64,000 bases of DNA, from contig OZ242005.1 of NCBI GenBank assembly GCA_965204725.1, positions 1-64,000 of the forward strand, in the 5' to 3' direction. This DNA comes from Candidatus Latescibacterota bacterium (GTDB lineage Bacteria > Latescibacterota > UBA2968 > UBA8231). Of this stretch, positions 1 through 64,000 are shown piece by piece. The position numbers and the translations under genes are program-made. Under the pieces are notes generated by a model. The model did not search any database, had not been told where the DNA came from, and worked only from the letters and a program-made list of their open reading frames with translations. The number at the start of each line of letters is the position of its first letter. Position 1 is the stretch's first letter.

Positions 1-196
1 GGTATTGTCAAGCGGTCAAAAAACATAGGTCGCCCCGGCCCTCCCAAGCTAGCCGGTCCGCCGGTGAGCTTGGCGAGAGAGAGGGCTACTCATTGCCCGG
101 TCCGTACGCGGCCCTGTTGCGCGTCAATGCGCTTGGTTGTCCGCATCCAAGTCTTTTGCTACGTTAGGCGCGACAACTCAAATCCTAATACGACAG

Positions 197-3100
197 ATGG
201 AAACAAAACTAACGAGAAAAGACCTGGCCTTCATCGGCGGCTGCTTGCTCGTGGCCGCGGTTAGTTTGGCCGTTGGAGTTCACTACTTCTACCGAGCCTT
301 TCCCGAAGCCTCCATCGACTTCCGCGTCACCCGCGACGAGGCGAAAGTGCAGGCCGCTAATTTTCTCGAGGCCCGCGGCTTTGACCTCGCCTCCTACCGC
401 CACAGTGCCATTTTTTACTACGATGACCAAGCCAAGACCTTCCTCGAGCGCGAGTTGGGTCTCGAAGGGGCCACGCAGGTCATCGGCAATCCCGTGCAGT
501 TGTGGCGCTGGAGCCACCGCTGGGTGCGGGAGCAGGAAAAGGAGGAGTTCAAAGCCACGGTTACAACGTCTGGCGAGCTCGTCAGTTTTAGCCATCTCAT
601 TGAGGAAGAAACGCCCGGCGCACACCTCCAAGAAGCCGAAGCCCGCCGCTTGGCCGAGACCTTTCTCACGGGCGAGCTCGGCCGCACACTCGCCGCGCTC
701 GACTTTGTAGAAGCGCAGGCTCAGGAGCGGCCCAACCGCACGGACTACACCTTCAGCTGGAAGCTGCGCGACTTCGCCGTTGGCGAGGGCCACTACCGCT
801 TCTATGTGCGCCTGCAAGGCGACCAGATCGGCGGCTTTGGCGAGTATCTCAAAATCCCCGAGGCTTGGGAGCGCGACTACGCAGAGTTGCGGTCCCGCAA
901 CGAGACTGCGGGCTTGGTGGCTGTGGTCGCACTCATCCTGACCGTGCTGGCGATGGTGGTTTCGTTCTTTAGCGGCGTCCGCGCCCGCGACATTCGCTGG
1001 AAGACCGCGGCGATCTTCGGGGCCATCGCCGCGGGCCTAACCCTGCTGGCCCAACTCAACAACCTGCCGCTGACCTCGTTTAGCTACGACACCACCGATA
1101 CATACGGGTCTTTTTGGATCGGGCAACTGCTCAACAGCCTGTTCGCCGCGGCCGGCCAAGGTATCCTCATTTTCTTTCTCACGGCGGCGGCCGAGCCTTT
1201 GTACCGACGCCACTACGCCAACCAAGTCCAGATCGGGGGCCAGTTTACGCCAGCGGGCCTGCGCACCAAGCGCTTTCTCCTCGGCACCATTCTCGGCTTG
1301 GCCATGACGCCCGCCTTTTTGGCCTATCAAGTCCTCTTTTACATCACAGCCGAGCAATTCGGTGCTTGGAGCCCGGCCGACATCCCCTACAGCGAGATGG
1401 TCAACACGTATATCCCTTGGATCATGGTGCTGTTGATCGGCTTTATGCCCGCAGTCTCCGAGGAGTTTATCTCTCGGGCGTTTTCGATTCCCTTCCTGCA
1501 CAAATACCTCAAGTCGCGCTGGGCCGCGGTCTTTATTGCGGCTCTTATATGGGGGTTCGCTCATGCCGGCTACCCGCAACAGCCTTTTTACATTCGCGGC
1601 ATTGAGGTGGGTATCGGCGGTATCGTCGTCGGCTATATTTTTCTCCGCTACGGGATTCTCGCCCCGCTCGTATGGCACTACACGATTGACGCCCTGTACA
1701 CATCCCTAATCCTCTTCCGCTCGTCCAACAGCTACTTCGTCGTTTCAGCGGCCTTGTCGGCCGGCCTCATGCTCCTGCCCTTGGCGGTGGCGGTCGTCCT
1801 CTATCTGCGGCAACGCCGCTTTGCCGACCCAACGCCTTTGCTCAACCAAAGCGCTGCGCCCCCAGCCCCAAAAGCCGGCGCGGGCGAATCCATAGCCCCC
1901 GCAGCGGCCCCTGCGTTTGCCTATACTCCGCTGTCCAAGCGGCGCGTGGGTTGGGCTGCTGCCGTGGCAGTGGCCTCGCTCGGCTTTTTTGCCCTCGACT
2001 ACGAAAAGCCGCTCGACTTTGTCGATGTCCACCTGACGCAAGCCGAGGCCGAGGCCAAGGCCATTGCCTACTTAGAGGCGACCGGCGCGGATGCCGCGGG
2101 ATACGAGGTGGTCACGTACTATCAAAACCAACCGAACGCACTGGCGATCCGCTACATCCTAGAACGCGACTCAGTGGTCGTCGTCAACCGCCTATACCGA
2201 GACGACCTTTTGGCTAGCTTGTGGGTGACGCGCTTTTTCCGCTACGGAGAAAAGGAGGAATACCAAGTCGCCGTCCATCCAGCAGACGGCTCCCTCTACA
2301 GCATGAACCACCTGTTGGCCGAAGAAGCCGCGGGTGCCGACCTCAGCGAAGCGCAAGCCCGCGCGATCGCCGTCGAGCACTTGCGCTCCTTCGGCCTCGA
2401 CCCCGAGGGCTTGGAGCTGAAGGAATCCTCCGCGGAAAAGCTCCCCAACCGCCGCGATCACCGCTTCGTCTTTGAAGCGGCTGAGGGCAGCGAGCGCAAC
2501 GTCGATGAGCTGCGCTACCGAGTGCGAGTCACCGTGGCCGGCGACGAGCCGGTTTCCATCTATCGCTTCCTCCACGTTCCCGAGGCTTGGGCGCGCGAGT
2601 ACAAGGAGAGCACCACGCTCAAAACCGCGCTTTTCGGCCTGTTTATCGTCTTAATTGCCGCCGTGGTGCTGCACGGCCTGTGGCTGCTGGTGCGCCGCGT
2701 GCGGAACGAGGGCATCGCTTGGACGCCGCTGGTCAAAATCGCCGCGGTCGGCGCGGCCTTTTGGTTGCTCCACCTTATCAATGGCCTGTCGGTCGTCGAG
2801 CGCATCTACGATACCCGCCTCACCCTGCCGATCTTCACCATTACCCAGATACTCAGCCTTGTCTTGGGCAGTTTGGGGATGGGCTTGGTGCTTCTCGCGG
2901 CTCTCGGCTTGGCTACCAGCCTCTATCCAGACTGGCCGATGCGCTTGCGGGCGGCGCGGCGCGTACCTGAATTCCGCGACGCTGTCGTCGGGGTCGCGCT
3001 GGTCCTCGTCGCCCGAGCGGCGTGGGAACACTTGCGCGGCTACGTAGAGAGCCGATTCGTCGCCTCCGACCCGAGCCTCGGCTTTAGGCTGCCCTCTGAA

Positions 3101-3538
3101 TTGGATCAGTACTTGCCCTTTTGGAATCCCCTGTCCGACGGCGTAACAGGGGCCATACTCGTCCCGATTCTCGCGGGGTTGGTGCTCTACTATAGCCGCG
3201 TCGTCATAAAAAGGAGGCTCTACGTAGTCGTGGTAGGATTGGGGGCGGGCTTGATTATGTCCGGCAGCAATGCCATCTACTTCGACGAATTCCTCTTTGA
3301 GTTACTGACGTTTGTCACCAGTGTTGGCTTCGTCGTCGCTGCAATCGTCTTGGTCTTGCGGAACAACCTGCTCGCCTACGTGCTACTGGGGTTTGCCTCG
3401 GTGTTCTCAGAGGTCAAGGGCTTGGGTGCGCTGTCTGCACCGGCCTATCAGGTACAAGCCGGCATCCTGTTGCTACTGTCGCTTGGGTTCGTCTTCTGCC
3501 TGTGGTGGTGGTTGGGCACTCAACGCGAGGCGAGATGA
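197..3538 (+). CDS. Large CPBP (CAAX/Abi) family intramembrane metalloprotease with duplicated extracytoplasmic (PepSY-like) modules
   Basis: SEEFISR, WGFAH and VWHYTIDA CPBP motifs; many TM segments. ATG at 197 preferred over the ORF-track start at 137. Confidence 0.75.
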   Translation: METKLTRKDLAFIGGCLLVAAVSLAVGVHYFYRAFPEASIDFRVTRDEAKVQAANFLEARGFDLASYRHSAIFYYDDQAKTFLERELGLEGATQVIGNPVQLWRWSHRWVREQEKEEFKATVTTSGELVSFSHLIEEETPGAHLQEAEARRLAETFLTGELGRTLAALDFVEAQAQERPNRTDYTFSWKLRDFAVGEGHYRFYVRLQGDQIGGFGEYLKIPEAWERDYAELRSRNETAGLVAVVALILTVLAMVVSFFSGVRARDIRWKTAAIFGAIAAGLTLLAQLNNLPLTSFSYDTTDTYGSFWIGQLLNSLFAAAGQGILIFFLTAAAEPLYRRHYANQVQIGGQFTPAGLRTKRFLLGTILGLAMTPAFLAYQVLFYITAEQFGAWSPADIPYSEMVNTYIPWIMVLLIGFMPAVSEEFISRAFSIPFLHKYLKSRWAAVFIAALIWGFAHAGYPQQPFYIRGIEVGIGGIVVGYIFLRYGILAPLVWHYTIDALYTSLILFRSSNSYFVVSAALSAGLMLLPLAVAVVLYLRQRRFADPTPLLNQSAAPPAPKAGAGESIAPAAAPAFAYTPLSKRRVGWAAAVAVASLGFFALDYEKPLDFVDVHLTQAEAEAKAIAYLEATGADAAGYEVVTYYQNQPNALAIRYILERDSVVVVNRLYRDDLLASLWVTRFFRYGEKEEYQVAVHPADGSLYSMNHLLAEEAAGADLSEAQARAIAVEHLRSFGLDPEGLELKESSAEKLPNRRDHRFVFEAAEGSERNVDELRYRVRVTVAGDEPVSIYRFLHVPEAWAREYKESTTLKTALFGLFIVLIAAVVLHGLWLLVRRVRNEGIAWTPLVKIAAVGAAFWLLHLINGLSVVERIYDTRLTLPIFTITQILSLVLGSLGMGLVLLAALGLATSLYPDWPMRLRAARRVPEFRDAVVGVALVLVARAAWEHLRGYVESRFVASDPSLGFRLPSELDQYLPFWNPLSDGVTGAILVPILAGLVLYYSRVVIKRRLYVVVVGLGAGLIMSGSNAIYFDEFLFELLTFVTSVGFVVAAIVLVLRNNLLAYVLLGFASVFSEVKGLGALSAPAYQVQAGILLLLSLGFVFCLWWWLGTQREAR

Positions 3539-3607
3539 TGGAGCTTATTCCGACGTCTTAAAATCCCTATTACCACCCTATACCGCACTCAACGAAAGGA
3601 ACATACC

Positions 3608-4306
3608 ATGCGCGTACTCGTAACCGGCGCAGCCGGCCGCGTTGGCTCGACCGTAGCTCGCGGCCTGCAAGCGCGCCACCAAGTGCGCGGCCACGACCGC
3701 GTGCCCATGCCCGACTTCGCCGATACGGTCGTGTCCGACCTCGCCGACTTCGACTCTATGTTGGAAGCCACACGCGGCGTGGATGCCATTGCCCACATCG
3801 GCGGCCTGCCCGGCGGCCAAGAGTGGGCTACCATGCTACAGGGTAACTTCATCGGCACGTACAACGTCTTTGAGGCCGCTCGCCAAAACGGCGTCAAGCG
3901 CGTCGCCTATGCCAGCCGCGCCGGGGTCTTGAGCCTCTATCCGCGCAGCATCCATCGCACGGTCGAGATGCCTACCACCCCGGTGGGGATCTACACGGTT
4001 AGCAAGATCTTCGGCGAGGCCCTAGCCCACTCTTTTGCCCACCAGCACGACATGGAGTTTGTCTGCGTGCGCATCGGCAACTTCAACCTCGACCGCGACC
4101 AACCCGAGCACCCGCACCACCTCAGCCACGGCGATTGCGTACGGGTTTTTGAGCGGGCACTGGTCCATCCGGGCGTCAAGTTTGAAATCGTCTTTGGAGT
4201 GTCGGGCAGCAACTGGCCACTCTACGACATCGAACACGGCAAAAGGGCGATTGGATACGAGCCGCAGGATTATTCGGATGTGCCCGAAGAGAAGCGGGAG
4301 AGGTAG
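3608..4306 (+). CDS. NAD-dependent epimerase/dehydratase (uronate dehydrogenase-like)
   Basis: TGAAGRVG Rossmann motif, YTVSK catalytic motif, AAGGA RBS. Confidence 0.85.
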   Translation: MRVLVTGAAGRVGSTVARGLQARHQVRGHDRVPMPDFADTVVSDLADFDSMLEATRGVDAIAHIGGLPGGQEWATMLQGNFIGTYNVFEAARQNGVKRVAYASRAGVLSLYPRSIHRTVEMPTTPVGIYTVSKIFGEALAHSFAHQHDMEFVCVRIGNFNLDRDQPEHPHHLSHGDCVRVFERALVHPGVKFEIVFGVSGSNWPLYDIEHGKRAIGYEPQDYSDVPEEKRER

Positions 4307-4389
4307 GATGTCGGACGTCCGATGCTTGACATTCAGCCCGCCGACTACTAATTTTCAAAATTGTTCCCTTTTTGGGATCATATTACTTA

Positions 4390-5274
4390 ACTAATGGTGC
4401 TAGTAGTTGACCGTGGTCTAGGTAGTTCCTACGCTGAGGGGTCCAACCTTTCAGCTCAGGAGCGTCCCAAATGACCACGGCCGATTTTATAATAGCCCTG
4501 TTCTATCGCATTGACAATCACATGCTTGACGTGCCCAAACATCCGCAAGCGTCCTTATATCCCAGTGAGGTGGTCACCTTAGGGGTGTTGTATGCGCTTA
4601 AAGGCGGCGGTAAACGGGCGTTTTACCGCTGGCTGGTGCGGGATTGGCAGGCCTTGTTCCCGCGCTTGGTGTCGCGCTCGCGCTTGTTTCGCCTGTTTAC
4701 GACCCATGCCGATTGGACCGACCGCTTCCGAGCGGAGCCGACGACGTTAGGAGTGGTCGATAGCTATGGCATTGAGTTGATCCATCCGGTGCGCCAAGGC
4801 CGGGCGCAGCAATCCCTCGGTAAGAAAGGGCTGTCCAATCATCGCTGGATCGTCGGGGGCAAGCTCTGCGTGATCGTCAATCAGTGGGGCCGGATCGTCG
4901 ATTGGGATTGGAACACGGCCAATGTCCACGATTCGGTCTTTCATCCGATGATCCGACGCTTCCAACAGCGGATGATCGTCCTCAGCGACCAAGGCTTTCA
5001 TGCCAAAGCCGGCAATCCGGCCAACCTGAAAGTGTGTCCCCGCAAAACTTGGAGCGAGCGGATGGTCCTTGAGACGGTCTTTTCCATGCTCACCCGAATC
5101 AGCCGCTTTAAGCAGCAGACCCATCGAGCCTGGGCGTATTTTACCGCCCATCTCGGCTTGGCCATGGCCGCCTTCAATCTGCTGGCGCAGTGGCAGGGAG
5201 TACAGCCGGATGAAAACGGATTCGTCCCGTTGTCTATCGCGGAGTTCGGATTATAAAACACTAGCACCATTGGT
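4390..5274 (+). mobile_element. IS982-family insertion sequence
   Basis: Terminal IRs ACTAATGGTGCTAGT (4390-4404) and ACTAGCACCATTGGT (5260-5274), 14/15 match. 6-bp direct repeat TACTTA at 4384-4389 and 5275-5280. Confidence 0.85.
4471..5256 (+). CDS. IS982-family DDE transposase
   Basis: VVDSYGI, SDQGF and RMVLETVFSML DDE motifs; lies between the IRs. Confidence 0.85.
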   Translation: MTTADFIIALFYRIDNHMLDVPKHPQASLYPSEVVTLGVLYALKGGGKRAFYRWLVRDWQALFPRLVSRSRLFRLFTTHADWTDRFRAEPTTLGVVDSYGIELIHPVRQGRAQQSLGKKGLSNHRWIVGGKLCVIVNQWGRIVDWDWNTANVHDSVFHPMIRRFQQRMIVLSDQGFHAKAGNPANLKVCPRKTWSERMVLETVFSMLTRISRFKQQTHRAWAYFTAHLGLAMAAFNLLAQWQGVQPDENGFVPLSIAEFGL

Positions 5275-5308
5275 TACTTAAAGCCAAAACGATAACGGCG
5301 TAGAACCC

Positions 5309-5602
5309 ATGCGGATTATCGCCAAGAGGGCACTCCGGGAGTTCTGGGAGCGGTATCCGAACGCCAAAGAGCCGCTTCTCGCTTGGTATCGGGAGGTCAA
5401 GCAAGAAAATTGGGATACACCGGCAAAGGTAAAAGCGAAGTACCGCAACGCCAGCATCGTTGGTGGCAACCGGGTGGTCTTCAATATCAAGGGCAACGAC
5501 TACCGGCTTGTGGCGGAAATCAACTACGAGTACCGAGTTGTCTATGTGCGCTTCGTGGGTACACACGCCGCATATAATGCCGTAGATGCGAGGGAGGTTT
5601 AG
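5309..5602 (+). CDS. higB: HigB-family type II toxin (RelE-like mRNase)
   Basis: MRIIAKRALREFW, VFNIKGNDYRL and RFVGTHAAY are typical of HigB. Confidence 0.9.
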   Translation: MRIIAKRALREFWERYPNAKEPLLAWYREVKQENWDTPAKVKAKYRNASIVGGNRVVFNIKGNDYRLVAEINYEYRVVYVRFVGTHAAYNAVDAREV

Positions 5603-5604
5603 AG

Positions 5605-6846
5605 ATGGCGAATGTCAAGCCGATTCGGACTGAGCAGGACTACGAAGCCGCGCTGGCCCGAGTTGACGAGCTCATGGCTGCGGCTCCCGGTAGCCCGGAG
5701 GGAGACGAGTTAGATGTTCTGGTTGATCTAGTCGAGTTGTATGAGAGCAAGCACGAGCCAATGGGGTATCCAAGCCCCCTATCGGCCCTTGAGTTCCGCA
5801 TGGAGCAGGGAGGCCTGAAGCCACGCGACCTGATCCCTTTTATCGGGAGCCGGGCGAAAGTGTCGGAAGTTCTTTCCGGCAAGCGGGCCATCACGATGCC
5901 GATGGCGCGTGCCCTCCACGAGCATCTCGGGATTCCAGCAGATGTCCTTCTACGGCAGCCGGGCGCAGCACTTGACGAGCCATTGGCCGACGTTGAGTGG
6001 ACCCGGTTTCCCCTCAAGGCGATGGCCAAGCTAAAGTGGTTGCCCGACAGCCCCGACTTAGCGGAGCGGGCCGAGGAACTCATCGGTGCTCTGATTGAAC
6101 GAGCGGGCGGACGAGATGTGGTCGATGCTGCGTTGTATCGCAAGGACGATCACCTGCGGGTGAATGCCAAAACGGACCCTTACGCGCTCAAGGCTTGGTG
6201 CTGGCAGGTGCTGGCAAGGGCGAACGAAAGCTCGCCAAAGGCGAACTACGTGTGCGGCACTGTGACCTTGGACTTTCTCAAGGAGGCCGCAAGGCTTAGC
6301 GGCTCGGAGGCCGGACCGAGGCTGGCTAAGGACTTCCTAGCAGAGAACGGCATCGCGCTGGTGACCGAGCGACACCTGCCGAGAACATATCTTGATGGGG
6401 CTGCACTCCGGCTCGGCGATGGTCGGCCCGTGATCGGATTGACCCTGCGCTACGACCGTATCGACCATTTCTGGTTCTGCCTGTTACACGAGCTCGCTCA
6501 TGTGGGTCGCCACACGGACCACAACCACGGTGTTGCTTTCTTCGACGACCTGACATTGCGTACCGTGGGAGGGGAGAAGGAAAGTCCGCGAGAGGCACAA
6601 GCCGACGAATGGGCAGAGGAGGCACTCGTTCCGTGGGCTGTGTGGGAAGCGAGCGCGGTTCGCGAGCGGCCGACCTCGACAGCGGTGATGAATCTGGCGA
6701 GCGCATTGCAGGTGCATCCGGCGATCATTGCGGGTAAGGTCCGGTACGAACGGCAAAACCATCGGCTACTGTCGCAATTCGTCGGGACTGGCGAGGTCCG
6801 GCGGCATGAGATTCCTGCATTAGCTGGACCAAATTCCGAGAGGTGA
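5605..6846 (+). CDS. higA: HigA antitoxin fused to an ImmA/IrrE-type metallopeptidase
   Basis: N-terminal KPIRTEQDYEAAL plus HTH (SEVLSGKRAIT); C-terminal FWFCLLHELAH (HEXXH) and EAQADEWA. Confidence 0.85.
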   Translation: MANVKPIRTEQDYEAALARVDELMAAAPGSPEGDELDVLVDLVELYESKHEPMGYPSPLSALEFRMEQGGLKPRDLIPFIGSRAKVSEVLSGKRAITMPMARALHEHLGIPADVLLRQPGAALDEPLADVEWTRFPLKAMAKLKWLPDSPDLAERAEELIGALIERAGGRDVVDAALYRKDDHLRVNAKTDPYALKAWCWQVLARANESSPKANYVCGTVTLDFLKEAARLSGSEAGPRLAKDFLAENGIALVTERHLPRTYLDGAALRLGDGRPVIGLTLRYDRIDHFWFCLLHELAHVGRHTDHNHGVAFFDDLTLRTVGGEKESPREAQADEWAEEALVPWAVWEASAVRERPTSTAVMNLASALQVHPAIIAGKVRYERQNHRLLSQFVGTGEVRRHEIPALAGPNSER

Positions 6847-7724
6847 TACTCATGGACCCAAGCTGCTTGCAGTACTGCATGACCGAGGCACAGCGCGACC
6901 ATTTTGATCAGCAGGGATACTTGATCGTCGAGGACGCGCTCGACGACGATCTGCTGGGCAGGTTGCTGGAGGCCGGCGATCGCGTCGATGCCCAAGAAAG
7001 GGCGGCGCGTGGCCTAGTGCCCCATGCCTTGATGACGAAGTTCAGGACTATTGTCGAGGATGATGTTTTTCTCGAATTGCTCGATTGGCCCAAGACCTTC
7101 CCGCTGATCTGGGACATTCTCGGCTGGAACGTCCAGCACTATATCTCGCACTTGATTTACTACCCGCCCGAATCCAAGAATAGCGTCCATCTAAAGCCCG
7201 GAGGATGGCACCAAGACGGCGGCCGGCCGGTCCCCGAAATGGAGCGTCCCCAACCGAGGTTGTCGCTAAAGGTCGGATTCTGGTTGACCGACATCAGCGA
7301 GCCGGATAGAGGGGGGATTAGGATTGTCCCCGCAAGCCACAAGCGAGATCATCCGCCCGATTTTGCCGATGCGATGCAGGTTCAGGTGAAGGCGGGAACG
7401 GCCGTGCTGTTCGACCGCCGGATGTGGCATGCGCGTGGGATCAACACCTCGGATACGACCCGGAAAGTGCTATTTTTGGGGTATAGCTATCGCTGGCTGC
7501 GCGGCCTCGACTACAACCTGATGCCCGCTGAAATCCTCGACAAATGCAGCCCGATACGCCGGCAATTGCTCGGCGATGGAGTAGATGTCAAAGGCTGGTG
7601 GCAGCCAACCGATGAGGACGTTCCCCTCAAAGGCTGGCTGAGCGAGCACAAGGGGGCGTCCTACGTCGAGCGGATTGGGCAAAAGCAGTGGGAAAGAGAA
7701 AAGTGGGCAACGGCCAGCGGCTAA
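6843..7724 (+). CDS. Phytanoyl-CoA dioxygenase (PhyH) family Fe/2OG oxygenase
   Basis: WHQDG, WH and R facial-triad motifs. The start may be the ATG at 6852. Confidence 0.85.
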   Translation: MILMDPSCLQYCMTEAQRDHFDQQGYLIVEDALDDDLLGRLLEAGDRVDAQERAARGLVPHALMTKFRTIVEDDVFLELLDWPKTFPLIWDILGWNVQHYISHLIYYPPESKNSVHLKPGGWHQDGGRPVPEMERPQPRLSLKVGFWLTDISEPDRGGIRIVPASHKRDHPPDFADAMQVQVKAGTAVLFDRRMWHARGINTSDTTRKVLFLGYSYRWLRGLDYNLMPAEILDKCSPIRRQLLGDGVDVKGWWQPTDEDVPLKGWLSEHKGASYVERIGQKQWEREKWATASG

Positions 7725-7729
7725 CAGCA

Positions 7730-9058
7730 CTACCGGCTTAGCCGGTCGAGGACATTGCGGGTGATTTGGGCGACGGCTGCGTTTCCTTTTAGCCCGTGCG
7801 ACCAGTCGGTCGTCCCGGCCGTGAACACCGTGCCGCGGCGCGTATAAAGGCCCATGACCGCGGCGCCCTCCCGGCCTTTTTCCCAGTGCTCGTACCACTC
7901 GCTGTCGTCTGGGTGCCAGCGCGCTGGGGCGGTACACAAAATGGTAAAGTCCAACGGGGTGCCATAAGTCCCCTTGGGCACTGGCCGCCCGTTTTCCAGC
8001 GCGTACTCGCAGCCATCGCACTCATAGCCGACGATGGTGTGCTCGCCCCCGAAGCTATCGCCCTGCTGCAAGCCCGTCCCCGCAAAAACCCAGTGCTCCG
8101 GGCGATGGACTACAAACGCCCCGGACCCGTCCATGTATTGCCCGTGGCTCAAGTGATAACCCCCGTAGAGAAAGCCGACGCCGGTCAACTCGTTTTCCGG
8201 CCGGCCCACGAGGTGGTGGCTCCACAACGTCGAAACATTCGCGTACTCTCCGGCGGCATAGGCCGGGTCCATGTTGAACTGTTGCTTCCAGCACACCAGC
8301 GCCCGGCCCTCGTCCTCACTGCGAACCTGCCAGCACACCGAGTTGCCGCTGAAGAACGCGGCATTGCCCCCAGCGGCGATAGCGGCTTCGAGGTGGTCGC
8401 GCATAGGCCCGGACCAGTATTCGTCGTGCCCCACGCTGAGTACGAGCCGGTAGTTGTCCAACAGTTCGGGATGCCATTCGAGGTCGGAATTGGCGCAGTA
8501 GTCAAGCGCGTATCCAGCCGCCTCCGCCCACTCGACAAAGTCGCGCTCCCAGCGGTCGAAAAGCCCGGCCAGCGGGCGGTCGAAGGAGACGCGATGCCCC
8601 TGCAAGCCGCCGCGCCCGTGATAGCCGTACAAGCTGGAGCCGCCCCAGTTGTTGTAAGCGTTGTAGGTATTGGTGGCGAGCTGGAGGAGGATGCGGGCGT
8701 TGGTGGGGCCTGTGGGGCGGACGATAAAAAAGCCCCGGCTCTCGGTCGTGCGCCGCCCGCGCCGCACGAACTTGCCGCCTTGGTCCGCAACGCGCAGCAC
8801 AAACTCGTAGTACCCGCTGCGCCAGTCGTCGGGGACTTCCAACGCGCAGGAAACCGGCCAGCCGCACCCATTGGCCGAAGCGTCCTCTGGCACGGGATGG
8901 GCCGCCCCGGGCAGCCGGTCCTGCCGCCACATTACCTCGCGCTCAGCCCCGATCCGCGCCACTTCCAACGCGTACTCGCCCGCGCTGGTCGCCACGTGAA
9001 AGCGCACTCGCTCGCCGGCCCGGTAGCTGAGCTGGTCGGTGTAGCCTTCGACGAACAT
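7730..9058 (-). CDS. N,N-dimethylformamidase beta-subunit-like (DUF6605) protein
   Basis: TYNAYNNWGG.SLY, SVGHDEYWS, FFSGN and GYECDG motifs. Confidence 0.75.
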   Translation of the reverse strand: MFVEGYTDQLSYRAGERVRFHVATSAGEYALEVARIGAEREVMWRQDRLPGAAHPVPEDASANGCGWPVSCALEVPDDWRSGYYEFVLRVADQGGKFVRRGRRTTESRGFFIVRPTGPTNARILLQLATNTYNAYNNWGGSSLYGYHGRGGLQGHRVSFDRPLAGLFDRWERDFVEWAEAAGYALDYCANSDLEWHPELLDNYRLVLSVGHDEYWSGPMRDHLEAAIAAGGNAAFFSGNSVCWQVRSEDEGRALVCWKQQFNMDPAYAAGEYANVSTLWSHHLVGRPENELTGVGFLYGGYHLSHGQYMDGSGAFVVHRPEHWVFAGTGLQQGDSFGGEHTIVGYECDGCEYALENGRPVPKGTYGTPLDFTILCTAPARWHPDDSEWYEHWEKGREGAAVMGLYTRRGTVFTAGTTDWSHGLKGNAAVAQITRNVLDRLSR

Positions 9059-10827
9059 TACCCTTGGTACTCCACCTCGACCACGCGCTCGTCCAACTCG
9101 CGTTGCAACCGCTCCACCTGCTCCGCCACGTACTCTACCGCCTGCTCCACCGGCACGTCTTGCCGCTCTTTTTCGCGCCGCAGCTTGACCTCGACAATCC
9201 CCCGCCGCAAACCGCGATCCCCCACCGTCACCCGCACCGGAATCCCAATCAGGTCGGCGTCGTTGAACTTGACCCCGGGGTTTTCTCGGCGGTCGTCGAG
9301 CAGCACCTCAATGCCGCGCTTGGCCAAGTCGGCGTAGAGCTGCTCGGCCGCATCTTGCGCTGCGCCCTCGCCCTTGGCGAGGAGGACGATGTGTACTGGA
9401 TAAGGCGCGACGGCAATGGGCCACACCAAGCCGTTTTCGTCGTGGTGCTCCTCGGCGATGCAGGCCAGCAGCCGCCCCACGCCGATCCCATAAGACCCCA
9501 TGACGACGGGCCGCGCCTGGCCCTCGGCGTCGAGGAAATCCCCGCCGAGAGCCTCGGTGAATTTGGTCCCTAGCTGGAAGATGTTGCCCACTTCCACCCC
9601 GCGCGATTCGCGCAACGCCGCCCCGCAGCTAGGGCAACCGTCGCCTTGCCGGGCGACGGCAATATCGGCGACCACATCGGCTGTGTAGTCGCGGCCGTAG
9701 TTTACATTGGCGAGGTGGTAGCCCGGTTCGTTGGCCCCGGCCACCAGATTGGGCGAGGACGCCACGGACTCATCCACGACGACCCGTGCGCCCTCCACGC
9801 CGATGGGCGATCCATAGCCCGGCTCCGCGCCGATGGCGCGTATATCCCCGTCCCGCGCCGGCCACATTTCGAGGGCACCGACCGCGTTGGCCAGCTTGGT
9901 CTCGTTGACTTCCATGTCGCCGCGCACGACCGCCAGTACAAACGCATCCCGCTTGTCCCTACCGTCGCCGACGGTGGCCATCATAAAGAGGGCCTTGGCG
10001 ATCTTGTGCGCGGGGACATCGAGCAGCGCGGTCAGTTCCTCCACGGTCGTAGCATTGGATGTGGCGATTTTCTCGGGCGCGGCGGGTGCTTCCTCGGGAT
10101 TGGCCGGTTTGGCGAAGGCGGCGATCTGGCGGTTGGCCGCGTACCCGCAGTCGTCGCACAAGAGCAGGGTGTCCTCGCCGACCGGCGTTAGGTACATGTA
10201 TTCGTGGGCCAGCTCGCCGCCCATCATCCCGGTATCCGAGCGCACTGCGAGGACATTGAGGCCGCAGCGATGGAAGATGTTGAAATAGCGCTGGTAATGG
10301 GCGCGGTATTGCTTTTCGAGGCCGGCCCAATCGGCGTCGAGGCTATAGGAGTCCTTCATGGTGAACTCGCGCACGCGGATAAGGCCCGAGCGGGGGCGGG
10401 GATCGTCGCGCCACTTGGTCTGGATGTGATAGACTAGCTGGGGCAGTTGCTTGTAGGACTTGATCTCGCGACGGACCAAGTCGGCTACGACCTCCTCATG
10501 GGTCATCGCCAGCACCATGTCGCGGTTGTTTTTGTCTTGGAAGCGACCCATCTCCGTGCCGACCGCGTACCAACGCCCGGTCTGCTGCCAAAGCTCGGCC
10601 GGATGCACCACCGGCATGGTGATCTCTTGGCCGCCGATGGCGTCTATCTCGCGGCGGATAATGTCCTCGATCTTGCGCATTGACCGCTGCGCTAGGGGCA
10701 GATAGCTAAAGATGCCGCTGGCCAGCGGGCGGATAAAGCCGGCCCGCAGCAAAAGCCGGTGGCTGGCTATCTCCACATCGGCGGTGACGTCGCGCAAGGT
10801 CTGGCTGAAAAGCTGACTCATTCGCAT
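9058..10827 (-). CDS. proS: Proline--tRNA ligase (bacterial type with editing insertion)
   Basis: MRMSQLF start with GAGGAG RBS; IRVREFTMKDSYS, EVGNIFQLGTK, MGSYGIGVGR, GVKFNDADLIG. Confidence 0.97.
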   Translation of the reverse strand: MRMSQLFSQTLRDVTADVEIASHRLLLRAGFIRPLASGIFSYLPLAQRSMRKIEDIIRREIDAIGGQEITMPVVHPAELWQQTGRWYAVGTEMGRFQDKNNRDMVLAMTHEEVVADLVRREIKSYKQLPQLVYHIQTKWRDDPRPRSGLIRVREFTMKDSYSLDADWAGLEKQYRAHYQRYFNIFHRCGLNVLAVRSDTGMMGGELAHEYMYLTPVGEDTLLLCDDCGYAANRQIAAFAKPANPEEAPAAPEKIATSNATTVEELTALLDVPAHKIAKALFMMATVGDGRDKRDAFVLAVVRGDMEVNETKLANAVGALEMWPARDGDIRAIGAEPGYGSPIGVEGARVVVDESVASSPNLVAGANEPGYHLANVNYGRDYTADVVADIAVARQGDGCPSCGAALRESRGVEVGNIFQLGTKFTEALGGDFLDAEGQARPVVMGSYGIGVGRLLACIAEEHHDENGLVWPIAVAPYPVHIVLLAKGEGAAQDAAEQLYADLAKRGIEVLLDDRRENPGVKFNDADLIGIPVRVTVGDRGLRRGIVEVKLRREKERQDVPVEQAVEYVAEQVERLQRELDERVVEVEYQG

Positions 10828-10912
10828 GGTTTTGCTCCTCCCTGTTAATTCCGGGCGCTGGTTAGTAATGCAGCGCACCGGGCCGTTGCACTCAATTCCA
10901 CAGTAGTCTAAG

Positions 10913-11616
10913 TCACCGATTGCGACCCACCGCCCGCATCGCCCGATACATGCACGACAGCGACACCAGCACCCAAATCAAGGCAATCAAATACGCCAGA
11001 TAGGGCACCTGCAATGGATCCAGCCCCCAATAGTCCGACAGCAGCCCGGCGTCCGTCTGCTCTGGATTCTCTCCCACAGGTCCGTGCGGAAGTCGTAGAG
11101 GCTATACAGGCACAGCATTACCCCCATCCACACCGCGCCGATGCTCGCCAGCCGCCGCGACTTGCAGGCCATGATGCACAAAACTAGCCCGCCGCCAATC
11201 CCCAACGCGAAATCAACCCCTCCCGCCGCCAGCGGCGTGTAGAGCAGGGTCATTCCTCCACAGGCCGCGCCAATGCACAACAACACCAAGCGCTGCGCCT
11301 GCGGATAAAGCGAAGTGTACATCAGCAACGCCCCCCACAGCGCCGACCCCACGTACCCGGCCGCGCTAATCAGCGGGAAAAAGCCGCCCTTCGTCAGAGT
11401 GTGCCCAGACTCGTTCCAGTGGGTGCGGATTTCAACGACCTCGCCGCCGGTGAGCAGCGCGGCGACCGCGTGATTGACCTCATGCACCAGCACCACAAAA
11501 AAGCGGAACGGCTTGATCAATGCGGTGTCCCAAAAGACCAGTGCCAGTCCCGTGCAAAGCAGATAGTAGCGAAATTGCCAGAAAATCCCGGCGATGTAGC
11601 GAGTGCGGCCGAACAT
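10913..11616 (-). pseudogene. M50B-like membrane metallopeptidase, frameshifted near the 3' end
   Basis: VHEVNH and AGYVGS motifs. Removing one GA from GAGAGA (11068-11073) restores WENPEQTDAGLL...LIALIWVLVSL...NR* with the stop at 10913. Confidence 0.7.
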
Positions 11617-11624
11617 GGCGTGCG

Positions 11625-13538
11625 CTAGGCACTTGTCTCAGCACCGATTCGTGCGATGGCCTCGGCGAGCGGGAGCGGGCCGAGCTGTTCGCCGGATCGC
11701 TGCCGGATTGCCACCGTGCCTTCTTCGACTTCGCGGTCGCCGGCGATCAGCATATAGGGCACCTTCTGCGTCTGCGCTTGGCGGATGCGCTTGTTGAGGG
11801 TCTCGCTGGCCGCGTCGAGTTCGGCCCGGATTCCAGCGGCGCGAAGCTGCTGGTAGAGCTGGCCGCCGTATTCGGCGTGGCGCTCGGCAATGGGCAAAAC
11901 CACCGCTTGCACGGGGGCCAGCCACACCGGGAACGCGCCGGCGTAGTGTTCGATCAAGAAGCCGATAAAGCGCTCGTGGGTCCCCAGCGGGGCGCGGTGG
12001 ATGCAAATGGGCGTCTCCTCTGCGCCCGCCGCGTTGGTGTACGTCAAGCCGAAGCGCCCGGGCTGGGCGAAATCGACTTGGTTGGTGGCGATTGTAAACT
12101 GCCGCCCGATGGCACTCCAAACCTCGACGTCGATCTTGGGGCCGTAAAAGGCGGCTTCATCGGGCACTTCTTCGTAGTTGATCCCGCCCCGCACCATGGC
12201 GTCGCGCACCAAGTCCTCGGTGCGGCACCACTTCTCGCGGTCGTCCACGTACTTTGCCCCTAGCCCGGCGGGCGCGTGGGTGCTCAAGCGCATCAGGTAA
12301 TTCTCCAAGCCGAACAGCTCAAAGTAGCGCAGGTACATCTGACAGACGGCGAGGAATTCCTCCTCAAATTGGTCGAGCGTGCAATAGATATGCGCGTCGT
12401 TCATCTGCAAAGAACGCACCCGCATCAACCCAAACAACTCGCCCGACTGCTCGTAGCGATAGCACGTGCCATACTCGGCCAGCCGCAGCGGCAGGTCGCG
12501 GTACGAGCGCGCGGCCGCGGCGAAAATTTTGTGGTGATGGGGGCAGTTCATGGGCTTGAGGTAGTACTTGACTCCCTCCAACTCCATCGGCGGAAACATC
12601 GACTCGGCATAGTACGGCAAGTGGCCGCTGCGCAGGTACATGGACTCTTTGCATATATGCGGCGTCCGCACCCGCTGATAGCCCGCCGCGCACTCGGTTT
12701 GGCGGGCCAAGTCCTCCAGCTCGTCGATGAGCACCGCCCCCTTGGGAAGCCACAGGGGCAACCCCGGCCCCACTTCGTCGTCAAAGGTGAACAACTCCAG
12801 TTGCTTGCCGAGGGCGCGGTGGTCGCGCTTTTTGGCCTCTTTGAGCATCCTTAGGTGGCGGTCGAGCTCCTCGCGGGTGGCAAAGGCCGTGCCGTATATC
12901 CGCTGCAACACCTTGCGGCTTTCGTCGCCGCGCCAATAGGCCCCCGCCACGCTCAGCAGCTTGAAGTGCCTGATTTGGCCGGTGCCGAGTATGTGCGGCC
13001 CCCGGCACAAGTCGATAAACTCGCCGTCTTGGTAAAAGGACAAAGGCTGGCCTTCTTCCAAGTCCGCGAGGATCTCCTGTTTGTAGGGGGCGTTGGCGAC
13101 CATCGCGGCTGCTTCCTCGGGCGCAACATCGATCCGCTCGAACTTGTGGTTTTGCTTGACGACTCGCTTCATCTCCCGCTCGATCTTCTGCAAGTCTTCG
13201 GGCGTAAAAGGCTCGGCCACGTCAAAGTCGTAGTAGAAGCCGTCGTCAATGGCCGGGCCGATCGCCAATTGCGCGTCTGGGAAGAGGCGCAGCACCGCCT
13301 GCGCCAAAACGTGCGACATGCTGTGGCGGTAGATCGCAGCGGCCTCGTCCGCATCCCACGGAATAAGCTCAACTTCCGCTTGGCGACCGAGCCGAGTGTG
13401 GAAATCGACGCACTCGTCGCCAGCGCGGGCGGCAATGTATTGCTTCAATAGCCCTTTGTTCTCTTGGGCGAGGATCTCCTTGAGCGTGCCCTCGCCGGGG
13501 TATTCGATGGCCTGTCCTTGCGCTACCTTGATTAACAT
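11625..13538 (-). CDS. thrS: Threonine--tRNA ligase
   Basis: RHSMSH, DLCRGPH, KPMNCPHH, GLMRVR, AAFYGPK and IHRAPLG motifs. Confidence 0.98.
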   Translation of the reverse strand: MLIKVAQGQAIEYPGEGTLKEILAQENKGLLKQYIAARAGDECVDFHTRLGRQAEVELIPWDADEAAAIYRHSMSHVLAQAVLRLFPDAQLAIGPAIDDGFYYDFDVAEPFTPEDLQKIEREMKRVVKQNHKFERIDVAPEEAAAMVANAPYKQEILADLEEGQPLSFYQDGEFIDLCRGPHILGTGQIRHFKLLSVAGAYWRGDESRKVLQRIYGTAFATREELDRHLRMLKEAKKRDHRALGKQLELFTFDDEVGPGLPLWLPKGAVLIDELEDLARQTECAAGYQRVRTPHICKESMYLRSGHLPYYAESMFPPMELEGVKYYLKPMNCPHHHKIFAAAARSYRDLPLRLAEYGTCYRYEQSGELFGLMRVRSLQMNDAHIYCTLDQFEEEFLAVCQMYLRYFELFGLENYLMRLSTHAPAGLGAKYVDDREKWCRTEDLVRDAMVRGGINYEEVPDEAAFYGPKIDVEVWSAIGRQFTIATNQVDFAQPGRFGLTYTNAAGAEETPICIHRAPLGTHERFIGFLIEHYAGAFPVWLAPVQAVVLPIAERHAEYGGQLYQQLRAAGIRAELDAASETLNKRIRQAQTQKVPYMLIAGDREVEEGTVAIRQRSGEQLGPLPLAEAIARIGAETSA

Positions 13539-13556
13539 GACGCACTCCTTGGCACG

Positions 13557-13589
13557 AAAAAACCCGCTGTCATTGCAGCCGACAGCGGG
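13557..13589 (-). terminator. Intrinsic terminator (attenuator) in the thrS leader
   Basis: CCCGCTGTC-9 nt loop-GACAGCGGG followed by TTTTTT on the minus strand, 18 nt upstream of the thrS ATG. Confidence 0.85.
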
Positions 13590-13619
13590 GAAAGGTTGTA
13601 CATAAATTTTAGTCCGTCG

Positions 13620-13724
13620 CTATCCGGCGCATATACATGTCGTAGTGGTAGGGGAAGCCATCGGCCCCGACGGGAAACCGCTAGGATACGCTGTGAACGC
13701 GACTGTACGCATAGCAGAAATCAT
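13620..13724 (-). CDS. thrS leader peptide (34 aa) with a run of four Thr
   Basis: MISAMRTVAFTAYPSGFPSGPMASPTTTTCICAG*; Thr codons ACC ACT ACG ACA at 13638-13649. Too short to appear in the ORF track. Confidence 0.75.
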   Translation of the reverse strand: MISAMRTVAFTAYPSGFPSGPMASPTTTTCICAG

Positions 13725-13731
13725 GGCGTAT

Positions 13732-13761
13732 AAAATACCGGCGGCGCGCCGACGGTGTCAA
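13732..13761 (-). promoter_or_regulatory. sigma70-like promoter for the thrS leader
   Basis: TTGACA-18 bp-TATTTT, 7 nt upstream of the leader ATG. Confidence 0.6.
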
Positions 13762-13765
13762 GCCT

Positions 13766-15256
13766 TCAGGCCAGCTCGTAGTGGGCGCGGTCGGGCAGAG
13801 GCACTGGTCGGCCATCCTCGGTGTTAATGCTCCAGTCGGCTAGCCGCTGGCGCATGTCTGCGAGGACGTCTCGGTGTGGCTCCTCGTCGATCACATTGAC
13901 CAACTCGCCGCTGTCGGCGACGAGGTCGTAGAGTTCGTCGCGGTCTCCCATAGGGTCGTGGACGTACTTCCACTCGCGGGTGCGGACCATCTTGCACTGG
14001 CCGGCCGCCTCGCGCCACTGCAAGGTGTCGATCAGGGTCTTGCGTCCCCAAGGTTGAGGCTGCTTTTGCAAGTCGGCCATGGTAAAGAGCGGCCCGCCGC
14101 TGCCGTATTCAGAAAAGGTCGCGTCCCGGGGCGCGGCCTTGGTCACGGTGGGCAACGGCATCCCGTGCATTGAGCGCGGCTGCTCCAGTCCCTGCAAATG
14201 CAACAGCGTCGGCACCACGTCGATTAGGTTGGCCATGCTCTGGTCGCGCACCCCAGCGGCGACCTGCCCGGGCCAAGAGACAATCAGGGGTACGCGCGTC
14301 AGGCTGTCGTAGAATACCCCGCCCTTGCACTGCATGGCGTGTTCGCCCATGAAGTCGCCGTGGTCCGAGCAAAAGACCACAATCGTCTGCTCCCGCAGCC
14401 CCAATTCTTCGAGCTTGTCGAGTATCTGGCCGAGCGCGTCGTCGATAAAGCGCACCATGCCAAAGTACGAGGCCATGACGCCGTAGAGGTCTTCGAGCGG
14501 ATCGCGGCGCACGCCCAGCATTTGGTAGAGTACGCGGTTGCGCTCGGGGGCGCGCTCGTCGTCAAATTCGTCGTCGCGCCAAGCGGGCAAGTCAATGGCC
14601 GTGGGCGGAAACAAGGCCGCGTATTCGGCTGGGCACAGCCACGGCTCGTGCGGGTCGGGAAAGGAAACCCACAGGGCAAAGGGCTGGTCTTGGTGCTTTT
14701 CGATAAAGCGCGTCGTCTGCCCGGCGATTAGGCCGGTTGAGTGGGCCTCTAACGGCAACTCGGAGGTGCCATAGCTAAAGCGGGGATTCTGATGGGCGAG
14801 TTGGCGATGCTCGGCCGCGACTTGGCGACGCCCTTCTGCCGGCCGGAACCAGTCCATGCCCCGCGTCTGCGGCCCCTCGTCGCGCCCGCCGTGGGTAAAG
14901 GCATTCCACACGTCGAAGAGCGCCAAATCTTCCTCCCGCTCGAAGCAGTGATTTTTGCCGATGAGGCCCGTGGCGTAGCCAGCCGCTTTCCAGAACTGCC
15001 AAGCGTGCTCGGCCCCGGCCGGCATCAAGGTCTGATTGCGCCGGCCGCCGTGCGAGTGGGGAAATTGCGAGGTCCAAAACGAGATCCGCGCCGGCACACA
15101 AAGCGGGTGCGGAGTGATTGCGTTCTCAAAGAGCACTCCGTCGGCGGCTAGGCGTTCCATCGACGGGGTTTGGCAAAAGGTGTTGCCGTAGAGGTGGCTG
15201 GCTGTGGCGCGCTGCTGGTCGGTCATTATTACGAGGATGTTGGGTCGGTCGGTCAT
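13766..15256 (-). CDS. Formylglycine-dependent sulfatase
   Basis: PNILVIMTDQ, CVPAR (CxPxR), GKNH and SDHG motifs. Confidence 0.92.
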   Translation of the reverse strand: MTDRPNILVIMTDQQRATASHLYGNTFCQTPSMERLAADGVLFENAITPHPLCVPARISFWTSQFPHSHGGRRNQTLMPAGAEHAWQFWKAAGYATGLIGKNHCFEREEDLALFDVWNAFTHGGRDEGPQTRGMDWFRPAEGRRQVAAEHRQLAHQNPRFSYGTSELPLEAHSTGLIAGQTTRFIEKHQDQPFALWVSFPDPHEPWLCPAEYAALFPPTAIDLPAWRDDEFDDERAPERNRVLYQMLGVRRDPLEDLYGVMASYFGMVRFIDDALGQILDKLEELGLREQTIVVFCSDHGDFMGEHAMQCKGGVFYDSLTRVPLIVSWPGQVAAGVRDQSMANLIDVVPTLLHLQGLEQPRSMHGMPLPTVTKAAPRDATFSEYGSGGPLFTMADLQKQPQPWGRKTLIDTLQWREAAGQCKMVRTREWKYVHDPMGDRDELYDLVADSGELVNVIDEEPHRDVLADMRQRLADWSINTEDGRPVPLPDRAHYELA

Positions 15257-15284
15257 GGTGGGTTCCTTTGGGTGATGAACAGGC

Positions 15285-18248
15285 TTAGCTGGGAGCGAGT
15301 AGGTCGTCTAGGCTGCGGGCAATTCGGTAGTGCGCCGGGGATTCGCTCACGTTAAGCGCGGCAAAGTGCGCCTTGCCACACTCGATCTTGGCTCTTTCGG
15401 CATCGCGGAGATCGCTGGCGAACAGGCTGGCCTTCGTTTCGACTACAAAATACAGCCGCTCGCCTTCGTCTTTCTCAACGATCACGGCCCAGTCCGGGTT
15501 GTAGCTTCCAAGCGGCGTCGGCACCGTGAACCATCCCGGCAGCTTGGCGTACACCTTGACCTCCGTGCTGTTCGCCAACTCCTCGGCAAAGGATTTCTCA
15601 ACTTCGGAGTCGTACACTACCTGATCGTACACGGACTTCGTCGCGTCCGAAAGTACGTTCTTCATATAGCCGGTCAGTTCCTCGTTCTCAAAGAGTTTCT
15701 GTGCATAGTAGTACTCGTCTCCGAGGCGCTGGTACTTAACGCCATCTACCAAGGCGAGGCGCTTGCAGCGGTTGATAGCTTGCGCGGCGAGTTCGATAAA
15801 TTGTTGCGGGTTTCGCTTGAAATCGGCGAGGCGTGCGCTCTCACAGAGAATGCGCTGTATGCTGCGGCGCGTGAGTTGCGTCCGGTCCTGAAGCTCAGTG
15901 AGCACATCGGGTAGCTCTATATCGTCTTCGTCTAGCACCACGGAGGCTGCCCCCTCGCGTTCGGTCGCCTCGACTCCTGATTGGCCGATGGCGATGTCGG
16001 CTTTGCGCCACTGGATCCGGGGCCTAGGGATCGGCGGTGCATCGTCAAGTGCTTTGATGCACTGTGCGAGCAGGTCTTGGTTGTCGAACTCGACGCGGTA
16101 CGTGGTCTTGTGTTTGATGCGGTCCCACAGGGCCTTGAACTCCGGGCTGTGGAGTACGGCGCGGCGCGGGCGAATTGAGCAGCGCTCGTCGGCGTTTTTG
16201 ATTGTCAGACGCCCGGCGAGTTTGCGTAGCACCTTAGCGATCTCTTGGCGCTGCTCGGCGAATTCCTCGGGTACGCTGAGGGTATCGTCCTCAAGTGCCA
16301 CTCGGAGCGCGTCCTCAATGCGCCCGGTCGCGTCGATATACCCCTCTGCTTTCAGATGGTCCCACACATTCTTCGACGCTTCGGAACCGAGAGCCGTCGT
16401 CTGTCCGTCCGCACCGACGACCGGAATAGCCGCAAACTGATGCTCCTCTACGACGCCAAAGCGGATGCCGGTGTCGATCTCGATTTCCTGTTGGAGGTTC
16501 TCGGCAAATTCTTCGTAGCTCTCCGTAGCAATGACCGTGAGCATATTGACCCCAAAGCCGCGCTGCCGCTCTCCTTTTTGATTGACGCACAGGCGCAGGC
16601 CGCGTCCGATGGTCTGCCGCCGCTCCCGCTCGGTGCGAATGTCGCGGAGCGTACATATCTGAAAGACGTTGGGGTTGTCCCAGCCTTCGCGCAAAGCCGA
16701 GTGCGAGAAGATGAACTTGAGTGGCGTCTCTAGGCTCAGGAGCTTCTCTTTGTCCCGCATGATCAGGTTGTAGGCTCGTTCGGCGTTGTCGCGATTGGGC
16801 TGGTTGTTCTCGGCGGTATCGGTCCAACCGCCCTTCTTGTCGATGGAGAAATAGCCGTTGTGGACATCCTCTGCGCTCGCGGCGGCAAGGAGGCTCTGGT
16901 AGTCTGGATGCTTGGCCAGACGCTGATACTCTTCCTCAAAAATTCGGGCGTAGTCGCCCTTGACCGGATACCCCTCGGCGTCGTACTGCCGGTAGCGGTC
17001 CACCGCATCGATGAAAAACAGGCTGAGCACCTTGATCTCTTGCGGGCGCAGGCACTTCTCTTTGTCGAAGTGCTCGCGGATGGTGCGGCGAATCATCTCG
17101 CGCTGGACAGCGAGAGTATCCACATCGCCGTAGGCTTCTCCCAACCGGAGAAAGTGCTCGCCACCGGGTACGCGCAACTCGACGAATTCGTCGCCCCTTT
17201 TGACGCGAATCTCGCCAATGCGGCAGTTGTGGTAGATCGCACGTCCGGTGGTTTGTTCGAGATCGTCGCCATCTTGGACCATGGCTTCCCGCCGCCGGAC
17301 CCCAGTCGTCGTTTCCATGTCGAGTTCGACCTTGGCGCTGATCGTGCCGCGCTGGTTGCGCGTTGACACTAGGCGGACGTAGGGCTTGTTGTGGGCGTCT
17401 TTGACCGTCGCCGATGCTACCTCAATCTGCTTGACCAACTTGCGCTCGTAAGCATCTACCGCATCGAGCCGATAGACCATGTGATGCTCGTTGGCGTGTG
17501 TCGCCGAGTAGCGCAGTGTGCAGAGGGGGTTCATGGCGATGAGGGCTTCTCGGCCGCGCCCCTGCAAACCGCCATCTACACTCTGCGGCTCATCGACGAT
17601 CAGGATGGGGCGCGTGGCCCGGATTAGATCAATCGGCTTTTCGCCGCCCGTCTTCTCGCTGTCCTTATAGAGATTGTTGACGTCCTTTTTGTTAATAGCA
17701 CCGACCGTTACCACCATGATCTGAATCTGCGGACTGGTGGCAAAGTTTCGCACTTGACCGAGCTTGGCCGAGTCGTAGAGGAAGTATTCAAAGGGCGTAC
17801 CCGAGTAGAGTGCCCGGAAGTGGTCGTCGGTAATCTGGAGCGACTTGTACACGCCCTCCTTGATGGCGACTGAGGGCACGACGATGACGAACTTGGTGAA
17901 GCCGTAGCGTTTGTTTAGCTCGAAGATGGTGCGTAGGTACACATAGGTCTTGCCGGTGCCAGTCTCCATCTCCACGGTGAAGTCGCCCGAATCCAAGGCG
18001 GCTGAAGGGGACAAGCCGTTGCGGAGCTGGACATCGTTGAGATTGGCGAATATCTCCTCATCGGGCAGGTTTAGGCGATTGCCGGTGCCCAGATCGCTTT
18101 CCGCAAAGCCGAGGCCAGCCTGAGCATCCGCCGCATTGCGTACGACTGTGAATTCGGTGCGGCAGACCTCTTGGCCGCGAAACAGGTCGCAGACGGCTTC
18201 GATGGCTTGGAGTTGGTAGTCGAGATTGGGTTCAAAGTGGAGTTTCAT
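15285..18248 (-). CDS. res: Type III restriction enzyme Res subunit
   Basis: EMETGTGKT, DEPQ, ALREGWDNPN and QTIGRGLR helicase motifs; C-terminal NPDW...ETK nuclease. Confidence 0.93.
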   Translation of the reverse strand: MKLHFEPNLDYQLQAIEAVCDLFRGQEVCRTEFTVVRNAADAQAGLGFAESDLGTGNRLNLPDEEIFANLNDVQLRNGLSPSAALDSGDFTVEMETGTGKTYVYLRTIFELNKRYGFTKFVIVVPSVAIKEGVYKSLQITDDHFRALYSGTPFEYFLYDSAKLGQVRNFATSPQIQIMVVTVGAINKKDVNNLYKDSEKTGGEKPIDLIRATRPILIVDEPQSVDGGLQGRGREALIAMNPLCTLRYSATHANEHHMVYRLDAVDAYERKLVKQIEVASATVKDAHNKPYVRLVSTRNQRGTISAKVELDMETTTGVRRREAMVQDGDDLEQTTGRAIYHNCRIGEIRVKRGDEFVELRVPGGEHFLRLGEAYGDVDTLAVQREMIRRTIREHFDKEKCLRPQEIKVLSLFFIDAVDRYRQYDAEGYPVKGDYARIFEEEYQRLAKHPDYQSLLAAASAEDVHNGYFSIDKKGGWTDTAENNQPNRDNAERAYNLIMRDKEKLLSLETPLKFIFSHSALREGWDNPNVFQICTLRDIRTERERRQTIGRGLRLCVNQKGERQRGFGVNMLTVIATESYEEFAENLQQEIEIDTGIRFGVVEEHQFAAIPVVGADGQTTALGSEASKNVWDHLKAEGYIDATGRIEDALRVALEDDTLSVPEEFAEQRQEIAKVLRKLAGRLTIKNADERCSIRPRRAVLHSPEFKALWDRIKHKTTYRVEFDNQDLLAQCIKALDDAPPIPRPRIQWRKADIAIGQSGVEATEREGAASVVLDEDDIELPDVLTELQDRTQLTRRSIQRILCESARLADFKRNPQQFIELAAQAINRCKRLALVDGVKYQRLGDEYYYAQKLFENEELTGYMKNVLSDATKSVYDQVVYDSEVEKSFAEELANSTEVKVYAKLPGWFTVPTPLGSYNPDWAVIVEKDEGERLYFVVETKASLFASDLRDAERAKIECGKAHFAALNVSESPAHYRIARSLDDLLAPS

Positions 18249-19252
18249 AGTGCGTTTTCTATGATGCCCCAGCGTCTGCTCCCGGAACGCGTCTGGCGGT
18301 CACAGAGAGCGAGTAGCTCTCTGTATCGGGTCGGAAAAATAGATTCGGGAATGATTTCAAACTGGTATCGGTCTGAGCCCGTTCTATGAAAGAGAATAAG
18401 GCATGGGCGATCTCGGTATTCCAACTCATTGATGACGAGACGGATGGTGTCGTTTTCAAATAGCCTCATCTTTCGGCTGCGAGCTGACTGGCATCCCTTC
18501 TCAGTCAGTGTGATTACTTTGGAACATTTGAATTCAAAAAATTCTCTCGCGGCTTGGACCGGAAGTTGAATCTGCTTGCCATTAGGACCGGTTTCCCTAG
18601 GCATGATCTCAATGACGAGATCGCCAGAATTAGCCAACTCTCGATCTGTAACAGACGGCTCCTTCTTCGCGCCCCAAGTAAATGTTGTCTCCCTAGATAC
18701 CATGCGGCTTTGCTCAAATTTACTACGGTCACGCTGGTAAGATTTTAGGATTTTATTCGTCAGTGCGATGCTCCCCGCATGTACCTCCTTTGCCCAATTC
18801 CGAAGATCTGGAGGGGCACCGCTACACCGAATGGTCACAGCAAATTCGATGTTGTTGATTAGTCCATCGCGAGTGAGATTGTTACTACCAACCCACACTC
18901 GGCATCGTGTAGAGCGATCGAGCCATACAACCTTCGGATGAAATACGCCCCGATAGTTGCTCATAAGGCGAACAGTGACGTCGTCATCAGCCATGGCTTT
19001 CAACCCTTCCGGATCTGTGATCGCGTGATCCGTTCCAACATACGCAAACACTTTACGACGCCGATCGAATTTCAGCCAGCTCAAAATACTCCCGCGAATC
19101 TCATCCCACCCTCGCTTCGTTACGGCGTAAAAGTAGAGACGTAGCTGCGCGTCTCCTTTCTTCCGATCTTCCTTCAACGTCGAATTCAGCGAGTCCCTAA
19201 ACTCAGCTACCTTCCACGTTGAGAAAGACCCTGTAGGGAGATGACTGTTCAT
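18245..19252 (-). CDS. PLD-family (HKD) nuclease, BfiI/NgoFVII-like, inside the type III operon
   Basis: FHPKVVWLD and VGSNNLT...NIE motifs; overlaps the res start by 4 bp. Confidence 0.7.
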   Translation of the reverse strand: MNSHLPTGSFSTWKVAEFRDSLNSTLKEDRKKGDAQLRLYFYAVTKRGWDEIRGSILSWLKFDRRRKVFAYVGTDHAITDPEGLKAMADDDVTVRLMSNYRGVFHPKVVWLDRSTRCRVWVGSNNLTRDGLINNIEFAVTIRCSGAPPDLRNWAKEVHAGSIALTNKILKSYQRDRSKFEQSRMVSRETTFTWGAKKEPSVTDRELANSGDLVIEIMPRETGPNGKQIQLPVQAAREFFEFKCSKVITLTEKGCQSARSRKMRLFENDTIRLVINELEYRDRPCLILFHRTGSDRYQFEIIPESIFPTRYRELLALCDRQTRSGSRRWGIIENAL

Positions 19253-19255
19253 CGG

Positions 19256-21205
19256 TTAAAGACTCCTGATATTTGTCACGCCGGACTGCTCCAGCACGGC
19301 GGTTAGATTTAGCTTTGCTCTATCGTCAACAAAGCCGCTGTCTCGAAAGATAACGATGCTCTCACTGGACGGAGACAGTTCTTTTTGCCACGCTGAGATG
19401 CCGAGCCCGAGTTGCTGAGCTTCTTCCGGTGTAAGATCATGCCCGAAGCAGGCAAACAGCATTCCGGCACCGACTGAGTATATAGTCCGTCCTGCGATCA
19501 CTCGAGATTCGATGGAAACACAAAGATCGAGCCCCATCTTCAACATGAGTTCAAAAAGGAGGTCGTAGCCGGTTCGGCCTTTCTTTATATTTTCTGCATG
19601 CTCAAAGATGGATTGCTTGAGATTGTCAGGCTTAGTGATCCAAGATTGAATGTTTGAGGTATCGAGCTTGAGGACTAAAAAGCCAAAGTCGCCTGATAAA
19701 AGCGGTGTTTCTTTTTCGATTTGTTTCGCGGATCTGCGTAGTCGCTCTTTCGTCAACTCCGCTAGGTTGCGGGGGCGTCCAATTTGATCGCAGAAATCAG
19801 CTCCAACCACCTGAGCCTTGTCTTTCATATCGAGCGGTTGGGGCAACTGCACTAGGATGAAGCGCCGCGAGCACGAATCTTCAGCATTTTGCCGCCAGAC
19901 GCCTGAAGCCGTCGTCCCTGAGCCGGCAAAGAAATCCAAAATAATATCGTCCTCCCGCGAAACGGCCCTTATCAAGTACTTGAGCAAGCCTTCCGGCTTG
20001 GGATAGGAGACAACATCCGCGCCAAAAACTTCTCGTATCTGCTGAGTGGCATCTTCATTGGTCTGAACGGCGTTGATTCTGTAGGAAAGAAGGTTCGCTA
20101 TCTTCTTCTGTTCACCCGACTGATTCACGTAGTTGGGACGAAACGGAATCCTGCTAATGAGAATCTCTGCGCCGGCAGCTACGAATTCGTTGAGTTTGGC
20201 TTGCGAGTACCGCCATTCCCCAAGTAGCCGAAAAGCATTGCTGTTTCTTCCTTTTACAATGTGAACATCGTCGAGCAATACGGTCTTGATGTTCCCCTCA
20301 GACATGTCTTGGGCTGTAACGATCTGATCGTTGATCCCGAAGATCACGCTTGCCGCAGGAAATTCCAACACAGCCATGTTGTTGCCCGCATTGTTAAAGG
20401 GATATTTCTTTTCGTTTTCGACCGATCCAGTTGTAAAGGCGGGGGATTGTGAACGGTCTTTTGCATAGGCGATAATGTAATCCGTAACTGTGCCCATGTT
20501 CCGATCCAAAAAAGAAGGTTTCTTCTTTTTTTCCCATATAAAGGTGCCGCAAAAATTTTCGTAGCCAAAAATTTCGTCACAGACTACTCGCAGATTGTGC
20601 AATTCCTCGTCTCCTATGGATATGAGTATTATACCGTCACTTCTCAGCAAATTCCTTGCTACCTTCAAGCGTGGATACATCATGTTCAGCCAGTTCGTGT
20701 GGAACCGCCCCGATGCCTCCGTATTCGACGACAATTTCCGGTTATCGTCGTCGGTCTGTCCCGTCAACTTCTGATAATTCCGTATGCTGTCCCGGTAGTC
20801 ATCAGGATAGACGAAATCCTTCCCCGTGTTGTACGGCGGGTCAATGTAAATCAGCTTAACCTTCCCGGCGTAGCTCTTCTGCAACAGCTTGAGCACCTCT
20901 AGGTTATCGCCCTCAATCATCAGGTTTTGCGTCGTGTCCCAATCGACGCTTTCCTCTGGGCAGGGGCGCAAGGTGCCGGTCGAAGGCGTCAGGGCAAGCT
21001 GCCGCGCCCGGCGCTTGCCGTGCCAGTTGAGGCCGTACTTCTCCTCGCGATCGTCTATCTCGCCGCCCAGAAGCTGCTTGAGCACCTCAAAGTCGATCTT
21101 GTCCTCAGTAAAGGCTTCGGGAAACAGGGCCTTTAGGTGTTCGATGTTATCAGCCACAATGTCCGCCGAGCGCGTCTCTGGGTCGTTGGCAATGAGTTTT
21201 TGCAT
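19256..21205 (-). CDS. mod: Type III R-M Mod subunit (m6A methyltransferase)
   Basis: IEGDNLEVLKLL, IYIDPPYNTG and DFFAGSGTT motifs. Confidence 0.93.
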   Translation of the reverse strand: MQKLIANDPETRSADIVADNIEHLKALFPEAFTEDKIDFEVLKQLLGGEIDDREEKYGLNWHGKRRARQLALTPSTGTLRPCPEESVDWDTTQNLMIEGDNLEVLKLLQKSYAGKVKLIYIDPPYNTGKDFVYPDDYRDSIRNYQKLTGQTDDDNRKLSSNTEASGRFHTNWLNMMYPRLKVARNLLRSDGIILISIGDEELHNLRVVCDEIFGYENFCGTFIWEKKKKPSFLDRNMGTVTDYIIAYAKDRSQSPAFTTGSVENEKKYPFNNAGNNMAVLEFPAASVIFGINDQIVTAQDMSEGNIKTVLLDDVHIVKGRNSNAFRLLGEWRYSQAKLNEFVAAGAEILISRIPFRPNYVNQSGEQKKIANLLSYRINAVQTNEDATQQIREVFGADVVSYPKPEGLLKYLIRAVSREDDIILDFFAGSGTTASGVWRQNAEDSCSRRFILVQLPQPLDMKDKAQVVGADFCDQIGRPRNLAELTKERLRRSAKQIEKETPLLSGDFGFLVLKLDTSNIQSWITKPDNLKQSIFEHAENIKKGRTGYDLLFELMLKMGLDLCVSIESRVIAGRTIYSVGAGMLFACFGHDLTPEEAQQLGLGISAWQKELSPSSESIVIFRDSGFVDDRAKLNLTAVLEQSGVTNIRSL

Positions 21206-21341
21206 AATTTCGTGTCCTAGCGGCGTCCGGGCTTTAGCCCCAAATCATGGACGGCATAAACTTTTGTTTTTCAGTAGCCTGTCGTGCCTGCGCTGGAAGC
21301 TCTTATCTCTGCATAATGTAAAAAGACCCATAGGTTCACGC

Positions 21342-22589
21342 CTACCGCTCCCACAGATCGCTCAGCGGTACGGCGAGTATGCGCTCGTCGGCCAATGGGA
21401 GTCGGTCGCGGCCGGCGTAGAGCAGCACCCCGGACTCAAAATTTTCGCCACAGCGATCGGCCAGACGCACGAGCCCCCGCCCGTCTTTGGCGGTGAGCGC
21501 ACCGGCGGCCTTGACCTCAATACCCCAAGTCTTCCGACCCTGAGTAAGCACTACATCGACCTCCACCTGATCCTTGTCGCGATAGTGCCAGAAACGCAGA
21601 TCCGGCTCTGTCCACGTGGCTTGGGCTATGAGTTGTTGCACCACAAAAGATTCCAATAGATGCCCCATGCGGTCCCGATGGTCGAGCCAATCGGCCGCAG
21701 TTAGGTCGGCGAGGGTCGCCGCCAGCCCGCTATCGAGCAGATGGATCTTCGGTGTTTTGACGAGTCGTTTGGCCGGGTTGCGATGCCACGCGGGCAAGCG
21801 TCGCACCAGAAAGAGCCGCTCGAGTACGGCGATGTAGTGCTCTACGGTCGCCCGGTGCAGGCCGAGGCTATTGGCCAGATTGCAAGTGTTCAATAGCGCG
21901 GCGTTGCGCTGAGCCAGCAATTCCAGCAGACGAGCCAATTCGCTAGCATCCCTCACCCGCGCCACGTCTTGCACATCCCGCTCGACGATGCTGCGTACAT
22001 ACTGCCGGTGCCATTGCCGGGCGCGGCTGGGCGTACGGGTCAGCGGCTCGGGATAGCCGCCGGCGACCAATCGCTCGGCCAGCGGTGGGCCAGCAGGCTC
22101 CGTCGCGGGCCGGATACCCGCTTTGAGCGCACCGTTCAACAGGTCGCTGAGGAAGCACCCAGGCTGACGCATTTTTTCTGATTCGGTCAATGGGTACAAC
22201 TGCGCCATTTCCATCCGCCCTGCCAGCGATTCGGTAACGGTCGGCACCAGCAATAGATTGGCCGAGCCGGTTAACAGGAAACGCCCGGGACGGCGGTCCC
22301 GATCGACAGCGCGCTTGATGGCCGAGAGCAGCACCGGCACCCGTTGCACTTCGTCCAAGGTCACCGCCTCCGGCAAGCTGGCTACGAAACCGTCCGGGTC
22401 GGTCCCAGCGGTCTGGTAGTAGTTGTGCTCGTCTAGGCTGACGAATGCACGGTCCGGTGCGAGCTGCTGCACGAGCGTAGTTTTCCCACTTTGCCGCGGC
22501 CCGAGCAGACAGACCACCGGCGTATCGGCCAAAGCCTCGCGGAGGACGGGGGCCAGCGAGCGGGGAAACAGGGAGCAGTCGGCGTCCAT
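21342..22589 (-). CDS. AAA_14 ATPase with DUF4143 and a C-terminal PD-(D/E)xK-like domain
   Basis: GPRQSGKTT, LDEVQ, LTGSA, ESLAGR and EVDVV...IEVK motifs. Confidence 0.88.
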   Translation of the reverse strand: MDADCSLFPRSLAPVLREALADTPVVCLLGPRQSGKTTLVQQLAPDRAFVSLDEHNYYQTAGTDPDGFVASLPEAVTLDEVQRVPVLLSAIKRAVDRDRRPGRFLLTGSANLLLVPTVTESLAGRMEMAQLYPLTESEKMRQPGCFLSDLLNGALKAGIRPATEPAGPPLAERLVAGGYPEPLTRTPSRARQWHRQYVRSIVERDVQDVARVRDASELARLLELLAQRNAALLNTCNLANSLGLHRATVEHYIAVLERLFLVRRLPAWHRNPAKRLVKTPKIHLLDSGLAATLADLTAADWLDHRDRMGHLLESFVVQQLIAQATWTEPDLRFWHYRDKDQVEVDVVLTQGRKTWGIEVKAAGALTAKDGRGLVRLADRCGENFESGVLLYAGRDRLPLADERILAVPLSDLWER

Positions 22590-22641
22590 TTGTCGGTTAG
22601 ATTAGCGTCCAATTGTCGGTTAAGGGAGCGTCCAATTGTCG
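22582..22641. repeat. Three direct repeats with 23-bp period (GCGTCCAWTTGTCG core)
   Basis: Units start at 22582, 22605 and 22628; the first overlaps the AAA gene start codon. Confidence 0.85.
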
Positions 22642-22744
22642 AATGGCAATCTAGCGGAAGGGGACGCGGCGAGCAAGATGAAAGGCTGAAGTCGGCTGGA
22701 TCGAACAGGACTACGACCGGGCGGGACCCGGCTCGCCCATTCGG

Positions 22745-23296
22745 CTATTTGGCCATCACTTGGGCCCGGATGAGCCGGAATAGTTCCGCTTGGTACTCAG
22801 CATCGCGCAGGGCCGTGTGATTGGGTTGCCGCCGTGGTTGTAATGCGGCCGCCATGCGGCTCGACCGAGTATCGGCCCATTGACAAGCGGTAGCCCCCAT
22901 GTAATAAGCTTTGATGTCTAGCGCAGAGAAGCCAAACGGATTTTCTCCAATAAACAGATGGAAATAATGGTTCACAAAGGACCAGTCGAACGGTGCATTA
23001 AAGCCGACGAAGACCAGCGTCTCGCCCCCGCGGACCAGTCCTTTCAGCCAATCGGCAAACCGCTTCATAGCCTCTTCCGGTGCCAAGCCCGTCCGCTCTA
23101 GGGCTTCGAGAGACAGCCCCGACACCTTCAAGGCCATCGGATCGGCGTTGCGGTTGAGCGGCTTGAGTTCGCAGGCGAATGTCAGGCTTTTGTCGTCAAC
23201 GACGCAGGCACCAATTGACAGCAGGCTAAACTCTATGGGAATTGGTCCCGCCGTTTCGACATCGACAGAAACGAAAATCTCGCGTTGGTCGGTCAT
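22745..23296 (-). CDS. cap18: DEDD 3'-5' exonuclease, Cap18-like CBASS accessory protein
   Basis: SVDVETAGP, FNAPFDW and HTALRDA motifs; ATGA overlap with the upstream effector. Confidence 0.75.
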   Translation of the reverse strand: MTDQREIFVSVDVETAGPIPIEFSLLSIGACVVDDKSLTFACELKPLNRNADPMALKVSGLSLEALERTGLAPEEAMKRFADWLKGLVRGGETLVFVGFNAPFDWSFVNHYFHLFIGENPFGFSALDIKAYYMGATACQWADTRSSRMAAALQPRRQPNHTALRDAEYQAELFRLIRAQVMAK

Positions 23297-24459
23297 GGAA
23301 TCAGAGGCTCCACTGGTACGAGAGGAGGTCGGTTTTGGATTGTGGCCCAATGCGCCCGGAAAGCTTGTTGTCGATCCTCAATCGTTCCGCTTGTCTTCCA
23401 GTGCAGTGCCGCTAGGGTGGAAATGTCGAATGGGTGTTGGTTGCCTTCCTTAACCATGAGCATCGTTGGCAAACCGCGCCCGAGCGCATAGCCGAGTTCT
23501 ATAAAGCAGTTGGGCCGCATGCCCGTGATGTCAGCCAGCACGACGCTGCTACGGTGGAGCTTCGCGAAGATCTCTTGGTCAATGCGAGCGTACTCGTATG
23601 GCTGCGAACCGTCGATTACTGTCATCTTGTAGCCAAGTTCGTCCTCGACGACCGGCTGCACCACCTCTTTGAAGAAGGTTTCGACATCCTCGTAGTCTTT
23701 ACACTTGGGATTAAGTAATCGCACGACGAAAGCTCGAGGTTTTTCCAAGTTCTCAAGAAGGTCGCTGATCGCGCTTATACGCTTGCAGACCGGCTTACGC
23801 GATGTGAAGTTGATGCGGTTGATCCAAGTATGGGCACTGTGGTGAATAGTCTGAAACAGCCGTTGTGCTCGCGTACTGTCTAAACCAGAGGAGAACAGTC
23901 GGCGCGCACCGGTGTCGGGCGATGTTATGCGGGCGTTCAGCGGCACTACAGGCTTGCCAGCATCATGGTATAAATTGGCCAAAAACAGGACTCCGTCCGA
24001 ACCTCCGAGCGCGATGAGGATGTCGCCCCGCTGAGCCTGCGCCTCCATCCGCTTGCTGTTCATGTTCCAGTGGGAGACATTTTCGATATGGACGAGATCG
24101 GACGTCCGTAGGTCATCCCAGAGTTGCTCAAACTCCGGCGGAATTTGCTCTTCATTCTTGTGGTGCTGAACGGCGATGGCGAGCGGATCGGGTGCGCTAG
24201 AAGGTCGGCGAGCAAGGTTATCGTATAACGTCTTCCAGATCAGCCAGTCGAAGCAAATCGGCAGATCGTCGCTTTCCCGCAACTTCTCGGCGTCGACCGG
24301 CACGACAAAAGTCGCTCCTCGCTTGATAAGGTCAAGAACCAATCCTTTCACCAGTTTACGTGCTGCTTGGACTTCGCCGAAAGTCGCCACCGACGCGTCG
24401 CACGAGATGCTGCCCGCGATATGGATGCGGCGTCCGAATAGTGAGGACCTAGCCATCAC
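23293..24459 (-). CDS. CBASS effector: N-terminal SLOG (TPALS/Cap17-N-like) plus C-terminal nucleoside 2-deoxyribosyltransferase/TIR-like domain
   Basis: RIHIAGS and LIALGGSDGV (SLOG); ADITGMRPNCFIELGYALG (NDT/TIR-like, conserved Glu). Confidence 0.7.
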   Translation of the reverse strand: MMARSSLFGRRIHIAGSISCDASVATFGEVQAARKLVKGLVLDLIKRGATFVVPVDAEKLRESDDLPICFDWLIWKTLYDNLARRPSSAPDPLAIAVQHHKNEEQIPPEFEQLWDDLRTSDLVHIENVSHWNMNSKRMEAQAQRGDILIALGGSDGVLFLANLYHDAGKPVVPLNARITSPDTGARRLFSSGLDSTRAQRLFQTIHHSAHTWINRINFTSRKPVCKRISAISDLLENLEKPRAFVVRLLNPKCKDYEDVETFFKEVVQPVVEDELGYKMTVIDGSQPYEYARIDQEIFAKLHRSSVVLADITGMRPNCFIELGYALGRGLPTMLMVKEGNQHPFDISTLAALHWKTSGTIEDRQQAFRAHWATIQNRPPLVPVEPLIP

Positions 24460-25355
24460 AGACCTTCTACGACGGGCGACGACCTCATGTTAGCAGCAAC
24501 GGTTTGAAGATCGTCGAAACAAAGCGGACGATCCGGGAATGCCGACGCTAAGGCACTCGGATAAAGCCGGGTGCGGATGTCCGAGTAGGTCCAAGTTGGC
24601 TGGCCTTCTCCCCGAGCACCTGTGATTTTAACCAGAGAGTCAAGTTGGTCCCCCGTCAGCGAGAGTGCCGCAAGATCCATGTCGAAGAGTTGCCGACGTT
24701 CTTCCTCTGACGGACGCGTGAATTCCTCGATGACCGAGGCGCGTCGCTGAAGAGCGGGGTCCAGTGCCAAAGCACGGTTCGTGCAAAAGAAGGCAACAAC
24801 CCGTCCGCCAAAGCACCGTAAATGGTCAATCTTCTGAATCAAAGTGTTCACAGCGACCTTATCTTCGTGGTGGCTATGATCCTGTGAGCGAGCCGCGGCG
24901 AGCGAGTCGCCTTCGTCAATAATAAGAATAGCGCGACGACCTTTGCCTGCCGACTTGGCCACTTGTTCAAACGCTTCGATGATCAATGTTCCCATCTCGC
25001 CGACCTTGCCGGCCCCACGGACGCGGTTGCCTAACTTGAAGAGGACCGAGTCTTCCGTTTTACTCTCTGTGATCAAACGGTTTGCAATGCACTCGGCCAT
25101 CACGGTCTTACCAGTTCCGACGTCGCCGTGGAAGATCACGAGCGGGTATTGCTCAGTGACGAGATCGCATAGGGCAAGCTGTCCGTCGTGGTGCTTTTGG
25201 TTCCACCGGCTTAAATCGCTCGTGCTCAACAGCAGCCGCAGTGAGTTGCGGACTCGGTTGTAGCGAACCTCGAACCCCAGCAAGGTCTTTTCCTTAGCCG
25301 CAAGCCTAGCGTCGGGCAGAGGCGTTTTGCTCTCGAAGATATCAGCCTTATTCAC
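24456..25355 (-). CDS. cap6: TRIP13/Pch2-like AAA+ ATPase (CBASS Cap6)
   Basis: GDVGTGKT, IIDEGDSL, TNR...LDPALQRR; GTG start overlaps the HORMA stop. Confidence 0.85.
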   Translation of the reverse strand: MNKADIFESKTPLPDARLAAKEKTLLGFEVRYNRVRNSLRLLLSTSDLSRWNQKHHDGQLALCDLVTEQYPLVIFHGDVGTGKTVMAECIANRLITESKTEDSVLFKLGNRVRGAGKVGEMGTLIIEAFEQVAKSAGKGRRAILIIDEGDSLAAARSQDHSHHEDKVAVNTLIQKIDHLRCFGGRVVAFFCTNRALALDPALQRRASVIEEFTRPSEEERRQLFDMDLAALSLTGDQLDSLVKITGARGEGQPTWTYSDIRTRLYPSALASAFPDRPLCFDDLQTVAANMRSSPVVEGL

Positions 25356-25846
25356 GAGGAGAAATCCTTTCGCTGCATTCCCCACCCGTTGCTCGAGTAG
25401 GTACGCCCGCCGGAATGGATGAGGCCGGAATGGCTGGTATCGGCTCTGGTCGGAACCCATTTGCATTTGAGACTGCTCTTCATCTCCTCTCTAGCGGTGG
25501 CATTATAGGCGTCAGTGTACCTCAATATGATTCGGAAGTCGGGACTTTCAACGCTAGGCCACAAAACCCCGCCCGGGCGGCTCATCTCTAGGTCGCCGTC
25601 AGAAGTGTTGACGATATATTGCACAGCTTGAACCTCGGTTGATCCGGAGAAAAGCGTGAGATCAACCATCTTCAGATACATCTTCTTAGCTAGCACCTCG
25701 ACGTCATGCGCGTAGTCAAGGGCCTCTTCCTCAGTGATCGCGCCGGAACTCTGGGCGATCATCACGAGGTCGGCAGTAAAGCGCCGCACGACCGTTTCGA
25801 TGTCGGAAATCGTGTAGGAATAGGTGTCAGTTGCTGTATAGGTCAT
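25352..25846 (-). CDS. cap7: Bacterial HORMA domain protein (Cap7)
   Basis: Thr/Tyr-rich N-terminus (TYTATDTYSYT), ADLVMI, RPGGV and YSSNGWG resemble HORMA1; sits between the CD-NTase and TRIP13. Confidence 0.8.
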   Translation of the reverse strand: MTYTATDTYSYTISDIETVVRRFTADLVMIAQSSGAITEEEALDYAHDVEVLAKKMYLKMVDLTLFSGSTEVQAVQYIVNTSDGDLEMSRPGGVLWPSVESPDFRIILRYTDAYNATAREEMKSSLKCKWVPTRADTSHSGLIHSGGRTYSSNGWGMQRKDFSS

Positions 25847-25850
25847 ATTC

Positions 25851-26795
25851 TCAATCCCCGATTTTGAAGTGGGGTCCGAAGAGTTCCTTCCAAACTTCGT
25901 TGTCGTTCTCGACGGACGCGAAATTGGCTGTCTCCCAAGCTGCTTTTGCGGCTTTGACGATCTGCTGTCGCTCTGACTCCGTGATGCGGGCGGCAACATT
26001 GTTGCTACTTTGAACTGGGTCAAGTATCACGACCGGATCGTAGAAGGGGCCGATAGGTCCGGTGTTCTCAGGGAACTGGATGACATCTTTCAGTCTTGAC
26101 TGAGCTATGTAGAGCAAGAAGCGACGAAATCGCTGTTCTATTGACTCTTTCGCTCCCCCTTTATCCAAGAGGTAGGCCAGAATGAGTTCGATCGCGAACG
26201 ATTTGAGTGGCTTCAGTTCGGCGTGGTTGCGCCATTTCTTGGCGAGACGGACCAAGGTACGGAAGTGCTTGTCCTTGTCCTTGCGGTTTTGAACGAACTG
26301 AATCTGGCAGGGGGCGCATGTCTGCACCTTGGAGCCATCCTCCAAGTCGAATTGCCAGCCGTAGTCGGGTCGGGCTTTGTCTTGGATCACTGGGACTACA
26401 TCGACATTGAGTCCGCTGCCAACGAAGGAGACTTTGGTCGCCTTTCGCTGGATTTCAAAGTCTCCCACATCCTTGTTGGGATAGATCTTGATCAGCAACT
26501 CATGAATCGAGTCGTTCAGACTTTTCAAGGTTTTTTGACCGACACTCCGGTCGAAAATATAGAAGACGACATCTACATCAACCGGATCCTCGGATGTTTT
26601 CCTAAGGATAGTGAACTTGGCAAAGGATCCTGCCTTCACCGTCTTAGTGATCCTGACGTCGATCTTATCCCGGATATCCTCTGTGAGTTTATCAATGAGA
26701 AAACCGACCTGTCTGTGATACTCCTTCCGCTTGCTATCGGGCAGGCGAAGAACGTTGCTGTCGTAATAGCGAAGTTGAGAGTTGGTCAGCGACAT
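25851..26795 (-). CDS. CBASS CD-NTase (cGAS/DncV-like cyclase, CdnC-like)
   Basis: AGSFAKFT, DVDVV, DVVPV, LVRLAKKW, SFAIEL and DPVQSSNNVA motifs; GAGGAGG RBS. Confidence 0.9.
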   Translation of the reverse strand: MSLTNSQLRYYDSNVLRLPDSKRKEYHRQVGFLIDKLTEDIRDKIDVRITKTVKAGSFAKFTILRKTSEDPVDVDVVFYIFDRSVGQKTLKSLNDSIHELLIKIYPNKDVGDFEIQRKATKVSFVGSGLNVDVVPVIQDKARPDYGWQFDLEDGSKVQTCAPCQIQFVQNRKDKDKHFRTLVRLAKKWRNHAELKPLKSFAIELILAYLLDKGGAKESIEQRFRRFLLYIAQSRLKDVIQFPENTGPIGPFYDPVVILDPVQSSNNVAARITESERQQIVKAAKAAWETANFASVENDNEVWKELFGPHFKIGD

Positions 26796-27005
26796 GAATA
26801 CCTCCTCTAGGTGCATCTATGCGATGATAGACACCAGTAAACGGGGAAAGACGAGAGCGACGCGATGAGTTTGCCCATCGGTAGAGCACCTACTAGCCTC
26901 GGCATAATTGCTCGCGCCAAAGTTGCCAAAAATATCATTTCTCAAAAAACAGAAAGAATGTTATCTTTGTCAAGAGATCAATCAAATGCCCCACGAGGAG
27001 AAACA

Positions 27006-28139
27006 ATGACTGCTGAAGCGCACATTGCCGCGAATGTCGCCCGACTGCGGCTGGACCGGCAGTTGACCCAAGAGGAACTCGCTCGCAAGGCGGGGCTTTC
27101 GCGGATGGCACTCGGAAAGATCGAGCGAGGCATCGTCGTCCCACGCGCCCGGACCCTCGCCGCGCTAGGGGACGCGCTCGGCGTTCCGCTCGGCGATCTA
27201 GTGACGCCTGTGCAGCCTCTTAAGACCGTGCGATTCCGCGCCCAAGCACGGGTCCACGCTCGGGCGCAGATCTTGGCCGAGGTCGCAAAGTGGCTCGACG
27301 CCTATACTCAAGTCGAGGCCGATCTCGGCGAGTCGTGCCCCTTCCAGTTCAAGGCTGTTCGCATTCAGCCTAGGAGCCCGGAGAAAACCGCACAGGCCGC
27401 ACGCAAAGCCATCGGGCTTGGGCCGGAAGAGCCGGTGCTCGACATCTGCGGGCTGCTCGAAAGCAGCGGAGTGAAGCTATTGTTCCTCGTTAAAAAAAGT
27501 GACTCCTTCTTCGGACTAAGCGTCGGTGCAGAGGATGGCGGCCCTGCCGTGGTGGTCAATACTTGGGAGCGGATCTCGGTAGAACGTTGGATCTTTACCG
27601 CGGTACACGAACTCGGCCATTTGTTGCTTCATCCGGCCGAATATCGGCGCGACGCCACCGAACTCCCCGTGCAGACAGAGCGCGAGGCCGATGCCTTTGC
27701 GAGCCACTTCCTGATGCCAGAAGCCGCGTTCGAGTCAGAGTGGGACGAGACCCGAGGGCATCCGCTCCTCGTCCGCGTCCTCAAGGTCAAGCGCATCTTC
27801 CGCGTGAGTTACAAAACCGTGCTCTATCGGCTGGTTGAGTCGAGCCGTGAAACCTCGGATATCTGGCGCACATTCCAGCACCAGCATCGCAGTTATTTTG
27901 GCAAGACGCTTCGCAGGACCGAAGAACCCGAAGCACTTAAAAGAAGCGAGTTCGCTTGGAATTGGAGCCGCTCAGGTGAGCCAGAGGGCCTCTCTCGGCA
28001 CGACTTTGTCGAGAACCGCCTCTCTCGGCTCGTGCGACAGGCACTTGAACAGGAGCATATTTCACTCGGGCGTGCCGCCGAGATTCTGAGGCTGACTCGG
28101 GAGGAGATGAGGAGGCAGGCACGTGAGTGGGTGGGGTAA
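27006..28139 (+). CDS. XRE-family HTH fused to an ImmA/IrrE metallopeptidase
   Basis: LTQEELARKAGLS..IERG HTH; FTAVHELGH and EREADAFASHFLMP; GAGGAG RBS. Confidence 0.88.
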   Translation: MTAEAHIAANVARLRLDRQLTQEELARKAGLSRMALGKIERGIVVPRARTLAALGDALGVPLGDLVTPVQPLKTVRFRAQARVHARAQILAEVAKWLDAYTQVEADLGESCPFQFKAVRIQPRSPEKTAQAARKAIGLGPEEPVLDICGLLESSGVKLLFLVKKSDSFFGLSVGAEDGGPAVVVNTWERISVERWIFTAVHELGHLLLHPAEYRRDATELPVQTEREADAFASHFLMPEAAFESEWDETRGHPLLVRVLKVKRIFRVSYKTVLYRLVESSRETSDIWRTFQHQHRSYFGKTLRRTEEPEALKRSEFAWNWSRSGEPEGLSRHDFVENRLSRLVRQALEQEHISLGRAAEILRLTREEMRRQAREWVG

Positions 28140-28145
28140 GTGGCT

Positions 28146-28326
28146 ATGGCCCAGACTGTGCTTCTCGCCGACGCAGAGCCTCAGTCTCATGGTAGATCTG
28201 GTTGCTGTCGGTTCCCTCACGCGGCGGCGTGCCATAGCTATCGCTCGCCAAATCCAAGCGTCGAATCCGCTTCATATCAATGAGCGAGTACTTCAGCGTT
28301 TTTTGGGAGCTATCGAGAAAACTTGA
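28146..28326 (+). pseudogene. Probable PIN-domain toxin remnant with an internal deletion
   Basis: PIN-like start MAQTVLLADA joined out of frame (~28176) to a C-terminal helix LSLMVDLVAVG...INERVLQRF; directly downstream of the IrrE gene. Confidence 0.5.
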
Positions 28327-28404
28327 TATATAGTCCCAGCGTACCGCGTCCACTGTGCGCAACTTGGGTGGCCAGATTTTTGACCCGTTGCCCTAGAATG
28401 ACCG

Positions 28405-29616
28405 ATGAACCGATCTCCGCGTTTCGCGCCCACCACCGCTGGCTTGGACCTCAATGCCCTACTCAGCCCACTGCGCCGATCTTTCTGGCTGGCACTGGGG
28501 ATTGCCATCCTGCTGAACGCGGTCTTGGTCCTGCTCAATCCCTTCGAGCAGCAGGCTGAAAAAGCACCTCGGCCGCTAACCACCAAGTTTGTCAAACGCC
28601 AACCGCGCCTGACCAAGGCACTGGAGTTGCGCAAAATTCCCCAACGCAAACGCCCGATGATCCGCCGCTCAGTACGCACCGCCGCGGCCCGCATGGATCA
28701 AGTGCAGGCTACCGCGGAGTTCTCCACGCGCACCCTCATCGCTCGGGCGACTGGCATCGCGAGTATGCTCCAAGTCGGACAGAGCAACCCACAGGTGCTC
28801 CAAGAAGCACTCGAACCGATCATCGGGCTAACCGCAAACTTGGGGATCGACCGCACACCCGAGCATAAGATCGACATGGGCTTGGAGATGCTCGATGTCG
28901 ATGCCATGGACACGGGCCGCTACCGCGCCTTGGTGATACAGGACCCCAAGGACAAGCAAGGACTCAAGGGCTTTGTCAAGTTCGCCCGCGTGGTCTCGGC
29001 CACGTACATGGCCGAAACCCAGACCAATGTCGTCGATGGGGGGCTTAACAATCAGGAAATCGACATCCTGTGCGATATGCTCAACGAGTGGACCGGCTTG
29101 CGAGCCGAGTTCGTCGGCAGCTTTACCTTTGATGACGACCGCTTTCTAACGGTGCCGATCATCATCCCCCAAGGCGAGCCCAACGAAAACGAGTTGGACA
29201 ATCTGGCGCGCTATCTGCTGGCGGGGGGCTTTGTCATGGCCGAGCAATTTGACTTTGAGGGGTTTTGGACGGAGGCTCTAGAAAAATACGGGAAGCTGAT
29301 CAAAGGGCGCGATTTCTACACCGACCGCTTGCGGGAAGACCATCCGATCTTTACGGCCTACTTTGACTTGGGGGACGGCGTCGCGCAAGGGGCGACGCGC
29401 TTTGACGATCCGTACTACTGGAATGCGGTGAAGGGTTTGTTCGTCAAGGGGCGGTTGGTGGCCGTGCCCCGGGCCAACTCGGGTATCGGGGGGTATTTGG
29501 GCTTTGTCAGCGACCGCGATTCGACCCGCATCCTACAGTTTGCAATCAACACCGTGATCTACGCACTGACCCAAGAAGGGTCCATGACGCAGCGGTTGAT
29601 GCAGATTGTACACTGA
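28405..29616 (+). CDS. Membrane-anchored DUF4159-like protein
   Basis: N-terminal TM; ELDNLARYLLAGGF, DHPIF.AYF and NTVIYALTQEG motifs. Confidence 0.7.
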   Translation: MNRSPRFAPTTAGLDLNALLSPLRRSFWLALGIAILLNAVLVLLNPFEQQAEKAPRPLTTKFVKRQPRLTKALELRKIPQRKRPMIRRSVRTAAARMDQVQATAEFSTRTLIARATGIASMLQVGQSNPQVLQEALEPIIGLTANLGIDRTPEHKIDMGLEMLDVDAMDTGRYRALVIQDPKDKQGLKGFVKFARVVSATYMAETQTNVVDGGLNNQEIDILCDMLNEWTGLRAEFVGSFTFDDDRFLTVPIIIPQGEPNENELDNLARYLLAGGFVMAEQFDFEGFWTEALEKYGKLIKGRDFYTDRLREDHPIFTAYFDLGDGVAQGATRFDDPYYWNAVKGLFVKGRLVAVPRANSGIGGYLGFVSDRDSTRILQFAINTVIYALTQEGSMTQRLMQIVH

Positions 29617-29637
29617 GCGGGGCCTCCGATGCCTTCG

Positions 29638-30699
29638 TCATGCTAAATGCTCGACATTCGGCAGGGCCGCGCCGACCCGCTGGGCGCAATCTAGGATTTG
29701 CCGCCAAGTCTCTTCCTCGACGACCACACCGGCCTGCCGCTGCTGTCGCTCGCGCTTTTCCAACTCTCCGGGCAGCAAAATGGCGGCGACGCCAGCGGCC
29801 TTGGGCGAGGCCCGCAAATAGGCTGCGAACGCCCGCACTTGGGCCGCGTACTCGGCTAGCGGCTGAAAGTGCCCAATGTTGATGACCAGCAAGAAGCAGC
29901 CGTTGCCGATCCGCTCCTTTCGGCCCCGCGCACAACCCGCCCCACTCAGTGCCCCGCCCAACAACTCTACCACGACTCCGAGTCCGTAGCCCCTGTGGCC
30001 CATGACGCCGCCAAAGGGCAAGAGGCTGCCTCGCGGCTCGTCGTAAAAGTCTGCGGGATTGGTTGATGGCTGGCCAGCCGCGTTGAGGATCCAGCCCTCG
30101 GGGACCGGCTCGCCACGATTGCGCTTGACTCGCACCTTGCCCTCGGCCACCACGCTGGTCGTGATGTCCAGCACGAGTGCTCCGCCCTCTCCGTCTGGCC
30201 AGCCGCCCGCCAGCGGGTTGGTGCCCAAGCGCCCGGCGATGCCGCCCCAAGGGGCTACGCTGGCCCCGCCGCCGTGCGAGTTGGCGCAGAGCAGGCCGAT
30301 CATGTTCGCCTCGGCGACGCGCTCCACATAGCTGCCGAGACGCCCGATGTGGTTGGAGTTTTTAACGGTTATGGCCGCGACCCCGCAGTGGCCGGCGCGC
30401 TCTAAACCCATCTCCACCGCTTGGTTCATCACGACTTGGCCAAACCCCCAGTGCCCGTTGAGCACGGCCGCCGCGGCTGTCTGGCGCACCACTTCAACCT
30501 CGGCGTGGGGAACGATCTCGCCCTTTTCAATGGTGCTTATGTATTGGGGAATTCGGATGACGCCGTGCGAGTCGTGCCCCACGGCATTGGCATCGGCCAG
30601 CAGCTCGGCGACGACAGCGGCCGCCGCCGGAGGCGCGCCGACCGCCGCGAAGATGGCTGCGCCGACTTGGCGCAAGTATTCGATGGAAAATGTGGGCAT
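29638..30699 (-). CDS. Ldh_2 (malate/L-lactate dehydrogenase-like) oxidoreductase
   Basis: GHDSHGV, NHIGRLG, GTNPL, DITTS and GHRGYGL motifs. Confidence 0.9.
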   Translation of the reverse strand: MPTFSIEYLRQVGAAIFAAVGAPPAAAAVVAELLADANAVGHDSHGVIRIPQYISTIEKGEIVPHAEVEVVRQTAAAAVLNGHWGFGQVVMNQAVEMGLERAGHCGVAAITVKNSNHIGRLGSYVERVAEANMIGLLCANSHGGGASVAPWGGIAGRLGTNPLAGGWPDGEGGALVLDITTSVVAEGKVRVKRNRGEPVPEGWILNAAGQPSTNPADFYDEPRGSLLPFGGVMGHRGYGLGVVVELLGGALSGAGCARGRKERIGNGCFLLVINIGHFQPLAEYAAQVRAFAAYLRASPKAAGVAAILLPGELEKRERQQRQAGVVVEEETWRQILDCAQRVGAALPNVEHLA

Positions 30700-30845
30700 A
30701 ATTATCGGGGTATGGCCGCGGCCAGCGCCGCGAGCAGGTCACGCGCCTGCGCCGCGGAGAGCTTGGCTCGCCGCCGTGCTTTGTCGATTAGGGTTTCGGA
30801 ATTAGTCAAGGGAAGGATCCCATTTCGTTTTAAGGCGGTTTCTCA

Positions 30846-31774
30846 GAGGCTGTCTGAAAACTCCATTTTCTATTTGATTCTTTTGAGTAACAGGTGGATC
30901 ATAGCAATCTGGATCAAGGCTTCGCTATGGCGGGTCAACACCTCATAATCTCGGGCATGACGGCGCGAGTTCATCACCCATGCCAAGGTACGCTCGACGA
31001 CCCAACGGCGTTTGAGTACGGTAAATCCGGGGCCTTGTTTGGCGACGACTTCCAAGTCAATCTTGTGCGTCTTTTTTAGGTTGGCCACCCATGTTCGGAT
31101 CGCCTCGCCTCGATAGCCGCCATCGCCCCACAGTTTGCGTAACCGGGCTACGCCGGACGTCCCCAAGCGGGTCAACACCTGCTGCAAGCCGTCTCGATCG
31201 GATACATCGGCGGCGGTGACCACCACCTGTCGAAGCAAGCCTGAGGCGTCGACCAGCAGATGCCGTTTTCGGCCTTGAACCTTCTTGCCCGCGTCGTAAC
31301 CGGTTGTTTTACCATGGGTTGCCGTTTTGATGGTCTGACTATCGATACAGCCCGCCGAGGGCGTGGCCGGCCGGCCGTTGCGGCGGCGTTCCTGCTGGGT
31401 GAGCCGTTCCAACACCCGCGGCCAGACCCCGTGCCGGCTCCAGCGACGGAAGTAATCATACACCGTTTTCCACGGGCCAAAACAAGCCGGTAACAACGCC
31501 CAAGGACACCCCGTCTTGTTCAGATACAAAAGCCCGTTGACGATCGGACGCCGATCCCGCGGCGGCCGACCCGGACCGTTGGGGCGCCACCGCGGAGCCG
31601 GCAGCAACGGTTCGATCTGCTGCCATTGCACATCGGTTACATCGGTTGCATATTGGCCACTGGGCGTACTCATCATACGAGCCTTTCTGTTCAGATTTTG
31701 TGGTGAAACCTGAATATGGCCTGATGAGTACGCCGATTCAAATACGACTACATAATGGGTTTTCAGACAGCCTC
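30846..31774 (-). mobile_element. IS5-family (IS1031-like) insertion sequence
   Basis: Perfect 15-bp IRs GAGGCTGTCTGAAAA (30846-30860) and TTTTCAGACAGCCTC (31760-31774); flanks are TCA and TTA. Confidence 0.9.
30870..31676 (-). CDS. IS5-family transposase
   Basis: TGCPWALLP, IDSQ, GRKRH.LVD, DGGY and RWVVERT motifs. Confidence 0.92.
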   Translation of the reverse strand: MMSTPSGQYATDVTDVQWQQIEPLLPAPRWRPNGPGRPPRDRRPIVNGLLYLNKTGCPWALLPACFGPWKTVYDYFRRWSRHGVWPRVLERLTQQERRRNGRPATPSAGCIDSQTIKTATHGKTTGYDAGKKVQGRKRHLLVDASGLLRQVVVTAADVSDRDGLQQVLTRLGTSGVARLRKLWGDGGYRGEAIRTWVANLKKTHKIDLEVVAKQGPGFTVLKRRWVVERTLAWVMNSRRHARDYEVLTRHSEALIQIAMIHLLLKRIK

Positions 31775-34110
31775 TTAGAAAACTGCACAGCGTATCCAAG
31801 CGACTTGCAGTTGACATACGGCGGGTTCCCAACAATCACGTCAAATCCCCCCCTGTACATGACATCGTAGAACTCGACAAACCAGTGGAAGGGCTGGTGG
31901 CTGGTACGCCATTTCTGGTAGGCAGTCTCGTCGTCAGGCTTGACGCCGTACTCGGTCGCTAAGTAGCTGTCCAGTTCGCCTCGCAATTCATCAAGCCGCT
32001 CCTTCAGTCCGACCTTTGCCGGCGCAAAGTCGCCCGAGTCCATGCCTTCATCCGTCTGCATACGCTGAAACATACGAAAGGCTTGGGCGGCGATCTCGGC
32101 GCGTTCCTCAATGCCCGGTAGAGCCAACTGCTTGATTAGGTCGCCACTCAGCATCTGTTGGATTTCCCCCAGCGAAGTAAATCCAACCAAGGTATTGCCG
32201 GCGCGGATGTTGAAATCAATGTCCGGCAGCGGCTCGATCTGGTCGTAGGTCTTCAACTGAGCGACTAACTTGAGAAACAAACGCAGCTTACATATCTCGA
32301 CCGCCTCTTCCATAATGTCCACGCCATACAGATTGTTGAGCACGATAGACTTGAGGATGAAATACCGGGTGCTGGGATGCTTCTTGACCTTCTCTAAAAC
32401 GTCCCTGAAGTCGCTGAGTGCTTTTGGATGATGAGGCCGCTCGGTCCGCTCAAGATCGTTGCGGAAGCCCTGCATTCCTTCCAGACATGCCGTGTAGAGC
32501 GGTTCAAGGATGTTTAGCGCGGCGAACAGGAACGCGCCAGAGCCGCACGTGGGATCGAGCACGGACACATCGCGCATCCCATGCCAAAACGCACGCAGAA
32601 GCTCCGGCCCTTCGCTCTGGACGATGACATCCTTTGCGAACTGTTCGATGTCCAAGTTCAGAGTGATGAGGTCGTTGACGTCTTGAACCTTGCCCGAGGC
32701 GAGTTGTTCACGGACTTCGGCGTGTCGCTGGCGGCGGGCCACCACCTCGCGCCAAGTTTCGGTAGGCAGCGCGTATTCATCAGCAGCCGGACTGTTCCAT
32801 TCACCTCGCTTGGACACATCATCGATTCCTGCGGCTATCTCCTCCGGTAGCTCAATGGGCCGTTCTAAACGCTCGGGATCGACATCCGGTGAGTATCTCC
32901 AAGCTACTCCGTGCGCCACAGCGGGGTAGATATACAGATCGGGGTCGTCCTGCAAGAGCCTCCACACGCCGCCACCCGGCGAGAACACCACCGGGCATTT
33001 CTTCTTTGCAGCATCGAAGAGGAATGGGATGACCGTGTTTCGGGTGATATAGCCGGTGATGTCCTCCTTGGTATAATAGGCCCCCATCTGCTTCTGGTTG
33101 ATGTACTTCTCGAAGATGTATCCGAGAACGTCGGGATTGATCTCGTTGTCTTCCCTGCGAGGCCGCTCGTCTAGGTGCCAGCGGTAGCCCTCAAAGAAGG
33201 TGAACACCCTCTCGAATGCCTCGTCCGGGATACTGATGTCGGGGTTGTCCCGCTCCAAATCGTGAACATCGAACAGGCCGCCGTTGAGGAACGGCACCTT
33301 GCCCAGCAACTCGGCTAGCTCGGGTGCCCTTTCGGATTCCGGCTGTCCCAGCCCTTCGTGGAACAGCCGTAGCAGGAAAATGCGATAGAACTGTTGGAAC
33401 TGCCCGGCCCCCGTCTTCTGCTGTACCATGCGCAGACGGTTGCGGAGGTAGTCGGTGTCATCATCAAGGAAACCCTGCTTCTGGACGAAGTAGATGAACA
33501 TCATACGGTTGAGCATCAAGGATGCGTACCACTCCCTGCCCCCCTGCTCAGCGATGCCATTGATGAAGCCTTGGAATGCGTCGAGTTCTTGCCTGAATCG
33601 CTCGTAGAACTGCTTGGTGACCTTTTCGACATCCATCGCCTGCTTAACCCGTGACGCGACCTTGGCGACGCCGAGACTCTCTTCCTCGTCGAGGCTAAAC
33701 GCGATTTCCCGAAGGCTTTGTAGGAAAGGATCGCCCTGCTGGCTGCTGTGATACTGTTGCTCGCGGCAGGCGTCGGGCTTGCCACTCTCTCGCCTGACCC
33801 ACTGCCTGACCAGTGAGGTGTGTTCGGCATCGACAAAGATGATAATATGCTCGAACGCCAGCTTGGCGACTCGGCGTTCTATCTTTCGTCTGATCGGGTA
33901 CGGCGGGACTAAACCGTCGGCATCCGCGCCGCAGACATAGACGACGTAACTGGCCTTCTCCGCCACAGGCTCCAGCGCGTAGTCATGCCCATCCAGCGAA
34001 ATCTGTACTGGTTCGGCCTCGTAGTGGTTCCACCCTAAGCCTTCCACGAAGAGGCCTCGGAAGTCGAAGCTATGGAGGTATGGACGGAGTTGATCGATAG
34101 TCACTTGCAT
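31775..34110 (-). pseudogene. Type IIG/Eco57I-like adenine methyltransferase truncated by IS5
   Basis: GAYYT, LDPTCGSGAFL and GNPPY motifs; the frame runs into the IS 12 codons after NPPY and no specificity domain follows. Confidence 0.8.
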
Positions 34111-36408
34111 CAGGCACCCTCTCTGTCTGTGTCAAAGAGTCCCAAGGAGCAGATGATTCGCGGTTCTTGGACCTCAGCGGTGTCCCTGTCAGTTACGCAC
34201 AGCCGGTCATCATTCCGCAAGGTAATGACTATATCGGCAAGTTGAGCGTTGTCAATCCCACTGCGGAGTTGCCGATTTAAGGTATCAACTGCCGACTGGC
34301 GAAGGGGATGCCGGTAGATGTCGTCGAGAGCCTTGTGTAATGCGTCAGTGTCAAACAACTGGCCCTCAATGTCGTCCGCGTACTGTTTGAGCCGGGTATA
34401 GGTGCGGAACCGTGCGCCGGAGGGCTGCCCAAGCTGACCGCCAACTCTCTTCTCCACCTTTGCGATGTGCTTGACACCATCGGCGACGAGTTGGTGGTGG
34501 CTATCGTGATGAGGCTGCGCGGAGATTTCCGGCCTGCACTCTGCGGCGGAGAGGATTTCGAGTTGGGATTCGGTGATGCTCTCGCCGTTTCTGCCCACAG
34601 CACCTTCTTGTCTGGCAAGGTCTCTGTCAGGAGCTTCTGGAGAGCTTTCAGCTTGGCATCGTGCGCTGGGTTCCAATTTCCATATCTCTGGAGCACCTGT
34701 AGGAGGGCGTCGATGTCCGACTGGAGATCGGCCTCTAGTGCCTTGCCGAAAAGGTCGGGACGGAACCAGCTAAAGCGTTTTTTGTAGCGTTTTGAATACT
34801 CTGCGTACACTTCGGCGGCCCGAGTCTCAAAATCGGATACAGTCCAAGAACCCATGCCTGTCGATTCCGAATCGCTGACCTCGATTTCCTGCTGGTCGTC
34901 GTCAGGGTCGAACATGCTTCCTTGAGCTTCGTCAACATCGGAGTCGGTAAACCTAGAATCAAGCATTTCGGCATCCTGTGTACCGATCGGTAGCGGAAGG
35001 CCATTTCGGATTGCATGAAGGAATACGTAGTTCCGCAGGATGTGACGATCCACAGACTGCAAGAAGGCCCAGCCACTGCTTTCGAGACGCTTGAACAGAT
35101 TTATCCGGCAGAATCCTATGAGTCGTTTCCCTGCTCGAGAGAGATTCTGGATCTGCTGTTTCTCCGTTGAAGACGGGGGAATCGCCGGTGAATCAGCCAC
35201 GTACGTACCTAGTCCGTATCGCGGCAGACTCAACGCACCGATAACGTCAACCACAGCTTGGGAGTATAGCTTGGCGTACCGATCTGTAGGGTCAGACTCG
35301 TCAATGGTGAACTTGATGGTCTTAGGAACGCGAGTTGGGAAGAACGACTTGCTTCCGTCCTCGTAGGTCAGGTACTTCCGACCTGTCTCGGTCTCGACTT
35401 CGGCGTAGTTGTCTTGGATGAAGCTGCGCGTCCGTCGCACCATGTACAAGCGCATCAGGTCACGCCAATCATCGGCGTACGTACTAAATTCAAAAGCCGC
35501 AAGCGTTCGCGGATTCGCTTGGTGCGTAGCACTAAAATTGACCACGCCCATGTCTCTAAGGAGCTTCTCTGGGCGGACGCCAAGATCCTGCTCTCCATCG
35601 ACGAAGAGGCGTAGCTGGCTGGACAAGTCGAGATAGGTCTTGTTATACGGAGTCGCCGATAGCAAGATGCACTTGCTGTCGTTCTCTTGGATGTATTCCT
35701 GTATCGCTCGGTATCGCTTGCCGCTTCTGTTGCGGAGGTTGTGGCTCTCATCAATGAGAACCAGCCGATAACGGCGGAGCTTGGGCAACTCGCCGATTAC
35801 TCTGCTGAGCGAGAGAACTCGTGCCCTTAGACGGTACTGGTGTGCGTAATCCTCCCACATGCTCACGAGATTCTTCGGGCAGATTATCAGTGTTTCCAGT
35901 CCGTAGTCGTCCTCGAAGATACGGGCGACCGCCGTGGCCATCAGCGTCTTGCCAAGCCCAACCACATCGCCGATCAGGACGCCATTGCGCTTGTTCAGGT
36001 GATGGGCCGCTATCTTCACTGCGGCTGTCTGGAAGTCGAACATGCGGTTGCCGAAGTCCCGGGGAATCTTGAACTCAGCGAGGCCCGCACGAGCCTCGTG
36101 AGACAAGTGATAGGCCATTTTGAGATAGACCCAGTACGGTGGTATCAGATCCGGCCGTGCCCAACTCTCCTCGATAACTTTGATCAACTCTTCGGTGATG
36201 TCCATGCAGAACTTATCGGTCCACCTATCCTCGAACCACTTGCTCAGCTTTTTGCAGGCGTCTTGATCGAGCACATCTACGTTCAGTTCACCTTGGCTCG
36301 GTTGAAGTATCCGACGCAGAAGTCTGCGTGGTCGGATAGCCCCAGAGTCGTCTGGAGAACGGGCAGAAGTCTGGAGTCAGGCGTCAGGTTGTCGAGAATT
36401 TGCGGCAT
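34110..36408 (-). pseudogene. PLD-SNF2-like helicase in three fragments (two internal deletions)
   Basis: Fragment 1: MPQILDN...FCVGYFN. Fragment 2 (new frame): QGELNVDVLD...DVVGLGKT...DESHN...SATP...KKVL. Fragment 3 (new frame): GRNGESITESQLEIL...PRIICSLGL. HKD and helicase-C motifs are absent. Confidence 0.75.
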
Positions 36409-36425
36409 GGCTTGGGCTGTCCCGA

Positions 36426-37319
36426 CTAGTCGCCTAGATCGTTGGCCTGCAACCGCGCCGGCACCCCCACTGGCACGCCGCCGCGACACACCACCGGAAA
36501 GTGCGGGCCGGCCTCGGCCATGGGCGCGCCGTCGGGCAAATCGACGAACTGCTTCATAAGGTGCTCGCCGCTTTGGTCAAAGCGCGCCGCGCCGGTCATG
36601 TAGTGGATGGCAATGGCGCGCCGGGGCCGGTGCGACTGATTGAAGGGCGAGCCGTGCCAAGTCAGGGAATGATGGAAGGAGACTTCCCCGCGCATCACCG
36701 ACCACGGCCGGGCCTCCACCTCGTCAATCTCAGCGTCGGCGGGCGGGGTAAAGCCCTGTAAGTCCTTGAAGTTTTCCAACAGCGACAAATTGCCCTGCGT
36801 GCGCAAAAACGCAATCTGGTTGCCCCACTTGTGGCTACCGGGCACCATCCACATGCAGCCGTTGTCCTCGGTCGCGTCGTCCAAGGGAATCCACGCCGAG
36901 ACCGGCGTCATCGGCTTGATAATGGGCCACAAGGGCGCGTCTTGATGCCAGTGGGTTGAGCCGCCGTAGCGGGCGGGTTTGTACTGAATCTGGTCGTGCC
37001 AGACCATGAGGTCGTCATGGCCGGTGAGCTGGCTGATCCCGCGGACGACGGCCGGGTGGTAAATCAGCCGCTCCCAAGCCGGCGCGGCTTCCCAGATATT
37101 GACAATCTGCCACACCGGATGTTCGCTGACGCCGGCCCCGCCGGCTAGGTCGCGGAAGGATACCGGCTGCGCCTCGCTTGGGGCAAAGCCGTCCGGGCCT
37201 TTGGTTAAAATTTCGTCGAGCGCGTCGCTCAGTTCGCCTAATTCCTCGTCGGCGAGTACGCGCCCGCCGTTGAGAAAGCCGTTGCGGTGGAATGCGTCAA
37301 TCTGTGCTTGCGCGAGCAT
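36426..37319 (-). CDS. PhyH family dioxygenase
   Basis: WHQDAP, NGCMWMVPGSH and HGSPFN...RRA motifs; start taken at MLAQAQ. Confidence 0.85.
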   Translation of the reverse strand: MLAQAQIDAFHRNGFLNGGRVLADEELGELSDALDEILTKGPDGFAPSEAQPVSFRDLAGGAGVSEHPVWQIVNIWEAAPAWERLIYHPAVVRGISQLTGHDDLMVWHDQIQYKPARYGGSTHWHQDAPLWPIIKPMTPVSAWIPLDDATEDNGCMWMVPGSHKWGNQIAFLRTQGNLSLLENFKDLQGFTPPADAEIDEVEARPWSVMRGEVSFHHSLTWHGSPFNQSHRPRRAIAIHYMTGAARFDQSGEHLMKQFVDLPDGAPMAEAGPHFPVVCRGGVPVGVPARLQANDLGD

Positions 37320-37345
37320 GGTCCATCCTTTCGGGGTAAAGCGTT

Positions 37346-39835
37346 TTACTGCATTCGCCGGAGCAGTTCGCCCCGAGCCTCGTTGAACAGGCCAATCAGC
37401 CGCTGGCGGATCGCCTCGTCGCGGAAGACGCCCATCCTTTCGGCCCAAGCGATGCCGCCTTCGAGGTGCGTCAGCAGATAATGGCCCTCGGCCGGCACAA
37501 AGGCGCAGCGCCGACCCACGTCGATGTAAATCGGCGAGGAATGGGCCATCACCGGGCCGGCGTCCGTGTGATGCGGCCCCCAGCAGCGAGCCGCAACCCA
37601 GCAGGAGCGCTCGGCCTTGAGCTTGAACCTCAGCTCGATCTGCCGGGCGGCCGGGGCGGCGACCTCGCGCGCCACAGACTCGCCATTGCAAATAAGCTCC
37701 AGCCCGGTAAGCGGCCAGACGCTTTCGGCCCTCGCCACGACCTCGACCGTGCCGCCGGTGCCGGGCAGGTGAATTTCCTCGCCCATCTCCCGGCCTTCGA
37801 CCTGTAGGTCGATCATCGCGCCGGTGCTGGCAAACGCTTGGCCGCGGCGCACGGCTTGGCACCAGTTGTCAAAGGTAAATTCCTCGCCGTCGCGCAGCTT
37901 GATGTACGTGCGCGAACCGCCCAAAATGCGGCCGTTGGACATCTTGTCGGTGCCGCCGACAAGCGGCAGCTTCTGGCCCACATTGAGCCAACGGTAGTAC
38001 CCCCGCTCGGCCGAACTGATCTGTTCGCCCTGCCAAATCCAGCACATCTCGCCAGCGTCGGCGTGGCCCAAGACGATGTTGGCCGCGTTTTCAAAATCGG
38101 GCAACGGTATATGCGGCATAACGACCAACCCGCCTTGTTTTTTGCACTCCTCGGCCCAATCGGCCATCAGCGCATCGACCGACCCCCCGACCCAATCCTC
38201 GCTGGCACCGCCGGTGCAGATGGGCGCGACCAGTTCCTTGAGCCCGAGCAGGCTGATGTGGCCGAGCACATGCTGCCGGTTTTCTTGGCTGACCCAAACC
38301 AAGTGATTGTCGCTGCTAGTCGGGGCCAAGCCGCCGGTAAACTCCTCCCACGAGGTAAAGAGCCGGCCCCACTGGCTGACCAACAGATGCACCACGTTGA
38401 GATCCTCGCCCTCGGCCTCTAAGTGGGCCGACTGGGACGAGAGGAAATGCACGTGGGTATCCCCCGAATAGTAGCCGCGCTGCTTCATGTCAAAGGCGCG
38501 TTTGATCTTGAGCGTCAGGGCGCGCTGACCGGGCTTGATCTCAACGCGCTGGCGCAGCGGCTGGTACTCAAAGCCGCGCACTACCTCGGCGTACACCGGG
38601 CCGATGGGCAAGTCGATCTGGCAGGTACCGTCGATATAGGCGTAGGGCACTCCCCCGGTCTTGCAATCGCCGCCCATGTCCTCAAACCACGCCACATTGA
38701 CGTCGGCTTGGTGACCGTGCGGGGCCAGATAGGCTCCGTGCTCCGAGCGGAAGTGGACGCGGGTTCCCACCGGCTGGCCGGTATCCGCGTCCTCAACCCG
38801 CACGTGGACCCACTGCTTGCCGGTGGGTGCGACGACCTCGATCCGCACTTTGCCTTGGGCGACCTTCTTCTCTTTGAGCACTTCGCCCCAGCAGACGCGC
38901 TCTTCGATGTCGTCTCCGGCCTTGATGGCGAGCTGACCTGCGGCTGAGCCGTGGATTTCCAGATAGCCACCGGCGACCGTCTCCCCGCTGCCTCGTCCCC
39001 AGCCGGCCTCCGCGGAGGAGAGGAAGTCTGCGCTCGGCACCCACAGTTGATCGCGGCGCACGATCTCGCCGCGCTCCATCGCCACTTCGGGCACTCCTTC
39101 GGCATCGACCCGCAGGGCCACCTCCTGCCGCGCCGGCCAAGCAAACGGATCGCCCTCTTCGTGGCAGAGCGTAAGGCCGGCCAACGCGAGTGCCGTCGGG
39201 CTAGCGGCCGACACCACGACCGCTGCAATCTCCTCGTCGGGCGCGGGATTTTCCCAGTCGTAGAGCCACCAGCCTTGGAGGTCGCTACCCTCGCGGGTAA
39301 AAGCCCCGGTCTGCACCATGCCATAGCCGTGCTCGCGGCTGTCCAGCGGCACGGAGTGGAAGTGGCGGCAATTGCGGCAGAGAAAGGGATGGTGCCCCCA
39401 AGGCACCTGCACGTCGTGGATTTCAAAGCGGCGGCGCAGCCGCTGCTCGACAGAACTGCCATCGGCATAGAGGACGCGATAGGTTCCGATCTCCTCGCCC
39501 GTGCCTTCAACCGTGGGCGAGGCCCCCGGCACCGGCGCACAAGCGTGGGCGTAGAGGATGCGACGCGCCTTGGCGTTTATCGGAATCTCCGCCGACGCAC
39601 TCACCGCGCCCCCGGCCTTTTGCGCGACCAACACCACGGCCTTGGCCGCCCCTGCGGCTGCCAAGCGAAAGGGCACCCCCCAAAACGGCTGCTCGCCCCA
39701 AGGCAGCCCCACGAGCGGGGTGTGGTCGGGCGCGTCATCGGGCGCCGGCCACAGCTTGCCCTCTTCGGACTCAACGTTGCCGACGCCGGCGTTATAAACC
39801 GCACTCATGTCCAACGGCACAAACGAGTCGCTCAT
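37346..39835 (-). CDS. CehA/McbA-family PHP-like metallohydrolase
   Basis: YSGDTHVHF, QENR..LGH and GGTDKM motifs. Confidence 0.75.
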   Translation of the reverse strand: MSDSFVPLDMSAVYNAGVGNVESEEGKLWPAPDDAPDHTPLVGLPWGEQPFWGVPFRLAAAGAAKAVVLVAQKAGGAVSASAEIPINAKARRILYAHACAPVPGASPTVEGTGEEIGTYRVLYADGSSVEQRLRRRFEIHDVQVPWGHHPFLCRNCRHFHSVPLDSREHGYGMVQTGAFTREGSDLQGWWLYDWENPAPDEEIAAVVVSAASPTALALAGLTLCHEEGDPFAWPARQEVALRVDAEGVPEVAMERGEIVRRDQLWVPSADFLSSAEAGWGRGSGETVAGGYLEIHGSAAGQLAIKAGDDIEERVCWGEVLKEKKVAQGKVRIEVVAPTGKQWVHVRVEDADTGQPVGTRVHFRSEHGAYLAPHGHQADVNVAWFEDMGGDCKTGGVPYAYIDGTCQIDLPIGPVYAEVVRGFEYQPLRQRVEIKPGQRALTLKIKRAFDMKQRGYYSGDTHVHFLSSQSAHLEAEGEDLNVVHLLVSQWGRLFTSWEEFTGGLAPTSSDNHLVWVSQENRQHVLGHISLLGLKELVAPICTGGASEDWVGGSVDALMADWAEECKKQGGLVVMPHIPLPDFENAANIVLGHADAGEMCWIWQGEQISSAERGYYRWLNVGQKLPLVGGTDKMSNGRILGGSRTYIKLRDGEEFTFDNWCQAVRRGQAFASTGAMIDLQVEGREMGEEIHLPGTGGTVEVVARAESVWPLTGLELICNGESVAREVAAPAARQIELRFKLKAERSCWVAARCWGPHHTDAGPVMAHSSPIYIDVGRRCAFVPAEGHYLLTHLEGGIAWAERMGVFRDEAIRQRLIGLFNEARGELLRRMQ

Positions 39836-39904
39836 TACAACTTCCTTTCTAGGAGTGAAGGGCCGCTCAATATATTCCGGCCATTATCCCCAAACAAGAC
39901 GGCC

Positions 39905-42388
39905 TCAATGCGGCACCCCCAATTGGTGCATCCGGCGGTGGATCGCCTCCCGCGCTTGGTGGAAGGGCCGCTCCAGATAGGCGAAGTGATCCGCCTCGCC
40001 GTGGTGGTGCGTGACGTCGTCGCGCAGATGCTGGCGGCTGTTGTGGCGGATATAGTGCAGCGAGCCTTCCACCAAGGTCAGCATGTACTGAGCCGTCTCT
40101 TGGTTGAACATCCACCACTCTCCACCGCAGGCCAGATACACCGGCGAAGTATGTGCCATGATCCCCCGGCCCCAGCCGTCGAAGTGCGGCACGCTCTGCT
40201 CGTAGCCCGGGCCGCTGCACCGCGCCGCTAGCCACGAGTGCCCCTCCACCTGTACCTCGGCCCGCAGGAGCAACTTGCGCGTCCCCTTGGCATCCTCGGT
40301 TGAGGCTACCACCCGCCCCTCCTGTACCACTTCCAAGGTGTGGATTGGCACCACCGACTCGGCCTCGGCGACCACCTCCACAGTGCCGCCATTGCCCGGC
40401 AGCCGCACGGTGTCCCCTATTTCGTGGCCATCGACGCTGAAGCGGAGCAGCGGGCCACCGCTGTGGAAAGTGCGGCCGGCGGCCATGTACTTACACCAGT
40501 TGGCGTAGGTAAACGGCTCGTCTTGGGGGATTTGCACGTAGGTGCGATAGATCCCCACCGGCACATCGCTGCTCATTTTGTCGGTGCCGCCGACCAACGG
40601 CAGCTTGTACCCGCAATTGAGATAGCGGTAGTACTCGCCGTGCATGTACATCCCGTGTCGGAGCATCTCCACGGCGTCGGCGCGCCCCGTGGCAATCAGA
40701 GCGGCCGGCTCGCCGTTGGGGCTGGGCAAATGCGGGATCACCACGCTGCCGCCCTGCGCTCGGCAGCGGTCGGCCCACTCGGCCATGGGCACTTCAAGCG
40801 TCCCGCCCAGCTCGGCCTCGCCCGGCCCGTCCGAGCACCAAGGCATCACCGGCTCCTTCAGCCCCATGAGGATCAGATGCCCCAAAAAGTGCTGCCTGTT
40901 CTCTTGGGACACATAGACAATATGCTCGCCGTTGGCCGTGGCCATTTCGCTGCCGGTAAATTCCTCGGTATTGGTAAACAGCCCGCCCCACTGAGATTGC
41001 AGGAGGTTGACCACGTTCAAATCCTCGCCCTGCGCCTCGGTGAGGCTGCCTTGTGCCGACAGGAAATGCACGTGCGAGTCGCCGCTGTACCAGCCTTCCT
41101 CGTTCATCGGACGCCAGCGCTTCAACCGCAACTCCAAGGTGCGCTGGCCGGGCGCGATCGCCACTTTGGTCCGCAGCGGCTCGTACTCGTAGCCACGCGC
41201 CACATCCACGATCACCTCGCCGCGCGGCAGCCAGCCTTGGCAAGTGCCGTCGATGTACGAATAGGTGATCTGCCCCAAGCGCACATCGCCGCCTACATCG
41301 ACGTGCCAAGTCCCCATGTTGGAGTTGACGTGGGCGTGATGGCCGTGGGGGGCGTAGGGAATGCCCTCTGGCGAGCGGAAGTGAACGCGACAGGGCACAG
41401 GTTGGCCGGTGGCGTCGTCGATGACCTTGGTATGCACCCAGTTGCGGCCGCGCTCCACCACTTCCAAGCGCACCCGAGGCGATGCCTCTACGCAGCCCTG
41501 TTGCCGCACCTTTTCCCAGCGGGCCTCGCCCAAAACCTCTCCGTCTCGCTTGACTTGCACGGTGGCCGAAGGATTGGCGGCGATTTCCACGTAGGCGGGG
41601 CTGCTGCCCTCGTTTTGGGCTTCGCCCCAGCCTTTGCGCCCTCTGAGAAACTCCTCGCCCGTTGCTTCCGGCAACGGATAGGGATAGGTCGCAACGCCCC
41701 GATCGACTTCCACTTCGAGTGCGGCAGACGCCCGCGCGTCCTCCGCGCGCGGCAGCGTGATGATGACCTCGCGTGTGCCTTCGCGGCAGATCGGCTCTTC
41801 GTCCAAGTCGCTCAGAGTGATCCCGCCGATGACAAAGGCCGGTCCCGCGGCCTCGATGGCGATTTTTTCCAAGCGCTTGTCCGGGTGTGGATTCGGCCAC
41901 GCCCAGAGCACGAAATGCTGGGCGCGCCCGGCATCGACCTCGGTCTGGCGTCGCCCGACCATGTCCCACGGGCCTTCGGTGCGCGGCAAGAGCCGATCGC
42001 TCGTATCCGGCACCGCCACAAACGGCGCGCCGCCATAGGCCGACGGCACGGTCGAGATTTCAAAGCGGTCGCGCACGGGCACCCTGAGCACCTCTTGGCC
42101 CTCGTAGTGCAGCGCGTATTCAGCGATCGGCGTCGCCAGCGGCCCGTTGTCCGCGATCCGCGACTCCAACAGGCGATGCGCCACAATCATCCACGTCGCT
42201 GGCCGCCCGACCGGGATTTCCACGCCAAGCCGCTCCCCCCCACAGGCGATCAGACAGCGGTTGGCATCGCTGCCCAGCGCAAACGGCAAGCCGCGCAAGC
42301 ATTGTGCGCCGAGCGGCCCTTGGCCTCCCAAGACATCCAGCCCGGCGTTGAACAGCGCATTCAAATCCAACGGTGTGTAAGTGCCCAT
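39905..42388 (-). CDS. CehA/McbA-family PHP-like metallohydrolase (paralog)
   Basis: YSGDSHVHF, QENRQHFLGH and GGTDKM; collinear with the neighbouring gene. Confidence 0.75.
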   Translation of the reverse strand: MGTYTPLDLNALFNAGLDVLGGQGPLGAQCLRGLPFALGSDANRCLIACGGERLGVEIPVGRPATWMIVAHRLLESRIADNGPLATPIAEYALHYEGQEVLRVPVRDRFEISTVPSAYGGAPFVAVPDTSDRLLPRTEGPWDMVGRRQTEVDAGRAQHFVLWAWPNPHPDKRLEKIAIEAAGPAFVIGGITLSDLDEEPICREGTREVIITLPRAEDARASAALEVEVDRGVATYPYPLPEATGEEFLRGRKGWGEAQNEGSSPAYVEIAANPSATVQVKRDGEVLGEARWEKVRQQGCVEASPRVRLEVVERGRNWVHTKVIDDATGQPVPCRVHFRSPEGIPYAPHGHHAHVNSNMGTWHVDVGGDVRLGQITYSYIDGTCQGWLPRGEVIVDVARGYEYEPLRTKVAIAPGQRTLELRLKRWRPMNEEGWYSGDSHVHFLSAQGSLTEAQGEDLNVVNLLQSQWGGLFTNTEEFTGSEMATANGEHIVYVSQENRQHFLGHLILMGLKEPVMPWCSDGPGEAELGGTLEVPMAEWADRCRAQGGSVVIPHLPSPNGEPAALIATGRADAVEMLRHGMYMHGEYYRYLNCGYKLPLVGGTDKMSSDVPVGIYRTYVQIPQDEPFTYANWCKYMAAGRTFHSGGPLLRFSVDGHEIGDTVRLPGNGGTVEVVAEAESVVPIHTLEVVQEGRVVASTEDAKGTRKLLLRAEVQVEGHSWLAARCSGPGYEQSVPHFDGWGRGIMAHTSPVYLACGGEWWMFNQETAQYMLTLVEGSLHYIRHNSRQHLRDDVTHHHGEADHFAYLERPFHQAREAIHRRMHQLGVPH

Positions 42389-42543
42389 AACCCCCTCCTT
42401 TGAAGTTGCCTTGCGAGTAGGCCGATAAAATGGCTTGGGGGACCATCTTTGGCAAAAAAGCGGTCCGCTCGTCGTCTGCGTTTAGAATCCGGCCCCGTGA
42501 AAACGAGGTTATTCCCGTGCTCGGTGATGCAACCGGAATTGCT

Positions 42544-42611
42544 AAAACTAGCAAAATTAGCTAAGTTATCTTTTCATTATAAACTTTATAAACTCTATAA
42601 TTATCCTATAA
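42544..42611. repeat. AT-rich short direct repeats (9-bp period) upstream of an AAA ATPase
   Basis: AAACTAGCA AAATTAGCT AAGTTATCT, then TATAAACTT TATAAACTC TATAA. Confidence 0.65.
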
Positions 42612-42621
42612 ATTCCCATCT

Positions 42622-43818
42622 ATGGACCCCATAAGCAACCCTTACGCGCCTGGAGCGGGTACGCCGCCGCCCGAGCTAGCCGGCCGCGATGCTATCCGCG
42701 AATCCGGCCGCATCGCATTAGAGCGGACCAAAATAGGGCGTCCGACCAAGGGTATGATGATGGTTGGCTTGCGCGGCGTTGGCAAAACCGTGCTATTGGA
42801 CCTCATGCGCGAACAAGCCGAGGCGAGCGGCATGTTCGCCTTGCGAATAGAAGCACCTGAACACCGTTCCCTTCCCTCTATTCTGGTGCCTCAACTGCGC
42901 GTGGCGTTGTTGAAACTCTCGAATAGGCAGGCGGCAAAGCAACTAGCACAAAGGGCACTTAGAGGACTCGCGGGATTTGTTGGCGCCTTAAAAGTGCAGT
43001 ATCAGGACATCGAGGTTGGGTTGGACTTCGCCCCCGAGCCCGGATTAGCAGACAACGGAGACTTGGAGATTGACTTGCCGGCCTTGTTTGAAGTCGTCGG
43101 GACCGCTGCCAAGGTAGATGCGACCGGGGTGGCCCTTTTCGTCGACGAACTTCAATATGTGAAAGAGAATGAGCTAGCGGCATTGATCACCGCATTGCAT
43201 CGGACAGCTCAGCGCAAACTTCCCGTAGTCATGTTTGGCGCCGGCTTACCCCAAGTACGCGGCCGCATGGGGAAAGCGAAATCTTATGCCGAACGACTTT
43301 TTGAGTTTCCCGAAATCGGACCGCTGTCTCCTCAAGATGCCCAGTGTGCAATTGCCAAGCCGGCAAAAAACGAAGGCGTAGAGATCGAACCCCGTGCGCT
43401 CGATGCCATCGTTACCCAAACCCAATGCTATCCCTACTTCCTCCAAGAATGGGGCAAGCATGTCTGGGACGTTGCCGAGCGTACTCCCATCACCGCTTCG
43501 AGTGTTGAAGTTGCGTCCCAACAGGCCATCGCGGCTCTAGATCAGAGTTTCTTCTCGGTCCGGTTTGATAGGCTTACGCCGGCCCAAAAAAAGTATGTGC
43601 GGGCGATGGCCCAGCTCGGTGCAGGGCCTCATCGTTCAGGTGATATTGCCTATACATTGAACCGCCCAGTAAGTGCTTTGGCCCCCACTCGCAACCAGCT
43701 AATCAACAAAGGCATGATTTGGAGTCCAAGTCATGGCGACACCGCGTTCACCGTCCCCATGTTCGACCAATTCATGCGGCGCATCCTACCCGGCGACGAG
43801 TGGCTATCGTCCGTCTAA
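42622..43818 (+). CDS. AAA_16-like ATPase with C-terminal winged helix
   Basis: NPYAPGAG, GLRGVGKT, VDELQ, YPYFLQ and RNQLINKG motifs. Confidence 0.8.
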   Translation: MDPISNPYAPGAGTPPPELAGRDAIRESGRIALERTKIGRPTKGMMMVGLRGVGKTVLLDLMREQAEASGMFALRIEAPEHRSLPSILVPQLRVALLKLSNRQAAKQLAQRALRGLAGFVGALKVQYQDIEVGLDFAPEPGLADNGDLEIDLPALFEVVGTAAKVDATGVALFVDELQYVKENELAALITALHRTAQRKLPVVMFGAGLPQVRGRMGKAKSYAERLFEFPEIGPLSPQDAQCAIAKPAKNEGVEIEPRALDAIVTQTQCYPYFLQEWGKHVWDVAERTPITASSVEVASQQAIAALDQSFFSVRFDRLTPAQKKYVRAMAQLGAGPHRSGDIAYTLNRPVSALAPTRNQLINKGMIWSPSHGDTAFTVPMFDQFMRRILPGDEWLSSV

Positions 43819-43843
43819 CACCGAATGCACACCGCGCCGCGAC

Positions 43844-44755
43844 TCAGGCCCGGTACGGCTCGCCCGTGCGTCGCAGCTTCTTGGTCACCGCGATCTGACA
43901 GGTCGCGTACCCGCCCATGTAGCCGGTGGCAAAGCCCGGGCGCGCATCCCCAATGGTGCCGACGATCATGTTGGCGTATTCGTACGTGGTGTCGTAGCGG
44001 TCGCATATCAGGGCCACCATTTCCAGCCAAGCCGCTTTGAGCGCGTCGCCCCACTCGGCCGCGCGCGCGCTGGTGAGGTATTCCTCGGCGTCTTCCACAA
44101 CCCGAGTCGTCTCGACCACCGGGCTGCTGGTGGGAAACCCGGGCGAGCGATTGACCTTGAGCGTGATGGCCGAGTCGATCTCAACGCCGGCCCCGGTCAA
44201 CTCGCCGTCGCCCATGCGCGCATGGACATCGCCCAGCGAGAGCAGTCCCCCGGGCTTTTGTGCCCGGATGTGTACGGTGCTGCCGGGCTGGATGGCATTG
44301 AAATCCATGTTGCCGCCGTGATCGATGGCGTTGGGGGCCCACGATTCGAGCTGGACGACGCCGATCATGGGCCGCACCGGCACGACAAAATCCGGCGGAA
44401 AGTGAATCAGCCCATCGCGCACCGGGGCCACGCAGCGCCAATTGCCCCAGTTGGGGCCGCCGTTGCGATAGAAGCCGTAGGGGCCGACTTCGATAGCGAT
44501 GATCTCGATGGCCACCCAATCGTCCGGCTCAATGCCCTCGATGAGAAAGGGGCCGCCGGGGCGGGCGTAGCGGCGATAGCTCTCGCCAGAAGTAATCATG
44601 CCGGCGCGGGTCTCTCCGGCCGCTTCAAAGTCGTTGTCCGCTCCGCCAATGGTCTCGATGAGGACGGTTTCTCCTAAAGCCAACGTGCCGCGCACTTGGC
44701 CGATTTCCGGGTCGTCCGGTCCGCTGTAATGGGGAGTGCGAGTAAAGCGACGCAT
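43844..44755 (-). CDS. Acetamidase/formamidase family protein
   Basis: GPFLIEG, HGGNMD and GDVHARMGDGE motifs; AAGGAG RBS. Confidence 0.85.
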   Translation of the reverse strand: MRRFTRTPHYSGPDDPEIGQVRGTLALGETVLIETIGGADNDFEAAGETRAGMITSGESYRRYARPGGPFLIEGIEPDDWVAIEIIAIEVGPYGFYRNGGPNWGNWRCVAPVRDGLIHFPPDFVVPVRPMIGVVQLESWAPNAIDHGGNMDFNAIQPGSTVHIRAQKPGGLLSLGDVHARMGDGELTGAGVEIDSAITLKVNRSPGFPTSSPVVETTRVVEDAEEYLTSARAAEWGDALKAAWLEMVALICDRYDTTYEYANMIVGTIGDARPGFATGYMGGYATCQIAVTKKLRRTGEPYRA

Positions 44756-44789
44756 AAGCGTTCTCCTTTGAAAATGGTAAGTGCAAAGC

Positions 44790-45584
44790 CTAGCGCCCCT
44801 CGGCAAACGGAAAGGTCCCGTTGTACCCGAGCGCGGCCATGGCCGGCAGGGGCGAGCTGACAAAGGGAATGCCCGGGAACATGGGCGTCTGCTGGTAGTG
44901 CAGCACCACGTTGCAACGGATGGGGGCGTCGGCCTCTTCCCGCAGCTTTGCGCCCTGATGCGGGATGTGGCTGAAGAACACCACCGCGTCGCCGGTCATG
45001 GGATGGAGGTGGATGTGCTCCTGTCGCTCGCACCACTGGTAAAAGGGGTTGTCGGAATTGTACCCGCCTAGGTGGCGGATTTCTTCCGGCAGGGCGTTGT
45101 GGCAGAAGTTGTTGATAAAGGTCAAACGCCCGGTCGCGGGCGCGTTGTCCGTCAGGTAAAACGTGGTGTTTATGCACAGGGGGCGCAGCGCGTGCCGCGC
45201 CTCGTCGGGCGCGTCCCAATAATAGCCAAAGTCCTTGTGCCATTCTTGGGTATAAGCCCCCGGATTGATGTGCGCCCGAAAGCTCCGCAACTGGCATTGC
45301 CGCCCGAGCATGGCCTGCAAATACGGCGCGACCGCGGGGTGGCCGACCATGGGCCGAGCCAGCTCGGGTTCCTGCTCCAGCAAGTGGTCAAAAGCCACAT
45401 TGCCCACTTCGTTGCTAATGTCCCATTCCCGCCGCTCGTACTTCCGCACCAAGCACTCCCGCCAAGCCAACACCTCGTCCTCGGGCAGCGCGTTGCGCAC
45501 CAATAGAAAGCCGTGCCGGTCGAGCGCGTCGAGCTGGTCGTCGAGCGCGGAGATTTGGGCCGTATCGGCGATGATCTCGCTCAT
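44790..45584 (-). CDS. PhyH family dioxygenase
   Basis: WHKD, FYLTD and GDAVVF...PHQG motifs. Confidence 0.8.
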   Translation of the reverse strand: MSEIIADTAQISALDDQLDALDRHGFLLVRNALPEDEVLAWRECLVRKYERREWDISNEVGNVAFDHLLEQEPELARPMVGHPAVAPYLQAMLGRQCQLRSFRAHINPGAYTQEWHKDFGYYWDAPDEARHALRPLCINTTFYLTDNAPATGRLTFINNFCHNALPEEIRHLGGYNSDNPFYQWCERQEHIHLHPMTGDAVVFFSHIPHQGAKLREEADAPIRCNVVLHYQQTPMFPGIPFVSSPLPAMAALGYNGTFPFAEGR

Positions 45585-45638
45585 GGAAAAGCTCCTTGTT
45601 TGTGTTTGGTCGTAGGGGTTGCCGTTTGTCGTTCTTTA

Positions 45639-45716
45639 GAAGCTGTCTGAAAATCCACCTTGGGTAGCCGTAGAGCCGGGATCCGTCATTCCCGCGAAAG
45701 CGGGAATCCAGCCGGG
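45639..45716. repeat. Truncated copy of the IS5-ended MITE
   Basis: GAAGCTGTCTGAAAA end followed by GCCGTAGAG...CCGTCATTCCCGCGAAAGCGGGAATCCAGCCGGG; homologous to 62749-62836. Confidence 0.75.
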
Positions 45717-46417
45717 CGCGCAAAATACTGCTCCCAGCGCTCGGTCGGCTCAAAGCCCAAGAGGCGTCGGGCCTTATCGACATTGTACTTACCGTGCCCC
45801 TCGTAGCTGAGCAAGTTGAACTCCTGAAAGCAGTCCGGCACTTGGGGAATTTCCAAGGCCAGCCGACAGGCGTGCTGCAAGTCCTCCCACACCACCGTAA
45901 AGGGCGGAAAATCCCCCACCGCTTGCGTCGGCCGTGGCCCCAAGCCATTGAACAAAAAGCTGATCGTCTGAATGCGGTATGCCCGCGCGTACGTCCGGCA
46001 AATCTCGCTCGCCAAGCCCTTCGTCAGACAGTAATAACCCGTGCCCAACACCGGCGGCACCTCCGCAAGATCAAAGTCGTGGTCGTACGCGCGGCGGACG
46101 AATTGCGGGCCGGTGTGGATCACCTTTTGAATCCCGTGCTCGGCCGCGGCCTGCATCACATTCAGGGCACCGCGCGTGTTGACGTGAAAGCTCTGCTCGG
46201 GATGATCGCGCACGACCGTGCAATTCACAATCGCATCCATGCCCGCGGCCGCGGCCCCCACCTGCTCCCGCGCCGACACATCGCAATGCACGATGGGCTT
46301 ACCATCCGGGTGCGGAGCGATGTCGGCCAGCGTCATATTGTATGTATCTTCGAGCCCGGGCAGTAGGTTGGGAGCGATCATCCCCGAAGCTCCTAACAGC
46401 AACACCTTTTTCTTCAC
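45686..46417 (-). CDS. NAD-dependent epimerase/dehydratase
   Basis: LLGASGMI and YCLTK motifs; GTG start overlaps the upstream stop. Confidence 0.8.
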   Translation of the reverse strand: MKKKVLLLGASGMIAPNLLPGLEDTYNMTLADIAPHPDGKPIVHCDVSAREQVGAAAAGMDAIVNCTVVRDHPEQSFHVNTRGALNVMQAAAEHGIQKVIHTGPQFVRRAYDHDFDLAEVPPVLGTGYYCLTKGLASEICRTYARAYRIQTISFLFNGLGPRPTQAVGDFPPFTVVWEDLQHACRLALEIPQVPDCFQEFNLLSYEGHGKYNVDKARRLLGFEPTERWEQYFARPAGFPLSRE

Positions 46418-47142
46418 GACGCGCCTCCGCAGAACGTACGCTGTGGCCGATAGCCCATAGACTGGGCGCGGTCGAGCAAAAACTTGGGGTGGGCGATGGG
46501 CGCGGCAATGTGGTACACGGCCCAGCGCGGCACCCAATCCAAGGACGCGCTCGCATCCCGCGTCAACGCCGCACAAAACGCCTGCGCTGCGTCCCGAATA
46601 TCGACCCACATCAAATCGCGTTCTCGCCCAGCAACCTCCTCCTCCCAAACCAACTTGCCAAGGCGCAACGCCGTGACCGTAATGGGATAATCGCGCACAA
46701 ATTCGCGGCACGTAATTTCGCCCAAATACCGCGCCAACACCTCCAGCTCGGGGCCGGGCAGCGGCTTGTAATGCTCGGTGACGTACGCGGTGTCGGGATA
46801 CGCGCCAAACACTTCGAGGGTGCTGCCGTACACAAACCGCTTGACGCCGGCCTCCACGGCCGCCTGAAACAACACGTGCGTACCCCGCGTCGCTCGGTCG
46901 AGCAGGTCCTCTGCGCTCTCGGGCGCGGGCGGCGGCTCACCCGTGTGAACGACCGCATCTATCTGGCGCACCGCCTGCCATGCCGCGGCTGAATCCGTCA
47001 GCCGGGCGGCGATCCACTCGACGTCTTGTCGCGGCGTCGCGCAGTCGTCCATAAGACGCAACTGCGCCGTTCCATCCGCAGCCAGCGCGGTGGCTACCGC
47101 TTGGCCCAATGCACTAGCCGCGCCCGTGATCAATATCCGCAC
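46414..47142 (-). CDS. NAD-dependent epimerase/dehydratase-like protein
   Basis: ITGAASALG Rossmann motif; the YxxxK motif appears degenerate. Confidence 0.7.
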   Translation of the reverse strand: MRILITGAASALGQAVATALAADGTAQLRLMDDCATPRQDVEWIAARLTDSAAAWQAVRQIDAVVHTGEPPPAPESAEDLLDRATRGTHVLFQAAVEAGVKRFVYGSTLEVFGAYPDTAYVTEHYKPLPGPELEVLARYLGEITCREFVRDYPITVTALRLGKLVWEEEVAGRERDLMWVDIRDAAQAFCAALTRDASASLDWVPRWAVYHIAAPIAHPKFLLDRAQSMGYRPQRTFCGGAS

Positions 47143-47146
47143 CTTC

Positions 47147-48112
47147 TCAATCTCCTCGTCCCGCTCTTCTCCGCCCGGCTAGGCGGCGGATCAACTCGTC
47201 GGCGATGACCCCTGCCAAAATCACCGCCCCGATAATGGCAAACTCGAGTTGGGTGGGGATGCCGGAGACGTTGATGGCATTGTAGAGCAACCGCATGACG
47301 GCCGCGCCAATGACGACCCCCAAAATCGAGCCCTCGCCGCCGCGCAGGGAGCAGCCCCCCAACACGGCCGCGGCAATCGCATACAGCTCATAGAAGTTGC
47401 CGTGTGCGGCCGGTTGCACCGAGTTGACGTCGAGGGCGAAGAGGATGCCCCCCAAGCCAGCCGTGCCCGAGCACAAGACATAGGCCAGAATTTTCATCCG
47501 CTCAATTTGGATCCCGCTATACCGCGCCGCAGTCTCGTTGCGGCCCAGCGCCAACAGGTAGCGGCCCCATATCGTGCGGTTGAGGAAGAGGGCGGCGAGC
47601 ACTCCGGCAAGCACCAAAAGGAAAAACGGAATCGGCAGCGCAAAGCCGCCCAGTGAGACCTTGCCAATCGCCAGTTGGCGCAGCCCCTCGTAGGACGATC
47701 CAAAACCTTGGACTTGGTCGTGGGTGAGCCAGCGGGCAAAGCCGCGGTAGAACAGCAAGCCACACAGCGTGACCACAAACGGCTGCAACCCCAAGCGCGT
47801 GATCAGCAAGCCGTGCAGCAAGCCAATGGCCAGCGACAAAACCACGACGGCCAACAGCGCCACAGCCGGCGCGTACCCAGCGGCCAAGAGCATGGGCAAC
47901 AGACACCCCACCAAGCCGATCAACGAGCCGATTGACAAGTCGATACCGCCGGTGATGATGACAAAGGCCACGCCAATAGAAATGACGCCAAAGAGCGAGG
48001 TCCAGCGGATGATATTTTGCAAGTTATACGCGCTGGCAAACTTAGGTTCGACGATCCAAGTGACCACAAAAATCGCCAACAACAAGCCGAGAATACCCAG
48101 TATCTTCTTCAT
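47147..48112 (-). CDS. Sugar ABC transporter permease (RbsC-like)
   Basis: GGIDLSIG, GRNETAARYSG and YELYAIAAAVLGG motifs. Confidence 0.92.
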   Translation of the reverse strand: MKKILGILGLLLAIFVVTWIVEPKFASAYNLQNIIRWTSLFGVISIGVAFVIITGGIDLSIGSLIGLVGCLLPMLLAAGYAPAVALLAVVVLSLAIGLLHGLLITRLGLQPFVVTLCGLLFYRGFARWLTHDQVQGFGSSYEGLRQLAIGKVSLGGFALPIPFFLLVLAGVLAALFLNRTIWGRYLLALGRNETAARYSGIQIERMKILAYVLCSGTAGLGGILFALDVNSVQPAAHGNFYELYAIAAAVLGGCSLRGGEGSILGVVIGAAVMRLLYNAINVSGIPTQLEFAIIGAVILAGVIADELIRRLAGRRRAGRGD

Positions 48113-48114
48113 CT

Positions 48115-49605
48115 TTACGCGGCCTTCCCGGTCGCCAAGTGCATAATCGCCTCCTCGCTGAGCGCGTCGCGCTGGAGTTGGCCGGTAATGCGGCCCTCGT
48201 GCAGGACCAAGACCTCATCGGCCATCCCCAGAATTTCCTCCAACTCACTCGACGCAAACAGCACGGCCACGCCGCTGGCGGCCAACTCTTCCATCAGGCG
48301 GTAGATCGCTTGTTTGGCTCCCACGTCAATGCCCCGGGTGGGTTCGTCGAGCAACAACACGCGGGGCGCGAGAGCCAGCCACTTGCCCAGCACCACCTTT
48401 TGCTGGTTGCCCCCGGATAGGTACTGGACGATTTGGCCCGGGCCGGGGGTGCGGATGGCGAGGCGCTCTATGATCTGGTCGGCGTCCGCGGCTTGGCGCA
48501 CCAAGTTGGCCCAACCGGCAAAGCTCCGGTAGTGCCCCAAGCCGGGCAAGCCGATGTTGTCGCGCAGAGCCATTTCGAGGATGAGGCCCTGTTGCTTGCG
48601 GTCTTCGGGCACGAGCGCCAAACCCGCACGAATGGCGTCGGCGGGCGAGCGGATCACGTGCGGAGCGCCGTCAATGAGGACGCGCCCTGCGAGCGCGGGA
48701 ACCAAACCGAAGAGCACCTGCAATAGCTCGGTGCGCCCCGCGCCGACGAGACCGGCGAGGCCGATGAGCTGACCGCGCCGAACCGCAAAGTTGAGCCGGT
48801 GCTCGGGCCAATCCGGGAGGACCAAGTCCTCGGCTTGGAGGGCGATGTCGCCGGCCGGATGGGCTTGGTGCGCGTAGTACTGGGCGATGTCGCGGCCAAC
48901 CATCTTCGTCACCATGGCGTCGTGGCTGATTTCCGCACGGGCTAACTCGCCGGCGTTTTGCCCGTCGCAGAGGACCAAGACGCGATCCGCTAAGGCTTTG
49001 ACCTCGCCGAGGCGGTGGGAGATATAGACGATGGCCACGCCGCGCCCGCGCAGTTGGCCGATGACCGCGAACAGGGCCTCGGCCTCTTGGCTGGTGAGGC
49101 TGGAGGTCGGCTCGTCCATGATCAGCACCCGCGCCTCGGTCGAAAGCGCCTTGGCGATCTCAACGAGTTGCTGGTGGCCAATGGGCAAGTCGCCCATCAG
49201 GGCCAACGGCGACACTTCGAGCCCGAGTTGCGCGAGGGCTTGGACCGCCCCTCGGTGGATGGCGGCGCGGTCGATCAGCCCCCAGCGCTGAGGCTCGCGA
49301 CCGAGGTAAAGATTGGCAGCGACCGAGAGGTTGGCGCAAAAGTTGAGTTCTTGGTGGATCAGGGCGATGCCGAGCGCAGCGGCGCGCCGCGGTGAGTCGA
49401 TGATCACGGGCTGGTCGTCGCGCAAAATCTGGCCGCTGTCTGGCGTCTCAATGCCGGCAAGGATTTTCATCAGGGTGGATTTGCCAGCCCCGTTTTCCCC
49501 GATGACGGCGAGGACTTCTCCGGCCTCCACCGCCATATCCACCGCGTCGAGTGCGCGGACCCCGGGGAAACGCTTGCTAATGCCGCGCGCAGCCAACAGC
49601 GCCAT
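48115..49605 (-). CDS. Sugar ABC transporter ATP-binding protein (RbsA-like)
   Basis: GENGAGKST, MDEPTSSL, SGGNQQK and DEPTRGIDVGAK motifs. Confidence 0.93.
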   Translation of the reverse strand: MALLAARGISKRFPGVRALDAVDMAVEAGEVLAVIGENGAGKSTLMKILAGIETPDSGQILRDDQPVIIDSPRRAAALGIALIHQELNFCANLSVAANLYLGREPQRWGLIDRAAIHRGAVQALAQLGLEVSPLALMGDLPIGHQQLVEIAKALSTEARVLIMDEPTSSLTSQEAEALFAVIGQLRGRGVAIVYISHRLGEVKALADRVLVLCDGQNAGELARAEISHDAMVTKMVGRDIAQYYAHQAHPAGDIALQAEDLVLPDWPEHRLNFAVRRGQLIGLAGLVGAGRTELLQVLFGLVPALAGRVLIDGAPHVIRSPADAIRAGLALVPEDRKQQGLILEMALRDNIGLPGLGHYRSFAGWANLVRQAADADQIIERLAIRTPGPGQIVQYLSGGNQQKVVLGKWLALAPRVLLLDEPTRGIDVGAKQAIYRLMEELAASGVAVLFASSELEEILGMADEVLVLHEGRITGQLQRDALSEEAIMHLATGKAA

Positions 49606-50597
49606 CAGCGAGCACCGGTCAGGGTTTTCAGTTCGTCCCAAAAGGCTTCGACATTGTCGCGGCGAATGGCCCGCGCCGGCACATCGAGCACCCCACCGTC
49701 GGGCAAGACCGAGCGGTCGCCGCGGGCCAAGGCGGCGAGAATTCGCACCGACTCGTACCCGTAGCGGTAGGGGTTTTGCACCACCGTGCCGTAGATGTGG
49801 CCATCGATGATGCCTTGCAGGGTGGGAGCTTCCTCGTCAAAGGCAATGATTTTGATCTGTCCGATCTTGCCGGCTTCTTTAATAGCTTCAAGGCACATCG
49901 GCGGATTGTACGCAAATAGGCCGACGACGCCGTGCAGGTCCGGGTATTTGGCCATGGCATCCTCGACTTGGGCCTTGGCTTTGGCGTAGTCGAACTGGTC
50001 GGTGCGGGTGTCGAGAATGGTGTATTGGTCGCCGGCGATCGGGCCGCTGTTGGGGTCGTGGCGCGTTGGGTCAAAGGAGCGGTCGAGCAGCTCGTCGATC
50101 AGACCTTGGCGGCGCTGGCGGGCGTTGAGCTGTTCGAGGCGGCCGACGAAGATCATGATATTGCCGCCGTTGGGCAGGGCCTCTTTGACCAGTGCTCCGC
50201 AAGCGCGGCCGGCCGAGTAGTTGTCAATGCCAATAAAGCAAAGGCGGTTGCTTTTGGGGGCGTCCGAGTCGTGGGTGAGCAGGTGGGTGTGGGCCGCAGC
50301 CTCGTTGAGCAGGTCGGTCTGATTGTCCGGGTCGATGGGGCTTATGGCCATGCCGTCGATGCCGCGGGCCAGCAGGGCTTGGACGATGCGCTTTTGGTCG
50401 GCGACCCCTTCGCCGGGCATTTGCACCTCAGCGTCGGCGGCAAATTCGGCGGCCGCGGCCTCCACGCCCTTGGTGGCAATGGTCCAAAACGGGCCAACGC
50501 CGTTGGTGACAAAGGCGAGTTGGGGCTTGGTCGCGGGTTGCGGCGCGTCGCTACAGGCGGCAACAAGCAAGGCGAGGAGCAAAAGGGGCGTTTTCAT
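49605..50597 (-). CDS. Sugar ABC transporter substrate-binding lipoprotein
   Basis: Lipobox VAAC; periplasmic binding fold (DSDAP, IGIDNY, VQNPY). Confidence 0.9.
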   Translation of the reverse strand: MKTPLLLLALLVAACSDAPQPATKPQLAFVTNGVGPFWTIATKGVEAAAAEFAADAEVQMPGEGVADQKRIVQALLARGIDGMAISPIDPDNQTDLLNEAAAHTHLLTHDSDAPKSNRLCFIGIDNYSAGRACGALVKEALPNGGNIMIFVGRLEQLNARQRRQGLIDELLDRSFDPTRHDPNSGPIAGDQYTILDTRTDQFDYAKAKAQVEDAMAKYPDLHGVVGLFAYNPPMCLEAIKEAGKIGQIKIIAFDEEAPTLQGIIDGHIYGTVVQNPYRYGYESVRILAALARGDRSVLPDGGVLDVPARAIRRDNVEAFWDELKTLTGAR

Positions 50598-50723
50598 AGA
50601 GGTCTCGCTCGGAGGTTTGAGGAAGGGACGCGGGCCAACGCTCGTGGTTGCCCCCGCGCAGGCGGAATGCCTATGTTACGTCCGGCAAAAAGCAAGCGCA
50701 AGCGCAACAATGGAGGAGGGGCC

Positions 50724-51821
50724 ATGCACAAGCCCAGCGCGATACTACTGGCGGTCGCCTTGGCCGCGACCGCAGGAGAGGCAAACGTGAGCAAAGACCG
50801 CTTTGGAACGACCGCGACGGGACAGCCCGTCGATCGCTATACCCTCACAAACGACCGCGGCACAATGGCGCGCGTCATTACCTACGGTGGGATCATCACC
50901 GAACTGCTCGTGCGCGACCGCGCCGGAACGCTGGGCGACGTAGTGCTAGGCTTCGACCGCTTGGACCAGTACGAGCGGGAAAATCCGTACTTCGGCTGCA
51001 TCACCGGGCGCGTCGCCAACCGCATTGCCGGCGGCACATTCTCTTTAGATGGCCAAGAGTACCAGCTCGCCGTCAACAACGGGCCGAATCACCTGCACGG
51101 CGGGCTCGTGGGCTTTGACAAGGTCGTCTGGGACGCCGAGGTCGTGAGCGATAATCGCGGGCCATCGGTGCGCTTGCATTACGTGAGCCAAGATGGCGAG
51201 GAAGGCTATCCGGGCACCGTGCTGGTGCGCGTGACGTACACCTTGACCCACGACGACGCCCTAGTCATTGCATACGAAGCGACTACGGACCAGCCCACGC
51301 CGATCAACCTGACCAACCACTCCTACTTCAACTTGGCCGGTAGCGGCTCCGCGCTCGGGCACATCCTCACGCTCCACGCTCGCTACTACACCGAGCCGGA
51401 CGCCAACCAAATCCCCACGGGGCGCGTTTTGCCGGTGGCTGGCACTCCCCTCGACTTTGGCAAACCGGCCGCTGTCGGGGGGCGTATCGACCAGCTCGGG
51501 CCGATCGGCGGCTACGATCACAACTACGTGCTCGACCATGGGGGCCGGACCGAGCCGGGGCTGGCCGCCGAGGTGTACGATCCGGCGAGCGGGCGAGTGA
51601 TGGAGCTGTACACCACCGAGCCGGGCGTCCAGCTTTACTCGGCCATCCACCTCGACAACGTGCTGGGCAAGGGCGGGACGATCTACAACCAGTCCCACGG
51701 CCTGTGCCTAGAGACCCAGCACTATCCCGACTCGATCAACCAACCGGGCTTTCCGTCGGTAGTGTTGCGCCCGGGCGAGACCTACCGGACGGTAACAATC
51801 CACAAGTTTTCGACGAGGTAA
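50724..51821 (+). CDS. galM: Aldose 1-epimerase (galactose mutarotase) with signal peptide
   Basis: GRVANRI, HLHGG, NLTNHSYFNL, YDHN and CLETQH motifs; GGAGG RBS. Confidence 0.92.
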   Translation: MHKPSAILLAVALAATAGEANVSKDRFGTTATGQPVDRYTLTNDRGTMARVITYGGIITELLVRDRAGTLGDVVLGFDRLDQYERENPYFGCITGRVANRIAGGTFSLDGQEYQLAVNNGPNHLHGGLVGFDKVVWDAEVVSDNRGPSVRLHYVSQDGEEGYPGTVLVRVTYTLTHDDALVIAYEATTDQPTPINLTNHSYFNLAGSGSALGHILTLHARYYTEPDANQIPTGRVLPVAGTPLDFGKPAAVGGRIDQLGPIGGYDHNYVLDHGGRTEPGLAAEVYDPASGRVMELYTTEPGVQLYSAIHLDNVLGKGGTIYNQSHGLCLETQHYPDSINQPGFPSVVLRPGETYRTVTIHKFSTR

Positions 51822-51902
51822 GAAGTCGCTTTTGGCCAGCGGCCGGTGAGTCTCTACATTTTAAGTTGAAAACGTATCCCAGACTCGGAAAGGGAACGCA
51901 TT

Positions 51903-52304
51903 ATGGAAACCCCGCTTCGGAAACTCGTTTTCGGGCGACCTCTGGAGAAGATGCGCCAAGCGCGACAACAAATGGAGGAGATTCGCCAAGAGGCTGTGCC
52001 AGCTCATGCTTCAAATAACGAGATTGATCCTATCCCTGATTCAGCTTATGAGGAGACGCTCGATTTGTTAGAAAAGGTGCCTCCCAATGTTCCACTGCCC
52101 GACATCATGTGGACTGAAGACGGAGGGATTGGATTGGAATGGCGGCCGGAGAACGGCATCGTTACGATGAGTTTATACGGTGATAACCACGTCATCTATG
52201 GTGCTTTTTTTGGAGACAAGCGCGAAGTTGAAGGAATTTGCACCTTATCAGACACCGCGTTATTGCAAGGCTTTCTTACAACATTGAGAAATTTTTATCA
52301 ATAA
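51903..52304 (+). CDS. Hypothetical protein, candidate antitoxin/immunity partner
   Basis: Lower-GC ORF with PLPDIMWTEDGGIGLEW. Confidence 0.55.
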   Translation: METPLRKLVFGRPLEKMRQARQQMEEIRQEAVPAHASNNEIDPIPDSAYEETLDLLEKVPPNVPLPDIMWTEDGGIGLEWRPENGIVTMSLYGDNHVIYGAFFGDKREVEGICTLSDTALLQGFLTTLRNFYQ

Positions 52305-52350
52305 AAAGGCTCGATATAGCAATCCTAAATGATTTATTTGCAAGCATGTA

Positions 52351-52448
52351 GAGATGCTTCGACTGCGCTGCGCTGCGCTCAGCATGACACCGCGACGAGG
52401 GCTGCGTGCCCCAGACACCTTGTCATACTGAGCGAAGCGAAGTATCTC
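52351..52448. repeat. Inverted pair of REP-like palindromic units
   Basis: GAGATGCTTCG...CTCAGCATGACA is complementary to TGTCATACTGAGCGAAGCGAAGTATCTC. Confidence 0.75.
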
Positions 52449-52501
52449 ATACCCAAAACTCCATGCAGAACACCCCTTATGAAGGATGTAGGACGACTAT
52501 T

Positions 52502-52888
52502 ATGAATGTTCCTCTCGATGAGAAACTCGCTCGTTTTATCTTTTCTAAAAGTCATTTTTCAGTTGAGAACAAGACCGTCAAATATGGGGCATTTATTCCT
52601 CCTGCAAACAGTGCAGACCTATCTGTGTATTGCATCGCCTCTCTCTCTGACAGCGAAGTGTGGGCGATTGGGCGGGAATATGTCGAAACAGGGGACAGAA
52701 GGGTAAAAGCAAGGGCGGATTTCTTGGCAAAGAACGTTTATGAAATTGACCTCAAAGTCATTACAGACACCCAACCCCACGAGCGACATGCCAACATCAC
52801 GCCGTTTCCAGCCGATAGGAGAGCACGGAATAGTATCGCGAGGAAACTCGCTCTTGCCAGTGAATTAGCAATCATGCCGATAACATAA
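52502..52888 (+). CDS. Hypothetical protein, possible ART/Tse2-like toxin fold
   Basis: LAR...AFIP...DLSVY...HANI pattern (R-S-H); lower GC. Confidence 0.5.
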   Translation: MNVPLDEKLARFIFSKSHFSVENKTVKYGAFIPPANSADLSVYCIASLSDSEVWAIGREYVETGDRRVKARADFLAKNVYEIDLKVITDTQPHERHANITPFPADRRARNSIARKLALASELAIMPIT

Positions 52889-52917
52889 TTGCCCTCACAT
52901 CCGTTTTGCCTATAAGG

Positions 52918-52972
52918 CGTCCTTCCCGCGAAAGAACGTCACCCCGTGCCCCGACACGGGGCGGGAATCCAG
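52918..52972. repeat. Nested palindromic repeat
   Basis: TTCCCGC...GCGGGAATCCAG stem enclosing an inner CCCCGTG-CACGGGG hairpin; same family as the MITE-borne palindrome. Confidence 0.7.
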
Positions 52973-52996
52973 TCTTGAAGGATGTAGGATTGCTAT

Positions 52997-53452
52997 ATGA
53001 AGAACGCCGAAAAAACATCCCTGCTAACGCCCTATCTCCATGCTCGACCCGAGATCTTGCTGGCGTATCTGTTCGGCTCGGCGGCCAAAGGGCGCACACA
53101 CGCCCTGAGCGACATCGACCTAGCTGTGTTGGTGGATGAGGAGCAATTTGCCGAACTCGATGCGCGGCTGCCGTGGGGGTATCGCGCCACCCTGACCAGC
53201 GAACTAATCGGCCTCCTAAAGCGAAACGACGTCGATCTGGTGCTGCTGCATCAAGCGTCTCCGCTGCTCAAATTTCAAGTCGTCCGCTTTGGGAAACCGC
53301 TGCTTTGCCGGAGTGAGGAACGCCGGGTGGCCTTTGAGGTGCAGGCTAGGCGGGAATACCTCGACACCGAACACCTGCGTACGATCCAGCGCTCCTATCT
53401 CTACGAGCGGATCAAAGCCTACCATCCCAAACGACCGGAGAGCACTCCGTGA
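52997..53452 (+). CDS. mntA: MntA-like minimal nucleotidyltransferase antitoxin
   Basis: YLFGSAAKG, SDIDLAV and VDLV motifs. Confidence 0.88.
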   Translation: MKNAEKTSLLTPYLHARPEILLAYLFGSAAKGRTHALSDIDLAVLVDEEQFAELDARLPWGYRATLTSELIGLLKRNDVDLVLLHQASPLLKFQVVRFGKPLLCRSEERRVAFEVQARREYLDTEHLRTIQRSYLYERIKAYHPKRPESTP

Positions 53453-53874
53453 TCTGTCGAGCGGTCATAGAAAAACATCTGCGCGACCTGACCGCCATGG
53501 TGGCTGAACTTGAACACCATCGCAGCAAGTCCGCAAAAGAGTTGCAGGCCGATCGGACCGTTCTATTAGCTGTCGAGCACGCCCTGCAACGCGCTATTCA
53601 GAACCTCCTCGACATCTGCCTGCACATATTGTCGGAATCGGGGGTCAACGATTGGGAAGACTACCGCGGAGCGATCCTAAAAGTGGGCGAGCTCGGCATC
53701 GTCCCCGAGGAGTTCGCCCAGACTATCGGCGGCATGGCGGGAGTGCGGAACCTGCTCGTTCACGAGTACATTGAAGTTGAAGTGGAGAAGATAGCATCTC
53801 TACTCGAAAACCGACTAGACGATTTCAAGCACTTTGCCCAGTACATCGTCGAATTTTTGCAAGAGCACCCCTAA
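53449..53874 (+). CDS. hepT: HEPN (DUF86/HepT) RNase toxin
   Basis: RNLLVHEY (Rx4H-Y); overlaps mntA by 4 bp. Confidence 0.88.
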   Translation: MICRAVIEKHLRDLTAMVAELEHHRSKSAKELQADRTVLLAVEHALQRAIQNLLDICLHILSESGVNDWEDYRGAILKVGELGIVPEEFAQTIGGMAGVRNLLVHEYIEVEVEKIASLLENRLDDFKHFAQYIVEFLQEHP

Positions 53875-53875
53875 C

Positions 53876-54790
53876 CTACACCCGCTCCCATCCTCGATGC
53901 TCGTATGTGCGGCCCACGTGTTGGGGATGGAAAATCTCAGCGAGCATTTCAGCCGACTCCACCAGACGCGGCCCCGGGCGGTTGAAAAACTGATTGCCGT
54001 CGGTGAGGAATACCTGCCCTTGCTGCACAGCTTGCAGCCGCGACCACAGCGGATGCTGAGCGAGCACTGGCAACTCGCGTCGGGAGCGGGGTATGTCAAA
54101 GCCGCAGGGCATCAGGACGATAATATCCGGCTGGGCTTCCACGAGCTCCTCCCACGACAGCCAAGGAGAATGCGTCCCGGCCGCCGCAAAGAGGTTTTGC
54201 CCGGCGGCTATCTCCACCAATTCGGGGATCCAATGGCCCGCGGCCATCAGCGGCTCAAACCACTCGATGCAGGCAATGCGCGGACGATGGTCGATATGGC
54301 GAGTGCGGGCGGCGACTTGGCCGAGCCGATCCCGCAGTTGGGCCACCAAGGCGCGACCTGTCTCCTCAACTTCTAGCGCCGCGACCACCCGCTCAATATC
54401 TCCCCAAACATCGGCCAAAGCATTGGGTTCCAACGATAGAATGGCGGGCCGCGAGCGCACCAACCGGCAGGCCGCTTCCTCCACATCCTTGAGACTGACG
54501 GCGCAAACTTCGCACTGCGATTGCGTCACCAACCAATCCGGCTCCAACTCGTCGAGCAGGTCGGCATCAACCCGGTACACCGAGGCCGCTTCCTGTAAAA
54601 TCGCTTTAACCCGCTGGTCAATCTGGTACGAGGTCCCGTCCGGGTCGAACTTAGGGGCCGTACAGACGGGTAGGTCGCCAACCCCAAGCGGATAGTCGCA
54701 CTCGTGGGAACGGCCGACCAAGTGCGCGCCGCAGCCGAGGGCGCAGATGATCTCAGTGCTGCTGGGCAATAGGGAGATAATTCGGGTCAT
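53876..54790 (-). CDS. BtuF-like cobalamin/Fe-siderophore-binding protein without signal peptide
   Basis: RIISLLPSSTEI, QSQCEVCAV and FNRPGPRLVES motifs. Confidence 0.8.
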   Translation of the reverse strand: MTRIISLLPSSTEIICALGCGAHLVGRSHECDYPLGVGDLPVCTAPKFDPDGTSYQIDQRVKAILQEAASVYRVDADLLDELEPDWLVTQSQCEVCAVSLKDVEEAACRLVRSRPAILSLEPNALADVWGDIERVVAALEVEETGRALVAQLRDRLGQVAARTRHIDHRPRIACIEWFEPLMAAGHWIPELVEIAAGQNLFAAAGTHSPWLSWEELVEAQPDIIVLMPCGFDIPRSRRELPVLAQHPLWSRLQAVQQGQVFLTDGNQFFNRPGPRLVESAEMLAEIFHPQHVGRTYEHRGWERV

Positions 54791-54863
54791 GGAACAACGC
54801 CGTTTAGAAATTCCGTTTGACGCGGCTCAAGCGGGCGGCAAACTATAATGGATTAGCCATATC

Positions 54864-55856
54864 TCATCCACGTCTCAAGCACTGGACCACCTCGTACAGG
54901 GTGGCGCATACGCGGTCGCCGGTCGCTGTGTGAAGCTGCCAAGCGGTGCCGTTGTCGTCGTGGATGAGCTCGACGCATGTCGGCGCGTCTGTCGCCACGC
55001 GGAAGCCAGCTCGTTCCAACGCCCGCGCCGTCCACCGGGCATGAAGCCCATCGCCCACTAAGCCGACTTCGCCATCAGGCTCGCGCATCAGGTGGAAAGA
55101 ACCGAGCACCGGGTCGAATTCCACGTCGGCAAACGTCCGCTGAAAGGCACCGCTCAACACCAAGTCTTCCGGCGCGCCGGTTTGCAACGGACCGTCCGGC
55201 GGCAGCAGCCAGAGGCGGTCGGCGCAACGCAGGGCCAAGTCCAAATCGTGCGTAGCAAGCAAGACGGCGCGATTGCGACCGCTGGCTAAGCGGCGCAACA
55301 ACTGCAAAATTTCGACCCGCCGCGGCAAATCCAAAAAGGCCGTGGGCTCGTCGAGGAGAAGCACGGCGGGTTCCTGCGCCAAGGCGCGGGCAATCATCAC
55401 CTTTTGCCGCTCGCCATCGCTCAGCTCGCCAACGCTGCGCACCGCCAAGTTCGCAGCCCCCACCGCGTCCATGGCCCAGCGCACCACCGCTTCGTCCGCC
55501 GGCGAAAGACGGCCGGCCCAACCCGTGTACGGGTAGCGACCCAGCGCCACGAGTGCGTAGGCCGACAAATTGCCCACTTCGACCCGCTCGGTCAGGACCA
55601 AGCCCAGCCGCCGCGCCCGTTCGCTCTCGGTCAGGTCGTGCAGGTCGCGGCCCTTGAGGCATACTGCGCCGGCCAGCGGCTTTTGCAGGCCAGCCAGCGT
55701 GCGCATGAGCGTGGATTTGCCGGCCCCGTTTGGCCCCAACAGACACACGAGTTCCCCGGCGAGCAAATGCGCGTCAATATGGCGGGCGACCTCTAGGCGC
55801 GGACCCCGCCGGGGGGCGTAGCCAATCCCCAAGTCGCAGGCTTGCAGAACGCCCAT
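54864..55856 (-). CDS. btuD: Cobalamin/Fe ABC ATP-binding protein
   Basis: GPNGAGKST, LSDGERQ, DEPTAFLD and HDL motifs. Confidence 0.85.
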   Translation of the reverse strand: MGVLQACDLGIGYAPRRGPRLEVARHIDAHLLAGELVCLLGPNGAGKSTLMRTLAGLQKPLAGAVCLKGRDLHDLTESERARRLGLVLTERVEVGNLSAYALVALGRYPYTGWAGRLSPADEAVVRWAMDAVGAANLAVRSVGELSDGERQKVMIARALAQEPAVLLLDEPTAFLDLPRRVEILQLLRRLASGRNRAVLLATHDLDLALRCADRLWLLPPDGPLQTGAPEDLVLSGAFQRTFADVEFDPVLGSFHLMREPDGEVGLVGDGLHARWTARALERAGFRVATDAPTCVELIHDDNGTAWQLHTATGDRVCATLYEVVQCLRRG

Positions 55857-55861
55857 GGCAC

Positions 55862-56914
55862 TCAAGCGGCGAAAGCCTGCCGCAGATTGCCGCGGCGCAG
55901 AATGATCCACGTGACCACGGGCGCGCCGATCAGGGCGGTGACCGCGTTGAGCGGCAGGGTGGCCTCGCTGCCGGGCAAACGAGCCACCATATCCGCACTC
56001 AGGGCCAAGCTGCCGCCCAACAACACGCTGGCTGGCAGCAACACGCGGTGGTCCGAGGTGTTAAAAAGGGCGCGGCACAAATGCGGCACGGCCACGCCCA
56101 AAAAGCCAATGGGACCGCAATAGGCGGTGACCGCACCGGCCAGCAGCGCGGCGCTGACGATGATCCACAGCCGCGCCCGCTGGGTGCCCAAGCCCATGCT
56201 GCGGGCGTAGGTCTCCCCCAAGAGCAGGGCGTTGAGCGGCTTGACCAACAGACCGGCGATCCCCAAGCCGACCAGCACCACCGGCGTCAGAAAAATCAAC
56301 TGGCCCCAAGCGACCGAGCCAAAACTGCCAAAGGTCCACAGGACATACGCCTGAACCTGCTCGGGAATGCTGAAGTAGAGCAACACGCTGACCACGGCGC
56401 TGGTCAGATAGCCGAACATGAGGCCGAGGATGAGCAAGGTCATGGCGTGCTGGACGCGCCGCCCGACCAAAAGCACCAAGCCCAACACCACGGCCGCCCC
56501 AACAACGGCCGCAACGACCACGCCGGCTTGGCCCCAAAGCCCCAGCCCAGCCAAGAGCACGGCCCCGGTGCCGCCCGTGCCCAAGACGACCAACGCCACG
56601 CCCAGACTCGCGCCGGCACTGATGCCGAGGATGAAGGGATCGGCGAGGGGATTGCGGAACAGGGTCTGCATTTGCAAGCCGCTGGCGCTCAGGGCCGCGC
56701 CGGCCCATAGCGCAGTCAGGGCGCGCGGCAGGCGGATCGAGTAGATGATGTGGTGCCAACTGGGCTTTTGCTCGGCTTCCCCCCACAGGATGGCGACCAC
56801 CGCATCGAGCGGAATGGACACCGACCCCACGCCCAGACTGAGCGCGAAAAACCCGAGCAACGTCGCGACCAGCGCGAGCAAGAGGCAAGGGGTGCTTTGT
56901 GTAGCAGTCGCCAC
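55862..56914 (-). CDS. btuC: Cobalamin/Fe ABC permease (FecCD/BtuC)
   Basis: IRLPR, RNPLADP..LGISAGA and GPIGFLG motifs. Confidence 0.88.
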   Translation of the reverse strand: MATATQSTPCLLLALVATLLGFFALSLGVGSVSIPLDAVVAILWGEAEQKPSWHHIIYSIRLPRALTALWAGAALSASGLQMQTLFRNPLADPFILGISAGASLGVALVVLGTGGTGAVLLAGLGLWGQAGVVVAAVVGAAVVLGLVLLVGRRVQHAMTLLILGLMFGYLTSAVVSVLLYFSIPEQVQAYVLWTFGSFGSVAWGQLIFLTPVVLVGLGIAGLLVKPLNALLLGETYARSMGLGTQRARLWIIVSAALLAGAVTAYCGPIGFLGVAVPHLCRALFNTSDHRVLLPASVLLGGSLALSADMVARLPGSEATLPLNAVTALIGAPVVTWIILRRGNLRQAFAA

Positions 56915-56926
56915 GGCGTCTCAGTC

Positions 56927-58072
56927 TCAGTCTAGCTTTTGATAGAATTTGAGCGCGTGGTCCGGCAGGCGGTCAGGGTGCAGGATTTTTATGAAATCGG
57001 CCAGCACGATATGGGGCTCGGCGATGCCACTTTCCCAATAGTCGTTGCCGCCGTGCGCGTTGAGCCGGGCGTTGGCGTTGTACACGCGACCGCTTTGGAA
57101 CGCGGCGAACGCGGCATAGCGCTCGTCCGCGGCCTGCACCTCGGCCCGCGAATGCCATTCGTTGCGCATGGTCAGCCACACGTCGGCCGCGTGGGCCTTT
57201 TCGTACACGGCCTCAAAGTCGAGGGGCAGGCTCCCCTCGGAATCGTCGTCGGCCCACAGGTACGCGCCGCCGGCCGCTTCGATCAGTTGCGCGGCGTAGC
57301 TCTTGCCCCCGGCCACGTGCCAGTGGTCGCGCCAGACCGAGCCGCCGAACACCGTAGGGCGTTGGGCCGCTGGCACATCCTGCACCAAGGCCGCGTATTG
57401 CTGGTACTCGGCCACGATCTCGGCAAAGCGTTTTTCCGCTAGGGCCTCCGCATTAAAAAAGGCCGCAGTGAACTTGAGCCATTCGGTGCGGCCCAGCAGC
57501 GAAGGCTCTGTGTACTCGGCGTTGATGACCACGGCCACGCCGGCCTGCTGCAAAACCGGATGGGCGTTGTACTGGGATTGGGCCGAGGCCACGGCCATTA
57601 CTACGTCGGTCTCCAATTCCAACACGCTCTCTAGATTGATTCCAGCGCCGTGGCCGATTGCGGCGATTTTGCCGGCCGCAAAGCGCTGATTGACCCCGGG
57701 CGAATGCACCATCTCAATGGCACTGACCGCGACCAAGGCGTCGAGGGCGTCGAGCAATTCGAGGTGCGGCAGTTGGGTCGTCGATAGGGCCGCGAGGCGT
57801 TGGACGGGGACTTCGACGCGCTGAACGCCGTCGTATCCCTCGGGGGCGGGCGTGCCGCGCTGAACGAGTACGTATTGGAAGGCTTCTCGCGCCCCGGGCC
57901 ACGGCGTGTGTACGGTGACCACTTTGTAGTTGGCAAAGTAGTCAATCGCAAAACGCTCGGCGTATTGCAGGTTGGCCTTGTGGGGAAAGTAGTCCTTGGC
58001 CGGATCGTAGGGATCGCTGCTGGCCGCGGACGCGCCGAGGGCTAGCCACGCCCAAAACCACGCCTTACGCAT
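56927..58072 (-). CDS. btuF: ABC substrate-binding protein (BtuF-like)
   Basis: Signal peptide; VPVQR, EPSLLGRTEW and NDYWESG motifs. Confidence 0.8.
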   Translation of the reverse strand: MRKAWFWAWLALGASAASSDPYDPAKDYFPHKANLQYAERFAIDYFANYKVVTVHTPWPGAREAFQYVLVQRGTPAPEGYDGVQRVEVPVQRLAALSTTQLPHLELLDALDALVAVSAIEMVHSPGVNQRFAAGKIAAIGHGAGINLESVLELETDVVMAVASAQSQYNAHPVLQQAGVAVVINAEYTEPSLLGRTEWLKFTAAFFNAEALAEKRFAEIVAEYQQYAALVQDVPAAQRPTVFGGSVWRDHWHVAGGKSYAAQLIEAAGGAYLWADDDSEGSLPLDFEAVYEKAHAADVWLTMRNEWHSRAEVQAADERYAAFAAFQSGRVYNANARLNAHGGNDYWESGIAEPHIVLADFIKILHPDRLPDHALKFYQKLD

Positions 58073-58631
58073 TGGCCGCGCCCTCCCCCGGCTTCCACAA
58101 CACATCCGCTTCCCCGCCGTCGTTGGCCGCCCGCGCCATGGCAAACAGCAAGTCGGAAAGCCGGTTGAGATACTGTAAAACCGGCGGGCCGACCCGCTCT
58201 TGCTCGGCGAGTTGCCAAGCGGCACGCTCGGCGCGCCGACACACCGTCCGCGCCAAGTGGAGCCAAGCGGCCGTCAGCCGCCCCCCCGGCAAGACAAAGC
58301 TCCGCAAGGGCGTCAAGTCGCGGGTGAGTTGGTCGATTTGCTCCTCTAGGAAAAGGACCTGCTGCGGCTGGACGCGCAGGCACTCTGCTTCGCCATCCAC
58401 CGGCGGGACGCACAAATCGGCCCCCAAGTCGAAGAGATCGTTTTGCACTCGGGCGAGGACGTCGTCGTGCTCGGCCCCACTGGCCCGGGCCAACCCGATC
58501 ACCGAGTTCAGCTCATCTACGCACCCATAGGCAGCAATGCGGGCACTCGTCTTGGGGACTTGCGAGCTATCGCCCAGCCGCGTCATACCGCCATCGCCGG
58601 TCTTGGTGTAGAGCTTAGATAGAGTAACCAT
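58065..58631 (-). CDS. pduO: PduO-type ATP:cob(I)alamin adenosyltransferase
   Basis: LYTKTGDGG, YGCVDELNS, ARTVCRRAER and YLNRLSDLLF motifs. Confidence 0.93.
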   Translation of the reverse strand: MVTLSKLYTKTGDGGMTRLGDSSQVPKTSARIAAYGCVDELNSVIGLARASGAEHDDVLARVQNDLFDLGADLCVPPVDGEAECLRVQPQQVLFLEEQIDQLTRDLTPLRSFVLPGGRLTAAWLHLARTVCRRAERAAWQLAEQERVGPPVLQYLNRLSDLLFAMARAANDGGEADVLWKPGEGAANA

Positions 58632-58648
58632 GCCGATTGCCTTTCATT

Positions 58649-60055
58649 TTATTTGATCAACATCACCTTGCCCACAGCGCGTTGACTGCCCGCGCGCAAC
58701 TGCACCAGATACGCGCCGTTGCCCACCGGCTCACCCGCGGCATTGCGGCCATCCCAGTGGAAAACGTGTCGCCCGGCCGCGACCGGGCCGGCGGCCAAGG
58801 TGCGGATGGTGCGGCCCAAGACGTCGTGGACGGTCAGAGCGACCGGGGTGTTGGCCGACCAGACCGCAAAGGGAATCTGCACCGCGGCGTTGAAGGGATT
58901 GGGATAGGCCGCGGCCAAGGCGAACTCCTGCGGCGAGCCAGCGGCGGTCTCCGCCACGGCCGTAGGAACGGCCGCATCGGCCAAGACCACGATATTCGAT
59001 GGCGGCAGGCCGGTGTCAATGGGGCCGCGCTGGAACGCGCCGGTGGCCGCGTCGTAGAACCTAAGCCCGGCGCTGGCCGGGTCGGCAAAGGAGCCGCGGT
59101 CGGCGACGACCAAGCGGTCGCCAGCTACCGCCAAGCTGGGGATAAAACCGCCGCTGATGTTTTCTAAGGGCGCACCCACCGCACCGCTCGACAACGCAAA
59201 GGGCCGGACGCTGTTGGCGAAGTCCTCGCCCGCGACCACGGCATAGCCCCGGTTTTGATCGACCAAGACCATCGACGTGATGTCGCCGCCCAAGTCCTCC
59301 TCGCCGACGGCCAGTCCGAGGCTGCGGTTGGTGGCCGTATCGACGATTTCCACGCCGCCGGCCCGGTCGCCGAAATGGGCCACGACCCCCACGGCGATCT
59401 GCTCGCCGACCACGGCCATGCTGTTGGGATTGGTCGCACTCAGGGCGATGCCCTGCACCCCCTCGGCGTCCGGGTCCACATCTACGAGGGTGTCGCTGGC
59501 CAGATCGACGACGATCAGATAGCTGACATCGACCGGTCCCCACCCACTGTTGCGGTCGAGGCGTTGGCAACTCAAGTACAGCCGGTCGCCAACGCGGACG
59601 ATTTGCGACACCTCGGGCAGGCCATCCGCGTCGGCAAAAGCACGCAGATCGATTTCGCCCAATTCTGCGCCGTCTTGGGGATTGACGATCAGCAGGGACG
59701 CCTCGTCGTAGCGCGTAATGTATGCTTTGTCTGGGGCGACAATTTCGATGTCGTGCGGGTTGGCCCCATTGCCCACTGAAAACTGAGTTAGCGGAGCGCG
59801 CAAATCCATCGCGTCCAGCACCAAGATATTGTCCTGGCCCAAGCGATTGACGACATAGACGCGGCCGTCGTGGTAGTGCCCCACTGCGTCGGAGTGGACG
59901 CCCAACACATTCACCTCGGCCTCGGCCGCATCCGCCGCCAAAAAGGCCGTGCTGCCGGTAGAAAAGTCCGTGGTGATGACAAAGAGGTCGCTCTGCGCCG
60001 ACGCCGAATTCGCCAACAGCATGAGAAAGCCAGCTAAAATGGAAATGCGATACAT
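58649..60055 (-). CDS. Secreted beta-propeller (YncE/BtuG-like) with FlgD/T9SS-type C-terminal domain
   Basis: Signal peptide, propeller-like blades, YPNPFN...WDGRNAAG tail. Confidence 0.7.
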   Translation of the reverse strand: MYRISILAGFLMLLANSASAQSDLFVITTDFSTGSTAFLAADAAEAEVNVLGVHSDAVGHYHDGRVYVVNRLGQDNILVLDAMDLRAPLTQFSVGNGANPHDIEIVAPDKAYITRYDEASLLIVNPQDGAELGEIDLRAFADADGLPEVSQIVRVGDRLYLSCQRLDRNSGWGPVDVSYLIVVDLASDTLVDVDPDAEGVQGIALSATNPNSMAVVGEQIAVGVVAHFGDRAGGVEIVDTATNRSLGLAVGEEDLGGDITSMVLVDQNRGYAVVAGEDFANSVRPFALSSGAVGAPLENISGGFIPSLAVAGDRLVVADRGSFADPASAGLRFYDAATGAFQRGPIDTGLPPSNIVVLADAAVPTAVAETAAGSPQEFALAAAYPNPFNAAVQIPFAVWSANTPVALTVHDVLGRTIRTLAAGPVAAGRHVFHWDGRNAAGEPVGNGAYLVQLRAGSQRAVGKVMLIK

Positions 60056-60085
60056 GAAAATCCTCCTGTTAATAGAGCCGTAGGC

Positions 60086-62341
60086 TCAGTACGTAGCATA
60101 ATGCACGGAGAGTCCATAAGAGCGGCCCGGCAGCGGGTAGCCCCACAGATCGGCTACTTGATTGTCGGTCAGGTTGTGCAGCGCCCAAGCCAAGGAGAAG
60201 CCCTCGACGAGCGGCACCCGGCCGCCGACATGGTAGAGGGCGCGGACGGGCACGGCGCGCAAATTGGCCCGGTCGAGGAAATGCCGGCTCTCGCGGCTAA
60301 ATTCGCCGTATAGGTCCGTGCGCCCTAGGTCGAGGGCTACGTGCGTATTGAGCCGATGGCGCGGCGCGTTGGGCAGGTCGTTGCCCCGTTCAAAAGAAAA
60401 CGGGGTGCGGTTTTGGGCGCGTTGGTACGCGTAATTGCCGCGGATGACCAGCCTCGGCAACAACCGCGCCTCGACTCGCGTCTCCACGCCGCGCAGCAGG
60501 GCGCGACCCAGATTGTGGGGCCGCGACACCCGCTGTGAGTTTTGCACAAAGCGAATGAGGTTTTCGACGCGATTGCGATAGTACGCGACCTCGGCCAAGA
60601 CCAGCCCCACTCCATCGGCGGCACCGCGAAAAACCACGCCCCAATCCGAGTTGTGCCCTTCTTCGCTGACGAGGTCGGTATTGCCGATCACCGCGCCCCG
60701 GTCGCCGAAGAGTTCAAAGAAATTCGGCGCGCGCTGATAGTGGCCGGTGTGGGCTTTAAGGGCCAAGCCCGCGCCTAAGTCCAAGAGTGCGCCGACGCGA
60801 TAGCCCCACAGGATTGCGCCGTTGTCGCGGCTCGGCAACACCGCGCTCGGCGCGAAGTCTTTCCGATCAAAAAAGCGGTCGGCAAGCCCTTCTGCTTGCG
60901 CCCCGGCATTGAGGGTCAAGCGCGGTCCCAACGGCACCTCTACCTCCGTGCCGAAGGCCAACGCTTGGCGGCGACTGCGCAAGAGCCGGCTGGCGGGCCG
61001 GAGCACGTCGTCGGGTGCGAAGGATTCGCGCCGAGCCGCGACAAAGGCGGTGAGCAGGGACTGGCCGGGCAGCAGGGCATTCACCTCGCCGCGCAGGCCC
61101 ACGCTCTCGGTGATGTTGCGGTCGTGCTGGCGGCCTAGGCCCACTTCGCCCTGCCGGTCTTGGTACTCGTCTTTGTCGCGTGAGTGGTGGGCTTTGAGCC
61201 GGTATCCGGTGCGGCCGGATCCCAGCGGGCCGAAGAGCGCGGCTTCGACGATATGACGCCACGTATCGTAGCGAGTGTGCAGGGACTGGTTGTTGCCTAG
61301 GCCGGGGATGCCTTTGGAACTCAGGTCAAAGGTATTGTGAACCTGCAAGCGGCTGGCGCCCAAGCTGCGCCCGATTTTGGCCAAGCCGCGCACGCCGCGA
61401 AAATCGCTGTTGAGCCGCCGCGCCCAGCCGTCGTCTTGGGCGTTGTACTCGGTGCCGTTGTCGTCCCAAAAGCGGAAGTCGTTGCGGCTGGCCCGGTAGT
61501 TGACCAATCCCAAGTACTCCCAACCCTTATACGGGCCGCTGAGCGAAGCGCCGAGTTGGCGGGTGCCGTGCGAACCGGAGGCCGTGTGCAAGCGCGTGCG
61601 GACTTTGCCCCCGAGTGGCTGGGTGCGGATGTGAACCACGCCGCCGATGCTGTTGCCCCCAAACCGCGCCGGCACGGCCCCCCGATATACATCGACGCTC
61701 TCGACGCCGCCGATGGGCAAACCGCCGAGGTCCACACCCCCGCCAACCGCCGAGTTGAGCGGCACCCCGTCGAGAAAAACTTGAACCTGTTCGGCCGTGG
61801 ACCCGCGAATGGAAAGGGTGCTAAAACTGCCCAACCCGCCGTAGCGACGGATGTTGACGCCGGTCGCTCGGTCGAGGATCTGCGCCAAGTCTGCACCGGG
61901 GGCTTGCGGGTTGGCGACGGTTTCGACGAACGCGGCAAGGTGCTCGCCAGCGGGGTCGCGGCGGGCGCGGACCACCAACTCGTCCATGAGCATGGGCAGG
62001 GATTGCAGGTGCAACTCGACCCAAGTGGGGGACGCGCCGATCTGGATGGGGGCTTGCAGCGGCCAGTAGCCCAGCCGTTCCACGCGCAAATCCCAAGTGC
62101 CGGTTGACAGATTTTCGAGGCGGAAGGCGCCGGTCGTATCGCTGCGGACGGCATGGACTGTGCCGGATGCGGACCGCAGCGTCAATACAGCACCGGACAC
62201 TGGGCGGCCCGCGTCTTGGTCGAGCAACCGGCCCTGTAGAGAGCCGGCGAGGAGGGCCGCGGGATGCAGGGCCAGCGAGAGAAAGACAATAAAAAAGCCC
62301 GCCCTCGAATAAGAGCGGGTCAGGGTGCTCGTGTTAGGCAC
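60086..62341 (-). CDS. btuB: TonB-dependent receptor, cobalamin (BtuB-like)
   Basis: Plug SIRGS..QV..FLDGVP; C-terminal NLTD...GYPLPGRSY; first gene after the B12 riboswitch. Confidence 0.85.
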   Translation of the reverse strand: MPNTSTLTRSYSRAGFFIVFLSLALHPAALLAGSLQGRLLDQDAGRPVSGAVLTLRSASGTVHAVRSDTTGAFRLENLSTGTWDLRVERLGYWPLQAPIQIGASPTWVELHLQSLPMLMDELVVRARRDPAGEHLAAFVETVANPQAPGADLAQILDRATGVNIRRYGGLGSFSTLSIRGSTAEQVQVFLDGVPLNSAVGGGVDLGGLPIGGVESVDVYRGAVPARFGGNSIGGVVHIRTQPLGGKVRTRLHTASGSHGTRQLGASLSGPYKGWEYLGLVNYRASRNDFRFWDDNGTEYNAQDDGWARRLNSDFRGVRGLAKIGRSLGASRLQVHNTFDLSSKGIPGLGNNQSLHTRYDTWRHIVEAALFGPLGSGRTGYRLKAHHSRDKDEYQDRQGEVGLGRQHDRNITESVGLRGEVNALLPGQSLLTAFVAARRESFAPDDVLRPASRLLRSRRQALAFGTEVEVPLGPRLTLNAGAQAEGLADRFFDRKDFAPSAVLPSRDNGAILWGYRVGALLDLGAGLALKAHTGHYQRAPNFFELFGDRGAVIGNTDLVSEEGHNSDWGVVFRGAADGVGLVLAEVAYYRNRVENLIRFVQNSQRVSRPHNLGRALLRGVETRVEARLLPRLVIRGNYAYQRAQNRTPFSFERGNDLPNAPRHRLNTHVALDLGRTDLYGEFSRESRHFLDRANLRAVPVRALYHVGGRVPLVEGFSLAWALHNLTDNQVADLWGYPLPGRSYGLSVHYATY

Positions 62342-62384
62342 CGGTGGACCAACCTTTCTGCCGAAGGGTGTCGTTCACCTCGGT

Positions 62385-62575
62385 CGCAGGCAGGTCTCCT
62401 GACTTCCGGTATGTGCCGCCCGGCTCCTTCCCGAACCATTAGGTCAGTGGCTGACGCCGGGGACGCGACGGCCGGTGGGCCGTCAACCGGTCACAGTGGC
62501 GGGACCGCGGCAGATTTGCACTGCCTTCCCTATTCTCCCGCTGCCGTTTGGCAACGGACACCTGCGCCGTTTTGG
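62385..62575 (-). ncRNA. Cobalamin riboswitch
   Basis: AATAGGGAAGGCAGTGCAAATCTGCCGCGGTCCCGCCACTGTG...CCACTG...GGGAAG...AAGTCAGGAGACCTGCC (B12 box). Confidence 0.95.
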
Positions 62576-62582
62576 TTCGGCT

Positions 62583-62611
62583 ATTAAAAGGGCCGAGTTG
62601 GAATCTGTCAA
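62583..62611 (-). promoter_or_regulatory. sigma70-like promoter of the B12 operon
   Basis: TTGACA-17 bp-TTTAAT immediately upstream of the riboswitch. Confidence 0.65.
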
Positions 62612-62748
62612 GGGCGAACTGAAAATACCGACGGGATTCCCGCGGCCAAACGCGCCGCAAGGTCGGCTAGCAGCAGGCTTCTTTTCTGACTAAAACGTGC
62701 AGTTTTTCTTGACACGCTGTTTCTATTCAAGTATCAAGTGTATTGTAA

Positions 62749-62883
62749 GAGGCTGTCTGAAAACCCACTTTGGGGCATGTTGAACACGCCGTAGAGACGA
62801 GGTCCGTCATTCCCGCGCAAGCGGGAATCCAGCCGGGATCGGTTAGACGCAAAGGACGACCCCCAGAGTTTTCAGACAGCTTC
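62749..62883. mobile_element. 135-bp MITE with IS5-like ends
   Basis: IRs GAGGCTGTCTGAAAAC and GTTTTCAGACAGCTTC; TAA direct repeats at 62746-62748 and 62884-62886; no ORF. Confidence 0.85.
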
Positions 62884-62986
62884 TAAGCCGTGCTTTGGCG
62901 GCGAATTTGGTGCCGCCGATTGGAGGATGAACGAGAACATGGTTGAGCATTCCATTTTCCTAACCTCCGTAAAAAGGAGCAAAAAA

Positions 62987-64000
62987 ATGCCGTCGTTGAA
63001 CCAGATAAAGATCAAGTTCGTGTTCGTCCTTTTCGTCGTCGGTGCTTGGATTGGCTGCTCCGACGCCCCGCCGGTCGCCCCTCGTCCTGCGGGCAAAGCC
63101 ACCTGTGCCTTGTGCGATTTCTTGGGCGACGAGAAATACACCGCAGCCGACGGGCAGGGGCCCACCGAAAGCCCCGACAGCACCCAGACCGAAGCCGAGG
63201 CCGCGACCGAAGCCGAAACCGATAGCACCCAATCGGCCACCGTTTCGTTCGACGACGCCAATCTAGAGCGTGCGGTGCGGGAAGCACTGGACCGCCCGCA
63301 AGGAACCCTTACCACGGCGGATCTGGATTCCCTGACCGTGCTCGACGCGAGCGATAGAGACATTCAGAGCTTGGCCGGTCTCGAACACGCAACGGCGTTG
63401 CGAGAGCTATATCTGCGGCGCAACGAAATTACGGATGTCCAGCCGCTGGCCAGCCTGACCAACCTGCAATCGCTGTCGCTATGGGGCAATGAGATTGCGG
63501 ATGTCCAGCCGTTGGCTAGCCTGACCAATTTGCGAAAGCTGTCGCTATGGGGTAACGAGATTGCGGATGTCCAGCCGCTAGCCAGCCTAACGAACCTCCA
63601 ATGGCTTCAGCTAGGGGACAACGAGATCGCGGATGTAAGTCCGTTGGCCAGCCTAACGAACCTCTACTGGCTGGGCGTGGTGGACAACGCCCTCAGCGAA
63701 CACGCCGTCAACGAACAGCTCTCCGACTTGATGGAAGGGGGCATCCGCGTCCAAACGGAAGCGGAAACGGGAATGGCCGCCAGTTTGTTCGCCGACGCCA
63801 ATCTAGAGCATGAAGTGCGGGTGGCACTGGATCGCCTGCAAGGGACCCTTTATCCGGCAGACCTAGCTTCCCTGACCGTGCTCAGGGCGAACAATAGAAA
63901 CATTCGGAGCTTGGCCGGCCTCCAACACGCGACGGCTTTGGACTCTCTGTTTCTGTACGAAAACGCGATTACGAATGTGCAGCCGCTGGCCAGCCTGACC
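62987..64000 (+). CDS. Internalin-like leucine-rich repeat lipoprotein (runs off the window end)
   Basis: AAGGAG RBS; MPSLNQ...WIGC lipobox; FDDANLERAVREAL cap; 22-aa repeats NEIADVQPLASLTNL. Absent from the ORF track because it has no stop in the window. Confidence 0.85.
   Translation, partial: MPSLNQIKIKFVFVLFVVGAWIGCSDAPPVAPRPAGKATCALCDFLGDEKYTAADGQGPTESPDSTQTEAEAATEAETDSTQSATVSFDDANLERAVREALDRPQGTLTTADLDSLTVLDASDRDIQSLAGLEHATALRELYLRRNEITDVQPLASLTNLQSLSLWGNEIADVQPLASLTNLRKLSLWGNEIADVQPLASLTNLQWLQLGDNEIADVSPLASLTNLYWLGVVDNALSEHAVNEQLSDLMEGGIRVQTEAETGMAASLFADANLEHEVRVALDRLQGTLYPADLASLTVLRANNRNIRSLAGLQHATALDSLFLYENAITNVQPLASLT

Follow-up and report, generated by a model that had tools for sequence, protein, structure and literature searches.

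The window analysed here, a 64,000-nucleotide stretch of contig OZ242005.1 from a Candidatus Latescibacterota bacterium, carries a five-gene operon on its minus strand (positions 22745-26795). Read from 5' to 3', the genes encode a CD-NTase, a HORMA protein, a TRIP13 ATPase, a 388-aa effector and a DEDDh exonuclease (Table 1). All five ORFs are open in the sequence, their starts were checked, and translational coupling runs throughout by overlaps or 4-nt spacing, which bears out the earlier note's description of a tightly coupled operon with intact frames. The operon sits within a defence island.

Table 1. Features of the putative type III CBASS locus and its regulatory flank.
Feature	Position	Strand	Details
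CD-NTase, CdnC-like cyclic-oligonucleotide synthase	25851-26795	-	314 aa; ATG at 26795 preceded by GAGGAGG; PADLOC PDLC00808 E 1.7e-123; NCBIfam CBASS_cyclase_a E 6.7e-106
HORMA protein, Cap7-like	25352-25846	-	164 aa; ATG 4 nt past CD-NTase TGA; Pfam bacHORMA_1 E 8.3e-46; PADLOC HORMA E 1.1e-73
TRIP13/Pch2-like AAA+ ATPase, Cap6-like	24456-25355	-	299 aa from GTG; GTGA overlaps HORMA stop; PADLOC TRIP13 E 4.5e-119; Pfam AAA E 5.8e-18
Effector	23293-24459	-	388 or 387 aa; GTGATG overlaps TRIP13 stop; PADLOC E 3.6e-195
Effector N-domain, TPALS-type SLOG	23755-24459	-	residues 1-235; Pfam PF18178 E 1.5e-78, residues 7-235
Effector C-domain, TIR/NDT-class, N-glycosidase-like, Glu321	23293-23754	-	residues 236-388 and stop; hhalign, VIA-align, Foldseek
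Exonuclease, Cap18-like DEDDh 3'-5'	22745-23296	-	183 aa; ATGA overlaps effector stop; PADLOC CBASS exonuclease model E 1.6e-86; Pfam RNase_T
Divergent intergenic region, presumed promoters and operator	26796-27006		position only
HTH + M78 peptidase regulator, CapH-CapP fusion-like, divergent	27007-28139	+	377 aa; HTH_3 E 2.8e-12; Peptidase_M78 E 2e-15
PIN-domain gene remnant after regulator	28146-28326	+	alignment to PIN gene of locus L003

PADLOC, a check the earlier note had called for, assigns CBASS models to all five genes, and the predicted family assignments are far beyond chance. The CD-NTase match to NCBIfam CBASS_cyclase_a also exceeds the family cut-off. Relative to the E. coli EcPF14/upec-117 system, which carries the effector Cap17, the CD-NTase is 61% identical (to CdnC), the HORMA protein 51%, the TRIP13 ATPase 61%, with GDVGTGKT and ILIIDEGD seen in the alignment, and the exonuclease 55% (to Cap18); these four proteins comprise 314, 162, 298 and 187 aa in E. 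coli and 314, 164, 299 and 183 aa here. Against PDB entries, the CD-NTase matches E. coli MS115-1 CdnC (6p80, E 5.9e-38), in an alignment that includes the active-site stretches GS...DVDV...DVV, and the exonuclease matches 7t2s (E 2.1e-63). The effector is 387-388 aa long in nearly all of the 120 homologues listed. Judged from its sequence, the locus is a complete type III CBASS of the one-HORMA kind, an anti-phage operon that appears to be functional.

The effector type is not new. It is encoded by 130 species genomes, nearly always within the same five-gene cassette; across 80 related loci, TRIP13 is present in 80, the exonuclease in 78, HORMA in 77 and the CD-NTase in 74. PADLOC v2 (2023) also contains a full-length, 388-position model labelled CBASS "Effector, TIR", and PF18178 is named "TIR- and PNP-associating SLOG". 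The type is widespread and already catalogued, and the novelty implied by the earlier note is not supported. Where that note knew of no biochemical characterisation, our literature search concurs: it found no biochemical study of a SLOG-TIR/NDT-like CBASS effector, subscription journals and supplements being beyond its reach. The operon is accessory, since it occurs in 3 of the 76 genomes of the taxonomic family and some copies are plasmid-borne (loci L016 and L025).

Compared with the E. coli Cap17 CBASS, only the catalytic domain of the effector differs among the five gene products: PNP there, TIR/NDT-like here. The N-terminal domains are of the same TPALS type (PF18178), with 25% identity and the motifs IAGS, FDW and GGxxGV in common. 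The window effector has no PF01048 match, and tblastn with the Cap17 C-domain yields no match above noise in the window and none in the 80 related loci. Pfam, PADLOC and the E. coli alignments therefore uphold the proposal of a type III CBASS in which a SLOG sensor fused to an NDT/TIR-like domain replaces the Cap17 PNP. The Cap18-like exonuclease and the lack of a Cap19-like gene were also correctly called: tblastn with E. coli Cap19 found nothing in the window (E<=1) or in any of 80 related loci, and the exonuclease gene is followed after just 155 bp by one for an AAA_14/DUF4143 ATPase. The effector gene lies between TRIP13 and the exonuclease here, whereas in E. coli it is divergent with capW, and an HTH-M78 fusion takes the place of CapW as regulator; CapW occurs in only 6 of the 80 related loci. 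The analogy is incomplete because Cap19, absent from this TIR-type effector family, is reported to be required for protection in the E. coli sister system (10.1101/2022.01.04.474952).

The N-terminal domain of the effector is presumed to be a signal sensor. Its AlphaFold2 model (pLDDT 95.2) has the SLOG fold, and the top match is the BcThsA SLOG with 3'cADPR (7uxs; Z 15.9, rmsd 3.4, 185 aligned, model residues 6-240). In type I Thoeris ThsA (SIR2-SLOG), a SLOG sensor likewise gates the enzymatic destruction of a nucleotide cofactor, as we presume for the window effector. ThsA differs in its reversed domain order, its SIR2 catalytic domain and its sequence (only 17% identity); the signal comes from a TIR protein in Thoeris and presumably from the CD-NTase here.

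The C-terminal domain contains the motif ADITGMRPNCFIELGYA (effector residues 309-325) highlighted in the earlier note, and its sequence profiles lean towards CAP12/PycTIR-type TIRs. The hhalign match to CAP12-PCTIR_TIR reaches 93.8% (E 1.7e-7, 82 columns), against 32-42% for NDT (E 2.6e-4 to 4.8e-4, 43-50 columns) and 15.7% for TIR_2. TxxRxNxxxExG in the C-domain lines up with (T)..RxNVxxExG of the CAP12/PycTIR TIRs, and the segment ahead of the RxN...E motif is about 16 residues shorter than in those TIRs; PDB profile matches to Cap12, PycTIR and Rcl coincide at one Glu. Among 67 relatives, E321 is conserved in 66 and D310, D345 and W354 in all. A match to a characterised CBASS effector, which the earlier note had named as evidence against its proposal, is found only as a remote profile match to the Cap12/PycTIR NADase family, not as orthology. 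Like the window effector, Cap12 (TIR-STING), TIR-SAVED and PycTIR fuse a signal sensor to a small N-glycosidase domain; their sensor is STING, SAVED or cNMP-binding rather than SLOG, and by structure the window C-domain is equally near NDT and MilB.

Models with pLDDT 95-96 give the C-domain a TIR/NDT-class fold. The VIA-align matches are MilB (Z 13.1, 140 aligned), SfSTING TIR (Z 12.2, rmsd 2.5, 116 aligned), BpNDT (12.1), SARM1 TIR (11.4) and RCL (10.9). As their Z scores are less than 1 apart, MilB and SfSTING TIR are tied as matches to the model, whose predicted fold class is common to N-glycosidases only. With MilB, NDT and DNPH1 tied to TIRs by structure and the profiles leaning to CAP12/PycTIR, the label "NDT/TIR-like" is accurate.

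We propose that a signal-gated N-glycosidase is the most likely mechanism for the effector; this part of the earlier note's proposal stands, and of the substrates it named, NAD+ is weakly favoured while nucleotides are retained as a rival. The sequence analysis establishes the genes present and their coupling, the folds of the domains, the conserved residues and how far the cassette is conserved; by analogy with related systems, we infer the signal, the mode of activation and the substrate as follows. The HORMA protein would sense infection and activate the CdnC-like cyclase, a complex that the TRIP13 ATPase would hold off in uninfected cells. The resulting (cyclic) oligonucleotide would bind the N-terminal TPALS/SLOG domain and switch on the C-terminal domain, probably via oligomerisation. 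With Glu321, that domain would then cleave an essential nucleotide cofactor, most likely NAD+, at an N-glycosidic bond, and loss of the cofactor would starve the infected cell and thereby abort the infection. We consider this chain as a whole, from HORMA/TRIP13 control to NAD+, to be probable. CBASS and Pycsar TIRs are described as NAD+-depleting effectors (PMC10419184; 10.64898/2025.12.03.692087), and the E. coli sister system reportedly protects against lambda in dependence on CdnC and Cap17 (10.1101/2022.01.04.474952).

The assignment to NAD+ is weak because several observations point elsewhere. In Foldseek, TIRs (E 6e-4 to 7.5e-4; TIR-STING 7.5e-4) rank behind MilB, a CMP N-glycosidase (E 4.6e-6, TM 0.62), NDT (3.5e-5) and DNPH1 (about 4e-4). 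Nuc_deoxyrib_tr is touched by 39 of 150 C-domain relatives at E<=0.01, TIR_2 and CAP12-PCTIR_TIR by one each, and three distant relatives out of 20 scanned pass the NDT gathering score. The window effector itself exceeds the Pfam cut-off for neither NDT (Nuc_deoxyrib_tr, 18.6 against 28.8 bits) nor CAP12-PCTIR_TIR and has no PF10137 match. The sister effector Cap17, moreover, is reported to act on ATP, not NAD+ (10.1101/2023.01.24.525353). The C-domain could instead be MilB/DNPH1/NDT-like, releasing the base of (d)NMPs, (d)NTPs or ATP under the same operon and gating, and depleting nucleotides in functional convergence with Cap17. This fits the top VIA-align score of MilB, the way ELGYA...G..P lines up, at its catalytic Glu, with Rcl/DNPH1 and NDT, and the same cyclase/HORMA/TRIP13/Cap18 chassis reportedly bearing an ATP nucleosidase elsewhere (Rousset preprint). 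We regard it as possible but rather unlikely: the NDT profile match is far inferior to that of CAP12/PycTIR, the T, R and N that are conserved ahead of the Glu occur in the TIR profile and find no counterpart in the NDT alignments shown, and the lead of MilB is a tie. The MilB/BcmB, DNPH1 (Rcl) and NDT enzymes are stand-alone housekeeping or biosynthetic enzymes rather than signal-gated immune effectors; the Glu of ELG(Y/R)A aligns. Retron-Eco1 (Ec86), likened here by description, uses an NDT-like domain as an anti-phage effector and, according to its authors, depletes adenine and derivatives (10.1101/2023.08.16.553469); there, an RT-msDNA complex restrains the effector, with no nucleotide signal.

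In the preferred reading, the Cap18-like exonuclease would be an accessory or regulatory partner of the N-glycosidase, not the killer. PADLOC labels its model "Effector, Exonuclease", its gene overlaps that of the effector by ATGA, and the two co-occur in 78 of 80 loci, as might be expected if the exonuclease killed and the TPALS-TIR/NDT protein were its controlling sensor or adaptor. We find this highly improbable, as catalytic-dead Cap18 (D165N) is reported to leave lambda protection in E. coli unaffected while catalytic-dead Cap17 affects it (10.1101/2022.01.04.474952), and an adaptor would not need a near-invariant catalytic set. Thoeris TIRs reportedly produce signalling molecules (10.64898/2025.12.03.692087) and the fold matches of the C-domain include ThsB TIRs (Z 9.2-10.0), which might suggest a second-tier, ADPR-derived signal, or a scaffold for assembly, in place of metabolite depletion. 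We give this very little credence: a dedicated signal synthase is already encoded in the operon, relatives retain the catalytic residues, and no receptor gene is conserved downstream, where the largest gene cluster occurs in 4 of 74 loci.

Finally, the divergent HTH-M78 protein would probably repress the operon until stress. PADLOC matches it to capP (E 6e-16), capH (E 2.1e-5) and RmrA (E 1.5e-37), HELGH is present in its translation, and of the 69 related loci with room for one, 42 carry a homologous regulator cluster upstream. In the intergenic region, which is conserved in L003, the closest relative, a consensus promoter scan performed no better than shuffles and no inverted repeat was found. 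The E. coli MS115-1 type III CBASS shares the CdnC, the one-HORMA layout and a divergent HTH + M78 regulator, but its effector is the nuclease NucC and it has no exonuclease gene. Regulation there is by CapH/CapP, whereas here a single fused protein, of a kind reported in 15 CBASS systems (10.1101/2022.04.27.489752), is followed by a broken PIN gene. The intact PIN gene of L003 encodes 166 aa (Pfam PIN E 1.5e-5) and aligns with the window save for a 314-base gap, and identity over the C-terminal 66 residues is 65%; by this alignment, the PIN gene that normally comes after the regulator has been broken by an internal deletion.

By gene content, the locus is a type III CBASS system, predicted to protect against phage via a nucleotide signal. 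Five open frames, with starts verified on the sequence, succeed one another on the minus strand (window 22745-26816); the HORMA and TRIP13 regulators share the operon with the cyclase, and start and stop codons overlap or lie 4 nt apart. All five frame lengths equal those of relatives. The intact five-gene operon described in the earlier note is thus borne out, and PADLOC, which that note had proposed to consult, assigns every gene to CBASS; Pfam and NCBIfam concur wherever they hold models. A consensus scan for promoters and terminators (window 22300-27100) did not rise above shuffles, and no inverted repeats were found in the divergent intergenic region. Coordinates of the operon and its neighbors are listed in the table.

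Coordinates of the CBASS operon and neighboring features in the window
Feature	Position	Strand	Details
CD-NTase	25851-26795	-	ATG downstream of GAGGAGG; PADLOC cyclase E 1.7e-123
HORMA	25352-25846	-	ATG 4 nt past upstream TGA; PADLOC E 1.1e-73
TRIP13	24456-25355	-	GTGA overlap; PADLOC TRIP13/Pch2 E 4.5e-119
Effector	23293-24459	-	GTGATG overlap; PADLOC E 3.6e-195
Exonuclease	22745-23296	-	ATGA overlap; PADLOC E 1.6e-86
Type III R-M res	15285-18248		
HKD-like gene	18245-19252	-	335 aa, between type III R-M res and mod
Type III R-M mod	19256-21205		
AAA_14/DUF4143 ATPase	21342-22589	-	PADLOC candidate system PDC-S01, E 4.9e-155
PIN-domain gene remnant	28146-28326	+	behind HTH-M78 regulator; full gene 166 aa in L003, the closest related locus
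IS5-family transposase	30870-31835	-	DDE_Tnp_1, DUF4096
Type IIG restriction-methylase, apparently truncated	31738-34110	-	adjoins IS5-family transposase
SNF2-like gene			also in defense island

The CD-NTase scores 354 bits with NCBIfam CBASS_cyclase_a, whose cut-off is 200; its nucleotidyltransferase core is intact, and its active-site stretches line up with those of CdnC (6p80). The HORMA protein matches Pfam bacHORMA_1 (E 8.3e-46). Effector residues 2-387 cover positions 1-387 of the 388-position PADLOC model PDLC00733 (“TIR”), and the NCBIfam search returned no family for either the effector or the HORMA protein.

Relative to the E. coli EcPF14/upec-117 CBASS, the cyclase is 61%, the HORMA protein 51% and TRIP13 61% identical to its counterpart. 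The exonuclease is 55% identical to E. coli Cap18 and matches its solved structure (PDB 7t2s, DEDDh fold; E 2.1e-63). A TPALS N-terminal domain is common to both effectors (PF18178 E 1.5e-78 here), and their alignment is confined to that domain (residues 12-175, 25% identity), with no BLASTP similarity to Cap17 past residue 178. Cap17 itself (TPALS-PNP) is characterized as an ATP nucleosidase (Rousset preprint 10.1101/2023.01.24.525353). Pfam found no match to PF01048 (PNP_UDP_1) in the effector, which is ruled out as a Cap17 member: it has no PNP domain, and the fold of its C-domain is of the TIR/NDT class. A Cap19 or CapW gene in the window was likewise rejected, with no match at E<=1, and neither Cap19 nor the Cap17 PNP domain was detected by tblastn in related loci (0/80 each). 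The absence of a PNP domain, Cap19 and CapW argues that the operon is a sister of the Cap17 system carrying a different catalytic module. Gene order differs as well: the effector gene of the E. coli Cap17 system is divergent and adjoins capW, whereas here it lies inside the operon. That no Cap19 gene follows, and that an “NDT/TIR-like” domain replaces the Cap17 PNP, had both been read correctly from the sequence in the earlier note, and the structure prediction and fold searches it recommended recovered a SLOG N-domain followed by a TIR/NDT-class C-domain.

The effector was modeled with AlphaFold2 on a 67-sequence alignment (mean pLDDT 95.2, pTM 0.93). For N-domain residues 6-240, the best structural match is the SLOG domain of BcThsA with 3'cADPR (7uxs; Z 15.9, rmsd 3.4, 185 aligned), followed by SeThsA (7uxt; 14.2), TM1055 (1rcu; 13.8), MoCo carrier protein (12.5) and DprA (12.5). 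The Pfam assignment to TPALS is in keeping with this fold, and the family name itself records an association with TIR. A glycine-rich nucleotide loop, GGxxGV, is present, with G153, G156 and V157 invariant or nearly so. The modeled N-domain has a SLOG fold of the sensor type, as in ThsA, and presumably binds a nucleotide signal.

The C-domain was also modeled alone by AlphaFold2 (pLDDT 96.0, pTM 0.90), and its residues ~240-380 adopt a TIR/NDT-class fold by VIA-align and Foldseek. VIA-align gives MilB Z 13.1 (rmsd 3.7, 140 aligned) and the SfSTING TIR Z 12.2 (rmsd 2.5, 116 aligned), then B. psychrosaccharolyticus NDT (12.1), Hydra TIR (11.8), SARM1 TIR (11.4) and RCL (10.9), with rows no more than 1 Z unit apart counted as tied. 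Foldseek ranks nucleotide N-glycosidases first (MilB E 4.6e-6, NDT 3.5e-5, DNPH1 ~4e-4) and TIRs after them (MyD88 6.2e-4, TIR-STING 7.5e-4).

The sequence evidence points both ways between TIR and NDT. Pfam Nuc_deoxyrib_tr (PF05014) reaches the C-domain below threshold (17.2-18.6 bits vs a cut-off of 28.8), and CAP12-PCTIR_TIR (PF10137), sought in the C-domain alone, gave no match even at E<=10. A C-domain search returned 2584 representative clusters at E<=1e-3; among 150 sequences (the window domain plus the best 149 of the 2584), TPALS occurs in 87, 39 touch Nuc_deoxyrib_tr at E<=0.01, and TIR_2 and CAP12-PCTIR_TIR occur in 1 each at that threshold. The Nuc_deoxyrib_tr cut-off was passed by 3 of 20 distant relatives scanned (P0254, P0264 and P0269). 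Four distantly related proteins of ~280-330 aa (P0260, P0267, P0254 and P0269) carry one or two C-domain-like modules without TPALS, and some of them exceed the same cut-off. For P0032, a homologue in the ESM Atlas, 12-26% of the members of the nearest clusters carry PF05014 and 12-15% carry PF10137, figures that serve as leads only.

A PDB search with the single effector sequence gave nothing meaningful, and a PDB profile search with the C-domain gave no significant match; its best rows, Cap12 (E 0.15), PycTIR (0.32) and Rcl (0.34), all land on the same Glu motif. We then compared families by hhalign, using alignments from the phylum's genomes (29 CAP12-PCTIR_TIR, 28 NDT and 30 TIR_2 domain sequences) and, as a control, a more diverse NDT set of 26 sequences. 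The C-domain aligned with CAP12-PCTIR_TIR at 93.8% over 82 columns (E 1.7e-7). For NDT the value was 42% with the narrow set and 32% with the diverse one, and for TIR_2 it was 15.7%. CAP12-PCTIR_TIR scored 96% against TIR_2, in a run with non-default settings, and 0.9% against NDT. The motif quoted in the earlier note corresponds to effector residues 309-325. Within and beyond it, D310, T312, R315, N317, C318, E321, G323, D345 and W354 are conserved in 61-67 of the 67 relatives, the most distant at 25% identity (E321 in 66), and the T, R, N, E, G and D of this set match conserved positions of the CAP12/PycTIR profile in hhalign. We read the C-domain as nearest in sequence to the CAP12/PycTIR branch of TIRs and in shape as near to NDT/MilB/DNPH1, and as a member of the TIR-DrHyd-SLOG assemblage described by the Aravind group (PMC9503650).

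Gene content, gene coupling, folds and conserved residues are what the analysis demonstrates. In the scheme we propose, HORMA and TRIP13 would control the CdnC-like cyclase, the cyclase product would bind the effector SLOG, and the TIR/NDT-like domain would then cleave an N-glycosidic bond via Glu321. The CdnC of MS115-1 makes cAAA. Relatives of the NucC type use cAAA, and TIR-STING and TIR-SAVED are characterized as NADases, according to one review (PMC10419184); a preprint describes the TIRs of CBASS and Pycsar as generally regarded as NAD+-depleting effectors (10.64898/2025.12.03.692087). The profile match to CAP12/PycTIR leads us to favor NAD+ as the predicted substrate, at an even chance or slightly better. 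A nucleotide substrate is a less likely alternative: the structural ranking of MilB, DNPH1 and NDT speaks for it, as does the precedent of Cap17, set against a MilB score that is tied with TIR domains and hhalign values for NDT of only 32-42%.

A broader proposal, which we consider rather unlikely, is that the C-domain is not a NADase but a compact enzyme bridging the TIR and NDT/MilB groups, which would remove the bases of (d)NMPs, (d)NTPs or ATP when the CBASS signal occupies the SLOG. If so, two folds with no relation to each other (PNP in Cap17, TIR/NDT here) would have been taken up by the cyclase/HORMA/TRIP13/Cap18 chassis for the destruction of nucleotides rather than NAD+, and the always-linked Cap18 would be tied to TPALS signaling, e.g., by shortening or removing a linear signal molecule. 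In our main reading the exonuclease is probably an accessory, because catalytic-dead Cap18 did not impair lambda defense in the E. coli sister system (10.1101/2022.01.04.474952). It is strictly linked to TPALS effectors.

The cassette is a mobile accessory. A word-indexed search with the effector found 1563 proteins at E<=1e-3 among 7998 candidates scored, and the 120 matches listed share 67-98% identity with it and measure 366-389 aa. When each species was represented by a single genome, a pattern scan found 130 genomes that encode a relative; the 80 loci retained include two Latescibacterota (effector 84-89% identical), many Alpha-, Beta- and Gammaproteobacteria, Chloroflexota, Acidobacteriota and a Micavibrio, labeled Bdellovibrionota in the tree. 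Two copies are plasmid-borne (L016 and L025). In a quick, midpoint-rooted tree, the window clusters with the two Latescibacterota copies amid mostly Pseudomonadota, and within its taxonomic family 3 of 76 genomes, its own included, encode the effector. The effector was also sought in viral contigs, where 70 pattern matches yielded no relative. At >=50% coverage, tblastn recovers TRIP13 in all 80 loci, the exonuclease in 78, the HORMA gene in 77 and the cyclase in 74; several of the missing genes belong to loci that a contig end interrupts. A sixth gene conserved downstream was sought and rejected, the largest gene cluster covering only 4/74 loci.

What the earlier note describes is real and was interpreted correctly; the effector type, whose novelty that note implies, is already catalogued. 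PADLOC v2 (2023) holds the full-length model under the CBASS label “Effector, TIR”, and at least 130 species genomes encode the family, so this copy adds little as a single instance. The statement that no biochemical characterization of the effector type is known agrees with our search of openly available full texts, in which no paper characterizing a TPALS-TIR effector was found; supplementary tables that sort CBASS systems by effector may already include the family. Of wider interest is how the family as a whole works chemically. This CBASS effector is very well conserved and has been transferred widely; its sensor is SLOG rather than SAVED or STING, its catalytic domain falls between NADases of the TIR type and the nucleotide N-glycosidases NDT, MilB and DNPH1, and a Cap18 exonuclease always accompanies it. 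To know its substrate, the ligand of its TPALS domain and what Cap18 does would close a gap among the catalogued CBASS effectors and show how far TIR/NDT-class folds predict substrate choice.

On the strand opposite to the immune operon, a single ORF combines HTH_3 and Peptidase_M78 (PADLOC capP E 6e-16, capH E 2.1e-5). Its domains and divergent position mark it as a predicted regulator of the fused CapH-CapP type, resembling the fusions that the Lau preprint (10.1101/2022.04.27.489752) notes for 15 CBASS systems, and a DISARM locus that includes a vapC-like gene. Among related loci with room upstream, 42/69 have a divergent HTH-M78 regulator and 39/69 a PIN-like gene behind it, i.e., about 40 of 69 for each, vs a CapW-like WYL regulator in 6/80 by tblastn; regulators have therefore been swapped on one conserved chassis. 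In the window, the PIN gene has lost 314 internal bases, a number not divisible by three, and is thereby broken, leaving only its first codons and an out-of-frame C-terminal remnant.

Finally, the operon sits in a defense island. GC is ~0.55 across the operon vs 0.59-0.62 and 0.49-0.50 in adjacent blocks. The AAA_14 + DUF4143 ATPase lies directly downstream of the exonuclease and adjoins the cassette in L003 (90% identity), yet in only 3/80 loci. The gene between res and mod has no Pfam match; its product carries an HKD/PLD-like motif, HxK...GSxN, and PADLOC matches it weakly to ZacB (4.3e-8) and DrmC (3.3e-6). The type IIG ORF matches positions 9-762 only of a 1100-position PADLOC model and looks truncated by the IS5-family insertion. 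Elsewhere in the same genome, two adjacent TIR_2 ORFs (G000:C1:4756354-4757178, minus strand; E 3.7e-25 and 9.9e-24) and two more TIR_2 matches possibly represent Thoeris-like or other TIR systems.
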